64,000 bases of DNA from Antedon mediterranea (taxonomy: Eukaryota; Animalia; Echinodermata): positions 24,632,871 through 24,696,870 of the forward strand of contig NC_092676.1 of NCBI RefSeq assembly GCF_964355755.1, in the 5' to 3' direction. Made by a program: the position numbers and the translations under genes. The notes below the pieces were generated by a model, which was not told the DNA's origin, did no database searches, and worked only from the letters and a program-made list of their open reading frames with translations. Shown piece after piece: positions 1 through 64,000 of the stretch (position 1 is its first letter; every line of letters starts with the position of its first letter).

Positions 1-2346
1 TATCATGAAAAAGTAGAAGAAATTTGGCACCGTTATAGTAAACTGTAGCCACCTCCAGTCTCTAATGAAATACGCCAATATACCGTACGTAATAAGACCA
101 GCAGAGGTGAAGAAGTTGATGACCATACCAACGAACGTACGTTTTGATGGGCCGACAAGTTCAGTTGCTGCAAAGAAAAGGGAAAGCAAATACATATAAG
201 GATATACTATACGTATAAAAAGTATAAGTCAGTGATGATACAATCATTTCATCTTCATCAACACATGCTATTGTTCTTATTGATCATGACGTGATTTGAT
301 TGGATTTGTGAAAATATATCATATCAATATCATTTTCATCGAAGATCGAAATAATAGTTTTAGGATGAAAGCTTTTTATGTCTTTTGTTTTCTGTACGCC
401 TATAGGAAAATGTATCTATCTATTTATCATCGTTTGTTATCGTCCGTACACTGGCCTAACATGTGCCTGTAATTACGAAAGTTCTTTCCGCGTGCTCTAC
501 AACGTCCAGCTAGCTCCAGCTTGACTACCGTGGTCTTACTTACCAAGAGTAAATGAATTAAGGTATATTCCGATGTTAGCAAATCCAATGAAGAATCTGA
601 AAATGGTAAAATACCAATACCCCGGTGCTACCGTAGTAGCGACTCCAAATACAAGCGTTATAAACATACATATAAACATTGTACTCTTTCGACCAATTCT
701 AAAAAAGTAAAACATCAAAAATATGCAGTAAATTTAGTTGAAAAATTGTTTTAGACTCTCTAATAGCAGGCGGAAGAGTAGAGTAATATCACTCGTTCCT
801 AGCTTGGCACTGCCTACACTATCAAACTAGTTTGACAAAAAAAAGTGTGATGTGCCCAAATAGTGATATTCTCAAATATGGTAGTGATATGAAATCATCA
901 TGTCCATATATGAGCACATCACATTTTGTTGTCACATAAAGTTTGATAGTGTAGACGACGGTGCTTTAGACTATTGAAGCTTGTAGAAATCTGGACAAAT
1001 CCAACAGCAACCACCTCTCATTCTCTTCCCCCCCCCTCCCCCTCCTCCTCCTCCTCCTAGTAAAGCTTAGACCTACGTTTATTCTGTAATTAGTAAGGTA
1101 GGCTATTTTATTTTTTATTATTTTATTTATTCCACATTTATTTAGTCATCAATTACAGTACATCATAATTACAGTACATCTGAGAACAGGGATCCTGCAT
1201 AAAAAGCTGTAACTTCGTTTTTTTGTAGGACCCTTTTACATAAGAACAAGTATATAGAACTTAAATAAACAAAGGTATGTTGTTAATCAGCATATAGTGA
1301 TAAAAAGTATTTTTTTGACCTGTTTTGTTATACATTTATTTTGTTTCTTTAAGATAACCGGTTTATTACCACCATTACAAGTGAATTCTTTCCACAATTT
1401 TGGTCCATATATGTGTATAAACTGTTGACTGCAAGTTAGTCTTGTGAAGGGAATTTCGAATTCAGTTTCTGTTCTGAGGTTATGAGTAGGCCTATAATAC
1501 TGTCACAGTAATTAAAAATATTTAAAATGTAAAGTAAGTGCATAGAATGAAAAGTTACTTACAAATCCGCAACATTACCAAATACGAATGACCCTAACAA
1601 AACACCAAAGAAATATACTGACTGAGCGAGAGATGCTTTAGATCCATCGTTACATACAAGATTGAACTGGAAAGAGAAAAGGGAATCACGAAGAGAAATG
1701 TGTTTATATTTTGTTGGTTGACACACTTACAAGAAATAATGCATATCCTGTCTAATATAGGCCTACATTGTTCTAAAAGATTGCATTCTTCTGTGAAATG
1801 AATCGCAAACCAATTTTACCCCATTGATATGGTCGCATGACAGCTACAGTAATACCGTATGGTAGAGCGCATGAAGTGAATTTAATGGAAAACGTACTTT
1901 AAAGGCGATATTGGACAAGTTGACAAAAGGCTTACTTCCTGAACGATGGTATTCTTGTACTGACTTCGGTCATATTCCCATCCATCTTCACATTCTTCTA
2001 TATCTGGATCTGACAACTTACAACGCTCAGTATCTTCACCAAATTCAGAATATGTGACGTCACAACGTCTGCAGTTATTCTCCCGTAATATGGTGTCTTC
2101 GTCATCTTCGGGAATTGTTGCATTATACTTCAACGCATTACAGGTTTCCGTGTCTAGGCCCCAGAAGTAACAGTCTTGTCGTTCGAGTTGTGGGGTCTTG
2201 CACCAATGGTCTGTTCCAGCCGCCAAAAATACCTGTGCAAGGGTATTGTACATGGTCACTGTGGCCACCAAACATATCAGAAAATATACTCGTTTTTGGT
2301 AAAAACCAAACTCGCCAATATCTTTTAGAATATCGTCAAACTTCAT
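1..2346 (-). CDS. SLC22-family organic cation transporter-like gene, copy 1 (5' part only; exons 1936-2346, 1563-1666, 544-698, <1-167; continues off window)
   Basis: N-terminus [21 protein letters not shown], Cys-rich loop ending [27 protein letters not shown] motif [16 protein letters not shown] and RDWRWLQ. GT-AG boundaries and exon sizes (411/104/155) match the other copies. Confidence 0.92.
802..966. mobile_element. MITE of the CTGTCTACACTATCAAACT family (about 140-165 bp). Further copies at about 5120-5283, 11305-11463, 16695-16823, 28088-28225, 39169-39332, 39392-39513, 39790-39930
   Basis: Terminal inverted repeats AGCTCTGTCTACAC...GTGTAGACAGAGCT with shared internal motifs (ATATGGTAGTGATA, CACATCACA). 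The best-preserved copy (28088-28225) is flanked by TAA/TTA, typical of PIF/Harbinger (Tourist-like) elements. Confidence 0.75.
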
Positions 2347-2857
2347 TTTGTGTTTAATGCAGATACAAACAATGACAATGATCTGCGTAGTGTTAAACGG
2401 ACCTTGTACTATTTACTAATATTTAAGTTTCAAAATTATCGTTCAAATTATCGTTTCGGTTGATAAATGAATAGATAAACAATGCCTCCTTCGTGTCACT
2501 GCATGATATTAATTAAATTGTAAAGATACATCTTTTGTTACAGTGTTTTATAGCTGTGATTTGCATAAACTGTAGTAAATATCTGTATAATGTACCCAGT
2601 AAGTCTAAAAGGCCACCATTAGATCTACTACCTAATAATACGTGTAATATGGATAATGGCCCGATTATTTTATTTTTATTTTATTTTTAACTGTTAAAGA
2701 TATATTTTCCATGATCCACCTGAAAAAAATATTTTAAACATTTTTTTTTAATGTGCCATGCCAATGTCACACAATAGTTATTCCCTTTACCAAAAATTGG
2801 ATCGAAAATATTTACCTAAAAAGATTTCTTTTTTTTTGTTGAACTCCGATTATTCAT

Positions 2858-3856
2858 TAGGGTTGGTGAGTACCCTGCCAAAATACGCAAATTGAGGGCG
2901 CTATGCTTTGCCAAAATACGCAAATTGTGCCAAAATACGCAAATTGAGGGCACTATGCTTTGCCAAAATACGCAAGTCATGCCAAAATACGCAAATCTGC
3001 TTTGCCAACATACACAAATCATGCCAAAATACGAAAATCTGCTTTGCCAAAATACGCAAATCTGCTTTGCCAAAATACATAAATCATGCCTAAAATACGC
3101 AAATCTGCTTTGACAAAATAAGCAAATCTGCTTTGCCAAAATACCCAAATCATGCCAAAATACACGCAAAACTGCTTTGCCAAAATACACAATCATGCCA
3201 AAATACGCAAATCTGCTTTGTCAAAATACGCAAATCATGCCAAAATACGCAAATTGAGGGCGCTATGATTTGCCAAAATACACAAATCATGCCAAAATAC
3301 GCAAATCTGCTTTGCCAAAATATGCAAATCTGCTTTGCCAAAATACACAAATCATGTCAAAATACGCAAATCTGCTTTGCCAAAATACACAAATCATGCC
3401 AAAATACGCAAATCTGCTTTGCCAAAATACACAAATCATGCCAAAATACGCAAATTTAGGGCGCTATGCTTTGCCAAAATACACAAATCATGCCAAAATA
3501 CGCAAATCTGCTTTGCCAAAATTCACAAATCATGCCAAAATACGCAAATCTGCTTTGCCAAAATGCACAAATCATGCCAAAATACGCAAATTGAGGACGC
3601 TATGTTTGCCAAAATACACAAATCATGCCAAAATACGCAAATCTGCTTTGCCAAAATACGCAAATCATGCCAAAATACGCAAATTGAGGGCGCTATGCTT
3701 TGCGTATTTTGGCATGAATTGTGTATTTTGGCAAAGCATAGCGCCCTCAATTTGCGTATTTTGGCAAGATTTGCGTATTTTGGCAAAGCATAGCGCCCTC
3801 AATTTGCGTATTTTGGCAATTTTTTGGGTATTTTGGCATGATGCTCACCAACCCTA
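2858..3856. mobile_element. Foldback-like element with termini TAGGGTTGGTGAG...CTCACCAACCCTA, filled with GCCAAAATACGCAAAT-based tandem repeats
   Basis: 13-bp perfect TIR. The internal array of about 19-29-bp variant units runs forward to about 3701 and is then inverted to about 3840. It sits inside a degenerate AGATGTATTGTCC-family element (about 2696-4004). All ORFs called here are repeat translations. Confidence 0.75.
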
Positions 3857-4560
3857 CTCCTACTCTTTTTATAAGTAACATTAGTTTTTTTTGTTTTTTT
3901 TTTCTATGAAAGTGATTAACTAGATTAAAACTAAAAATGACCTATTCAAAGTCTGATTATATTAATTTTATTTTTTATGTTTTTTGGATGGACAATACAT
4001 CTTTCATGTAATTGATTTTAAGCGCACATCAGCACATGAAAGAAAACTGTACAGGTTGACTTATTTTATTCATTGTCAGTTGTCGTATTACATAATATTT
4101 GTATTTTAATAGATTATTCGTTTTATCTACATTTATAACTCCAAAATGTCACACAAGAAAGCTATGTCACATTGTTCATGTTATTATGAAGATACTGATA
4201 CGGTATCATGTCTAACGACAAGAAACAGTATGTATCAAGTCTGACGGCAACCTTTCTTTCACATGTGTTACTGTTTGTCTCTCTCTTGACACTATCATAG
4301 AAGTCCTTTTTCGAAAGCCTTATGTCACCTGTTAGTCCGGATGGTTAGTGCTTTAGCTTCCTTAAGGTTTATACCTCTTCAATTGCGTTAGCACCCCACC
4401 CTTTATTTTATTATAATTATTTGTTTATAGTGAAATTATTTTAAAGGGTTAGGTCATAATATTTAGAAGCATAAACTTATTTTGTTTTCGTGGATCGAGC
4501 ATTATCACTTGTACTACCAGTAATGAAAACCACATATGTCTACAGCTAATTCTCTTAACT

Positions 4561-7500
4561 TTACTCTACCACTTCATACGCTTGGTTTGTAAAGCTACTT
4601 TCAATATCCACTTGTCCACAGTAGTCAACCATCGTAGGTTTACTTGTTGGTTCTTTAACCTTTTTTCTTCTGTAAATTAATATAACATGATTAAAATTAC
4701 TGAAATTGTAAAGTATATCTTTATAATAATTATATCACTACTTAACTTATTTAATATGATAAATCATTAATACAATTTAGTACAATTATCTTGTGTAGTA
4801 GAACATTGAATTAATCAAAACTATACATTTGATATAAACTTACTTTCCAATTGTTTCTCCATCTTCTATTGTCTCTGGCAGTTCTTTATTGAGGGTTTCA
4901 GGTAGTAACAAGGCTAGTAGTCCAGCAGATATCGACATAAAACTGAAAATCATCAGTGGTAGAGGAGGCCATATCTTTCCAATTTCCAGAATAATGGGGG
5001 CGAGTATACCACCAACACGAGCCGACATGGACGATGTACCCATACCAACACTCCTGAAAAATTACATTAGTACGTCTTGTGTACGCTTGGTTATATTTTT
5101 TGGAAAATGTGTGTTTCTTTCTGTCTACACTATCAAACTTTATGTGACAACAAAATGTGATGTGCCCATAGATAATAATAGACATGATGATGTCATCTCA
5201 CTACCATATTTGAGCATATCATTACCATATTTGAACACATCACACTTTTTATCAAACTAGTTTGATAGAATTTAGACAGAGCTGTATGGAATTAGAAAAG
5301 ATAAATGCCGTAAATTGTCTGAGGACATTGATCAACCCAGATGTTCCAGATAACTTACCTGACTGGAGTGGGATACAGTTCAGCAGAAAACACATATATT
5401 ATACCAAACGAAGCAGCAATCCCGAATTTCCCAATAAGAGACACTGTAGTCCTACCCCATCCCATAGCTGCAAATGAATAGAGTTTAAACATTAAATCAT
5501 CACCTACCTTACTTTCTTTAAAAAAAAAACTAAAAAAAAAAAAACTTAATCAATCAATATTCATTAATTAATATTAATAAGTTTGCTCCTATGGAATTCT
5601 TTTGTATTGATATTCAACTAAAATCTGTTTGGCCTTTTTTTTTTTTTTTTTTTTATTAGAAAGTAATTTTACGTTATGTAATGTCTTTTGAAATCTCAGC
5701 CTTAAAGCCTTTTTTGGCTTATTTGAGATTCCACACATAAACTAAGACTTAACCAGGTTTTTATTTTTGTCTTGATCTTTTATTTATTTTATGTGGAACA
5801 ATAAAAAATGAAATGAAATAAATAAAGACGATTGTTTTAGTGGTAAATTACAAAAATTTGAGCAAAATTCTGAAAGTGATAAAGGGCGTGCTATTCAATA
5901 TTACAGCAATGTATTAAAAATATAAAACTCGAGACGTCTTATCGTCACCGATATATCGATTATTCTAAAAAGGAATATGTATGGTATTTTGGTATGTAGC
6001 TATTTGTCAACATTTCTTTCATCATATTAAGTGAATGGGTAGAGATATCTAATATGGTATGATTGGGATACTTACGGACCCATACAGTTGTTAAACAAGC
6101 CACACCTCCCAATACCATAAAGGCACACAGTACTCGTTTGCGACCAAATGTACCTATAGCAGGTATGGCCACAATGTATGCCGGTATTTCAACAACACCA
6201 GAAAGTATAAACGCTAAATAGTCTCTGCCACCCAGACTTGCAGTGCTCAGTGATAGTCCATAATATACAAGACTATTCACTAACCTAAATAAATTAAGAA
6301 GAACAAATCAGGTAAAAAATGGTGTATGTAATTTTTTTAAATTTAATTACTGTATACACTCGGTGCTGTGAGGCAGTGACGTTTTTTTAGTAACACATTG
6401 TAAAATGTATTGCTGGTAAAATACTGATCGTTCTTTACACGATCGTTAAAAAGAGACACGCTATGGGGTGAACGTGTTGAGGTATGCGATATATACAATC
6501 ACATAATATCACTTATTAATCATTTACCAATTGTAAAGAATATTTATAGTTTTCATCCGCAAGTTTGGAGTCCGAAAAAGATCGACTACGGTGTAGGTGA
6601 CGTCATGTCCTGCCTTCTCCTAAACATAAATATAAAGCAAGAAGAAAGAGTATAGTTTTATCTTTAATGTTGTTAGCGAGACAGAGGTGTACAGCCTGAT
6701 TTCCATATGTCGCACAAAAGAAGAGTTCATTCTTGTTTTGAGTTACGGCAACCAAATGAATTTAACTGTATGTGGCCTACTATGGCAGGTTACTTGTTTA
6801 ATTCTTCTATAAAATACAATTACATTTCTATGTCATCATCATTTATAATTGTTTACCATTTCCAATTTCTGTTCTTCAAATAAATTGTCAGGTAGTTCTT
6901 CCAAACTGACTTTGTTGACTTTTGCACATTCTTTGATAAGATCTTCTGCTTCGTCAAATCTTTTCTGTGATATCAGCCATCGTACAGATTCGGGGATAAA
7001 TCTATGACAAATAAATTCTGCTAGTTATGGAATAGGAAAACAGATAAATGAGTACCGAAACTCCGCCCCATCGGCTATCATTTGGCCCTTCGCTCTTCTC
7101 CTTGGTTTGCACTTGGCCCAACGCTCCTGCCCGCAAGCTATCACTTTGTCCAACGCCTCGAGGAAGAAGCAGAAACAGAGTACAATATACCGTAATAAGT
7201 TAATACGTCCGTTCATTCAAATGTTATAAAATGTAAAATAACAGTAATGTATTATGCATGTAAAGTTAGAAATGTCACTTTGCAAATTGGTTAGAGATTA
7301 CCCTATAGAACCAATACTTACGGGATCATCAGAAAGTAAAGTGCATTTGGCAATGTTATAGTTAGCTGTAACCATCGCCAATCCCTGATGAAATATGCCA
7401 GAACACCATAAAGGATGAAGCCGGATGATATGTAGAAGTTAATCACCATGCCAGCAAAAGTACGTTTTGACGGTCCAACAAGCTCAGTCGCTGAATAAAA

Positions 7501-8918
7501 TATAATAGGCCTAGGCATCATACAACTTACGTAAAATCACATAATAGTTTACTTTGATTGAAAAATGTTTACTTACCAATAGTAAATGCGGCAAGGTATA
7601 TTCCAATATTAGAAAAACCAACAATAGTTCTAAATACCGTAAACCACCAATAGCCAGGTGCAAATGCCGTCGCTATACCAAATACAAGAGTTATGAACAT
7701 ACACAGAAACATCGTCTTTTTACGGCCAATTCTAATGATAGAATCAAAATTACGGAATAATATTATTCGTTCTTATATAGAACAATGCTTCTAAGTGCTT
7801 CACATTATTACCCCGGTCATTTTTTTCGGATCAAACACGTATGGAAACATCCTCTTCCATAATGAAGCTAGTAATCGGCGGAAAACTGTGTCTTGACCTA
7901 ACCGGATACCTATTTATACACCTAGGTGGAGAGACGAAAACGTAAGTATAGTATCTTGCCTAGGATACATGCGATGCGACCAGAGTTGGATTCGAACTCA
8001 TGATCTCACGATCAGTAATCCAACGTCCACACACTGCGCAACATGCCCTCGGCAATATAGTACAGAATAAAGTAATAATTATAACAATATCCCGGATTTT
8101 ACAAAGTGCTAACTGATGTGAAACCTCTAAGCGCTATACTGTATATTGTTACCCCGGTCATTTTTTGGATCAAACACGTATGGAAACATATTCCCAGTAC
8201 AGCTAGTAGTAGCAACGCAAAGTTCAAACCTTATTTTTGAGTCAGTTATCAGTTATTATTAATGATTATCGGATGACAACGTTTGAAAAATAAATTGAAA
8301 GAAGGCAATGTATACTTACATATCAGCAAGAGATCCAAAAACAAATGATCCTACCAAAACACCTGCAAAATAAATTGATTGAGAAAGTGATGCCTTGGAT
8401 CCGTCGTCACACACGAGATCGAACTGCAATAAAATGTAATTATGTTTATTGACAAAATAGGTTATTAAACTGCAATTTATGTAGCTCTTTAACAATAGAG
8501 TTCTTACGTCTTGGATGACAGTTGCTTTGTACTGACTTCTGTCATATTCCCACCCATCTTCACATTCTTCTATATCTGGATCTGACAACTTGCAGCGCTC
8601 AGTATCTTCATCAAATTCAGAATATGTGACGTCACAACGTCTGCAGTTATTCTCTCGTAATAGGGTGTATTCGTCATCTTCAGGAATTGTTATATTGTAC
8701 TTTAAATCAGTACAGGTTTTCTCGTCTAGGCCCCAGGAATAGCAGTCTTGGCGTTCAAGTTGCGGGGTCTTGCACCAATGGTCAGTGGTGGGGGCTAGAA
8801 ATACCATAGCGACTTGAGGAAACAAGGTTGTTACGCCCGTGAAGCATAGAAGGAAGTATACTCTCTTTTGATAAAAACCAAACTCTCCAAGATACTGGAG
8901 AATGTCGTCAAACTTCAT
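4561..8918 (-). CDS. SLC22-family organic cation transporter-like gene, copy 2 (10 exons: 8508-8918, 8320-8423, 7577-7731, 7322-7490, 6857-7001, 6528-6619, 6076-6284, 5359-5467, 4844-5053, 4561-4669)
   Basis: Continuous spliced ORF with SLC22 signatures: [61 protein letters not shown] stop at 4561-4563; canonical GT-AG sites. Confidence 0.93.
7790..8050 (-). mobile_element. tRNA-derived SINE-like element in SLC22 intron 2 (paralogous copy at about 14895-15110)
   Basis: B-box-like GTTCGAATCC on the minus strand, a central GGGTGGAGAGAGGC...AAAGTGTCTTGCCCAAGG block, and an L2-like 3' tail (CTAAGCGCTT). Present at the same site in copies 2 and 3. Confidence 0.55.
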
Positions 8919-9281
8919 GTTTTCCTTTAGATTTTCAAAAAAACATTAAAAATCATCTGCTTTCTAAGCAAATGCCTGATAAATAACAAGGGTGTGAACG
9001 AAAGTGTACTTTGCACTTGTGTTTTAATTAGGTCGTTGGATACACCAATATGTTATACCATATATTTTTTTATCATTTAACTTCGCCATGTGTGATAACA
9101 AAGTAAACTTATCGAACTTCGATAACACGTATATAGGTGCATCATCACAGAAGCAGAGATTTGACGTTTCATACCAAATACATCCAATAGGGTTGGTGAA
9201 CCCCAATACATCTTTCTTTGGAAGATGCCATCTAAAGATGTACATCACACAAGATTCTCTAAAGTGAGTTTATAATCATGT

Positions 9282-10341
9282 CGACCATTGTCGAACCCCG
9301 TCTTTGCAAACAACCTACCTTTATGCAAAATCACTTAAACGAACTATATCGCAGTTAATAATATGAAACTTAATCCTAGCAAATGTTTAGTTATGAGTGT
9401 AAATTTCTCTAGAGAACATGTTAATCATGTTGTCAACATTGATGGACAGCCGTTGCACATTGTGAATAATACTACAATCTTAGGCGTTAACATTAGTTCT
9501 GATCTTAAATGGAGCTCTCATATCACTAAAGTTCTTAGCAAAGCTAATGGTAGATTATATATGTTGAAAGTACTTAAGCGATTCAAAATGCCAATTGTTG
9601 ACTTATTAACTATTTACACTGGGTATATCATACCATTAACTGAATACGCTGCTCCTGTGTGGCATTATGGTCTCACCCAACTTGAATTAAATATGTTAGA
9701 GCGAATCCAAAAGCGAGCTTGTAAAATTATTCTAGGGCCTATGTTTTCACACTATAATCTAGCTCTTGATCAGTGTAACTTAATACAGTTAAATGTTCGT
9801 CGTAATGATATTTGTAGCAAATTTTTTGCCTCGTTAATTTCTAGCCAAGATGAGTGTATTCCACTCAGTAGGGTTGAGTCTCATGGCAGAGACATACGAA
9901 GCGCAAACAAACTTACTGTCCCTGTTTGCCGGACTGTCAGATATCGTAACAGCTCCATTCCATACATGATTAGGCAATGGAACCGCAACTGGTTTTACTT
10001 CTGTATTGAAAATAATTGTATCCCTCTGTATAATATATGTTTGAAGTAATAAGAATAAAATATAATATGTTAGGTAATTTTGTTCAATTCACTTGGCCAG
10101 TCATTTAGATTTTTACTTGCTTTGATGTTGTGCTCGTTTATTTTAATGTTTTTATATGATGTATTGTGTGGTTCTCAATTTTTTATGTTATTTTATGCTA
10201 TCTTTTAAAAATATTTTAAATATTTTAAGTCTTTTAAAAATATTTTAAATATTTTAAGTACCTTTTAATAATGTAAAAAATTGTCAAAATTCAGTTTTTC
10301 TGTGAAGATGATTTTAATAAATATACCATTATGAATGAATG
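9282..10341 (+). mobile_element. 5'-truncated non-LTR retrotransposon (CR1/L2-clade-like), C-terminal RT ORF at 9363-10049
   Basis: ORF carries MKLNPSKC, ILGVNISSDLKWSSHI, EYAAPVW and LERIQKRACKII motifs. AATAAA at about 10316 and an (ATGA)n tail. The paralogous empty site (CATAATCATGTATTTGTAACTC at about 16547-16568) defines the insertion. Confidence 0.88.
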
Positions 10342-10627
10342 AATGTATTTGTAACTCTTATTCAATTAACTTTAAAAAAAAACAAACAAACAAAATAAAA
10401 ATGTGTATATATTATATATTTGTTTATTAACATGTAGGCTATTTTTAACCACAATGGCAATAGTTAAGTCCTTATTTATCGTTGACTTAAACCAAAAAAA
10501 TGGATGAGTAACAAAAACCGTCAGCCATTGTGTTTTGAGGTGACACTGGACATAACTCGTTCAGCACCAACAATATTCTTTGACTGACAATGAGCAACAG
10601 ACCTCGGGTCTTTACTCGAATCTCACT

Positions 10628-13600
10628 CTATTCTACCACTTCATAGGCTTGGTTTGTAAAACTACTTTCAATATCCACTTGTCCACAGTAGTCAACCATC
10701 GTAGGTTTACTTGTTGGTTCTTTAACCCTTTTTCTGTAAAATGACAATATTGATAAGTACGATTTAAGCATCATTTAATATCATATTTACACAAATTATT
10801 TTTTTAGTTCAAAAATGTAGTGGGGCTGTAGCTGGTGGTCAACGTGCTTGCCTTCCAGCCACAAGATCCGGGTTCAATCCTGACCTAGTGCCAGGGTTGT
10901 AACTCGCGACTCATTCAACACCACTCCCTAAGCCTTAAATGAGACTATAGTTTATCTGTTGAATGCGTATGAAATAAATTAAAAAAAATAAAATATTGAC
11001 TGTTTTATTGTTTGATAAACATACTTTCCAAAGTTTTCTCCATCTTCTATTGTTTCTGGCAGTTCTTTATTTAGTGTTTCAGGTAGTAACAGGGCTTGTA
11101 GTCCAGCAGATATCGACATAAAACTGAAAATCATCAGTGGTAGGGGAGGCCATATCTTTCCAATTTCCAGAATAATGGGGGCGAGTATACTACCAACACG
11201 AGCCGACATGGACGATGTACCCATACCAACACTTCTGTAAAATTACATTAGTACGTCTTGTGTACGCTTGGTTATATTTTTTGATAAAAAATGTGTGTTT
11301 CTTTCTGTCTACACTATCAAACTTTATGTGACAGTAAAATGTTATTTGCCCATAGATAACAATAGACATGATGATGTCATCTCACTACCATATTTAAGCA
11401 TATCATTACCATATTTGGGCACTTCACACTTTTTTTGTCAAATTAGTTTGATAGTGTAGACTTTATTGAACTAGAAAAGATAAATACTGTATAATATTGT
11501 CTGAGGATTACTAATATAGTAGCAGGTTAAACAGATTGATCAACCCGGATGTTCCAGATAACTTACCTGACTGGAGTGGGATAAAGTTCAGCAGAAAACA
11601 CGTAAATTATACCAAACGAAGCAGCAATCCCGAATTTCCCAATAAGAGACATTGTAGTCCTACCCCATCCCATAGCTGCAAATGAATATGAGTCCTATTA
11701 AAGTTAAGGCGATTGTTTTAAGGGTAAATTACAAACATTTGAAAAACGTACATGTATTAAGATGGTAGCCTGCTACAATATAAACTAAATTAACTCACGA
11801 AAAGGGCGAGCATACATTTATTTTCAATGATACTATGAATTTAAGATCCTAAAGACAGACATGTTATTTATGCGAAGCAAAAAACTTTACTCAATAAAAT
11901 GCAAATTTCAGCAAAACTCTGAAAGCGATAGAGGGCGTGCTATTGAATAGTAGCTCGAGACGTCTTGACGTCACAGATATATCGATTTTTCCTAAAATGA
12001 ATAGGTTTGCTTTGTGTATGTAGCTATTTGCCAACATTTCTTTCAGCATGGGTACATATAATATAATACAATATTTAAAATACTTACGGACCCATACAGT
12101 TGTTAAACAAGCTACACCTCCCAATATCATAAAGGCACATAGTACTCGTTTACGACCAAATGTACCTATAGCTGGTATAGCCACAATGTATGCCGGTATT
12201 TCAACAACACCAGAAAGTATAAACGCCAAATAGTCTCTGCCACCCAGACTTGCAGTGCTCAGTGATAGTCCATAATATACAAGACTAATCACTAACCTCA
12301 ACAAATTAAGAAGAACAATTCAGGTATAAAATGGTGTAATTATTATGCACTAGGCGCTGCGTGTCACTGACGTTTTTTTAGTAACGAATTATATAACGTA
12401 TTGCTGATCGTTCATTACCCGATAGTCAAAGTGAGAAACGCTATACGGTAGTAAACACGTTGATAATGTACAATAATAACATAATATCACTAATTATTTA
12501 CCAATTGTAAAGAATATGTATTGTTTTTATCCGCAAGTTTGGAGTCCGAAAAAGGTCGACTACGGTGTAGGTGACGTCATGTTCTGCTTTCTCCTAAACA
12601 AAAATGTAAAAGCAAAAAGAAAGAAACTTTTTGTTTCGTTGTATCTGTAATTTTGTTAGCGAGACTGAGTGTTACAGCCAGATTCCCACATGGCACACGC
12701 AAGAAGAGTCTGTTGTTTTAAGTTACGGTAACCAGATGAATTTTACTACAGTATATATGGCCGACTGTGGCAGCAACTAGTACTGTTTTCTTCTAGAAAA
12801 GACAATTACATTTCTAAGTTTATCTATCATTCTTAATGTTTACCATTTCCAATTTCTGTTCTTCAAACAAATTGTCCGGAAGTTCTTCCAAACTGACTTT
12901 GTTGACTTTTGCACATTCTTTGATAAGGTCTTCTGCTTCATCAAATCTTTTCTGTGATATCAGCCATCGTACAGACTCAGGAATAAATCTATGACAAATT
13001 AAATTATGCTAGTTATGGAATAGGAAAAAGATAAGCGAGTGTCGAAACTCCGCCCCATCGACTATCATTTGGCCCTTCACTCTTCCCCTTGGTTTGCACC
13101 TGGCCCAGCGTTTCTGGCCGTCAGCTATTACTTGTGCCCAACGCTCCTTCCAATTGAGAAAGAAGCAGAAACATGACAGTACGATATACCGTAATAAGTT
13201 AATATTTACGTTCATTTAAATTTTGTAGAATTTGAAATAACATTGTATTTTTTTTATTTTTTTTAATGCATGTAAACTTAAAGATATGTCACGGGACAGA
13301 GAGATTACGCTATAAAACCAATACTTACGGGATCATCAGAAAGTAAAGTGCATTTGGTAACGTTATAGTTAACTGTAACCATCGCCAATCCATGATGAAA
13401 TATGCCAGAACACCATAAAGGATGAAGCCGGCTGATACGTAGAAGTTAATCACTATGCCAGCAAAAGTACGTTTTGACGGTCCAACAAGCTCAGTCGCTA
13501 AATAAAATATAATAGGCCTAGGCATCATTCTATGGAACGCCTCCTCTGCCTTCAGTTCACATTTATCATGCAGTACACACCAATCGTCATGCAGTACACA

Positions 13601-15976
13601 CCAATCGTCATGCAGTACACACCAATGGTCATGCAGTACACACCAATCGTCATGCAGTACACACCAATCGTCATGCAGTACACACCAAACATCATGCAGT
13701 ACACACCAATCGTCATGCAGTACACACCAATCGTCATGCAGTACACACCAATGGTCATGCAGTACACACCAATTGTCATGCAGTACACACCAATCGTCGT
13801 TCACATTTATCATGCAGTACACACCAATCGTCATGCAGTACACACCAATCGTCATGCAGTACACACCAAACATTATGCAGTACACACCAATTGTCATGCA
13901 GTACACACCAATCGTCATGCAGTCAAATCTTGCGTAATTTATACCGCCACCTATCGACAAAATCGAATATCACGTGAGGTTTATTAGACGGCTGTAAAAC
14001 TAAGACTATTTAAACTTCTTTTATGGAATTCAATAATTGCAATGGCCTCCTAGCCGCGCCTGTGTCTCGCATAGTAAATTATTGTACATATAAAAAACAG
14101 AGCATTCACAGAGATGTGTAGCGGTTAAAATAAGTACAGTATGTCAAACATAAAAGAAATCTTAGAGTCGATGGCCTAGTTTTACAGCCGTCTAATAAAC
14201 GTCACGTGATATTCGATTTTGTCGATAGGTGGCGGTATAAATTACGCAATATTTCACTGCATGACGATTGGTGTGTACTGCATGACGATTGGTGTGTACT
14301 GCATGACAATTGGTGTGTACTGCATGACCATTGGTGTGTACTGCATGATGTTTGGTGTGTACTGCATGACGATTGGTGTGTACTGCATGATGTTTGGTGT
14401 GTACTGCATGACGATTGGTGTGTACTGCATGACCATTGGTGTGTACTGCATGACCATTGGTGTGTACTGCATGATAAATGTGAACGACGATTGGTGTGTA
14501 CTGCATGACCATTGGTATGTACTGCATGACCATTGGTGTGTACTGCATGACCATTGGTGTGTACTGCATGACGATTGGTGTGTACTGCATGACCATTGTG
14601 AACTGAAGGCAGAGGAGGCGTTCCATACATTCGACTTATGTAAAATCACATAATAGTTTACTTCGATTGAAAAATGTTCACTTACCGATAGTAAATGCGG
14701 CAAGGTATATTCCAATATTAGAAAAACCGACAATAGTTCTAAATACTGTAAACCACCAATAGCCAGGTGCAAATGCCGTCGCTATACCAAATACAAGAGT
14801 TATGAACATACACAGAAACATCGTCTTTTTACGGCCAATTCTAATGATAGAATCAAAATTATGGAATAATAATATTTTTCTTATATATCACAATGTTTCT
14901 AAGCGCTTCACATTAATTTGTTGAGATCGAACACGGACGGAAACATTCTCCCATAAAGTTGTGTCTTGATCTAACCGAGTACCCATTTATATACCTGGGT
15001 GGAGAGAGGCAAACGTAAGTAAAGTGTCTTGCCCAAGGATACAAGCAATGCGGCGATAGTTGGATTCGAACTCACGATCAGTAGTCGAGCGTCCACTCTG
15101 CATCACACGTCCTCGGAAATATAGTACAGTATAAAGTAATAATTATAATTATAATAATATTCCAGATTTTACAAAGTACTAAATGTTGTGACCACTAAGC
15201 GCTATTATTACCCCAGTCATTTTTAGAAGAAACACGTATGGAAACATACTTCCATACAGCTAGTAGTAGCAACGCAAAGTTCAAACCTTATTTGTTTGTG
15301 TCAGTTATCAGTTATTATTAATGATTATCGGATGACAACGTTTGAAAAAGAAATTAAGAGAAATCAATGTATACTTACATATCAGCAAGAGATCCAAAAA
15401 CAAATGATCCTACCAAAACACCTGCAAAATAAATTGATTGAGAAAGTGATGCCTTGTATCCGTCGTCACACACGAGATCAAACTGCAATAAAATTTAATT
15501 ATGTTCATTGAAAAAGTAAGTTATTATCACCCGATTCTGTAGCTCTGTAACAATAGAGTACTTACGTCTTGGATGACAGTTGCTTTGTACTGACTTCTGT
15601 CATATTCCCACCCATCTTCACATTCTTCTATATCTGGATCTGACAACTTGCAGCGCTCAGTATCTTCATCAAATTCAGAATATGTGACGTCACAACGTCT
15701 GCAGTTATTCTCCCGTAATATGGTGTCTTCGTCATCTTCAGGAATTGTTATATTGTACTTCAACGCATTACAGGTGTTCTTGTCTAGGCCCCAGGAATAG
15801 CAGTCTTGACGTTCAAGTTGCGGGGTCTTGCACCAATGGTCAGTGGTGGGGGCTAGAAATACTATAGCGACTTCAGGAAACAAGGTTGTTACGCCCGTGA
15901 AGCATAGAAGGAAATACACTCGCTGTTGATAAAAACCAAACTCTCCAAGATACTGGAGAATGTCGTCAAACTTCAT
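10628..15976 (-). CDS. SLC22-family organic cation transporter-like gene, copy 3 (10 exons: 15566-15976, 15379-15482, 14686-14840, 13329-13497, 12844-12988, 12502-12593, 12088-12296, 11567-11675, 11025-11234, 10628-10733)
   Basis: Same exon sizes and motifs as copy 2, TAG stop at 10628-10630. The exon 7 acceptor is GAG rather than YAG. Confidence 0.9.
10818..10935 (+). mobile_element. tRNA-derived SINE head (tRNA-Gly-like); paralogous copy at about 17208-17320
   Basis: GGGGCTGTAGCTGGTGGTCAACGTGCTTGCCTTCCAGC...CCGGGTTCAATCC shows A/B boxes and a GCCTTCCA anticodon arm, but the cloverleaf is imperfect and unrelated 3' sequence follows. Lies in intron 9 of copies 3 and 4. Confidence 0.6.
13531..14627. 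mobile_element. Foldback DNA element, about 1.1 kb, with about 460-bp inverted arms containing 21-bp tandem repeats and a 5-bp TSD (CATTC)
   Basis: Termini TATGGAACGCCTCCTCTGCCTTCAGTTCACA and its exact reverse complement. Repeat unit CATGCAGTACACACCAATCGT, inner unique inverted segment of about 80 bp, spacer of about 175 bp. CATTC on both sides; absent from the paralogous intron of copy 2 (about 7515-7530). Confidence 0.9.
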
Positions 15977-16349
15977 GTTTTCCCTTTAAAATGTTGAAGG
16001 AACATGAAAAAGCATCCGATTTCTAATCAAATGTCTGATAAATGACAAGTGTGTGAACGACAGTGTACTTTGTACAGGTGTTTTTAATTGGTCGTTAGAT
16101 ACACCAATTATGTTATAACAGAACTTGGCAGTTATTTAGTTTATATTTTTTTATCATTTAACTTCGTCATGTGTGATAACAAAGTCAACTTAACGAATTA
16201 CGATAACACGTATATAGGTGCATCATCATACAAGCAGAATCATCTGACGTTTCATACAAAATACATCCTATGGGTTGGTGAACCCCGCTCCAATACATCC
16301 TTCTTTGGAAGATGCCATCTAAAGATGTACATCACACAAGATTCTCTAA

Positions 16350-16535
16350 AGGGTCTTTCACACCTGTTCCGACACGGTTCCGGTCTGGCGCTGGCAAATC
16401 AAATCGAACGTCAATGTTTCGTTTTCACGCGGGTTACGCGCTAATCGATTTGCGCATAGCCGTGTGGAGCTTCGTGAAAACAAAACATTGACGTACATTC
16501 GATTCGCCAGTGCCGGAACAGGTGTGAAAGACCCT
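16350..16535. mobile_element. Palindromic PIF/Harbinger-type MITE, 186 bp, TAA TSD
   Basis: TIR AGGGTCTTTCACACCTGTTCCG...CGGAACAGGTGTGAAAGACCCT flanked by TAA on both sides. Empty site CTCTAAAGTGAG at about 9257-9268. Confidence 0.88.
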
Positions 16536-17016
16536 TAAAGTGAGCTCATAATCATGTATTTGTAACTCTAATTCAATTAACTTACAAAAATAATTAAAAC
16601 AACAATTTGTATATATTATATATTTGTTTAATATTAACATGTATTTTGAACCTCAATGGCAATAATTATGTCCTTATTTATCGTCGTTGTCTTAAGTCAA
16701 AATGTGATATGCCCATATATGGGTATGATGATGTCATACCACTACCCTATTTGCGCATACCACTATCATATTTGGGCACATCACACCCTTTTCACAACTA
16801 GTTTGATAGTGTAGGCAGAGCTTTCAAATTATCATTTCCTGAAGACCTTTTAAATTGGAAACAGTCGTCAAGCTAATTTAATTCGAAATGGACGAGTATA
16901 CTTTAGTATACCGTCTTCTATTGTGGTTTTAGGTGACCGTGGACATGTTCAGCACCAACAATATTTTCTTGACTGACAATGAACAATATACTTCGGGTCT
17001 TTACTCGACTCTCACT

Positions 17017-20000
17017 CTATTCTACCACTTCATATGCTTGGTTTGTAAAACTGCTTTCAATATCCACTTGTCCACAGTAGTCAACCATCGTAGGTTTACT
17101 TGTTGGTTCTTTAGGCTTAACCTTTTTTCTGTAAAATGACGATATTGATAAGTAAGATTTAATCGTCATTTAATATTTACAATAATTATTGTTTTAATTC
17201 ACAAATGTAGTGGGGCTGTGACTTGGTGGTTAACGTGCTTGCCTTCCATCCCCAAGATCCGGGTTCAATCCTGACCTGGTGCCAGGTTTGTAACTCACGA
17301 CTCTTTCAACTACACTCCCTAACAAATGAGGCTTAGTTTATAAGCACGATACATTATAAAATACTTTATCCATCCTGTAATTGGCGAGTTTGTGCTCGCT
17401 GTTGAATACGTATGAAATAAATTAAAATAAACAAAACGTTGACTGTTTTATTGTTTTATGAACATACTTTCCAAAGTTTTCTCCATCTTCTATTGTTTCT
17501 GGTAGATCTTGATTAAGTGTTTCAGGAAGCAATAGTGCTAAGAATCCTGCAGATATTGACATTAAGCTGAAAATCATCAGTGGTAAGGGAGGCCATATCT
17601 TTCCAATTTCCAAAATAATGGGGGCGAGTATACCCCCAATACGAGCCGACATGGACGATGTACCCATACCAGCACTCCTGTAAATGATAAATTGATTTTG
17701 CCTAGGTTAGTCAGTTTTTACCTATTAAATTATTCACGAAATTGTTTGGCTGGTTCAGTTTAAAATGTAGACAAGTTTTGACCAAAAACATACGTTGTTC
17801 TGATTGGTACAGTTTTCAATAAAAATGTTCCCCAATATCGACTTACCTGACTGGAGTGGGATACAGTTCAGCAGAAAACACATATATTATACCAAACGAA
17901 GCAGCAATTCCGAATTTCCCAATAAGAGACACTGTAGTCCTACCCCATCCCATAGCTACGAAAGAACATTGAAGATGTTAATTTCACGATTGATAGTTTT
18001 TACAAATATTAAAATCTCGAGTTATCTGTATCTTCAATATGTGGTGGAATATTATTACCACGCCCTCTGTCGCCTTCAGTACGATTTCCACATGCCTTAC
18101 TAAATGAAAAAATCGTAGAACTACTCATAGTGTGTTTATGAGAGTTTGTTCTATATTGTACTGGGTACAATAATTCATGCTACAGCAATATTTAAAGTAC
18201 TTACGGACCCATATGGTTGTTAAACAAGCTACACCTCCCAATACCATAAAGGCACACAGTACTCGTTTGCGACCAAATCTATCAATAGCAGGTATAGCCA
18301 CAATGAATGCCGGTATTTCAACAACACCAGAAAGTATAAACGCTAAATAGTCTCTGCCACCCAGACTTGCTGTGCTTAGTGACAGTCCATAATATACAAG
18401 ACTATTCACAAACCTACAAACAAATTAAGTGAAAAAAATAGATATTTACTATTAATATCGTAATATATTTGTAAGACGCTAATTGATTATACTTTACATT
18501 TGATTATGGTGTAGGTCTAGAATAAAAACATAGATTAGTATATTGTTTATTACCAATTGAAAAGAATATTAAATGTTTTCATTCGCAAGTTTGGAGTCCG
18601 AAAAAGGTCGACTACGGTGTAGGTGACGTCATGTTCTGCCTTCTCCTAAACAATAAATAAAATCAATTAATACCAAAGAACTTATACAAGTTCTTTGATT
18701 AATACATAAATCCGTTTTGGTATTAAAATGTTGTATTAAATTTCGTTTCATATTTATTTGTGGAATTGAGAGAATAATTGCGGTCCAGCTCGATACACGC
18801 ATTCATTGTTTGATGATTTTAACCATGTTAAAATTGTACCACACTGAACCTATAACTTTAAATCCTATGCATTTTTACATTCTATCCACAGTGGCCCATA
18901 CCTTGTTACCATACCATACAATACAGACAATTACGTTACACCAACAAAACTTTCATTTGTGAAAGATGGTTCTACCTTCTTTTTATCGTCACATAATTTA
19001 TGAATTTATCAATTTTTACCATTTCAGCTTTCTGTTCTTCAAACAAATTCTCAGGTAGTTCGTCCAAACTAGCTTTGTTAATTTTAGCACATTCTTTGAT
19101 GAGTTCTTCTGCTTCATCAAATCTTTTCTGTGATATCAGCCATCGTACAGACTCAGGAATAACTCTGAAACGAATACAAAAATTATTAATGATGAATAAA
19201 ATTGTATTTATAAAAAATTAATGGACTAATCAGTACAGAGAACATTTTTCCCAGTCTAGAGAAGCAAAATGCTAAACTGCTACAAATTCATTTAATGATA
19301 ATAGCAAAAAAAAAACCCCAAAAAATACGAAACTATGCTTCCTATCGACTATCAGTTAATCGATTATCAGCTAATGGTTAATCAAACTTTGAAAATGTTC
19401 AATGCAATTTCCCCTTCCCAATTTCTTGTCACTGCATTGTATGTTTAAAAATAAACAGGACACAGTATAATGTATGCCTTGGATGTTTAAAAAAATGTCA
19501 AAAACAAATTAAATAGATACGGTAGTAATACTGTGATGGCACAGTTACAATCCGTCATGCTTGATTAATATTGATGAATGACGTAATGCGCAAACATATA
19601 TTAGTTGGTTACGAATATGGGTTAGTGTACACATGCGTTGTTTTGTACTTGTCAGAAGAAATTTAAATTTACCGACATGACAATACTACTTACGGGATCA
19701 TCAGAAAGTAAAGTGCACTGGGTAATGTTATAGTAAGTTGTAACCATCGCCAATCCCTGATAAAGTATGCCAGAATACCATAGATGATGAGGCCAGATGA
19801 AGTGTAGAAGTTGATCACCATGCCAACAAACGTACGTTTTGACGGACCAACAAGTTCAGTTGCTAAACAAATTTAAAGATATTCTTTAAAGCATGCAGTA
19901 ACGACTATGAGCACTCACTGGCTAAACCCAGGGGTCCCAGAAAGAAAATACAATTCCAAAAAATATACAAACAAAATGTATAAAAGTACTCTATTTAGGA

Positions 20001-22020
20001 AACCGTCCTTCAAACAAGTTTATGTCGATGTGCTGTCGTCTCCTGTGGCTGCCTTTTGTTTTAATACCACCATTGCAGCAATGGCTTTTTTCGACCGTCT
20101 GTTCTCTATAGTGTTGCATGATCCTTTAGAATTCCAAAACAAGAGGCCTTTTATTACTGCGTTATCAAACAAAGTATCATCATTTTTAATATATTTACTT
20201 ACCAATAGTAAATGCTGCAAGATATGTTCCAATACAAGAAAAGCCAACAATAGTTCTAAATATGGTAAACCACCAGTAGCCAGGTGCAAATGCCGCCGCT
20301 ATACCAAATACAAGAGTTATGAAGTTGGCAAGAAACATCGTCTTTTTGCGACCAATACTGTGAAACAATTAACAGTAAAAATACTATAAGAAATGAAATC
20401 GTGACAGGGGCATTTCGGTTTAAGGATATAGGTATAATGACGTTTTTATGGGTTTATTTAATTGGCAAAATTTTTGCAAAGTAGGCCTACAAAATATTTA
20501 TAATTGCTTTGTGTGTTTGTATGTAGGAAAAGTTTGTTTGCACGAAACCTTTCCACAATTGTACTAATTTTGTTTTCTTATTGAAAATAGCTACATACTA
20601 AAATGTATATATTGTTGATGAAATCAAAATACTCGAGTTATCTGCATCTTCAATATTATACAGAAATATTAAATAGCACGCCCTCTGTCGCTCACTGTAT
20701 TTAAAGCACTTAAATTCACTGTTTATTGTTTATTTTCTTCCTATCTGTGGTTGTGTATGTGTGTTTATTTGGATTTTCGGTTAATCAGATTTTAAATGAC
20801 GCAAAGATTCGAATGCATGATTGTAAGTAGTATCAGCACCATTGTGTTACTGTTATTACAAAGTACGCTTATGTGCCTGATTAGGTGTGTTAGTTAGATA
20901 AGATTACACACAGTAGCACAAAAGGCGTTATCAGTGTCATCAACAAGAGAACTCATCATATTTGTTTTGTTAGATATTAATAATAATAAATTAGTAGTTA
21001 TGACAAATGAATGTATCTAAAACATTTAGTGTCTGGTGATTGATTTTTCACTAATAAAGTATTATTATCTGTTTTAATTTAAGTTCTGGTTCGACCGGAG
21101 GAAACTAGACTTGCCCGAAGTCTGTTGTCGTCTTTTTTTATAATATTATTAGTCCACCAGTCGGTGTTTTTGTCTGAGCTCAAGTATAATATGTATGAAA
21201 CGCTATATATGCCAAAATATGTTGTATTAATTTCAGTCTAGATTCTAGACTAGGGGGAAAACAAGAAAGGAGTTTCCCCTCACTAAAATCCTTTTTTTTA
21301 ACAGCTCGCATTCAATGCGTTCCAAAAAAATGAAACCGGCCTTTCAATTCACTACACGACGTATGAAAGGCCTAAAGAGCATTTTAAACAATCGTTTAGT
21401 TGTACTTACAAATCAGCAAGAGCACCAAAAACAAATGATCCTACCAAAACACCTGCAAAATAAATTGATTGAGAAAGTGATGCCTTGGATCCGTCGTCAC
21501 ACACGAGGTCGAACTGCAATAAAAAGTAATAATTATAATTACAGTACGTTCGATCATCGAAAAAATAGGTTAGCTTCTTATATGAAAGAAGTATGTGTTC
21601 TGTACTTACATCTTGTATGACAGTTGCTTTGTACTGACTTCTGTCATATTCCCATCCATCTACACATTCTTCTATATCTGGATCTGACAACTTACAGCGT
21701 TCAGTATCTTCACCAAATTCAGAATATGTGACGTCACAACGTCTGCAGTTATGCTCCCGTAATATGGTGTCTTCGTCATCTTCAGGAATTGTTGCATTGT
21801 ACTTTAACTCATTACAGGTTTCCGTGTCTAGATCCCATGAAAAACAGTCCTGTCGTTCGAGCTGTGGGGTCTTGCACCAATGGTCAGTCGTGGGGGCCAA
21901 AAATACCTGGGCTACTTGATGAAACATCGTCGTAATGGCCATAAAACATAAAAGGAAATATATTCGCTTTTGATAGAAACCGAATTCTCCAAGATACTGA
22001 AGAATATCGTCAAACTTCAT
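17017..22020 (-). CDS. SLC22-family organic cation transporter-like gene, copy 4 (10 exons: 21610-22020, 21410-21513, 20203-20357, 19694-19862, 19020-19164, 18554-18645, 18205-18413, 17847-17955, 17468-17677, 17017-17128)
   Basis: Same exon sizes and SLC22 motifs ([23 protein letters not shown]), TAG stop at 17017-17019. Introns 1-8 are diverged from those of copies 2 and 3. Confidence 0.93.
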
Positions 22021-23431
22021 CTTTGCTGTTTTTTAATGCGGCATTTATTTAAACGATAAAGCTGTCAAGTAAATGACAGTGAGATGAATAACAATTTAAG
22101 GGTGTACTACAATGTACTTTGAACTGGTGTGGTGGTGAATTGGTAGCTGGATAATTTAAACCAGTGTATACCGGTATTGAGTCAGTGGATATTATCAATT
22201 TTCGTATCACAATGAGATCGCGCAAACAGCTGACGAGGGGACGATTTAATAATAATTTGAAGATGTATTGTCCCCCAAAAACATTAAAAATAGAGGTTAT
22301 ATTAAAGTCACTGCAGACAAATGTTTAAATTCAACCAAAAACCCATTGACTAGCAGCCAATTTGACTATTTCTTCCTTTAAATTTATTACAGTTTTTTAA
22401 GTAAATACATTTTTTTATCCAATTTTTGGTCATAGTGGATAACTATTAGGTGACATTAAAATGCTAATAAAATGCTAATGCTTATAATTCGTCTCATGCG
22501 CAATAAAGTACTGATAAGGCAAAGTTATTTCCATTGTGGTCCTAAACAAATATTACAGAATAAACAAGAAAAAACACACTTAAGTAAACAGAATAAAAAC
22601 ATACATATAGCAAAGGAGAATGTTATAGTGGGACCATGTCTGTTGGCTGTTAGTGAAACACAATTGCTTGTCACAATATTTATTTATAATTTAATTAAAT
22701 AATTATTTAACAAAAATGATAGATGAGATGACAAACACAAGGGTGTGTTGCACCCCTAATAATACGGCATTATTTAATTTTATTCCATAATCAATTTTAA
22801 CGAAGTGATTAATCATCGTCATCAAAATAATGTAGTAAATTTAATAAATAAATAAATGCTACCACCTACGACAAATAGATCGGACTATCAATCGATGGTG
22901 GCGGTATTTCTGTATTTTTGTAAACAAACATCTGGTTTTAATTTTACGCTGTTCATTTTCCCTGGTTGGTTTATAATAATTATAATATTTATTTATTCAA
23001 CGTTATTGTAGACCAGTTTGTATAGCTAATAAATGTGTTTCTTTAGACAAGGTCTAGGTCTAGTTAGGACTATTCTAGTAGTACAATATGTAAATTAATG
23101 TAGGCCTAACCTCTAATTAAATAAGCATACACTCTACTCTACTGTACTACTACTATACTACAGAATACAGTACTATACTACTGGACCAGCTAGGTAGTAG
23201 TAGTGCAGTAGTAGTAGGTGGTAGGCCTAGCTAGTTTGTTTCTAGGGAGTTACACTACAGCACAGCAGTACTATAAGCGCCCTATGGTAGTGCATCACTG
23301 ACTGGCAACGGTTGGCCTGTATTATTTGTACAAACAATGCGGTCTCACTTCCCTCGCCTCTCTCTGGCCTACTATCATGCACTACTGTTTAATGTGTCCA
23401 ATACTATTTGTTTGCAGGCAGAGGAGAAGCA

Positions 23432-23971
23432 ATGTTTCAGCGTTCTAGGGTGCACTGTTTGTCTGAGATTACAGACTTCCTATTTGTCACAAGTTTCAGA
23501 GGAGCAGATAGTCCGACAGCTTTGCGTGCTAAAGGGATTACATGCATCATCAATGCAACGTGTGATAAACATACAAATCACGACATGTCTGGCTTTGACG
23601 TGATCTCTATACCTGTAAACGACGTCCCAGAGGCAAATCTCCGACAATATTTCGATGTTGTGGCAGAGAAGATTCGCAGCGTGAAAAAGGATGGAGGGAA
23701 AACAGTTGTTCATTGTCACGCAGGAAGAAGCAGATCCGTCACTCTTGTGTTAGCTTACCTGATGCGCTGTGAGCACATGACTTTGCACGACGCTTACAAA
23801 CTGGTTAAACTTCGCAGGGAGTTAGTTCGTCCAAATATTGGATTTTGGATACAACTATGTCATTATGAAAAAAAAATGTATGGCAAAAACTCTGTGCAGA
23901 TGATTCCATCACCTATTGGAACTATTCCAGATGTTTATAGTAATGAAACTAAAAACATGTGGCCCATTTAA
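23432..23971 (+). CDS. Atypical dual-specificity phosphatase, DUSP14/18/21-like, single coding exon, 179 aa
   Basis: SEITDFLF, GITCIINAT, general-acid Asp in IPVNDVP, catalytic VHCHAGRSRS (CX5R), AYLM, RPNIGFWIQL, C-terminal SPIGTIPDVY. A splice acceptor TTTGCAG just upstream of the ATG implies a 5' non-coding exon. Confidence 0.92.
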   Translation: MFQRSRVHCLSEITDFLFVTSFRGADSPTALRAKGITCIINATCDKHTNHDMSGFDVISIPVNDVPEANLRQYFDVVAEKIRSVKKDGGKTVVHCHAGRSRSVTLVLAYLMRCEHMTLHDAYKLVKLRRELVRPNIGFWIQLCHYEKKMYGKNSVQMIPSPIGTIPDVYSNETKNMWPI

Positions 23972-24554
23972 AAATGTAATAAAAATATTAAATATTAAAA
24001 TGTGTACAGAAAACACTGTACTGTATAATATACAATTTGTATAATAATTTGCTTAAAATGATTCCTGCCAGGCACGACCACATGTATGTAAATATTATAA
24101 TATTAAAGACATAAACTAAATAACTTGGTCTTTCTATAATATTTTATCAACACCCTATTTAATTGCAATCAATTGATGATTTTAATTGCTTGTTTGTTTT
24201 TATTTTGGCAATAAAAGTGAATGAATATTCAATATAAAAAATTTAAAATTAAAGCTTCATGTCTGGTTTTTATTTGTATTGTTTCTGAAATTTTTATGAA
24301 ATTTCACTAAAAAAAACCGTGGCAAATGCGTGTTTTCTGAAACAATAGTTGTTTTGTTATTATTTTTAATCCCTGGTTTAGTTCCCTATTGAATAATGGT
24401 ATCGTCCATTATGCGGAAGTAATTCAGTTGTGGTAAAACAGTACTTACTACACTAGGAGTGTATGAGGCTGCTTGTAAAAGAATACTTTCACTTTACTTG
24501 TTTTTCATTAAAAAAGAAGAGAGGTCATCTTTCTTTTTTGACGATTGCTGAGTC

Positions 24555-26830
24555 ATGGCAACGGCTTCTGATGATGATAAAGCAATACTTGAAGAATTGT
24601 ATACCATTTTTAATTCAACAGGAGTTATTCTAATGCCATGTCGAGCCTACGACGAAGTGTTCCCCAACATTTTTGTAGGCGAAAGGTGTGTATATACCGT
24701 ATAATAATATACTGTACTGTACTAATCAATAGATAGTTTACTGTATCAAACGAATTGCGCGGTATGTGTACTTGTTTACTGTCCGTGCGAGGTAATTCCT
24801 TCCCATGTTGTGTGCTGTGGGGAATTCCTTCCTTCCCATATGGGGGAATTCCTCCTCTTTCGGGGGAAATTCCCTGGAAGGTTGTTGATTGTACAGAAAG
24901 GCTAACTAAAGTCAGGTTGTGTTATACAATAATTAGTAGCTATTTATACGTACATGTATAGGTCTACCACACACGGGATATCCGGTGGATGTTGGGTAGG
25001 CCTACAGTATATTCATTATAATATTATTAATATTTGGATAGACATAATCTATGATTGATTGATTGTGTTTGCTCTAGTACTCTCTCTTTGTTCGTTTTCT
25101 TTTGTTCCCAAAACATATTCAAATTAATTGTGTTATGCTTTCATTTCAGGGGAACAGCTTTAAGTGTTGCATTTTTAAGGAAGATTGGTATAACCCATAT
25201 TCTAAATATGGCAGAGGGAAAAGGATTTGGAAAAGTTGACACATCTGCAGAGTACTATAAGGTCACTATAACAAAAAACATTCCAACCCTATAAAAACAA
25301 AGCTATTGTGTTACACAATTCAAACACAATGGTTTTCATTGACTGTGGAATAAAAATACAGTATAGGCCCTACTTTATTTATATATAGTAGTATACAGGG
25401 AACATTTTCGCCAGTGTGTAGCATAGCAAAAAGCTATACAAAACAACCTTATTGCTACACATTTTGAAACTTGTGTAGCAAAAAATACAAAACTATGTTT
25501 CTCGACTTAAAAATCAGTTTGATTAGCAATATTGCTAACAAAATGTTTAAATGAAATTTTTCCCTGAGTATATCTTTATAAATCAACAGGCACAGAACAA
25601 ACCGTCCGGTGATATACTGACATTTTAATTATTTGAAACGATAAAACAGTCACCTCTTGGACACTATGTCGGCCGTAGTGTTAAATTTATATTGCAACTC
25701 CTCATCTACTACCGGTTTCACTAGAAAGTTTAGAGTGTCCAAAAGGAGAGATACAGTAAAACAGTTTGTAAGATTATACTAAACATACTACTTGAATGGT
25801 AATAAGAATAAGCTGCAAATAATATTAGGAAACATTTGATAAACTTTAATTTTCCTGTCACGTGTTTTATCCACACTTTACTAACTCAACATTTGTAGCA
25901 ATAAGGGTAGTTTTAACAATTATTCATATCATACCACCAGAAAAAACGATACAATAGTATAGGGTAAATAATACAATAGTTTAGTAAACTGACCGATTAT
26001 TAGGTATAGTATACTATATGATTAAACAATTCAGATACAGTACTGTACACAGTATTCGTATTTGACACTAATTCTGTTTTTGCCAATATAGAGAGAAGAC
26101 GATGATAATAGTGCCTTAGTATACCGCGGAATAAAAGCTACAGATGTACAAACGTTTAACATTCTACCCATGTTGGAAGAATCTGCTAACTTTATCAACA
26201 CTGCAATAGAATCGGGAGGTAATGTCTGGGTTTTTCTTAATTGTGACACCGATTCTCTGTACTGTGGTATTAATATTTGTGCAGTATCATAGGCACATTC
26301 TGTAATACCGTGTTACATATGTATCACATGTGACAACTGTATTATTTAACGGTTATGACCCATTCATACAAACGTCACAATTGACACATATGTCACTGTA
26401 TTTCTAGATAAATAATAGATACAGAACCGAGAATCTGTAAAGCCGATTTTCCACTAGTCGAATTTTATCGCGCAAATCGAAAGCGTCAGCTTATACGCAT
26501 GCGTAGAGAGGGAATTGGAAGATGGAAACATGAATACGCATGTTGTGTATAAGCTGATGCTTTCGATTAACGCGCGAACAAATTCGCCTACGGATACATT
26601 AATAGAATAGCATTGAACATTTTCTGTTTGTTTCAGGCAAAATTCTTGTTCATTGTGTCGAAGGCTTCAGTAGATCTCCCACAGCTGTTGCTGCATACCT
26701 AATGCTACACAAAGATTACACGGTCCAGAATGCCTTGCGAACTATCCGATCCAGGAGAGAAGTCTGTCCAAACGATGGCTTTCTAAAACAACTAATCAAA
26801 CTACAACAACAGATTAATGATACAAAATAA
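24555..26830 (+). CDS. Atypical dual-specificity phosphatase, DUSP3/VHR (DUSP13/26/29 group)-like, 187 aa (exons 24555-24685, 25150-25261, 26092-26218, 26637-26830)
   Basis: Spliced ORF of 564 nt with YDEVFPNIFVG, GITHILNMAEG, YRGIKATD, KILVHCVEGFSRSPTAVAAYLM and VCPNDGFLKQL. Intron phases are consistent. The ORF track largely missed it. Confidence 0.9.
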
Positions 26831-27486
26831 CATAAACAGTTTTTATACACATTTTAAAACAAATACAGTTTTTCCAGACGTTTGGGATGGAGGCAAAAGT
26901 TTTTTTTAAAAAGAAAAACATTGTATTATATTTACATTATTTTTCCATTCACGACAATACATAAATATTGTTTGCGAAATCAAATGTTGATATAAAGTTT
27001 ACATCACGTATATATAGTTCCGAACCTCGCTATTGTTTTTAGCTTTCAGACCAGTTCCACCCTATTTCACTTATATTCCCTGTTTTCTGAACTTTCTTCA
27101 TTCTCACTCCTGAGTACGATGGAAGTATATTATTGATCGAAACGTCGAGAAACAGTTCTTTTCAGAACAATATAATTTATACCGCAAACTTTACGTCAAT
27201 AATACAACACTTTTTTTTACAAATTGTCCGACTGATGAATTCATAATTACACATTTTATTTTGATTATTTAACACAATATGAAATGCTTTTATTTTTTTT
27301 TTAATTATAGTGCAATAATAAGGGTAAATATTAAGGATAATTTGTCTAGTTTTGTATATGAATATTGTTTTTTATTAGTAGGCTACTGTATTATTTTTTG
27401 CTTTAAAACAATAATTAGTATTGTATTCTAACTGTTATTGATTGACATAATGTTGCTTATTAAGCATGAATTGGTGTGAGTGCTAA

Positions 27487-27659
27487 AGCTTGGTTCCCAC
27501 TAGAACGTAACGCAAGGACGTAAACGCAACGCAAGCGTTTTAACCAATGACCAGGATAGACAGTTAGCAATCACAAGCGAATAAGCCATCGCTTGTGATT
27601 GGTCAATTCACTTGCGTTGCGTTACGTCCTTGCGTTGCGTCGCTAGTGGGAACCACGCT
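27487..27659. mobile_element. Palindromic MITE of the AGCTTGGTTCCCACTAG family; other copies at about 29133-29277, about 34783-34900 (partial) and 46730-46937
   Basis: TIR AGCTTGGTTCCCACTAG...CTAGTGGGAACCA(A/C)GCT with internal AACGC repeats and TAA/TTA flanks (Harbinger-like). Confidence 0.8.
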
Positions 27660-28309
27660 TTAGTGATGGGTATATATCTTTTTCTTATTCATTTCATTGT
27701 CGTTAGTCGGTTGTACATTTATCCCTTTCAGTTTAAGTATCTATACGTTCTATAAACTCTACAGTGAATTGTCTAGTTACACTATACTTGCCACGTCATA
27801 TTTATATAACAATTGTTTTCGGAAAGTTTAGTTTTTAAATAATTGTTATGCGTAATTGTTATGGCCGAGAATGGTTTTCTCATAAAAAAAAACGTATATG
27901 TTTATAGGTTACGATACTTTTATAAAGATTTTAAATAATAAATATGCTTGAAATGGAATACAAATGTGTTTATCCTGTTAAATTACGACAGATGAAGAAC
28001 TGAGTCTGGTAAATAAATGAAAAACAAGTTAATAGATAAACATTTCGTATATACAGTATAAAACGGTAAATATTTAATCTTTACTAAAGCTCTGTCTACA
28101 CTCAACTTTATGTGACAAAGAAATGTGATGCAGCCATATACTGTGTGGACACGATGACGTCGTATCGCTACCATATTTGGGGATATTACTACCATATTTG
28201 GTAGTTTGATAGTTTAGACAGAGCTTTATGAATAATAAAGTATTTTGATAAAATGTTCGGTAATGTGACCGACCAACCCCAAAATAGACGAAACTTGCAG
28301 TCTAATAAC

Positions 28310-28601
28310 TTTTTATCCTTACCCCGTCTTGTTTTTATCCTTACCCCGTCTTGTTTTTATCCTTACCCCGTCTTGTTTTTATCCTTACCCCGTCTTGTTT
28401 TTATCCTTACCCCGTCTTGTTTTTATCCTTACCCCGTCTTGTTTTTATCCTTACCCCGTCTTGTTTTTATCCTTACCCCGTCTTGTTTTTATCCTTACCC
28501 CGTCTTGTTTTTATCCTTATCCCGTCTTGTTTTTATCCTTACCCCGTCTTGTTTTTATCCTTACCCCGTCTTGTTTTTATCCTTACCCCGTCTTGTTTTA
28601 T
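28310..28601. repeat. Minisatellite, 22-bp unit TTTTTATCCTTACCCCGTCTTG, about 13 copies
   Basis: Near-perfect tandem array with one C>T variant. It produces spurious ORFs in all three forward frames. Confidence 0.97.
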
Positions 28602-28853
28602 TAGATTGTTCTTGTAAAAGGTACAGTGTGCTGGTATAAAAATAATACACGTGTTACAAACAATTTAATGGAAGATCTAATATTTGCATTTTTATTATCA
28701 GTAAAAAAACATTACATGCTGAATATTCTAGTATCATAGGTCCACTGTAAATTACTACAATTAAAGAATACTCAGATAAAACAACTACTGATTGTAATCA
28801 GCCTAATGGTTAATTGACAGCATATGTAATTAACGAATAGTGGATTGTGCATT

Positions 28854-31800
28854 CTACTTTAGGAATCGTAAAATGATGACGGCAATGAACAGCATTGTGA
28901 TAGTTATTGGTGTTCTGATTATGGCGGTATTACACAAGTTTCCCTCACAACATGTGACACAGCTCAGTTCATTGCCAGGTGTACACTCGCTTATAGCATC
29001 CGTAAACGTGCACGTTAACTGATTACCACATGAACGGCTTACAACTGAAAAAAAAAACCACAAAAATTAAATGTCTTATTTTACGTAATTTTTAAATTTT
29101 AAGATACGATAAAACACGGTTTGTGTCTTTATGCTTGGTTCCCACTAGGAAGCAACGCAAGGACGTAAACGCAACGCAATACCAATGACAAGCGACAGCG
29201 CAAATAATCCATCGCTTGTGATTGGTCAAATCACTTGCATTACGTCTTTGTGTTACGTCTCTAGTGAGAACCAAGCCATGTGTTATCAATGTTATGCTGG
29301 GCATTTAGACCGGCTTCAGATTGAGCTAGGTGCCACCCGGAAAAGACATTAATGACACAATAACAATGTTTTCTTGGTGCTGGATGATAGTTTACAGATT
29401 GTATGTGTCTATTTTTGCGGCCATTTTGAATTATCACCCCAACCCACCACACGATATGATTTTCCTGAACTTTTCTGTTCATACAAATAATAAGGACACA
29501 AGAAAACATTGTTTCATTAATGCCCTTTCCTGTTGACACCTAGCTCAATCTGAGCCGGTCTAATTGCAACCATACATCTATGCTCATTTTAAAATACGAT
29601 AAAACCAGGGAAGTGTCCATGATAAAACATACGTGGGCCCTGCGTTATCAAACTATGTTATGCTAAGCAGTGCCATATCTGCTCTGTACTTTGCAATTTC
29701 TAGTTTTAGGTTCTGTTTAAAATAATCGAAAAATGAATAATTTACCACCAGCCGAATCGATAGATTTTAGACATCTTGCACCAGCAGCTTCGTGTAAAAA
29801 GTTACACGTTTCAGAATTGGTATCGTCATTTACTTTGTCGCAGTTTGAACAATCGTAACATACGAGTGCATCTGGAAATACAACAACGCATTACATTAAA
29901 TACAAATACACTTCAGATAATGGAGGTTGACACATACAACGCAAGTGCGTAACGATGACTACGCGACGCTCGCGCGATGGATCCGAACTGTTGCATTGTG
30001 TGCCTACGTTGTGTTGCGTTGCGACCAAGAAGTGTGGGAGCATGCAAGTTCGTAAACGGTGCATGACGAGTATAAATTGGAAATTAAACGTTGAATAATC
30101 AAATAATACATCAATGAACTAGAAAGCCACTCCGAGAGTACATACCTCCGCCTACTGTAAAATTCTCCTACATAAGATTTCTCCGGTAAAAAATATATAT
30201 ATATATATATATTGTGTTCGTAAGGTCGTGTTCGTACGGTGGTTAAAATAAGCGCTTAATTTCACCCATGCCTCGGGTTATAAATTGAGCGTTGTTCGTA
30301 CTTGAAATATTTAACCGCTTAAATGCTTAATCGACGAATCACAAACCGGAAATTACGGTATAAGGTCAGTTGTCTTTACAACCTACGACCCCATTTTCGC
30401 ACGCTAGTTTCGCGTGTTGTATATTTTTTACTCGCGATCTTTTTTTACAATAACAATTACTTGCTACCTTTTACACTGCTTATCCTTGCGACAAACCTTA
30501 TGCCTCTTAACGCCGATAATCCTGCCGAAATATGCCTTCTCCTGACGACCATTATTTTACTCATTGACGAAAAATTTGAGCCCAATGTTACTAACGACGG
30601 AAACACCACCGACCAGCTAGGCCTACTAAGCGGTCTACACCAACAAGGACAGCACCAGCTGACGATCGCTCTCGAAGCGTGTATGGAAGAGCTTCGTAGG
30701 AGAAATGACGGGCCTAGGCAGCGAACGTTGTCAAAATTTGACACATTGCCTCTATCGGAGATTTATTATCCTCGAAGGCCGAGTATAATTGGATTATCGC
30801 TGAAATAACCTGCAAATTTGGTGAACATTTTGCCTCGAATTTTTTGTAGCCTGAGGCAAAAGTTAATTGGATCACGCGAACGGAAAGCGGGAATAAGCTG
30901 GTATTTTCAACCCCTACGAACAGGTAGCGTTTATTTTCAACCTAGCCCCAAGGCATGCATCAGACACCGTTCGTACGTACAGATTATTTACCGATTATAA
31001 CCAGTTATGCCCATGCTTGAACGATTCATGGCCATGAAAAAAACACCACGGTGTAAAGCATGCCCTGCGACTTTCCCGCGAAAGAACGCCGGTGACAAAC
31101 GCCTTTGCTTATACACTGTGGTGTTTTTCGATGGATTTTAAGTAGTGACAAAAAAATGTCTAATTTTTTTCAATTACACAGTAATGTAGGCCAATCTTTT
31201 AAGAACATTTCACAGTAATTTGTTTTCTCATACGATCCTCCGTTCAAGAGTTACGATTTTTTAATTAACATGGTGTCCTAAAATCCTGTGAAAACGCTAT
31301 GTTATTTCTGTTGGTTACGCTTCGTTGCACGGCATAATTTGTTTGTCATCGATCGAAGATGTCTTGCGTTTTGTGAAAAAGGCGTTCGCTGTTATTAAAG
31401 ATGTATTGTCCCTTTGACTAATTCCAAAAAAAATCAAAAATAAAAGATTTCGAAAAAAGGTGGGTCATTTTGAAGTATCATAATAGTTATTAACTGTCAC
31501 CAAAAATTTTAGGGAAAAAAAAAAATTTAACTGAAATACAGACGTTTTTTTGTTAAAAAAATAACTTTGACTTCCAGTCAAAGTTTTCAATCAAAACATA
31601 TCCCATAATGAAACGCGCTTGTTTGGCTACTCTGTATGCATAATCATAAAACTTCCACATGATCTGTGTGAAAATACCTTCTTAACCGTGACGAGTTGTA
31701 AACAATCCTAATTTAGCATATGCATAATGCGTACTCATGGTTTGAAATCTTTGTTTACTTTTCGCTCATGACGATTTTCCAGATGAAATGTAATCAAACT

Positions 31801-34180
31801 AATTTACCTGTTAATTACGTAAACTTGTTGTTTTTGGCTCAAATTTTCGACTTAAAGTGAATAACTTTAATTATTACTTTGATATGGCCACTTTAAATTT
31901 AGAATATTTTGAGACTTCAGTGGCGTATCCAGTAGGGGGGCCGGGGGGGGGGGGGCCCGGGCCCCCCCTGATTTCGTTTCCGTCGGCACATCATCGCGGC
32001 CGTCGGCAAACAAAGGTGCCGGGGAAAAAAATAAACTATTTATTCTGACAATAATTGAACTGTAAACATAATTCTTTTGAGTGTTTGTTTATTTACATAT
32101 CATATCATCATTGATCCTTTCAGATCAACTATTTTTTATTTTCATTACATCTAACGAAACACGTTAAAAATGTGTAGCACGTACGTACGGCCGTACGCGG
32201 TAGATTGTTTACTCAAAAGTCTTTGACCTTACCCTAAAACCTTGTTTTTGCATGCAGTTGAGCCTCTCATGACCTGAGATTTGTATGTCTTTCCTACGCT
32301 AAGAGATTATATAGTTCCACATGCCATGTGCTTTTTTGTCTAAGATATATTTATTATAAGTGCCAAAAACCCGTTTTTTTTCTCGATATGAGGCCTTTAT
32401 TATTCAAAATTTTTAAAGAAAAAGCACATATACCATAAAAAATATCCATGTATTTCATTTTTGGAACAGAATATTCTGTGAGGCTCAACGAAAAAACCAC
32501 CATTTTGTGATATGATGTCATCGTAAGCCAATCAAAGCTGAGCTTTCTCGCGATTGGCATTGCTCACGGTTGAATGATTTAGGATTCTAGCTGATTTGAT
32601 TGGTGGATGCGAATCACCCGCAGCGGAATGCTTTCTCTCGCGCGTGTACCATGAATCTCTCTGATCGTTACTACACAAAGTTGAGCAATGAATTTGTCCG
32701 AATTCCGTTAAGTAAACAACTTTATATATTTTATAAGCATTTAATAACATGTTTTATTGATATTTCCAATGGTGGTATATAAAATAAATTACTAAAGAAC
32801 GTAATTTTATGTAATTATTTTAACCAAACATGGCGTAGTTAATAGAATTGTCGACTGAGGCCGCAATTTTTTTTACTTCTTTCGTGGCTAAAAACGATCA
32901 TTTTCGGCGATGTTTTAGACCCTATATTTCGAAAACTACAAGTCAGATTTTCCTAATTCTTTCTTTATTGTAATATGAATACAACATACTAACAGATAAT
33001 GTTGGTTTGGTTTTAATTTTGCATCGTTATCCCATATAAGACAAAGACAATATGACTATGTAATCCTAGAACATATATTGATCAGACAGAGACGTTGTGT
33101 ATGTACAGATAATGACACCAATTTTGTCCGCAAATTGGCAATTCCCGGCCCCCCCCCCCCCAACTTCAAAATCCTGGATACGCCACTCCTTCATTTTGTT
33201 GTGTTTCAAGGGACAATACATCTTTAAATATTTTTACCAACTACAACTTGTTTTCTTACGACCACCTTTAATGTCCTTTGAAGCTGAAAATCCTGCCAAG
33301 ATATGCCTACTCCTTACGACCATTTATATGTATACTTGACGATGATTTTGAGCCTACCCTGAACAACGATTTAGACCAAAATATTGACGATCGACGTTCT
33401 AGCCCTGCACCAACAAGGACAACACCTACTAGTCCTTGTAAGTCTTTCTTTATTTGATTCATCCAGTTATTTCTTGGTCTTCCTACGGGTCGTTTTACTT
33501 TCCTGTTAGTTTCCTTCATTGTTTGTTTGATTGGGGTATCATCCGGTAATCTGTGTCCATACCATTTTAGTCTCCTTCGTTTAATTCTTACTCAATTCTT
33601 CTTGTTTTGTTATCTCGTATATTTTCGTGTTACACACTCTATCTGTTAATTTAATATCTATCATCTTTCGCAACATTTTCCTGTGATATATATCTATACT
33701 CTCTTGTAATTTTTTGTTTAGTACCCAGAGTTCACTGTTATATAAGAAAATACTTGTTTATGTATGCGTCAAACAAACGGGATTTCACGTCTATAGACAT
33801 CGTTTTGTGTTCTAGCGACGACTTCAGCTTGTTATATGCCATAGCTGCTAGTGATTTTCTTCTTTTAATGTCTTTTTCTGTGTCCAAGTTACTACCGAGG
33901 TATTTGCATTCTTCCCATTTACTATCGGTGTTTCTTCCTATTAGGTATTCTTCTGTTTTACTTTCGTTTCAACGAAGCGTAACCAACAGAAATAACATAG
34001 CGTTTTCACAGGATTTCAGGACACCATGTTAATTAAAAAATAGTAATATAGCTTTTTGTTAGTTGTGACCTTGACATATGAACTTTTCCTCTCAAATTCG
34101 AACTCGTCCGAGCTTTTGGGGCATAGATCATTGTGGCCAAATTTGGTGAGCACCGGGTAAAAACTGTGGCCTCCAGGCAG

Positions 34181-34232
<52 letters not shown>

Positions 34233-36368
34233 GGTGTAAACATAACCTAAAAACATAAACTAAACTGAATTCCTCTTTTGGGACACCCCAGGGACAGTTT
34301 CATTGATCTTTATATACAGTAAGCTACATATTGTCATGTATGTCATAGGTCAGCAGGTCATATTATAGATTAGGTCAGTATCATTCGACGATTATATTCG
34401 TGGCATTTTTTTTTCATTTCGTCTGAATGTTCCATTTTCACTACCCACGCAAATTCCCCAGCAGAGATCGTTTATATGAATACAGTAATATATTATTTAA
34501 AGAATCTTTACCTCGTCTCTCGCTACGGCCTTGATAGGACTATAATATTTAGAAATTTAGAACTGGTTTGAAGTGTTCCGATTAAGTACATATTTATTGA
34601 TACTGTATGTAATAAATGTGCCCATGTGATCAATGAGTAATTTCCTCTTTCCTCCTCCTGACTTGTAGTAGGCATTCGTTTGTAGAGAATATGGAACGGA
34701 AACACGTTAGTTTAGAACGCCTTTCCCCGACCTATGGGTCGCGACTCGACGTTTGGGTCGCAAAAAAAAATGTAAGCTGTAAAGCTTGGTTCCCACTAGA
34801 ACGCAACGCAACGTAACGCACCGACTTATCGACGCAAAGTGTTGTTGTATTGCGTAATCACAAGTGGGAACCGACGATGCACTAGTGCTGCAAACGATAC
34901 AATAATGGTAATTATTGGAATTTGGTAGCCATGGGACAGAGGAGACGACAAACGTTCGACAATTAATCATTTAAAATATACTAATAATCTAATGTAGTAG
35001 AGCGAGACATAACTAGGCCTAAGTAGGCCTATTGCAGGGCCGTAGCCAGGATCTGTCAAGGGGGAGGGGGGTTCGGACACTAAGTATTTGGGTCACCCCC
35101 CCCCCCCCCCCCCCTGGGGTGGGGCCTGAGGTGAAGCGAATTTTGTTAAATGACACCCCTAGATGGCCGGAAAAGACACTCTCATGCAGCATGCTACCAA
35201 TGAGCAAAACGGTCGTACTTGGACTCGTGGACTATTTAAACGATAACATTTTTGTTGCCGTATGTTAGATGCGCGTGCTCTGTGCGGAACCGCCGATTGT
35301 TTGATCATTTACTCGGTATTTTGTTTTGCGTTCAAGTTCAATGCGAACGTACGTCTAGGAGAAGCCCCGAAAAAAGCACACTGGGTGAAGGCAAATGCAA
35401 TTCTTATTATAGCTCTATCTATAATATTTGTTTACAGCAATTTGTCGAGGAAATTAAATATGCCAATGTAAATAGGTGATATTGATACATTTGAGTACGT
35501 ATCGGCTGGTGGTCTAGAAAAGAATAATCGGATGCCATAATGTGAACTACAGTACATGATACCATAGATATTATAGTGTAAAATATTAATATTCACTATA
35601 ATCCTCTATGATACATTATACTTCATAGCCACACATATTAATAATGTATGTCGGAAGGCTATATACTTTATGCATGCTGCCTGACTGCCAGTGATCTAAA
35701 CAATTGGTACGCAGTTGTCTGGCGGTGTCTTTTGTACGAATCGTTCGTGCCCCAGCTCGCTGTGAGACGCGTCAATATCATGTTACTATGCAGGGACCAA
35801 ACATTTATTTTTCAGGTTAAAATCGGCAATTCATTTGCAACTCTTAGAAATTTACAGACACGTATTGCTCAAAGTACGCTCATACAGGGAAGAAGGTACT
35901 GTATGAGTTATTCCGAACGAGTTTACGAATTTTTCAATTTACGAACAACTTTTTGTACTGTGGGGCACGTATTTGGACGATTTTCGGAGATGAGGGTGAG
36001 GTATTGGGCATGTCGGGGATGGGGGTTCGCAGTCGGTTAAGGGGGGTTCGCTGTAAAGGGTGGGGGGGGGGGGGGGGGTGTTCCATAAACACCCCCCTCC
36101 CCTCGGGCTACGGGCCTGTATTGCAGCAGAGCTGATGCAGTGTCTCCTCCTACATACGGGCCTACAATACAAACATGTACATCTTCGCTTCGCTCACTAT
36201 TCTCGTAGGAATTTCCCACAACCGTGTTAGTAATTTAAGGTTGGGCATCACTCATGCGAACGGACGGTTTGTAGTCTTATTAGAATAATCATAAATATTA
36301 TTATATGATAACTTACCCGTTAAACTAAACAGACATAAAGCGACAATTATGCAAAAAATCTTATCCAT
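28854..36368 (-). CDS. Ly6/uPAR (three-finger, LU-domain) protein, 122 aa, secreted or GPI-anchored (exons 36317-36368, 29746-29871, 28854-29044)
   Basis: Signal-peptide exon MDKIFCIIVALCLFSLT with a phase-1 intron, LVCYDC start, terminal CCEGNLCN motif and a hydrophobic C-tail (ITITMLFIAVIILRFLK). Classic 3-exon Ly6 layout; the 369-nt frame closes. Linking exon 1 across a 6.4-kb intron is an inference. Confidence 0.85.
31399..33223. mobile_element. Kolobok-like non-autonomous DNA transposon (TTAA TSD); related ends at about 2696-4004, about 22260-22460, about 59100-59250 and about 62059-62316
   Basis: ttaa|AGATGTATTGTCCC...GGGACAATACATCT|ttaa: a 14-bp perfect TIR starting with AG and a TTAA duplication. 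Confidence 0.8.
31918..33188. mobile_element. hAT-like non-autonomous element nested in the Kolobok-like element
   Basis: Termini CAGTGGCGTATCCAG...CTGGATACGCCACT with subterminal poly-G/poly-C tracts. TSD not clearly resolvable. Confidence 0.65.
33432..33960 (-). mobile_element. Decayed RTE-like LINE fragment (C-terminal part of the RT ORF, frameshifted)
   Basis: Minus-strand peptides ECKYLGSNLDTEKDIKRRK, KSRLFDAY, FLYNSELW, RRRLKWYGH and KRPVGRPRNNWMNQIKKDL are typical RTE-clade C-terminal motifs. Confidence 0.75.
34183..34230. repeat. (CA)n microsatellite, about 24 units
   Basis: Direct reading. Confidence 0.98.
35035..36118. mobile_element. hAT-like non-autonomous element, about 1.08 kb, with an apparent 5-bp TSD (TATTG)
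   Basis: tattg|CAGGGCCGTAGCC...GGCTACGGGCCTG|tattg, with subterminal C/G homopolymer tracts at both ends. Confidence 0.75.
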
Positions 36369-36693
36369 GTTTTACGGTTATTTAGGCCTATAATTTCACA
36401 ACTTGTTTCACAAAACGAATCTCGGATTACCACCAATACCGACCTCGGGACAATGCCGTGATGTTTTCTGGTTAAATGCAACCCTTTCATTGGTGGTTAG
36501 ATTACCAAATTATAATTCGTATATTTAAGGTCAAATACACTGCGGAAATGATCGATTGACGGTATTTCATGCAGAGCGTCATTTCGACGATCGAACATTC
36601 TCTACTTCTACGGAGCGCCATTTATGCCTTTATTTACTTCCGAATTAGAAATAGTACTACGGTAACTGCTCCAGTGAACCAAATTTAGCACCG

Positions 36694-36999
36694 GTGGAGC
36701 ACAGTGATATAAAATAGAAATAATTAAGTCACTAATTTTAATATCTTTTCGTATGTAAATACACTGTGCTCAAGTGGACACAATTTGGCGCCAGTGAGGA
36801 GCACAGTGATATAAAATAGAAATAAGTCACTGAATTTTAATATCTTTTAAGATATTAAAATTCAGTGACTTTTTCTATTTTATATCACTGTGCTCCACTG
36901 GCTCCAAATTGGGTCCACTTGAGCACAGTGTATTAACATACGAAAAGATATTAAAATTCAGTGACTTATTTCTATTTTATATCACTGTGCTCCTCACTG
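36694..36999. repeat. About 300-bp palindrome built from about 100-bp subunits carrying GAGCACAGTG/CACTGTGCTC motifs
   Basis: Centre of symmetry at about 36848 (AATATCTTTTAAGATATT); the arms are near-perfect reverse complements. Confidence 0.9.
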
Positions 37000-38255
37000 T
37001 TTTTTTTTTTTTATTTCAATGCTAATAGCCATCGACAAGCACGAACCAACAAAAATCGGTTCATGAATATGATGATATAAACAAAAATGTATATAAAATA
37101 ATAATATAACACTTCCTAGCAAAATAAAAAACCCAATTGGACCCGAACGGGGGAAAGTGTCTATTTACGCAAAATTGCGCAATGTATACGCGATAACAAT
37201 ACCAGAAATAGAAAGATCGGGAAAAATTACATAAAACTACATTTTAAATTAAAAGAATAGGAAATTACAAGGTATCCCCCCAAAACGCAAAAAGGCGTGA
37301 TTTTCAAGAAACTCGTACTCATTGAAAAAAATTTCAAAAAAATATGAAGTATGGGGGATGATATTTTTAAATAATAGTTGAAATGTATGAAAAATAGTAA
37401 TTTTCGGGGTGGAGCTCCACTTTAAAAAATGTAAAGTTCGCCCTCTTTATTTTGTTGAAGAAAACAAAAACAGAGAGGGCTAGGAGAGCAGAGATGATCT
37501 TGATTTAACCACTTTATTTTGCTTTATTTTTACTGTAATATTATTTCATTGAACCAAATTATTAGTTTTCGGATGTGGTACTAAAATGTAAGTATATTGC
37601 TATGTTTTTATTCAGACTATAGGTGTTAAGGCATATATATAAAAAGGCGCTAACTTGCTAGGCTACCACCACCTGTCCTCTAGCTAGCTAGGTAGGGTAG
37701 CCATTTCCTCCCTGATGTGTGTGGATGCGAGAAGGACGATAATGATAAATTGATAGCCAAGGAAGGCAAGGCGTAGGCCTAAGATATTTTATAATTATTT
37801 CAAAATAAATAGTAGATAGTAGATCATTTGCTTAGTTAGTCGTATTGTATAATGGTGATAGGCGTATAATAAATTAACTGTTCTGAGTGAACTTATATAG
37901 GCCTAGGCCTACTCTAGGGCCTATATTTACTAGATCTAAGTATAAAGTATAAGAAACTTATTAACTACTCTCTCTCTCTCTACCCTACTAGCCTAGAGAG
38001 TAGGTTATTAAATAAGTATGTCAAACTGCTGTAGTCTGTCAAATTGTACCACCAGGTATATCAGGAGGAACACATTCCTTTTATTACGACGCTTTCATTA
38101 ATACCATAATTCTGATTAAAAACTTCAAACTAAATAATCAATTTTTTCAATTTTCAAGAAGTATCAATAAAATCATGGAGTAAAGAATACTCCATGATAA
38201 AATGAATTCATTTGACATTTTTTTTTGGAAAATTTTTATTAATCAGCAGGCTGTC

Positions 38256-40790
38256 ATGTGGCAAGGAACATCTGGAAGTCCAAAGCTAGGTCGAGCAGAA
38301 AGGGGAAAGCTACAGAGACCAACAAGTTTTAATCCCCCTCACACCCCACAAGCATTAGGCCTACCTCAACAGCACTCTACTAGGCACACACTAGACCGTA
38401 ATCGAAAGATAGGCCTAGTAAGCTACGGACCAAATTATGGTCGCAGCAAACCACAACAGAGGCATAAAGCCAGCTACAGTGGTGGAATCCGCCAACAACC
38501 AGTACTACCTCAGGTAAAAGAAGCATTTAATGGTTCTAAGGGCGATCTCTTCAGTCAAAGACTAGTCTCCCAGAAGGCCTAGTTATAATCAGTGGCTGTA
38601 ATGGACTAGTACACTGGTTTGACCTACTCGTCTCGAAAGATGTACAGTACTATGTTCTTTGCACATTAGCTAGATGTGTACAATGGACCTACAGTTTATA
38701 GTCCTTATCCAAGAAGACTCGTTCTACCACCAAAACGAGTGAGCCTTGAACCCTTGCAGATGTTATGGCTACGTAAATACGTTTCCACTTGACCGCTCGG
38801 CCACTCACTCAATAACATATAAATGCATTATACTTTGTTTATTGATGATTGTTTACTTGAATACTATATACTTGCAGGTGAAGTTGCCAGAGCTGCCAGT
38901 CCCATGCACTGAACACACATTCCTGACGGATGCTTCTGAAGTCCGTCACATGGAAGAGGGTCTTACACAACTTCTTACAGACTTCCATAATGGAAAATTA
39001 AGAGCCTTCAGTGGTAAGTAATTAGGTTAAATCAGGAATGTTTCTTAAATAGAACTTGGTTAAATCCAAAGTCTGGTATTTTATACTGAATCCTTAATGG
39101 TGTCAGAAGGAAAGGGGGAACCTAGATAAAGTTTGTTTACCAAGTTTTGAATTTAACTATTTTATTTAAAGTTGTGTCTACACTATCAAACTATTTTGAC
39201 AAAAAAAGTGCGATGTGTCCAAATATGGTAGTGATAATGTCCAAATATGGTAGTGATATGACATCACCATGTCCATATATGGGCACATCACATTTTGTTG
39301 TTACATAAAGTTTTATAGTGTAGACAGAGCTTTAGAAAAGCCACTGTTGATATTCATGTACAAATTTTTTCTATTGTAATGTTAACAAATTGTCTACACT
39401 ATCAAACTTTATGTGACAAAAACGCCAAATATTGTAGTGACATGACATCATCGTTTCCATATATGAGGACATCACATTTTTTGTTACAAAGTTTGATAGT
39501 ATAGACAGAGCTTATAGTAAGAACACAAATCATAGTAGAATGTGACAACATCGTAACAATTACTTTTGTTAATATTTGTAGATGACACATGCTCGTTTCA
39601 AAAGATGGAAAATATTCGAGATCTTCAAGAGAAATTATCACGATTGCATTTTGACATGGATGCTAAAATGCAAGAACATGAGTAAGTTATATAATTTTAA
39701 ATTAAATTCTACTACAATATTTATTTTTCAATACCAATCATTTTATTACATAACACTACAGTACAACCTGTTTGGGATATCTCTATTGAAGTCTTGTCTA
39801 CACTATTGATTGTGTCCATATATGGTAGTGCTATGCTTAAATATGGTAGTGATAGGACATCATTGTGTCCATATATGGGCACATCACACTTTTTTGACAC
39901 ATAAAGTTTGATAGCGTAGACAAGATTTTAGATGGTTTTGTGTTTGTTTCAGGTCTACCGTAATTTATCTATGGTTCAGATGTAAATCTTGCTATATAAT
40001 TTTCAAGTTTTTTTAGTTTATATCATGTGTTAATAATAAATATTTTTTTTTAGATTTGGTTCTGAGAAAGCGAGAGAAGCAGCTAACCAAAGTATGGATC
40101 ACCTACTTTCCAATGTAAGTTACCTTTAGAATTCTCAACCAAAGAGCTTTCAATTTGCGACGACCAATGACTAAACTATGTAATTTTAGTGTGTCTTTGC
40201 TCCTCATGTTAACGCAAATTTGATGGTTTTCTGACAACACATCGATTGACCTGACCTAGGTCGGTCGTCAATCCTTGGTTGTCTCAAATCGAAAGCTCTT
40301 TATTATTTTCCCAGGCTACAGGTAATGGGCTAGTTACTTCTGCCCAGGACGTTAAGTTTTTTCTGTATATGTGTTTGTCTGAACAGCCTAATGGGCCACA
40401 GTTTTTATCAGACACTTGTCAAATTACAATGTTCTGCCAACATATTAAAGGTTAAAGGTCTTTCCAAACTTGACTACAATGTTCCGCGACCAAATATATT
40501 GTGATTAAGTCATATTTTGTTCGTCGTTAAATCTAAATTTTAAATATTTTATTGTTCTGGCAGTTAAACCAGCTGAGCATGGCAGTGTATCCTTCATAAG
40601 ATTATAATATTTTGAGGAGGTGAGGGTGGTTTATTTATTAAATTTTTCTATTGTAGAATTGTAAAAAAAGTGTGTTTTTTTTTCTATCTCTTCATTGTGT
40701 TTATAAGCTTTTTAACTCTAAGAAGAAAAATCAATTCTTTCTTAACTAAAAACTATCAGACATAGCATGCAGTCACATAATGATTGTTAA
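38256..40790 (+). CDS. CCDC28: Coiled-coil domain-containing protein 28 (CCDC28A/B orthologue), 202 aa (exons 38256-38513, 38878-39013, 39582-39681, 40054-40114, 40564-40586, 40760-40790)
   Basis: HTFLTDASEVRHMEEGLTQLLTDFHNGKLRAFS, CSFQKMENIRDLQEKLSRLHF and ANQSMDHLLSNLNQLSMAV match the recalled CCDC28 core (HSFLTDV..MERGLL.LLNDFHSGKLQAFG...CSFEQ.EHVREMQEKLARL). The 609-nt frame closes. Probable 5' non-coding exon donor at about 37587. Confidence 0.9.
40142..40280. mobile_element. Small MITE-like element in CCDC28 intron
   Basis: Imperfect TIR AAGAGCTTTCAATTTGCGACGACCAA...TTGGTTGTCTCAAATCGAAAGCTCTT. Confidence 0.6.
40587..40759 (+). other. U12-type (minor spliceosome) GT-AG intron, 173 bp, last intron of CCDC28
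   Basis: Donor GTATCCTT, branch site TTTCTTAAC about 13 nt before the AG, and no polypyrimidine tract (TAAAAACTATCAG). Splicing here restores the frame to the stop at 40788-40790. Confidence 0.88.
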
Positions 40791-42255
40791 GCATCCGTCA
40801 CACTGGACTTGGTAGAAATCTTACATGATGAAGAACCAATGTCTCAACGTAAGTTCCACTACAGTTTAACATTACTACGTTCAAAATCAAAGGAATAAAA
40901 CAAAACGACTGCTTGAGTGCTGCGTTGACCTATGACCTTTTCTTCTACTTTTCATGGTCATCTCTAGTTCAAAATCGAGAAGTTTCACCGAGTGACCGTC
41001 ATACTATACTGTTAGGTCAGCTAAAACTATCTCGCTAAGTTTCACTAGACTGGACTCTGTGAAACTTACTGTAGCTTCTTGTCGGGGATAGTTTGTGTGC
41101 GAGTTAGTATGGTAAAACTTAACAGTCTGTTGTCTAAGTATTATTGCGGCTTCTTTGTTCGGTTCGGATTGTGGATTACAGAGACTTATATTAATTGATC
41201 GCTGGTAATATTTTCGCATCTTGAAAGAGTAGAGCATTACCGTATGAAAAATTACACATTTAATTGGTGCCTGTTAACTTTTGGACATCAATATACTGGT
41301 GCAATATCTGGGGCAGGTGATGTGTTATCAGTGGACGATGTTAAAGCTATACACTTTTTACGTGAAAAAAGTGTCTATTTTTTAAAAGAAGTGACAATCA
41401 ATCATACCAAACTTGCACAGAAAGCGTATGAAACCTGCCAATGAACATCTAAATAGGGACATTAAAATTACTCCATGGATATCTGTCTATTTTCATCATA
41501 TTTTATATGTATAGACATTTTGATAGGACTTAACTTTTTTTTATTTTAAGAGTAAGTATATATAATATATATAAAATAATGTATAGCGTTTGATATAGCT
41601 TTTTATTGTAGCATTGTAGATCACACAATTTACATTGATTCATAGAATTATTAACAAATATTTATACTGCTATACTGCTATACAACATTTAAACGCAATT
41701 TTTTAGTATACAGTGGTTTTGAAAGTATTTTTATAACCTAATTCCGCCGTCACTTAAAAAAAAATGTTTACATATCCATTTTCCTACATCTAGGCCGAGG
41801 CATTTTTTAAAAGTTCACTGTAGATTGTTACCACCCTACTCATTTTAGTGTATTTTACCCATAGATTTACTATACAACTTCTAATCTAATAATGCCTCAA
41901 TTATTCCACCTAATAACATACAGACGTACCCCAATAACCGCCATACAAAAAACTTATAACACAATATTTTATTATTGCATGTTGTGATGATAATAATAAA
42001 CTTTATTCAAATGATGTTTTCACAGTTTTTTTAAATCAATATTTCATTTATTGTACTGTTTTCAGATTATACAGTCGTTTTAAAATATGGAGTATTTCAA
42101 ATCAAATCAATCTCTTTATTCATCTCATCAAAATAATACACATAACAAAAAGGAGTAAAAAATTAAAAGATGAAAGGGACCTAACAAGGGGCTTGTGATA
42201 GAAGGCTAATATTAAGATAATAAATAAATAAAAAATTAAATTTACGTCTTATTGA

Positions 42256-45200
42256 TTATTTTTTGATAACCATGTGTTCTGGGCCGTACGGAAAATGAGT
42301 AATGTTCTCGCAGCCGTCTTCTGTAACCACTATAACGTCATGTTCCCGATATCCGCCGGCAGCAGGATGTGTCTCTGGAAGTGCGATCATTGGTTCAAGT
42401 GACATTACCATGTTAGGCTCCAAAACAGTGTCAATGTCTTCACGAAATTCAAGAGCTAAAATTAAAATATTATAAATAATGTGAGAAACTTATAGCAAAT
42501 GTATTTTATTCACACCACGATCGCACGATCGTTTCTGGGAATGGTCAATATAGAATACTCTGTTATACACTCTTCGTCGAGGAGTCGGCGAATGTTGACA
42601 CAGTAATTATGTAAATGGGGAATAACCTGCGACTTGCAGCCTGCTGGGCTGAATTGCGCACAGGTGTGGACGACACACGCCACAACTGTCTACTCCCCTA
42701 AGGGTCCCTTCGTGTTGATTGCTACTACCAAACGGCGCCCGTTGGTCTTACCACAACGACAGGAGCTGAATGGACCAGTGCACTGGGGCAACCCTCTACT
42801 CTTACGCAAGATGTACTGGGTTCTTTAAAGTGCACACGAGCCAGATGTGTATACACTGGACCTCCAGTTTTTGAGTCCTTATCAGAGAAGATTTGTTCTA
42901 CCACCAGAACAATTTATTTTATTTATTTTATTTTATGTCTTTAGGCAATGTGGCCAAGGATTACCAATAGTGAATTAATCACTGTCCTATCAGATAGGTG
43001 GTAATCCCCCTGATACAGGGGCTATTGTGTGAACCAGTTCACCGGGGTAACCCCCTACTCTTTTTCGAATAATGAACTGGGTTTCTTTAAAGTACACACA
43101 GGTTATAACTGTGTACACTGGACCTACGACAATGGTCGAGGAGTGCCTTAAACCTGTGCCGATTGTATAGCTACTACAGCTACAGCTAGAATGACTACTC
43201 GATTCAAGGTTGTTACTGTGTTCCCAATTGACCTCGAAAGCTAAACTGGAAATGGAGAGGAAGAAAATAAATGGTAACACAAAGATTGTAGCACCACCAC
43301 CGGATTCAAGTCGAGTGCAGTTATATCCGAACGGTTAAAGGAAGAGGCGCAGCAAATCATGGCCTCGATGTAGCCACAAAATCGACACAGGTTGTTCAAT
43401 GCGCACCTATTGACCATGTGATAGAGAATAGATCTATTAATTTACATTCACAGGTGATTATTAATTCAGTGAGAAGTAATACCTGCTTCACGGCCATAGT
43501 AGTGGCTCAACACACCAAACGAATGACCGTATCCAAATGAACGGTATTGGAGAAGGTCATATGATTTGTACACTTCGTTCATTCCATGAGCCACATCTTT
43601 ACACTTTGCTCCGGGCTTTATCAGCTCCTTGCCCGTTTCGAATACTTTACAGTTCGCCTCCCAAACACGAAGGTGATCGTCTGAGACGTGGTCCAGGAAT
43701 ACATTTCTCTCAAGTGCTGAATAGTATCTAAAATGTCATGGAGAATAATTGATAAAGAGGCTTAATTTTTGTTTAAAAGCTGTTAACACCGGCCGATAAT
43801 GGACTAAAATATCGTAAATTTATTCTTTAAAAACATGTTATGATTCAATATCGTATATTGTAACGTAATTTGGATTATAGAATTATTAGATGTTGTGGTA
43901 CATGTATGTCGTAGACTCTCTTTTCCCAGACGGGCTCTGGGGTGTGCGCATGCCCACTCCGAGTTTCCAAATAGTAGTAAACTATAAGCTACCGCATGGT
44001 TACTGTTTCCTAATGCTTCCGTTCTTTTGAATAATTGCCTAAAGAAGCGGCACGAAAAACATAAACGGAATTTTCAGTTACCCTTAACTATAATTAATAA
44101 AGTTAATAAATTATGTACACTAACCCCGCCATCATTGGAAAACAGTTCATGACACAAATGTCGCCCTTTTTAACTTTTCGACTGGTGACAGGATTGTGAC
44201 AATTCTCGGAATTAAAATGTCCAGATTGGAACCAAGACCATGCTAAGGATTAAAAAAATATTAAAATAATAATATCCAACATAGTCTCTTCTTAAATATG
44301 TATTGTTGCCCTGGGGACACATCCTTTGGGGACACCTCCTTTGGGGACACCTCCTTCGAGGACACATCCTCTGGAGACATCTCCTTTGGGGACACCTCCT
44401 TTGTGGACACATCCTCTGGGGATATCTCCTTTTGGGACACATCCATCGAGGACACATCCTCTGTGGACATCTCCTTTGGGGACACCTCCTTTGGAGACAC
44501 CTCCTTTGGGGACACCTCCTTTGGGGACACCTCCTCTGGAGACACATCCTCTGGGGAAACCTCCTCTGGGGACACCTCTATCAGGGAACACTTTCCCGTG
44601 CTACAAGCAAAAGAAAATGTCTGTACGCTACTTACTGTCTTGAAGAGCAATATTCGGACGGCTTTTGGCGATTTCTTTCACCATCGTTTGAACAGCGTGC
44701 AGAGCAATCTCGTGCTCGCCTACACCTTCAGCAAGTGCTTCAATAATCGCTCCACCACCAATGTCCGCAATCCGAGCCCCTTCTTTGATGAGCGCTATCT
44801 CCTCATTCGATTTCACCATCCGTAAATACATGGCGGAATGTCCAATATCTACCACTGTGCTGTCCGGCAAGGCAGTTTGAAGTTTTTGGAAACTATCCAT
44901 ATTGATGTCATCAAATTCACAACCGACTTTTCCTTTTATTTCACCAAGTTCTTGGTACACAGCTCTGTAGTAGTTGTCGCGGTGCCAGTCAGTGTAAATT
45001 ATATTATCACCGACCGTTTTACGCCACGGATAGGCCCCGTTGACTTTGGCAGAAATTGTGACAACTTTGTCTTGTGTAACCACTAACCCATACGGACGGC
45101 CAAAATGACAATACATATAGTCGGAGTAATAATTGACATTGTGATACGAGGTGAATAGCACGCCATTTATATTTTCGGTTTCCATTAGTTTTCGTAATTT

Positions 45201-45982
45201 ACTGATTCTTCCACTCATTTCTGCTTTAGTGAATGTGCTCTCGATCTATAAAATTAAAATATTTATCGTTGGTTAGTAGACCTATACTGTATTTAAATTG
45301 GGACTAGTCTGCTCCAAACTGCCATATTCGGCCCTCTTTGTTGAAGCCACACTATTTAGGCCTAAAGGCGTTTCACATGAAAAGGTTTTTTCTTTTCAAG
45401 TTGGCGCGTAAGACTGCCAAACCGTCATATCTTTCACACAAAAACAACATCTGACCAGGGAGTGGAAGCAGCGAGAAGTAAAGAAGGGAGATTTCGGTTT
45501 TGGCCTACCTTCTCACTCGCATTGAACAAAGTGTTTAAACGTCACTCGTTAAATTCTGTGCCTACAAGAATGATTAATTATCACAATTTTGACACCATCC
45601 CTCATCGTGACGACTAACCGTCATTATGCGTTGTAATAATTCAGTGCAGCCTCTTCGATTTAGGCCTATCTTCTCCTTATTATAGTCGTCACAATCACAT
45701 TCTCTCGCCATCGACCATTCTCCTCGACTCACCATCACCTATCCTTTATAATAAATTCCCATCGTAGGCCTAATATATGAAACTATACTACTAAAGGCCT
45801 ACCTTTTCACCATTTTGGAGTTTTAAAGTGCGAGGCATGTTTTTATTAAACGCTGAATATTCTGGTTGCATCGATAGTCCTCGCCGCACACAACGCCGCA
45901 ACATTGTTGTCAACTTGACAGAACGGCAGACGTCCGATCCATACTTTATGTAAGAAGCAAGCTTAAACCGTTGTAAATACAT
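42256..45982 (-). CDS. Creatinase (creatine amidinohydrolase, M24 pita-bread fold)-like gene, paralog A, about 450 aa (exons 45803-45982, 44636-45245, 44125-44242, 43483-43727, 42256-42455)
   Basis: Spliced ORF of 1353 nt: FTSYHNVNYYSD, FGRPYGLVVT, YTDWHRDNYY, GARIADIGG, WSWFQSG, NCFPMMAGYYSALER, FGYGHSFGVLSHYYGREA, GGYREHD, ENITHFPYGPE. Colinear with Pseudomonas putida creatinase as recalled. Arg-rich N-terminal extension. Confidence 0.92.
42600..43130. mobile_element. SINE-like fragments in creatinase A intron 4 (related fragment at about 38690-38800)
   Basis: Twice-repeated block CCCTACTCTT...ACTGGGTT(T)CTTTAAAGT(G/A)CAC...TACACTGGACCT...AGTCCTTATCC, a dispersed repeat seen three times in the window. 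Confidence 0.5.
44312..44591. repeat. Minisatellite, 15-bp unit GGGGACACCTCCTTT (variants), about 18 copies, in creatinase A intron 2
   Basis: Direct reading. It yields stop-free repetitive ORFs in all six frames. Confidence 0.95.
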
Positions 45983-47368
45983 TTCTAAAAAGTAGAGCCA
46001 AAATAATTCACTTTCTAAAATTAAAATTAATATGCATGAATGATAAACCCAGTCTTTTTATACGGCATCATCTGTTGAGAGATCATGATGTCATCATTCT
46101 GCATGGCATAAACAGCCGGCTTAACGAAAGAATCATTACTTCAAATGCTCATGGCTGTTTTTGTTTAGATTTTTTTTTTACAATATTTATTTTGTATTTA
46201 TTTATTTAATCACACCCTTGTTTACAAGACCAACCAATTCTGGCTTATGAGTGAACCATGGACGTATATTGTATACCTCCACGAGTGAAAAATATAAAAT
46301 AGCAATTCAAATAGAAACATGTACTCAAAATACAATATAAAATAGCAATTTAAATAGATACATGTACTCAAAATTCACAATAACAATAACAAACTGGTTT
46401 GTAAACTGGTTTACAAAAATATAGCCCCTGTATCAGGGGGATTACCACCTATCTGATAGGACAGTGATTCATTTACTATTGGTAATCTTTGGCCACATTG
46501 CCTAAAGACATAAAATTAAAAAACATTACAAATAAAGTGGCCACGCACAAGAGTAAATATCTGATTCAAACATAAACAAAAACAACATTTAACTGGATAA
46601 TTATTAAATGTAAGCTATAATTTTAATCGATTATAAGAGGGAAGTAAGACTAAACCAAGCAGAATTGCTGTATTCATACGTAGTTGTGTCATGTTTGTAT
46701 ATACACATTCATATTTGTTATCTAGTTAAAGCGTGGTTTCCACCTAAAACGCAACGCAGCGATGTATCGACGCAAAGTGCTGTATTAACGTAATCACAAG
46801 TGGGAACCGACGACGCAACAGTGCTGCAAAAATCGAAAATTGATTTCACGCAGGCGGGGGAAAACACAATTATTGGAAGGGTATTTTCTTACATTGTGTA
46901 GGTTGCGTTAGGTTGCGTCGCTAGTGGGAACCAAGCTTTACTTTGCAGATAACTGAAATAAAAACCAAACATCTATATATCAATCAATCAATATAATAAT
47001 ATTTTACATCTCCCTGCTGTAATGTTGGCATATCTACCACAAGCATTATGCTTTTTTGTTATCATGCGTCTTCAAATGTTTTTTTTTTCACCTTCATCTG
47101 GTTTAACTGTCTTTATTGAAGTAAATGAATGTGAATTTGAATGAATGAATTGAATTGTTAGATTATGGTGATAGACACCTATAATAATCCTCGAAGGTTT
47201 CCAAAGCCTATGTTAAAGTGAACGGTTGTCTTTTAACAACAGCTTATTGTGCCACCAAGGGTGCACCGAAGCTAATTTTAAGGTCAAAACGAGATCACAT
47301 TTAATTCTGCACGCTATAATAAAAGAAAAGAAAAAAAAATGTACACAGAATAAATAAACATTTATTCC

Positions 47369-47638
47369 TTATGACCATTTCCGCTCAGGATAGATACATA
47401 TTTTAGAGCAAAAGAGAAGCTACGCGGTTTTCCGCTTACCGTTACCGTCCGTGTGAATTGGCATTTACACAGCAGACGAGCGGTAACGTTAATAAACATA
47501 TAGAATCTTATTCCTCTTATGACCATTTACACACAACACGGAGCGGACGGGTGATTTCCGCTTAGGATAGATACAGATTCTAAAGGACAGGCTACGTGGT
47601 TTCCGCTTATTACCGCTCGTCTGTGTGAATTGGTCTTA
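47369..47638. mobile_element. Degenerate Harbinger-type MITE(s) (GACCATTTACACA...TGTGTGAATTGGTC); related pieces at about 53983-54024 and about 57143-57270
   Basis: Inverted ends, internal CCGCTTACCGTTACCG motifs, and an internal direct duplication. Confidence 0.55.
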
Positions 47639-48066
47639 GATTTATGACCCGCGTTAAATAGGCCTACATGTTGGCGCGTTCAACTGAAATAAAATTGTAT
47701 CAATGGTAATTTTGAAACTAAGTAAAAGCGCTGGTAGGCCCACATTGCGTGGTTTTAGTCGAGTAAAGCTCGAGTCCCACGATCTGGTTTTTTCTTCTGT
47801 CTTCCAAAGGGACTTGTATTGATTGATAGGACGTCATGAGAAGAGTGTTGCAATCCCACAGTCATTTCTTCACTTGGTCACTAATGACCTACTTTTTGAA
47901 TAGAATGTCATAAGCTTGCAATTTAGGGACAATCTTTGTATATTGTAGGTATTCAAGGATTGACCTTGTCAACCATTGTGTAAATACTTTCTCTGCTCTC
48001 TGCTTTGCTATTCATTTATCATTTAGAATTCAATTGTGATATTGTATATTCTTAATACAAATCGAA

Positions 48067-48270
48067 ATGGATTTAGTCTTACTTTCGAAAGTTTTGATCA
48101 TTTTGTATATGGTAAGAGAACTAAATAAACGCAAGCAGAAGAAAAAACGATTGCAAAAGAAACGCAGTGTGTGGGTGAAAACATGGATACAGCGGCGAAA
48201 ATCCCATGGAGCATACCATGATTTAATAAAGGAACTGGAAGTAGAAGACATAGAAAAATATAATAATTTT
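48067..48270 (+). pseudogene. N-terminal fragment of a Harbinger/HARBI1-type transposase
   Basis: KKRSVWVKTWIQRRKSHGAYHDLIKELEVEDIEKYNNF matches the R.WV..W..RR...G.Y..L..EL...D...F/Y pattern. It is truncated into AT-rich DNA with no DDE core. Confidence 0.7.
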
Positions 48271-48929
48271 ATCTATAATTATATATAAATATATAATATA
48301 TTATGACTTTTAATAACACTTTATAATCTTTGTATTCCATTCAACTCCTAACTAAAGTTATTTCAGGTGTCTATAATCATTTTTTGCTTTTTTTTCGACA
48401 AAAATATGGGAATGATGGGAAATGAGATTAATTATCACATACACGTACTGTTCCGCACAGTTCCAATTGCTTTTTTTTTTTGGAGAAAACATATCGTATA
48501 TTGTTAAAACAAATTGAGATTTTAAGATACAGTTTTATATTAACGATAAGATAAGGAAGAGAAAACAGTTTAGTTTATGCAGAATCTTTCAACAAAACTG
48601 ATGATCCGTTTCTGCTGCAAACTTTCAAAAGAATTACCATACGAAACCCGGTTTGGTGGAAAAAAAAAACGCGTTGCTACCGAACCGTTTAAAACCGATT
48701 GAATCTGAATCAATTGAGGTTTTAAACCCGTATTTAAAAAATAGGTTCTTTTTATGTGGACGGACCCGTTTCTACTATATAACAAGAAAAGACCATTATT
48801 TTAAAACGGTATATAAAATTCAAATCCGTATATAAATCATAAGGAATTGATTAAAGGAATAAAATTGGTAATTTTCTGTTGCTTGCCAGGACGGTCAATG
48901 TGTCGTCCGCCGCCTCACCCCAAGGTATA

Positions 48930-49330
48930 GTTGGACATTTGGTAGAGTAGGCTAATATTCTATACTATCATGGAGGTCTATACTGTGTTGGACATTTAGT
49001 AGAGTAGGCTACTGTTCTATACTATCATGGAGGTCTATACTGTGTTGGACATTTAGTAGAGTAGGCTACTGTTCTATACTATCATGGAGGTCTATACTGT
49101 GTTGGACATTTAGTAGAGTAGGCTACTGTTCTATACTATCATGGAGGTTTATACTGTGTTGGACATTTAGTAGAGTAGGCTACTATACTATACTATCATG
49201 GAGGTCTATACTGTGCTAGACATTTAGTAGAGTAGGCTACTATACTATACTATCATGGAGGTCTATACTGTGCTAGACATTTAGTAGAGTAGGCTACTAT
49301 ACTATACTATCATGGAGGTCTATACTGTGC
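48930..49330. repeat. Minisatellite, 57-bp unit (TGTTGGACATTTAGTAGAGTAGGCTACT...ATCATGGAGGTCTATACTG), about 7 copies; a lone partial unit at about 52166-52210
   Basis: Direct reading; variants change progressively along the array. Confidence 0.95.
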
Positions 49331-51822
49331 CAATAGGGTTGGTGAGATCTGTCCATAATAGGTTACTTTTCTGTCCATAATAGGTTACTTTCTGTCCATA
49401 ATAGCAAAGACTATATATCACAAGAATGAGTATTCCGCGATTTTTGCATGAGAAATTTGTAACAGAGAGCTTCAGTGAGTGATGGCCGCCCTCATAAGGG
49501 CGGATGTATACATACTAAATAAGACTTGATTTAATAGATATTATACACATTAAATAGAATTATGATAATAGTTTTTGCAATTATAAACTATTTTATAATA
49601 CATATTTATTAACAAACTAGTATACATTCACTTTTACAGACAATTATTTAGTAACATGCTAAGTTAGTTCACAAAAAAGGCCTAACACAGCAACACCAAA
49701 AATCAACGGATCGTTACTACTCAGCGTGGCCTATTCTTTACCATTGCCGTGTACTAGTCTACGCCCGGTAAATTAAGTATTGCTTTTATGATATAAATTA
49801 GTATAAAATACATGTTATTAATAGGACAAAATGTTAAATGTCATTAACATTTATTTGTTTTCCAGAAACAAGTTAAATATAGGAATATTATTAATGATCC
49901 TTCGTGAAAACGCGTAAACACCAACACGCCCGGTCACGCTATCGTAGCGCCCGGTTGATAAAGCAAACTGTTTATACGGCAGTTTTTACTAAATAAATTG
50001 CATAAAACAAACAATTAAATATCCAAATAGTATTTAACATGATGTTGGCATGTAGTTGATAACATTTTTTATCATGAAAATACTACCGGTGGTCTAGCCT
50101 TTGATTATTGAAACCGTCACAAAAAGTTGGGTATTGACAAACTTGCAAGCCATGGATTCATTGGAGTCAGTGGAGTCAACGGCCCACGTGACCATGTTAA
50201 GTGCAATTCAAGCGAGTCAGTACGAAGTGTACTGCACTATTGTAAAAAAGTGCTAGGCACCATAAAACATATTAAATAATTTAATACAGTATAATCTAGT
50301 ATGTTCATATTAAATTATTATATGAAACATCAGAGAGGAGTAATTATAAAATAAAATCATTATTTTATGTTATGTTGTTCTAAACATACCCTACTAGTAG
50401 TACTACTAAAATAAAGACAAGCCTGCCTGCTGCTCCCTTCTTGTTGGTCTCGCTTGTAGTTATTTTTTTTTCAAAATGTCCCCCGCCGGCCCACCACACA
50501 GCCCAGGCCTAGTCTAGCCCCTAATACAATATACAATACAATATAGGGCTTCCTACTACTAGATGATATTTTGTTGAAAAAAATACGTTTCACAAGACTT
50601 CCCTGGTTCATTCCCGGGTTTCGGCACCAAAAGTTATGTCACCGTCGGAACTCGTCCAATGGGTAATAATTTAGTAGAAGCGATAAATATGTGGGAGAAG
50701 CGAATAAGACTGAGTTTAATAATGAAGGTCCTAGTTCAAACACTGGACAGACAGAAAAGGAGACTATAACTGAATGCAACTATGTATTTTATTGTTAAGT
50801 TTAGAATTTAGTTTCAATGTCACAATTATTATTATTTTTACAACATTTGCTATTATCACAAAATGGCCGTATAAGTATTACAAAATGACAAAAGACGGAA
50901 TATAAGTAAGTTTAACAATAATAAACAGATGTCAGATATTAAACGCAATCAATAAAACGATCAACTTGATTCAACCAAAGCTGTTTTAAAATACTATTTA
51001 GGCCTATTATAATTTAATCAATATTATTAAGGAAACAAATCAGAATTTAAAATGTAAATTAATTAAACCAACACAGCCCCTCTACAGTAGTGAGATTAAA
51101 AGCGGTTCAGACCCCTTTAGAATATGAAAGTTTTTATGACAAATAAACATGAGACTAGATGAGTGATATCGGAGGATTAATTCGTCGATGGTAACGGCAT
51201 GGACGACAGGACTATCTATCACTGCCTTCTTCCGTACCCCAAATGTAACATGAGTAAGTAAGTATGAGGGCGCGATTAATGACTAAAATATACCCTCACA
51301 CGTGCATGTTTATATCTATCTAATGTTAAAGAGTTAATACGGGCACCAGTGCTGCAGGTGGGCACCAGCCGTGCATTTTTATATCTATCTGATTCTGATG
51401 TTAAATAGTTAATATTATACCAGTGCTGCAGATGGGCACCAGCCGTGCATTTAATAATGTGTACATAAATCTCATAATATAGTTTATATGGGCACCATTC
51501 TTGTACGAGTAACATATTTATGTGTCCTATATCTGCAGTTCTGAATGTGAAAACAATTGGTGGGTCATTTATATTTGTTTTGTTTTCTTTATGGATTCAA
51601 TATTTCGTAATGTCATCAATAAAAATTACTAGCTAAAAACCCTAAACCATCATTATGCTAATTATAGTTACATAATAGTTATTATATAACACCTATATAA
51701 ATTCCTGTCATTTGATTGGACGAATGTGGGTCACATGGCGTGCAATAGTACGCACTATTCAACGATCGTTAAATAGTACTTTTTGAAACATTTTTGTGTA
51801 CGAAAAAAAAACGTCTAGATGT

Positions 51823-51995
51823 TATATAAAACAAATAATGAATGTTTTGTATTCGTGTAATGGTACAAATAATGGCACTTGGTGAATGATGAAAGGTTAT
51901 ATCAACTCGCCTTTGCCTCGTTGATATAACCTTTCATCATTCACCTCGTGCCATTATTTGTACCATTGCACTCATAAACATTCATTATTTGTATA
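51823..51995. repeat. About 170-bp imperfect palindrome (hairpin element, possibly non-autonomous Crypton-like)
   Basis: About 80-bp arms (AAATAATGAATGTTT...ATGATGAAAGGTTATATCAAC / GTTGATATAACCTTTCATCAT...AAACATTCATTATTT) around the loop TCGCCTTTGCCTC. Family assignment is tentative. Confidence 0.7.
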
Positions 51996-54900
51996 CTATC
52001 CCATAGTCTAGAATTTATTAGTAACTGTAAAGCCTACGGAATCGAGAAGCTGCAGGCTGAATCGTCTTGGTCTGCTGGGTTTTGATAAATGAATATTCAA
52101 ATAGTACCTGCTCATTAATATTCATAACCTGCACGACTGGTGCCCATATAACGCTTACCTCTACGGTGCTGGACATTTAGTAGAGTAGGCTACTATACTG
52201 TACTGTCATAATAGACATAACACATAACAATAGAATGTAATAGTAAAAGACATTTGGTTACAGTGTAATACGTACCTATGTTAGCAGACTGAGTATGAGT
52301 ACCGTGTTTCGTAGACCTTCTGTTACTACGATCGTGGACCTATAATAGGTTCATGCTTCGATGATTCTGTATTCATTTCTTCTAATACCGCTCACGTATT
52401 TTGGATTTGAGTCTAATCCGATATGCTTGGATGGATGGATGACACCTCTACAACCGGTTTAAACTCCTTCGTGGTGGTGCGCGCATAGTCTGGGCCCCAG
52501 ACGGAGTTTTTTCTTAATATTAGTAAAAATATAAATATTTTTGCACATATGGCGTTTCATACGTGTATTACTTGAGTTTGGATACTCCGTCTGGGGAAAC
52601 ACGCAAAAGTCACGTGGTTTGACACCAAGAATTCTTGGTGCATAGATTATCCGGTTGACTAGTTTCAGCTGCATGCGATTGGCTACTCACTCGTACACTG
52701 TTTTAATATTCATGTTTCAGAATTTCAAAGACTCAACAACTAAGAAGGTACACATGCGCTATGTTACGTTTAGACAATGTGTACTTGGGTACATTAATAA
52801 AAGTTTCTGAAGGCTAGAAATGATTTTATAACATTTGATGGGATTTTTCCCAAGAAAACTCGTCTTGCTTCTCCGCAAATCAAACATTGAATGAACATTT
52901 AATATTACGCGGAGATAATTTGATTTAATTCCCACTCAGACCCTGTCCTGTTCTGTGTAGTGGTGTACAACTCCCTGGACTGATGTAGCCCTGTCTGTTG
53001 TGTGCCGGTGGTGGTATGTAGGCCTACCTTATTGGTGTTTTATTTGGCAGGTCATACGTGCGAGTTGAGTAGGACCTACGAAGGAGGCCTAGGCTAAGGA
53101 CTAAACAATTTATAAACAAAACAACTTGGCAACACGATTTCATATTTCAACAGTCTCGATCGTACATTCAGCACTGTACGTACTCGATCTTTTTCATTTT
53201 GAAACAAAATGATCATTGGTTGATTCGAAATCCATATTTACATACCGCCCGCCCCATATAGCCAAATACGGTATGATAACCTACGTCATTCTTATTGGAT
53301 GTTTGCGGTCTGCAAATCGATTTCTATACGTGTTTCACAAGTCTGTATTTTCAGACAAAAATCGCGGTCGAAATAAAAACAAATAAATAAAAATAAAAAA
53401 CAATACAGACTTAGGGCAAGTCTAGTGCGCGCACTACCGCCTCAATGAATTGTAAGGGAGTAAACTTGTATACTATTCTTCGGAGGAATATATTTAAGGT
53501 ACATCTTTTTGTAGGCCTATTATTTGCCTTTTTTTGTGTCACTGTCACAGCGTACCCAGATGAAAGAAAAACAAACTCAAAGTTTAATAGAACTGAGACA
53601 CTAGAAACGCGTAACAAAATATATACTGAATAATAGTCGTACAGAATCTATATTTACTTTGAATGAACATTCCTCTCGCTATCTCCCCCCCCCCCCTGCA
53701 CTATTAGTGATATTCCGGTTTTTTTTATGATATTAGCGCAAATAATTGTCAATTATGTTGGGCCTCAGAATCTTTTAAATATTATATTATTATTAGAAAC
53801 TTTGGACTTTTGTCAAGTCATTACAATGGTATAAACGTAGGTCTCGAGTACACCAGCAGTGAAGTCAACTGATACTAAGTATCCGTTAATGACAGTCATT
53901 GTGTCTTCAGAAGAAGACGGCGGCGACAAGAATAATAGAACATTTAACAGTAAAAACTGATGGTGGGACACAAGCTACACAATTTTCCGCTTACCGTTAC
54001 CGCTCCTTTGTGTAATTGGCCTTAACACACCACAAAATGCAAAGTAAAGTACACTCAGATACCATTTTTCAGTGCAATTTATTTCAACAAAAATCTACAT
54101 TAAAAAGCAAAATTATAACTTCTATAATAATTAGGTTTCCATGATTGAAAGAGGGCGCTGTCACACGTATCGAACCAGAGCCATAAATGGCTCTGGATCG
54201 AACGCTCCTATTAATCTGCTATACGTGCCTAAATTATCTACAATTTAAAATAAAAAAACAAGTAGCCATAAGCACTAATTCTACAGATCTACAAGTGATT
54301 AAAAAAAACAACTAGCTATCTATTATTTACGTTGGCTAACAAATATTAATTAATAAAAACTATAAAATGAAAAAAAAGTGCATCATGTTTCAAACGGTGC
54401 TAGAGGAACACACTAAACTCTATGACATGCACACTTAAGAAGATCACCAATCATTTTTCTAATGTCCTAGTAAATAATAAGTAGGCCTAAATATTTTCCA
54501 TACACAACTAAATCGATGTATTTTCTATTAATAAATCAAGAGGATAATAACGATATCCGCATTACAGAACAAAATAGTTTTTATAAAGCAGCATTTGGAA
54601 GCATTATATTACCTCTGGACAGTTTTTCTATTTTATACAAGAGAAAAATGGATAACACAATTTGCAGCAATTTGTGTGGTATAGACAAGCGGTATCGTGT
54701 ACAGACATCGTCCATAACGAAATACCCTTAAAAAAAAACAAGCGCATAAGAAATCAGCTGACGTGGTGGAAAAAATCTTAACATTACTTCTAACGTAGCA
54801 AACCATCGCGCATGCGTTATAATGCCAAGGTAAATCTATCCGTACAATAAATGGACGCACTGCCGATGGATAAATAGACCGATAGACAAGATAGCAATCT

Positions 54901-55926
54901 GAAAACGCCTTTCTAACAAGAAAAGCTAATTTCGATCGTAGGCATGCCGATAATTTAAACTACTTCTACTTTAGAGTCCTGAGTTGTCCTGTCGCAATTT
55001 GGGAAAATAAACGGTCACAAATTAAGTGCGTTATATTTTTCACTTTCTTTCTATTCTAGTTGCAGCATGTAATTGTTTGTGGTGTTTGAGTCATTGTTAG
55101 TTCACAAAAATAAGCAAGCTTATAGGGTAGGGTGCGATACTAAACAGTGAGTCTAATTAAGCTTAAATTTAGTAAGTCTAGGAAGGATAGGCCTAGATAC
55201 TCTGTGACATGAAGAATCCCAAACCTAAAATGTAACACAAAATTGGTAACAAAAAAATGTGCTAGGCCTAATAAGAATCAATAGTTACCATATAAACATA
55301 ATTTTCCTTCATAATTATGATCCTTATTCTACTTATTAATCGTTAATAAATTGACATTATATTTCATACTGAAATTATTCTACGTTAATTTAAATTCGTT
55401 TCTACATCAATTTACATCATTATTGATAAATAGTATATAGTGTAGGCCTAAATGTACGAAATTAATATTGTGCAGCACTCATTCCTATTCAAAACTATGA
55501 TTTGAACCGGGCTACGGTGGTTTGGAAAACTTGCACACACTTTGATGATCAGTAACTTAACTTACTGCAGCAGTAAAAAACTTAATGCAGCAGTAAAAAA
55601 CTAACTGCAGCAGTCATGTAACTAGAAAAAAACTACGAAACACAATCCTACAATAATTCCTAAAAATCAAAATAAATATTTCAGCTTTACTGGTTTTTTT
55701 TTTTTAGCAAAATTTAAAAAAAATTGCTAAAACATTAATAACTACATAGAAATAACAATACGAATTTCAAAGCTTTAGATTGAGAGAGAATTTCAGTGCG
55801 CGAATGGGGAACTACGTAAGTATGGGAATGATGAGAAATGAGATTAATGATCACACATGCACGTACTGCCTGTTACAGCGCACAGTTCCAATTGGAAACG
55901 TCTAAGACAGGTTATTGTGTTTAGGT

Positions 55927-58900
55927 CTACTTCTTGACAATGTTATGCTTAGGTCCGTACGGGAAATGCGTGATGTTTTCCGCACCATCTTCCGTGACTA
56001 CGAGAATATTGTGTTCGCGGTAACCTCCTGCGCCTGGCTCTCCCTCCGGTAGCATCACCGTCGGCTCAATAGACACTACCATGTTTGGTTTTAAAACTGT
56101 TTCAATATCTTCGCGGATCTCAAGTGCTAAAAAAAAAGGTATAAAATAGGTAAGTGAATACAGTATAGTCATTATTAGATAGAGGTCGCTCTTTTAATTT
56201 GAGCCGGTACATGTCTAGTTAAAGTGCAGAACAATTAGTCTTCTCGTGAGGTCCATCTTGATCGTGTCTTGAACCCAATGCATTCATTGGAAATAGTAGT
56301 GTTGTTGATTCTGTACGATTTTATTAAGGCCAATTCAGACAACGTCTTGACACGTCGGTGCTGTCTGAGTTGAATCCCGACGGGACAAGTCTTGAGATAG
56401 CGTCGGGCGCAGTGTTTAGATCGTCGAGAGATTTTATATTTAATTTTCTCCTGACGAGACGACTCGCCGGGTCTTGTCGTACGACGCTGTCTGAGTTTGC
56501 CTTTAGAAAATGACGGGGAATATTTTTATTCGGGATGATAGAGAAAATGATAATTTTACCTGCTTCTCGTCCGTAGTAGTGACACAGGACGCCAAATGAG
56601 TGACCATAACCGAATGTACGGCGATGCAGAAGGTTGTGTTTCTCGTAGACCAGGTTCATTTCTTTCGCTATTTCGCTACACTTAATACCAGGTTTGATAA
56701 GTTTCATGCCGGCTTCATGTACCTCGCAATTGGCCTCCCATACACGCATTGATGCATCTGGTACATGGTCAAGGAATAACGTACGTTCTAGAGCTGTATA
56801 GTATCTAAGATATAAAAACAAACACATTGTTATACTTCATTGATTTGGTGATGCTTATAGTAATGCTAGGTTTTAGGTTTAAGTCTGTGTAAACTAAAGA
56901 TGCTTTAATTGAGATACCACGTATGCATTTAATCGCTCCTATGAACGTAACCTAACTTATGATCATATTAGGGCAATGTACAATATTTCTCATGGATATA
57001 TTATTACTATAATCACATCAGTAGCACAACTTCGTTTTGCGTACAAGGGTATGCGTAAAACAAGAAATATCAAGAAGAAGTAGCTTTATTGTACTGATAA
57101 TACGTACGATGTTAATATAATATCAACAAACTAAATCGCTATAAAGGCGAATTTACAGATAAATTATAGATTTACAGAAAACGCGGAGCGGAAGGGCGGC
57201 GGCGGTTGAGCGGAAAGCCGCTCTGGATAGATATAGATTCTACGTGGAACAAGCACGCGGTTGCCTTTAAGCTACCAGTACATTTCAATGGTTGGCCTAG
57301 TTGTAAATGAACTAGATTTTTGAAAACCTACCCTCCCATCATCGGGAAACAGTTCATACTGCACACGTCTCCTTTCTGTAGTTTACGAGTTGTGACTGGA
57401 TTGTGGGCACCGTCGGTGTTTATACCAGATTGAAACCATGTCCATGCTAAAAAAACAAAAGTGTAAATAAATATACATATATATTATTGTATGGTTGAGA
57501 ATAATGTAAGCGGATAAAACAAATTAGCGTCGTTTGTGTAGGCTGTTCGAAATTTACCTTTAATGGAGTGGTATTATACTACTAAAACATTATTTTTCGA
57601 CAAAAAATCATATCGAAAGAAACAACAGTATGAGCAGAGAAGAGTGTAATTGGTCAGATTGTTTACCTTTCTCTGACGTCAGAGTAGGGCAAACTTCTGA
57701 CTAAAAGCTTGACATAAATATAAGTCGCAGTCTGTAAAAAATTATTATCCAGTTTTAATTTATTTATTGTACTTACTGTCCTGTAACGTCATATTCGGTC
57801 GACTTCTGGCAATCTCTCTGATCATAGTCTGGGTACAATGCAACGCTACCTCATGCTCGCCGACACCTTCGGCCATTGCCTCAACGACCGCTCCGCCTCC
57901 AATATCTGCAATCCGTGCCCCCTCCTTGATATGAGCTATCTCTTCATCCGATTTGATCATGCGCAGGTACATCGTGGGTTCACCGACGTCAACCATTGTG
58001 CTCTTTGGCAGGGCGTCTGTAAGTTTCTTATAGTTGTCTAAATTGATATGGTCAAATTCACATCCTATTTTACCATACTGTCCAAGTTCTTGTTTCACAG
58101 CCTGGTAGTAATTATTTCGTTGCCAGTCCGTATATACTATGTTATCACCATTAGCAGTCCAACGCCATGGATAACCGCCATCGATATTGGCAGAAATCGA
58201 GAGTATTTTATCGTGAGTTACCACTAAGCCATAGGGTCGGCCAAACTCACAGTATAAGAAGTCGGAGTAATAGTTAATGTTGTGATGTGATGTAAATATG
58301 ACGCCATCGATGTTGTCTTTCGACATTAAATTGCGTAGTTTTGTGATCCTTGATTCCATTTCCCCTTTAGAAAACGTGCCCTTCGCCTAAAAGTTAAAGA
58401 AAAAAAAAACATGAATTTAGAAATATCGGACATGGTACCATAGAGATTTATGCTCAATAGATATGAGATGTGTGTCATGTACGAGTGCTACGGGTACGAA
58501 TAACTATAATTATTACGGGGTTCCACAAAAACAGGGTGCACAGTTCGATTCAAATATGTTTCATTATTTTGAGGGTCACTGTTAACTGAAAATCAGATTT
58601 GGCAATTATTATCGGGGAGGGGTGGGGGCGATGCGTGTGCATGAGTCCCATTCCTAAAAAATATATCGACGCATGACTTGATTGTACATGAAGAGGATCA
58701 TAGGTTATCACCCAAGTCACTTATATTGTTTGCCATATAAGGTTGAGTGATATTTGCACTATCGTTATAAAATAACTTAGTTCAATTACAGATAAAGAAT
58801 ATGACAATGTGATATCCAGGTACCGATATTGATTTAATTGTTCAAAAATTCTGCATAGCATTTTGGTTGACTTCATTTATTTTAATAGACTGAAAACTAT

Positions 58901-59635
58901 GATTTTAGATGGGTATAACTTAACCATATTCGGCTTAAAATTAATATGGCCTAAATGATTTGTATATGAAGTGATACACAAACAAGACCCGCTTATAGAA
59001 TGTGCATTTCAAAAAAACTTAAGTGCGGAAGCGAACGTCATCCAAAGGCTCTTTCCGGAGTCCTGAACGTTGGTGAGAAGATTTTTAAATGTTTTGAAAT
59101 GTAAAATTAAAAAGTAAATGGTTAAATTCAACCAAAAAACTGTTTTTTGCTTTAAATTACAGTTTTTAAGATACATTTTTGTTTTTGATCCAATTTTTGG
59201 ATACGGTACCGTAACTATTAGGTGACATTAAAATGGCATATTCAACAAAAACATTTTTTTTTAAATTAATTTTTTTCAGGGGGAAAATACATATATATGG
59301 TTATTATGGTTATGGTGTTTTATGTTTTGGTTTTTTTTTTTTGCTTTTTTAGGGACGTTATAGTGAAAGGACGAATAAAGTGCCAAATTTGCAATCAATA
59401 AACGTGCAGACATTTCGAGGTCAGATACTATCGATCGGAGACGGGATAAAATTAAGTTTAATCTTACCTTTTCCCCGTTCCTAATAGCAATGAGCGAGGG
59501 CATGTTATCAATATGCCATGTGTCTGTATGTGCCATTCGAACCCTAGACGTATGCTTAGTACCTTGATCATTCTGCAACAGGTTTCTAAAAAAACGAGTC
59601 GATAATCCGTGTCGTAAACGTGTAACTAGGCTCAT
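55927..59635 (-). CDS. Creatinase (creatine amidinohydrolase)-like gene, paralog B, 445 aa (exons 59468-59635, 57777-58386, 57332-57446, 56560-56804, 55927-56126)
   Basis: Spliced ORF of 1338 nt with near-verbatim bacterial creatinase motifs: HNINYYSDFLYCEFGRPYGLVVT, SISANIDGGYPWR, DNIVYTDWQR, TWTWFQSGINTDGAHNPVTTRK, YYTALERTLFLDH, RTFGYGHSFGVLCHYYGREA, LPEGEPGAGGYREH. Same four intron positions as paralog A. Probable upstream non-coding exon (donor at about 61120, acceptor at about 59645). Confidence 0.95.
56327..56502. mobile_element. Palindromic MITE in creatinase B intron 4
   Basis: AGGCCAATTCAGACA...TGTCTGAGTTTGCCT ends with TAA/TTA-like flanks and internal inverted CGTC/GACG motifs. 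Confidence 0.65.
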
Positions 59636-62600
59636 CTTCGCAATCTAACAAAAAAAAAACACCAAATTCATATAAGAAGAACCGTAATAAAGTATCAAGT
59701 GTTTGAAATGATCTGTAGTAGAATTTGATAAGTATACATGTAGTTGTACCCTGCACTATCCGGATAAAGACTAACTTCCGTTGCTCTGCTGCCCTCCTTA
59801 CTTATATTATTTGAGGCTAATTTAAGCAATCAAACATTATCACTGATAATGAACTTGATAAAAGGTCATTCAAGGTTCACGCAAAATTATATCAACAACT
59901 CCAGCACAACAGCTGCGGCAGTTTCGCAGCAAAAAAAGTGTATAAAAAGGTTAGAAATAATAATAATGAATGACCGATACAGTATATACAATTAAACTTA
60001 TGTAGTGGTGTGTATATGGTCATGCTATACACGCTACATTAACCGACTCCTTAAAAACAATGTTTTACTAAATTATATTATATTATATTAGCATATAGGT
60101 GTTTAGTTTAGTCTGTTTGGTCTTTTCTTGCCCCCCTTTTATAATTGTTTTGTCTTCTCTGTATTGTAGGCCTATATGGCAGAAAATTGAATAAAAAAAT
60201 AAAAAATATTGCCCTACACGTGTACGGATGTCTAGTTAGTTTAAACTAAATATTGAATCTATGCTCTATACATTAAACCTATTTTAAATATACTATTGAA
60301 TCACATACCATTTTATTTAAACTCTACGTGAACCCTTTGTTGGTAATAAGTCAACGCACTTTTAATTACTTTACTCAGAATTTCGTGGTGACGCGTCAGT
60401 TTGACTTGTGTTCACGCTTATTTTCACTTATTAGAACATTGTTCGTTTAGTACTTATTTCAACCATGAACGTTTATCCATGTGGTAAATCATAGGTAAAA
60501 TATGTCGAAAATAAATGTGTAATATTAAAATGTCTCTGTCTGATGTAATGCTGTCTGAATATGAGGGATATATCCTTTCCGATTCGTTGTGGTTTCCTGT
60601 GTAGACATACGGTAATTTGGTCTACGAACATACATGGTGGGGTTTCGTTATGAATAATCACTGTTAATTTTGCAATGTCGGTGGATTTTTTTTTCATTTT
60701 TTTTTTCTACATCGTATCATTAACTAGGCTCAGATGCCTAAATTTGAAAATAATTTAGGATGCTAAATCTAGACTATAATAGTTACTATGACATTTAAAT
60801 ATTCTACTTAGAGTGCCTGTAACCCCAGTAACCACAAGAAGCCCATGTTGTTAATGTTACGAACCGTACTAACTATTAATATAAATGATTAGTCCTATCA
60901 ATTAATATTATATCAATTATTGTAACCACTTTCAATAGAAGTCTTTTTTAACCTCAATAAATAAAAACAATTCTAGGCCTGTTTATTTAGTAATACGTAC
61001 GGTAGTATTAGTAATACATATACTAGTTAGTAAGACGAACACTTATTTATAAATTAATTAACTTCGGGCATATACGTAAATTATTTTGAAGTCACAAAAA
61101 TAAAGTAAATTTTATCTTACCTTGATTAGTGTTGGATCCGGACATCTAAATAGAGTATACAATTAACAATGGGAATCCTTAACAATCAGGCAAGATGAAG
61201 CGATGTTGTAACTGTAAAAATTGTAAACGATCCAGAATTTAAGATTGAAAAAAAAACGCTAATGATGTGATATTTTAGCAAGTAAAAACATTATCCGTGG
61301 ATCCAGTGTTGAAATATAGTATTCACTTCTCCCTGCCAGGGAGGAGCGAGCCGAGAGGCTCTACTCCTCGTGTTACCCCGTTGCTGTTTACGCTACCGTA
61401 TGATTGTATAGGCGAGCTATCCCTGTTATATTGAATTCAAGCGATGATGTCATCAATTGAAAGTACGAACGGTTCACTTTAGTTCATGGTCAACTGCTTT
61501 CCGGTCGAGGACCTTCGACTGTATACACACAAAAGCATCCAATTTGACCTCACTACGATAAAATAGAACCGGAACGTGGTTTCCCTAATTAACTAATGTA
61601 TAATTAGTCGTATCAATTAATAAATCGTAATTAAACTCTGCGCTAAAGGACGAGGCAGATGACAAGGTAGGTAAAGGACGAGGTTATTGTTAAAATACAT
61701 TGGATTTGTATAGACAATTCTAAGAGTTCTTTTGGAACCTTTTTACAAAACTCATACACACATTTTCTTTCTTTTTTAATATCTGTAATATTCTGTTAGA
61801 TATCATGAATAGCCAATTTCTTTTATCGCGGGAGATTTTCTGTATGTTTTATTTAATAATAATATTAATAACTTAGCACTAATGTACTGCGATGATTTTG
61901 TATTTAGATATAATTTTTGGATGGCGTTTTTACTATGTATACAACTTGATTTTCTGTCTAAGAAAGACCTTTCGAATATTAAAGTGATGGTTTTGGTTAA
62001 CATAGTTTCAGTTGTCAAATTATTGAAGTCCCTTTATGTGTAAAATACCTAATTTTAAAGATGTATTATTCTCCTGAAAAAATAATTCTGAAAACCTTTT
62101 TTGTTGAACTTTGACCAATTTATTTTCCCGAAAAAAGCAATAATTCGGGTTTGGGGTTAATTAACCATTTATTTTGTCATATTTTGTTTTTGTTTTTTTT
62201 TTACTACGGAAGTGATTAACATTATCAAAACTCCAAAAATAACCATTCAAAGTCTGATTTAATTAATTGTGTATTGATCATGTTTTTAGGAAGATGTATT
62301 GTTAACAATACATCTTTAAAATACCATTTTTAATATACGTACTATTGTAATTGTATTTGTGCGCATCTACTAAGCCATTTCTATACATGTACATACAAAT
62401 ACAAGTAGTTTTTTTGCTGATTTCATCAAGATTCTAATTATGTGGTCAAACATTTAAAATAATTTAAAATATACGATTAAAATAACATATATTGTCAATG
62501 TTCTGGATGAAAACAGCACAAAAAACTAAAAATAGGCCTATATTTACTGTATTTAGTATTCTCTATAGATTAAAACTACTGAATAAATAATAATGACCTT

Positions 62601-63341
62601 GCGTTCATTGACCATCAACAATAATAAAAATTAACCTTGTATAACACGCATGCGCAGCTGTAAAGTTTAAGGATCGGTCAAGGTGGACGTTTAATAGATG
62701 ATCGTGACCAATTGACCTGTGTCCTTGTTTGTACTAAGCAAGCTGATAGATACCTACTGACCAATGCCTCAGGCAATTGTATCCTTCAACTTTTCACGTT
62801 ACATTGTTAACATCAGAGAGATGTCAAAATACGACTAGTAGGCCTATACAACAGACAACTTTAAGAAACAAAAGTTTCCCCTGAATAAAAGGGCTGACCG
62901 CAGTTAAAAGAATATTTCGTTCAATTGGAAGGTGTCCCTAATATAATTACAGCAGGTATCCCGAGGGGTTAAATAAACTGTATTAAAATTTTCCGTTTCT
63001 ATGATGTATTGAACAAAAACATTATTAAGCCTACTCCATGAAAAAACACACTACTGTACTCTATTAGTATTAATTGTTTTCATTATTTCACTCTGATAAC
63101 CGATGTTGAAAAATGATGTTGTTATATTTCTTACTCATATTACATGTTTTCGGCCCACCATGGAGATGTATAAAATGTTCTATACACACAAAAATGTCCT
63201 TTCTTCTATTCGTGCAACTATCTCACGTACCTGTAGAACCGGCTGCCGGACGACCAACTGTATACGTCAACGTGCATCCTTTTTGAAAATAATTTGTCGC
63301 CACTGACCGTTAGCGGGCGGGCAGCATGCAAATAACGAAAA

Positions 63342-63398
63342 ATGGCTGTCACCTCAAGAGATGCTACTTGCAACGATGCAATATTTACCTTTGAAAAG
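63342..63398 (+). CDS. Probable first coding exon (MAVTSRDATCNDAIFTFEK) of an unidentified gene continuing off the window
   Basis: Strong start context AAAATGGC, 57-nt phase-0 exon ending AAG|GTAAGA, preceded by a locally CpG-rich promoter-like stretch with a GC box (GGGCGG). Product not recognised. Confidence 0.55.
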
Positions 63399-64000
63399 GT
63401 AAGAATTAAATCACAATTTTCTGCAATGTCACATGTCTTTGTGCTTTGGGCCGTGCTTTGTAGTATAAAAATTTAGCTTGGATTTGTTTTATAATAAACT
63501 AATTAATCATGAAACGGAGGCTCTAGTTAGGCTAGGCCGGTAGGCCGTACGGTATACGGTAAAGCATGAACTATAATAATTCGCTGACCGAAAACTGTAT
63601 AAGAAGCGCCACACCTTGTTTGTGGGTGAGCCCAGTAATCGGCCTAGGCCTAGAGGCTCCTCAATCTGAATTATTCCTACTTAGCCTAGATACTAGAGAT
63701 TTACAAAGTATCGGTTCAATGCTGCATAGGCCTACCAATAAATTGTTAAATGAAATTTTAAAATGAAACAATTAATTGATACCATGCCCGATTTTATTTT
63801 TATTAATTTTAAATTATTAATTAAATTAGCTAGACTTTAGTCTGTGAGTATCATCAGTCTTACCTCAGTTGGTCATAATATTTCATATATAAAACGCTAT
63901 AACTATTAATACAAGGAAGTTAAAAAACTGATTTTCAAATAATCAAAATAACCAAAAAAAGGAAAAGTGTTGACTCAGATTTGTAAGTTTCTTTGTTAAA

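What the first reader, a model, noticed from the sequence alone, without database searches (positions are those of the whole stretch)
42256..59635. Two intact, intron-containing animal genes encoding bacterial-type creatinase: a candidate creatine-catabolic pathway
Seen: two 5-exon ORFs align end to end with P. putida creatinase as I recall it. They are not the metal-dependent prolidase/aminopeptidase-P type, and they keep the creatinase residues Arg in FGRP, catalytic His in AHNP/CHNP, Glu in ALER and in S.EP, and Arg in YYGRE. They sit among ordinary metazoan genes and carry spliceosomal introns, so contamination is excluded. Established: creatinase (creatine to sarcosine + urea) is characterised in bacteria, and vertebrates lose creatine by non-enzymatic conversion to creatinine. 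Inference: this animal enzymatically recycles creatine with a gene that was either horizontally acquired and domesticated or anciently present and widely lost. Automated creatinase-like annotations may already exist in invertebrates, so novelty of the gene itself is not guaranteed.
Basis: partly seen in the sequence, partly recalled or inferred. Interest (0 to 1): 0.9.

Follow-up and report, generated by a model that had tools for sequence, protein, structure and literature searches.

The report
Old animal creatine-splitting enzyme, two copies
A feather star carries two intact, intron-containing genes for creatinase, an enzyme studied in bacteria; relatives in corals, sea anemones, sea urchins, acorn worms and a shrimp suggest an old, patchily kept animal gene that likely splits creatine into sarcosine and urea inside mitochondria, which is untested.

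Summary
Observation confirmed. Two minus-strand, five-exon genes (A 45982-42256, B 59635-55927) have GT-AG introns in the same phases and open frames. B equals a RefSeq protein already labelled 'creatinase-like', Antedon mediterranea. B matches solved creatinases at E 1e-181 and prolidases at 1e-22; it is 64.5% identical to P. putida creatinase and lacks three of five M24 metal ligands.

The gene is not a crinoid or ambulacrarian import. Named relatives occur in ten other echinoderms and hemichordates, eight anthozoans, Penaeus and a foraminiferan. Coral-type gene fragments break at the same intron codons, and a single animal origin is not rejected (p-AU 0.18). Ancient transfer versus ancient inheritance with losses is unresolved.

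New points: animal copies carry Arg-rich, acid-poor leaders, likely mitochondrial. Paralog A has a rewritten loop before the catalytic His, so its substrate may differ. No paper on animal creatinase was found; one key supplement was unreadable. RNA support is untested. The scan had noted only bacterial creatinases before.

The parts
59468..59635 (-). Gene B exon 1: Arg-rich leader (likely mitochondrial presequence) plus first creatinase residues
   Evidence: B equals P0001/XP_071957257.1
57777..58386 (-). Gene B exon 2: Creatinase_N domain with F62/R64 equivalents and start of the M24 (pita-bread) domain
57332..57446 (-). Gene B exon 3: canonical loop and catalytic His (P. putida H232 = H274), N249 in place of a metal Asp
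56560..56804 (-). Gene B exon 4: Y258, E262, H324, R335 equivalents
55927..56126 (-). Gene B exon 5: E358, H376 equivalents and stop
45803..45982 (-). Gene A exon 1; ATG at 45982 favoured (leader aligns weakly to Anneissia P0003), alternative ATG at 45904
44636..45245 (-). Gene A exon 2: Creatinase_N; changes I82V, D83N, G85A at near-invariant sites (P. putida numbering)
44125..44242 (-). Gene A exon 3: loop before the catalytic His rewritten (T228S, D229E, G230N, A231C, one extra residue); His kept
43483..43727 (-). Gene A exon 4: E262, H324, R335 kept; T264N, H285F
42256..42455 (-). Gene A exon 5: E358, H376 kept; stop
44312..44578 (.). 15-bp tandem repeat (about 18 copies) filling most of gene A intron 2

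Best explanation
These are two intact, intron-containing creatinase-family genes, likely from an old tandem duplication, in an animal branch that likely predates the cnidarian-bilaterian split; gene B likely encodes a metal-free creatinase predicted to enter mitochondria and split creatine into sarcosine and urea, and gene A is a diverged copy likely to have changed substrate or efficiency. Steps. (1) Shown: exon structure, family membership, retained catalytic set, loss of metal ligands. (2) Inferred: the Arg-rich leader takes the protein into the mitochondrial matrix. (3) Inferred from P. putida creatinase (mechanism recalled): a homodimer holds creatine's carboxylate with R64 of the partner subunit and R335, holds the amidino group with E262 and E358, and H232 activates water to release urea. 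(4) Inferred from general knowledge: matrix sarcosine dehydrogenase turns sarcosine into glycine and a folate one-carbon unit, so creatine from phosphagen turnover or food is recycled. (5) Origin: most likely one very old gain from marine bacteria followed by many losses; inheritance from early eukaryotes is not excluded.
For: E 1.1e-181 to PDB 1chm against 3.5e-22 to the best prolidase; the top 5 Foldseek rows for the model of B are creatinases. R64, H232, E262, R335 kept in 21 of 21 animal rows checked, E358 in 19 of 21; three of five prolidase metal ligands replaced as in P. putida. Named homologues in 10 other ambulacrarian species, 8 anthozoans, Penaeus vannamei and Bolivina argentea; ESM Atlas cluster of 118 members, 89% eukaryote. 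Careful ML tree: crinoids 100/100, echinoderms 97/81, hemichordates 100/100, cnidarian-containing clade 100/99; one animal clade not rejected, p-AU 0.179; with the Penaeus pair p-AU 0.94. Fragments break at the crinoid intron codons: 16 proteins at the intron-3 acceptor, including Desmophyllum P0315 and P0263 (100% identical to coral-clade P0432); 4 at the intron-2 donor, including P0377 (90% to P0481 in the cnidarian-containing clade). 18 of 18 named animal rows examined have 2 or more Arg and at most 1 acidic residue in the first 25. A versus B: synonymous sites saturated (pS 0.82), dN 0.21, both frames open.
Against: No activity, localisation or RNA data. Animals are one clade in only 46% of bootstrap trees and a few marine bacteria interleave. 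Shared introns are read from protein read-through, not from DNA; the search for coral genomic DNA returned only uninterrupted matches. The leader test is composition only; I chose rows with visible extensions, three database models lack one (Nematostella P0447, Acropora P0442, S. purpuratus P0202), and 3 of 10 bacterial extensions printed are also acid-free, though Lys-rich. A's product was not among the top 120, though it should rank high if held, so it may be unannotated or not expressed. Active-site roles are recalled; no paper text confirming them could be read.
Confidence: 0.68

Rival explanations
1. The enzymes, A above all, act on another guanidino compound of marine invertebrates (for example glycocyamine or taurocyamine) rather than creatine; A is a new-specificity paralog.
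For: A changes 18 of 144 columns that are at least 97% conserved in 372 other sequences, clustered before H232 and at D83/G85, yet keeps the catalytic set and an open frame. Other diverged animal copies exist: Apostichopus P0385 (21 changes), Anneissia P0004 (12). Penaeus holds a homologue although crustaceans use arginine phosphate (recalled).
Against: B differs at only 5 of 144 such columns and has the canonical loop; most hemichordate, urchin and coral copies differ at 0-5.
Confidence: 0.15
2. The gene was inherited from early eukaryotes (possibly with the mitochondrion) and lost many times; no animal-specific transfer took place.
For: A foraminiferan homologue and unnamed eukaryote-like fragments with leaders; animals plus the foraminiferan as one clade not rejected, p-AU 0.136; mitochondrial-type leaders throughout.
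Against: Animal sequences stay 57-65% identical to P. putida and sit inside the bacterial radiation near marine Proteobacteria and SAR324; no fungal, plant or other named protist hit appeared in the lists seen, which needs very many losses. The lists are capped and mostly unnamed, so this is weak.
Confidence: 0.25
3. Several independent bacterial transfers (cnidarians, ambulacrarians, decapods separately), or a transfer limited to crinoids or ambulacrarians.
For: Free trees leave cnidarians and ambulacrarians in a polytomy with bacteria; the Penaeus pair joined two bacteria in one quick tree.
Against: Same-codon, same-phase intron signatures in coral-type fragments; single origin not rejected; a crinoid-only or ambulacrarian-only event fits poorly with the anthozoan copies.
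Confidence: 0.1
4. Gene A is a decaying or silent copy.
For: Many changes at invariant sites; a repeat-filled intron 2; not returned by three protein searches.
Against: No stop or frameshift over five exons, all splice sites canonical, synonymous saturation with dN 0.21; catalytic residues kept.
Confidence: 0.15
5. Metal-dependent Xaa-Pro peptidase, or bacterial contamination.
For: Pfam gives only the shared Creatinase_N and Peptidase_M24 domains; NCBIfam gives sub-threshold peptidase and ectoine-hydrolase hits.
Against: Three of five metal ligands absent; creatinase hits about 160 orders of magnitude better; spliceosomal introns, animal neighbours, orthologues across animals.
Confidence: 0.01

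Closest known systems
Pseudomonas putida creatinase (creatine amidinohydrolase, EC 3.5.3.3; CREA_PSEPU, PDB 1CHM); also PDB 7YTO (Alcaligenes) and 1KP0 (Actinobacillus)
   Same: Two-domain Creatinase_N + pita-bread fold, end-to-end alignment, 64.5% (B) and 59.2% (A) identity, F62/R64/H232/Y258/E262/H324/R335/E358 kept, same loss of metal ligands.
   Different: Four spliceosomal introns; an N-terminal extension of about 40 residues that looks like a mitochondrial presequence; tandem paralogs; A has a rewritten loop before His232.
RefSeq/UniRef 'creatinase-like' or 'Creatinase' entries of invertebrates (Anneissia, Ptychodera, Saccoglossus 'Creatinase-like protein 228' APU50784.1, Strongylocentrotus, Nematostella, Pocillopora, Acropora)
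   Same: Same family; gene B is itself such an entry.
   Different: These are database labels; my searches found no paper that describes, dates or assays the animal family.
M24B prolidases / aminopeptidase P (e.g. PDB 5CDL) and ectoine hydrolase DoeA/EutD (PDB 6TWK)
   Same: Same fold and Pfam domains.
   Different: Only about 17-22% identity in the fold search; prolidase ligands D, D and E are N291, A302 and H418 in B; NCBIfam scores of single exons far below cut-offs.
Deuterostome microbial-like genes of Simakov et al. 2015 (PMC4729200)
   Same: Animal genes with introns that match marine bacteria far better than other animal proteins; same transfer-versus-loss question.
   Different: Those were defined as absent from non-deuterostome animals; creatinase is present in anthozoans and a crustacean, and is not in the main text or the two readable supplements.

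Membership tests
Creatinase (EC 3.5.3.3, M24 non-peptidase homologue) | Creatinase_N plus M24 domain over the full length, closest to solved creatinases | tested here: met
Creatinase (EC 3.5.3.3, M24 non-peptidase homologue) | Catalytic and binding residues R64, H232, E262, R335, E358 (roles recalled; positions computed on CREA_PSEPU) | tested here: met
   kept in A and B
Creatinase (EC 3.5.3.3, M24 non-peptidase homologue) | No binuclear metal site (N249, A260, H376 in place of D, D, E) | tested here: met
Creatinase (EC 3.5.3.3, M24 non-peptidase homologue) | Near-invariant loop before His232 (T228-D229-G230-A231) | tested here: inconclusive
   met in B, not in A (4 changes plus one inserted residue)
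Creatinase (EC 3.5.3.3, M24 non-peptidase homologue) | Hydrolyses creatine to sarcosine and urea | not testable with these tools
   needs an assay
Creatinase (EC 3.5.3.3, M24 non-peptidase homologue) | Homodimer with shared active sites | not tested
   no complex prediction run; a pass would follow from likeness to solved dimers
Xaa-Pro dipeptidase / aminopeptidase P (M24B) | Five metal ligands D, D, H, E, E | tested here: not met
   only H and one E kept
Mitochondrial matrix protein | Arg-rich, acid-poor cleavable presequence | tested here: inconclusive
   composition fits in 18 of 18 named animal rows examined, but no targeting predictor was available and some bacterial extensions are also basic
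Lineage-specific horizontally acquired gene | Absent from other animal lineages | tested here: not met
   anthozoan and crustacean homologues
Ancient horizontally acquired gene | Animal clade nested with support inside one bacterial group, apart from other eukaryotes | tested here: inconclusive
   nested near marine bacteria but backbone unresolved; foraminiferan placement open

The most novel reading that the evidence does not exclude
Early animals had an enzymatic mitochondrial creatine-to-sarcosine-plus-urea route, gained once from marine bacteria before cnidarians and bilaterians split. Corals, echinoderms, hemichordates and some crustaceans keep it and vertebrates lost it, which is why vertebrates shed creatine passively as creatinine. 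Diverged paralogs such as gene A have turned to other phosphagen-type guanidino compounds.
Probability: 0.35. Interest if true: 0.78.

Novelty: new member of a known kind. Interest (0 to 1): 0.52.

Why it matters
Creatine breakdown by creatinase is discussed as a microbial job, also in marine host-symbiont papers (PMC11812461 passages credit sponge symbionts). If B and its coral and sea-urchin relatives are active, many invertebrates can degrade creatine themselves. That would add a catabolic arm to the animal creatine-kinase system, a host source of urea (relevant to coral nitrogen cycling) and a candidate loss on the way to vertebrates. The claim can be tested with a standard urea or sarcosine assay on one recombinant protein. 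Animal creatinases are also an untapped pool for clinical creatinine assays, where creatinase is rate-limiting (PMC7568399 passages). The gene label itself is not new.

Tried and rejected
RNA support for the junctions was not obtained; no whole genome is held, so creatine kinase, AGAT/GAMT, sarcosine dehydrogenase and further copies elsewhere in this genome were not checked. The scan of metagenome contigs for coral genomic DNA with introns kept 80 of 562 relatives, all matching as one uninterrupted stretch. Whole-length tree with 10 fragments: careful search unfinished, and its 100-support join of N-terminal Penaeus-type with C-terminal Desmophyllum-type fragments rests on almost no shared columns, so it is discarded. 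The mixture-model careful tree was also unfinished; only its quick tree was read. FastTree with distant outgroups put the root between animal groups with weak support, not used for rooting. Automatic leader-length counts were faulty and are not used; only first-25 composition is. dN/dS could not be computed because synonymous sites are saturated. The AlphaFold model from a 15-row alignment is mediocre (mean pLDDT 70.8, active-site loops under 50) and was used only for fold identity. No complex prediction was run. Literature: creatinase+horizontal+invertebrate (7 papers, 6 listed), +deuterostome (0), +eukaryot+HGT (9, 8 listed), +sea urchin (1), +coral (15), +metazoa (11, 10 listed); none describes an animal creatinase by title or abstract start; one search listed 40 of 4,572 papers, none containing the word. 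Searches for active-site text failed.
Full report
Observation. Both genes are there. On the minus strand, gene B runs 59635-55927 and gene A 45982-42256, each with five coding exons; all 8 of 8 introns are GT-AG with phases 0,1,2,1 in both genes, and the spliced frames are open (445 aa; 450 or 424 aa), sharing 274 of 405 aligned residues. Spliced B matches P0001, which the sources name creatinase-like, Antedon mediterranea, XP_071957257.1. There is no third copy in the window. Flanking genes are animal-type: a dual-specificity phosphatase and CCDC28 and repeated MFS-transporter exons (1 of 5 exons tested hit Pfam). Introns of A and B have no BLASTN similarity and synonymous sites are saturated (pS 0.82) while dN is 0.21, so the duplication is old and both frames have been kept. 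A's leader aligns weakly to Anneissia P0003 (E 2e-4), favouring the ATG at 45982; one quick tree paired A with P0003, others did not.

Family. B hits the three solved creatinases at E 1e-181 to 1e-155 and the best prolidase at 3.5e-22; the top five Foldseek rows for its model are creatinases. Against Swiss-Prot P. putida creatinase (P0521) B is 64.5% and A 59.2% identical. R64, H232, E262 and R335 are kept in 21 of 21 animal rows checked and E358 in 19 of 21 (two Diadema copies have Val). The roles of these residues are recalled from the 1CHM literature, not read here; the positions were computed. Aligned to a prolidase, the ligands D, D and E correspond to N291, A302 and H418 of B, as in P. 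putida, so this is the metal-free type.

The two paralogs differ. Of 144 columns at least 97% conserved in 372 other creatinases, B departs at 5 and A at 18, including the four residues just before the catalytic His plus one inserted residue, D83N, G85A, T264N and H285F. Among the other 21 animal or animal-clade rows scored only Apostichopus P0385 (21) is as divergent. A's product did not appear in the top 120 of three searches, so it may be unannotated.

Range. Named homologues: Anneissia (3), Ptychodera (2), Glandiceps, Saccoglossus, Diadema (2 species), Lytechinus (2), Strongylocentrotus, Apostichopus; Pocillopora, Montipora, Oculina, Acropora (2), Nematostella, Actinia, Desmophyllum; Penaeus vannamei and the foraminiferan Bolivina argentea. 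Of the 20 eukaryote-looking hits I chose to look up, 4 carried a name; the rest are unnamed. An ESM Atlas cluster of 118 members is 89% eukaryotic. No chordate, insect, nematode, mollusc, sponge or fungal name appeared, but lists are capped at 120-150 rows and mostly unnamed, so this is no evidence of absence; that vertebrates lack the enzyme is recalled. About 5,300 prokaryotic stretches are estimated to match.

Origin. A careful ML tree of 48 rows (12 ambulacrarian, 8 cnidarian or unnamed, 28 bacterial, of which 26 were picked at 72% identity from my larger set) recovers crinoids, echinoids, echinoderms, hemichordates and a cnidarian-containing clade with strong support, Ambulacraria weakly (81/52), all in a polytomy with a few marine bacteria; animals are one clade in 46% of bootstrap trees. 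One animal clade is not rejected (p-AU 0.179), nor with the Penaeus pair (0.94) or the foraminiferan (0.136); none of this proves a clade. A second line comes from single-exon gene calls whose homology breaks at the crinoid intron codons with the read-through residue expected for the same phase: 16 proteins at the intron-3 acceptor (including Desmophyllum P0315 and P0263, 100% identical to coral-clade P0432), 14 of one unnamed cluster at the intron-3 donor, and 4 at the intron-2 donor (P0377 is 90% identical to P0481). This is inferred from proteins; the DNA was not seen. Together they favour one origin older than the cnidarian-bilaterian split, then losses. High identity to bacteria and nesting near marine Proteobacteria lean towards an ancient transfer, but inheritance from early eukaryotes stays open.

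Mechanism. The animal proteins carry N-terminal extensions (about 40 residues in B) absent from the solved enzymes. In 18 of 18 named animal rows and 8 of 8 unnamed eukaryote-like rows examined, the first 25 residues have at most one acidic residue and several basic ones; many have an Arg-x-aromatic/Leu-Ser motif of the kind cut by the mitochondrial peptidase (recalled). Three of ten bacterial extensions printed are also acid-free but Lys-rich, and three database models lack a leader. I infer matrix import, where sarcosine dehydrogenase works (recalled): creatine to sarcosine plus urea, then glycine and a one-carbon unit. No step after sequence is shown.

Prior art. Seven searches pairing creatinase with animal terms found no paper on an animal creatinase (listings and abstract starts only). 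Simakov 2015 (PMC4729200): abstract, passages and two of four supplements seen, no creatinase; its large supplementary PDF, which lists microbial-like genes, could not be read and may bear on novelty, since the Saccoglossus record has a curated-looking name. No 'creatin' in the main text or supplements of PMC4878875, in supplements of PMC13390645 and PMC7351957, or in the main text of PMC6006793 and bioRxiv 2022.05.18.492404 (that preprint's supplements were not seen). PMC7568399, PMC4108388 and PMC11812461: passages only. An old report of creatinase activity in human muscle is recalled, not checked. Earlier scan notes concern bacterial operons only.

Verdict. Real, intact, correctly identified and already labelled in databases; the recent-transfer story fails. 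What remains of interest is an apparently undescribed, old, likely mitochondrial animal creatinase family and a diverged paralog, both directly testable. Interest 0.52.

Noticed in passing
window 1-22032 (minus strand): Tandem array of at least three or four similar MFS transporter genes that look like SLC22 organic cation transporters (label recalled; Pfam Sugar_tr/MFS_1 for 1 of 5 exons tested), about 20 kb from the creatinases. Some SLC22 members carry creatine or creatinine (recalled); linkage is probably chance.
   Followed up: partly
window 23393-23968 (+): Long single-ORF dual-specificity phosphatase (DSPc, E 1e-35), with a further DUSP-like exon near 25055-25291.
   Followed up: partly
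window 38743-39018 (+): CCDC28 exon.
   Followed up: partly
window 42923-43025 and 46421-46523: 103-nt inverted repeat pair, 95% complementary, one arm in gene A intron 4 and one upstream of gene A; probably two copies of a small mobile element.
   Followed up: no
window 48930-49329 and 51850-51976: 57-bp tandem array (7 copies) and a 57-nt hairpin-like inverted repeat between the two genes.
   Followed up: no
window 9339-10046 (+) and 33310-33968 (-): Remnants that look like non-LTR retrotransposon reverse transcriptase C-termini (appearance; only a weak ALKBH8_N Pfam hit).
   Followed up: no
proteins P0195, P0196 (Diadema), P0385 (Apostichopus), P0315/P0287/P0291 (Desmophyllum type): Other animal paralogs with altered active sites: H324Y plus E358V in two Diadema copies, 21 changes in Apostichopus, and a second coral type with changed R335-region residues. 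Repeated divergence after duplication may mark new substrates or non-catalytic copies.
   Followed up: partly
L094 (1757 bp) and protein cluster of P0328: An unnamed marine transcript-like contig with a leader-bearing creatinase 70% like Pocillopora's, and a 33-member cluster of marine single-exon fragments of an unidentified eukaryote.
   Followed up: partly
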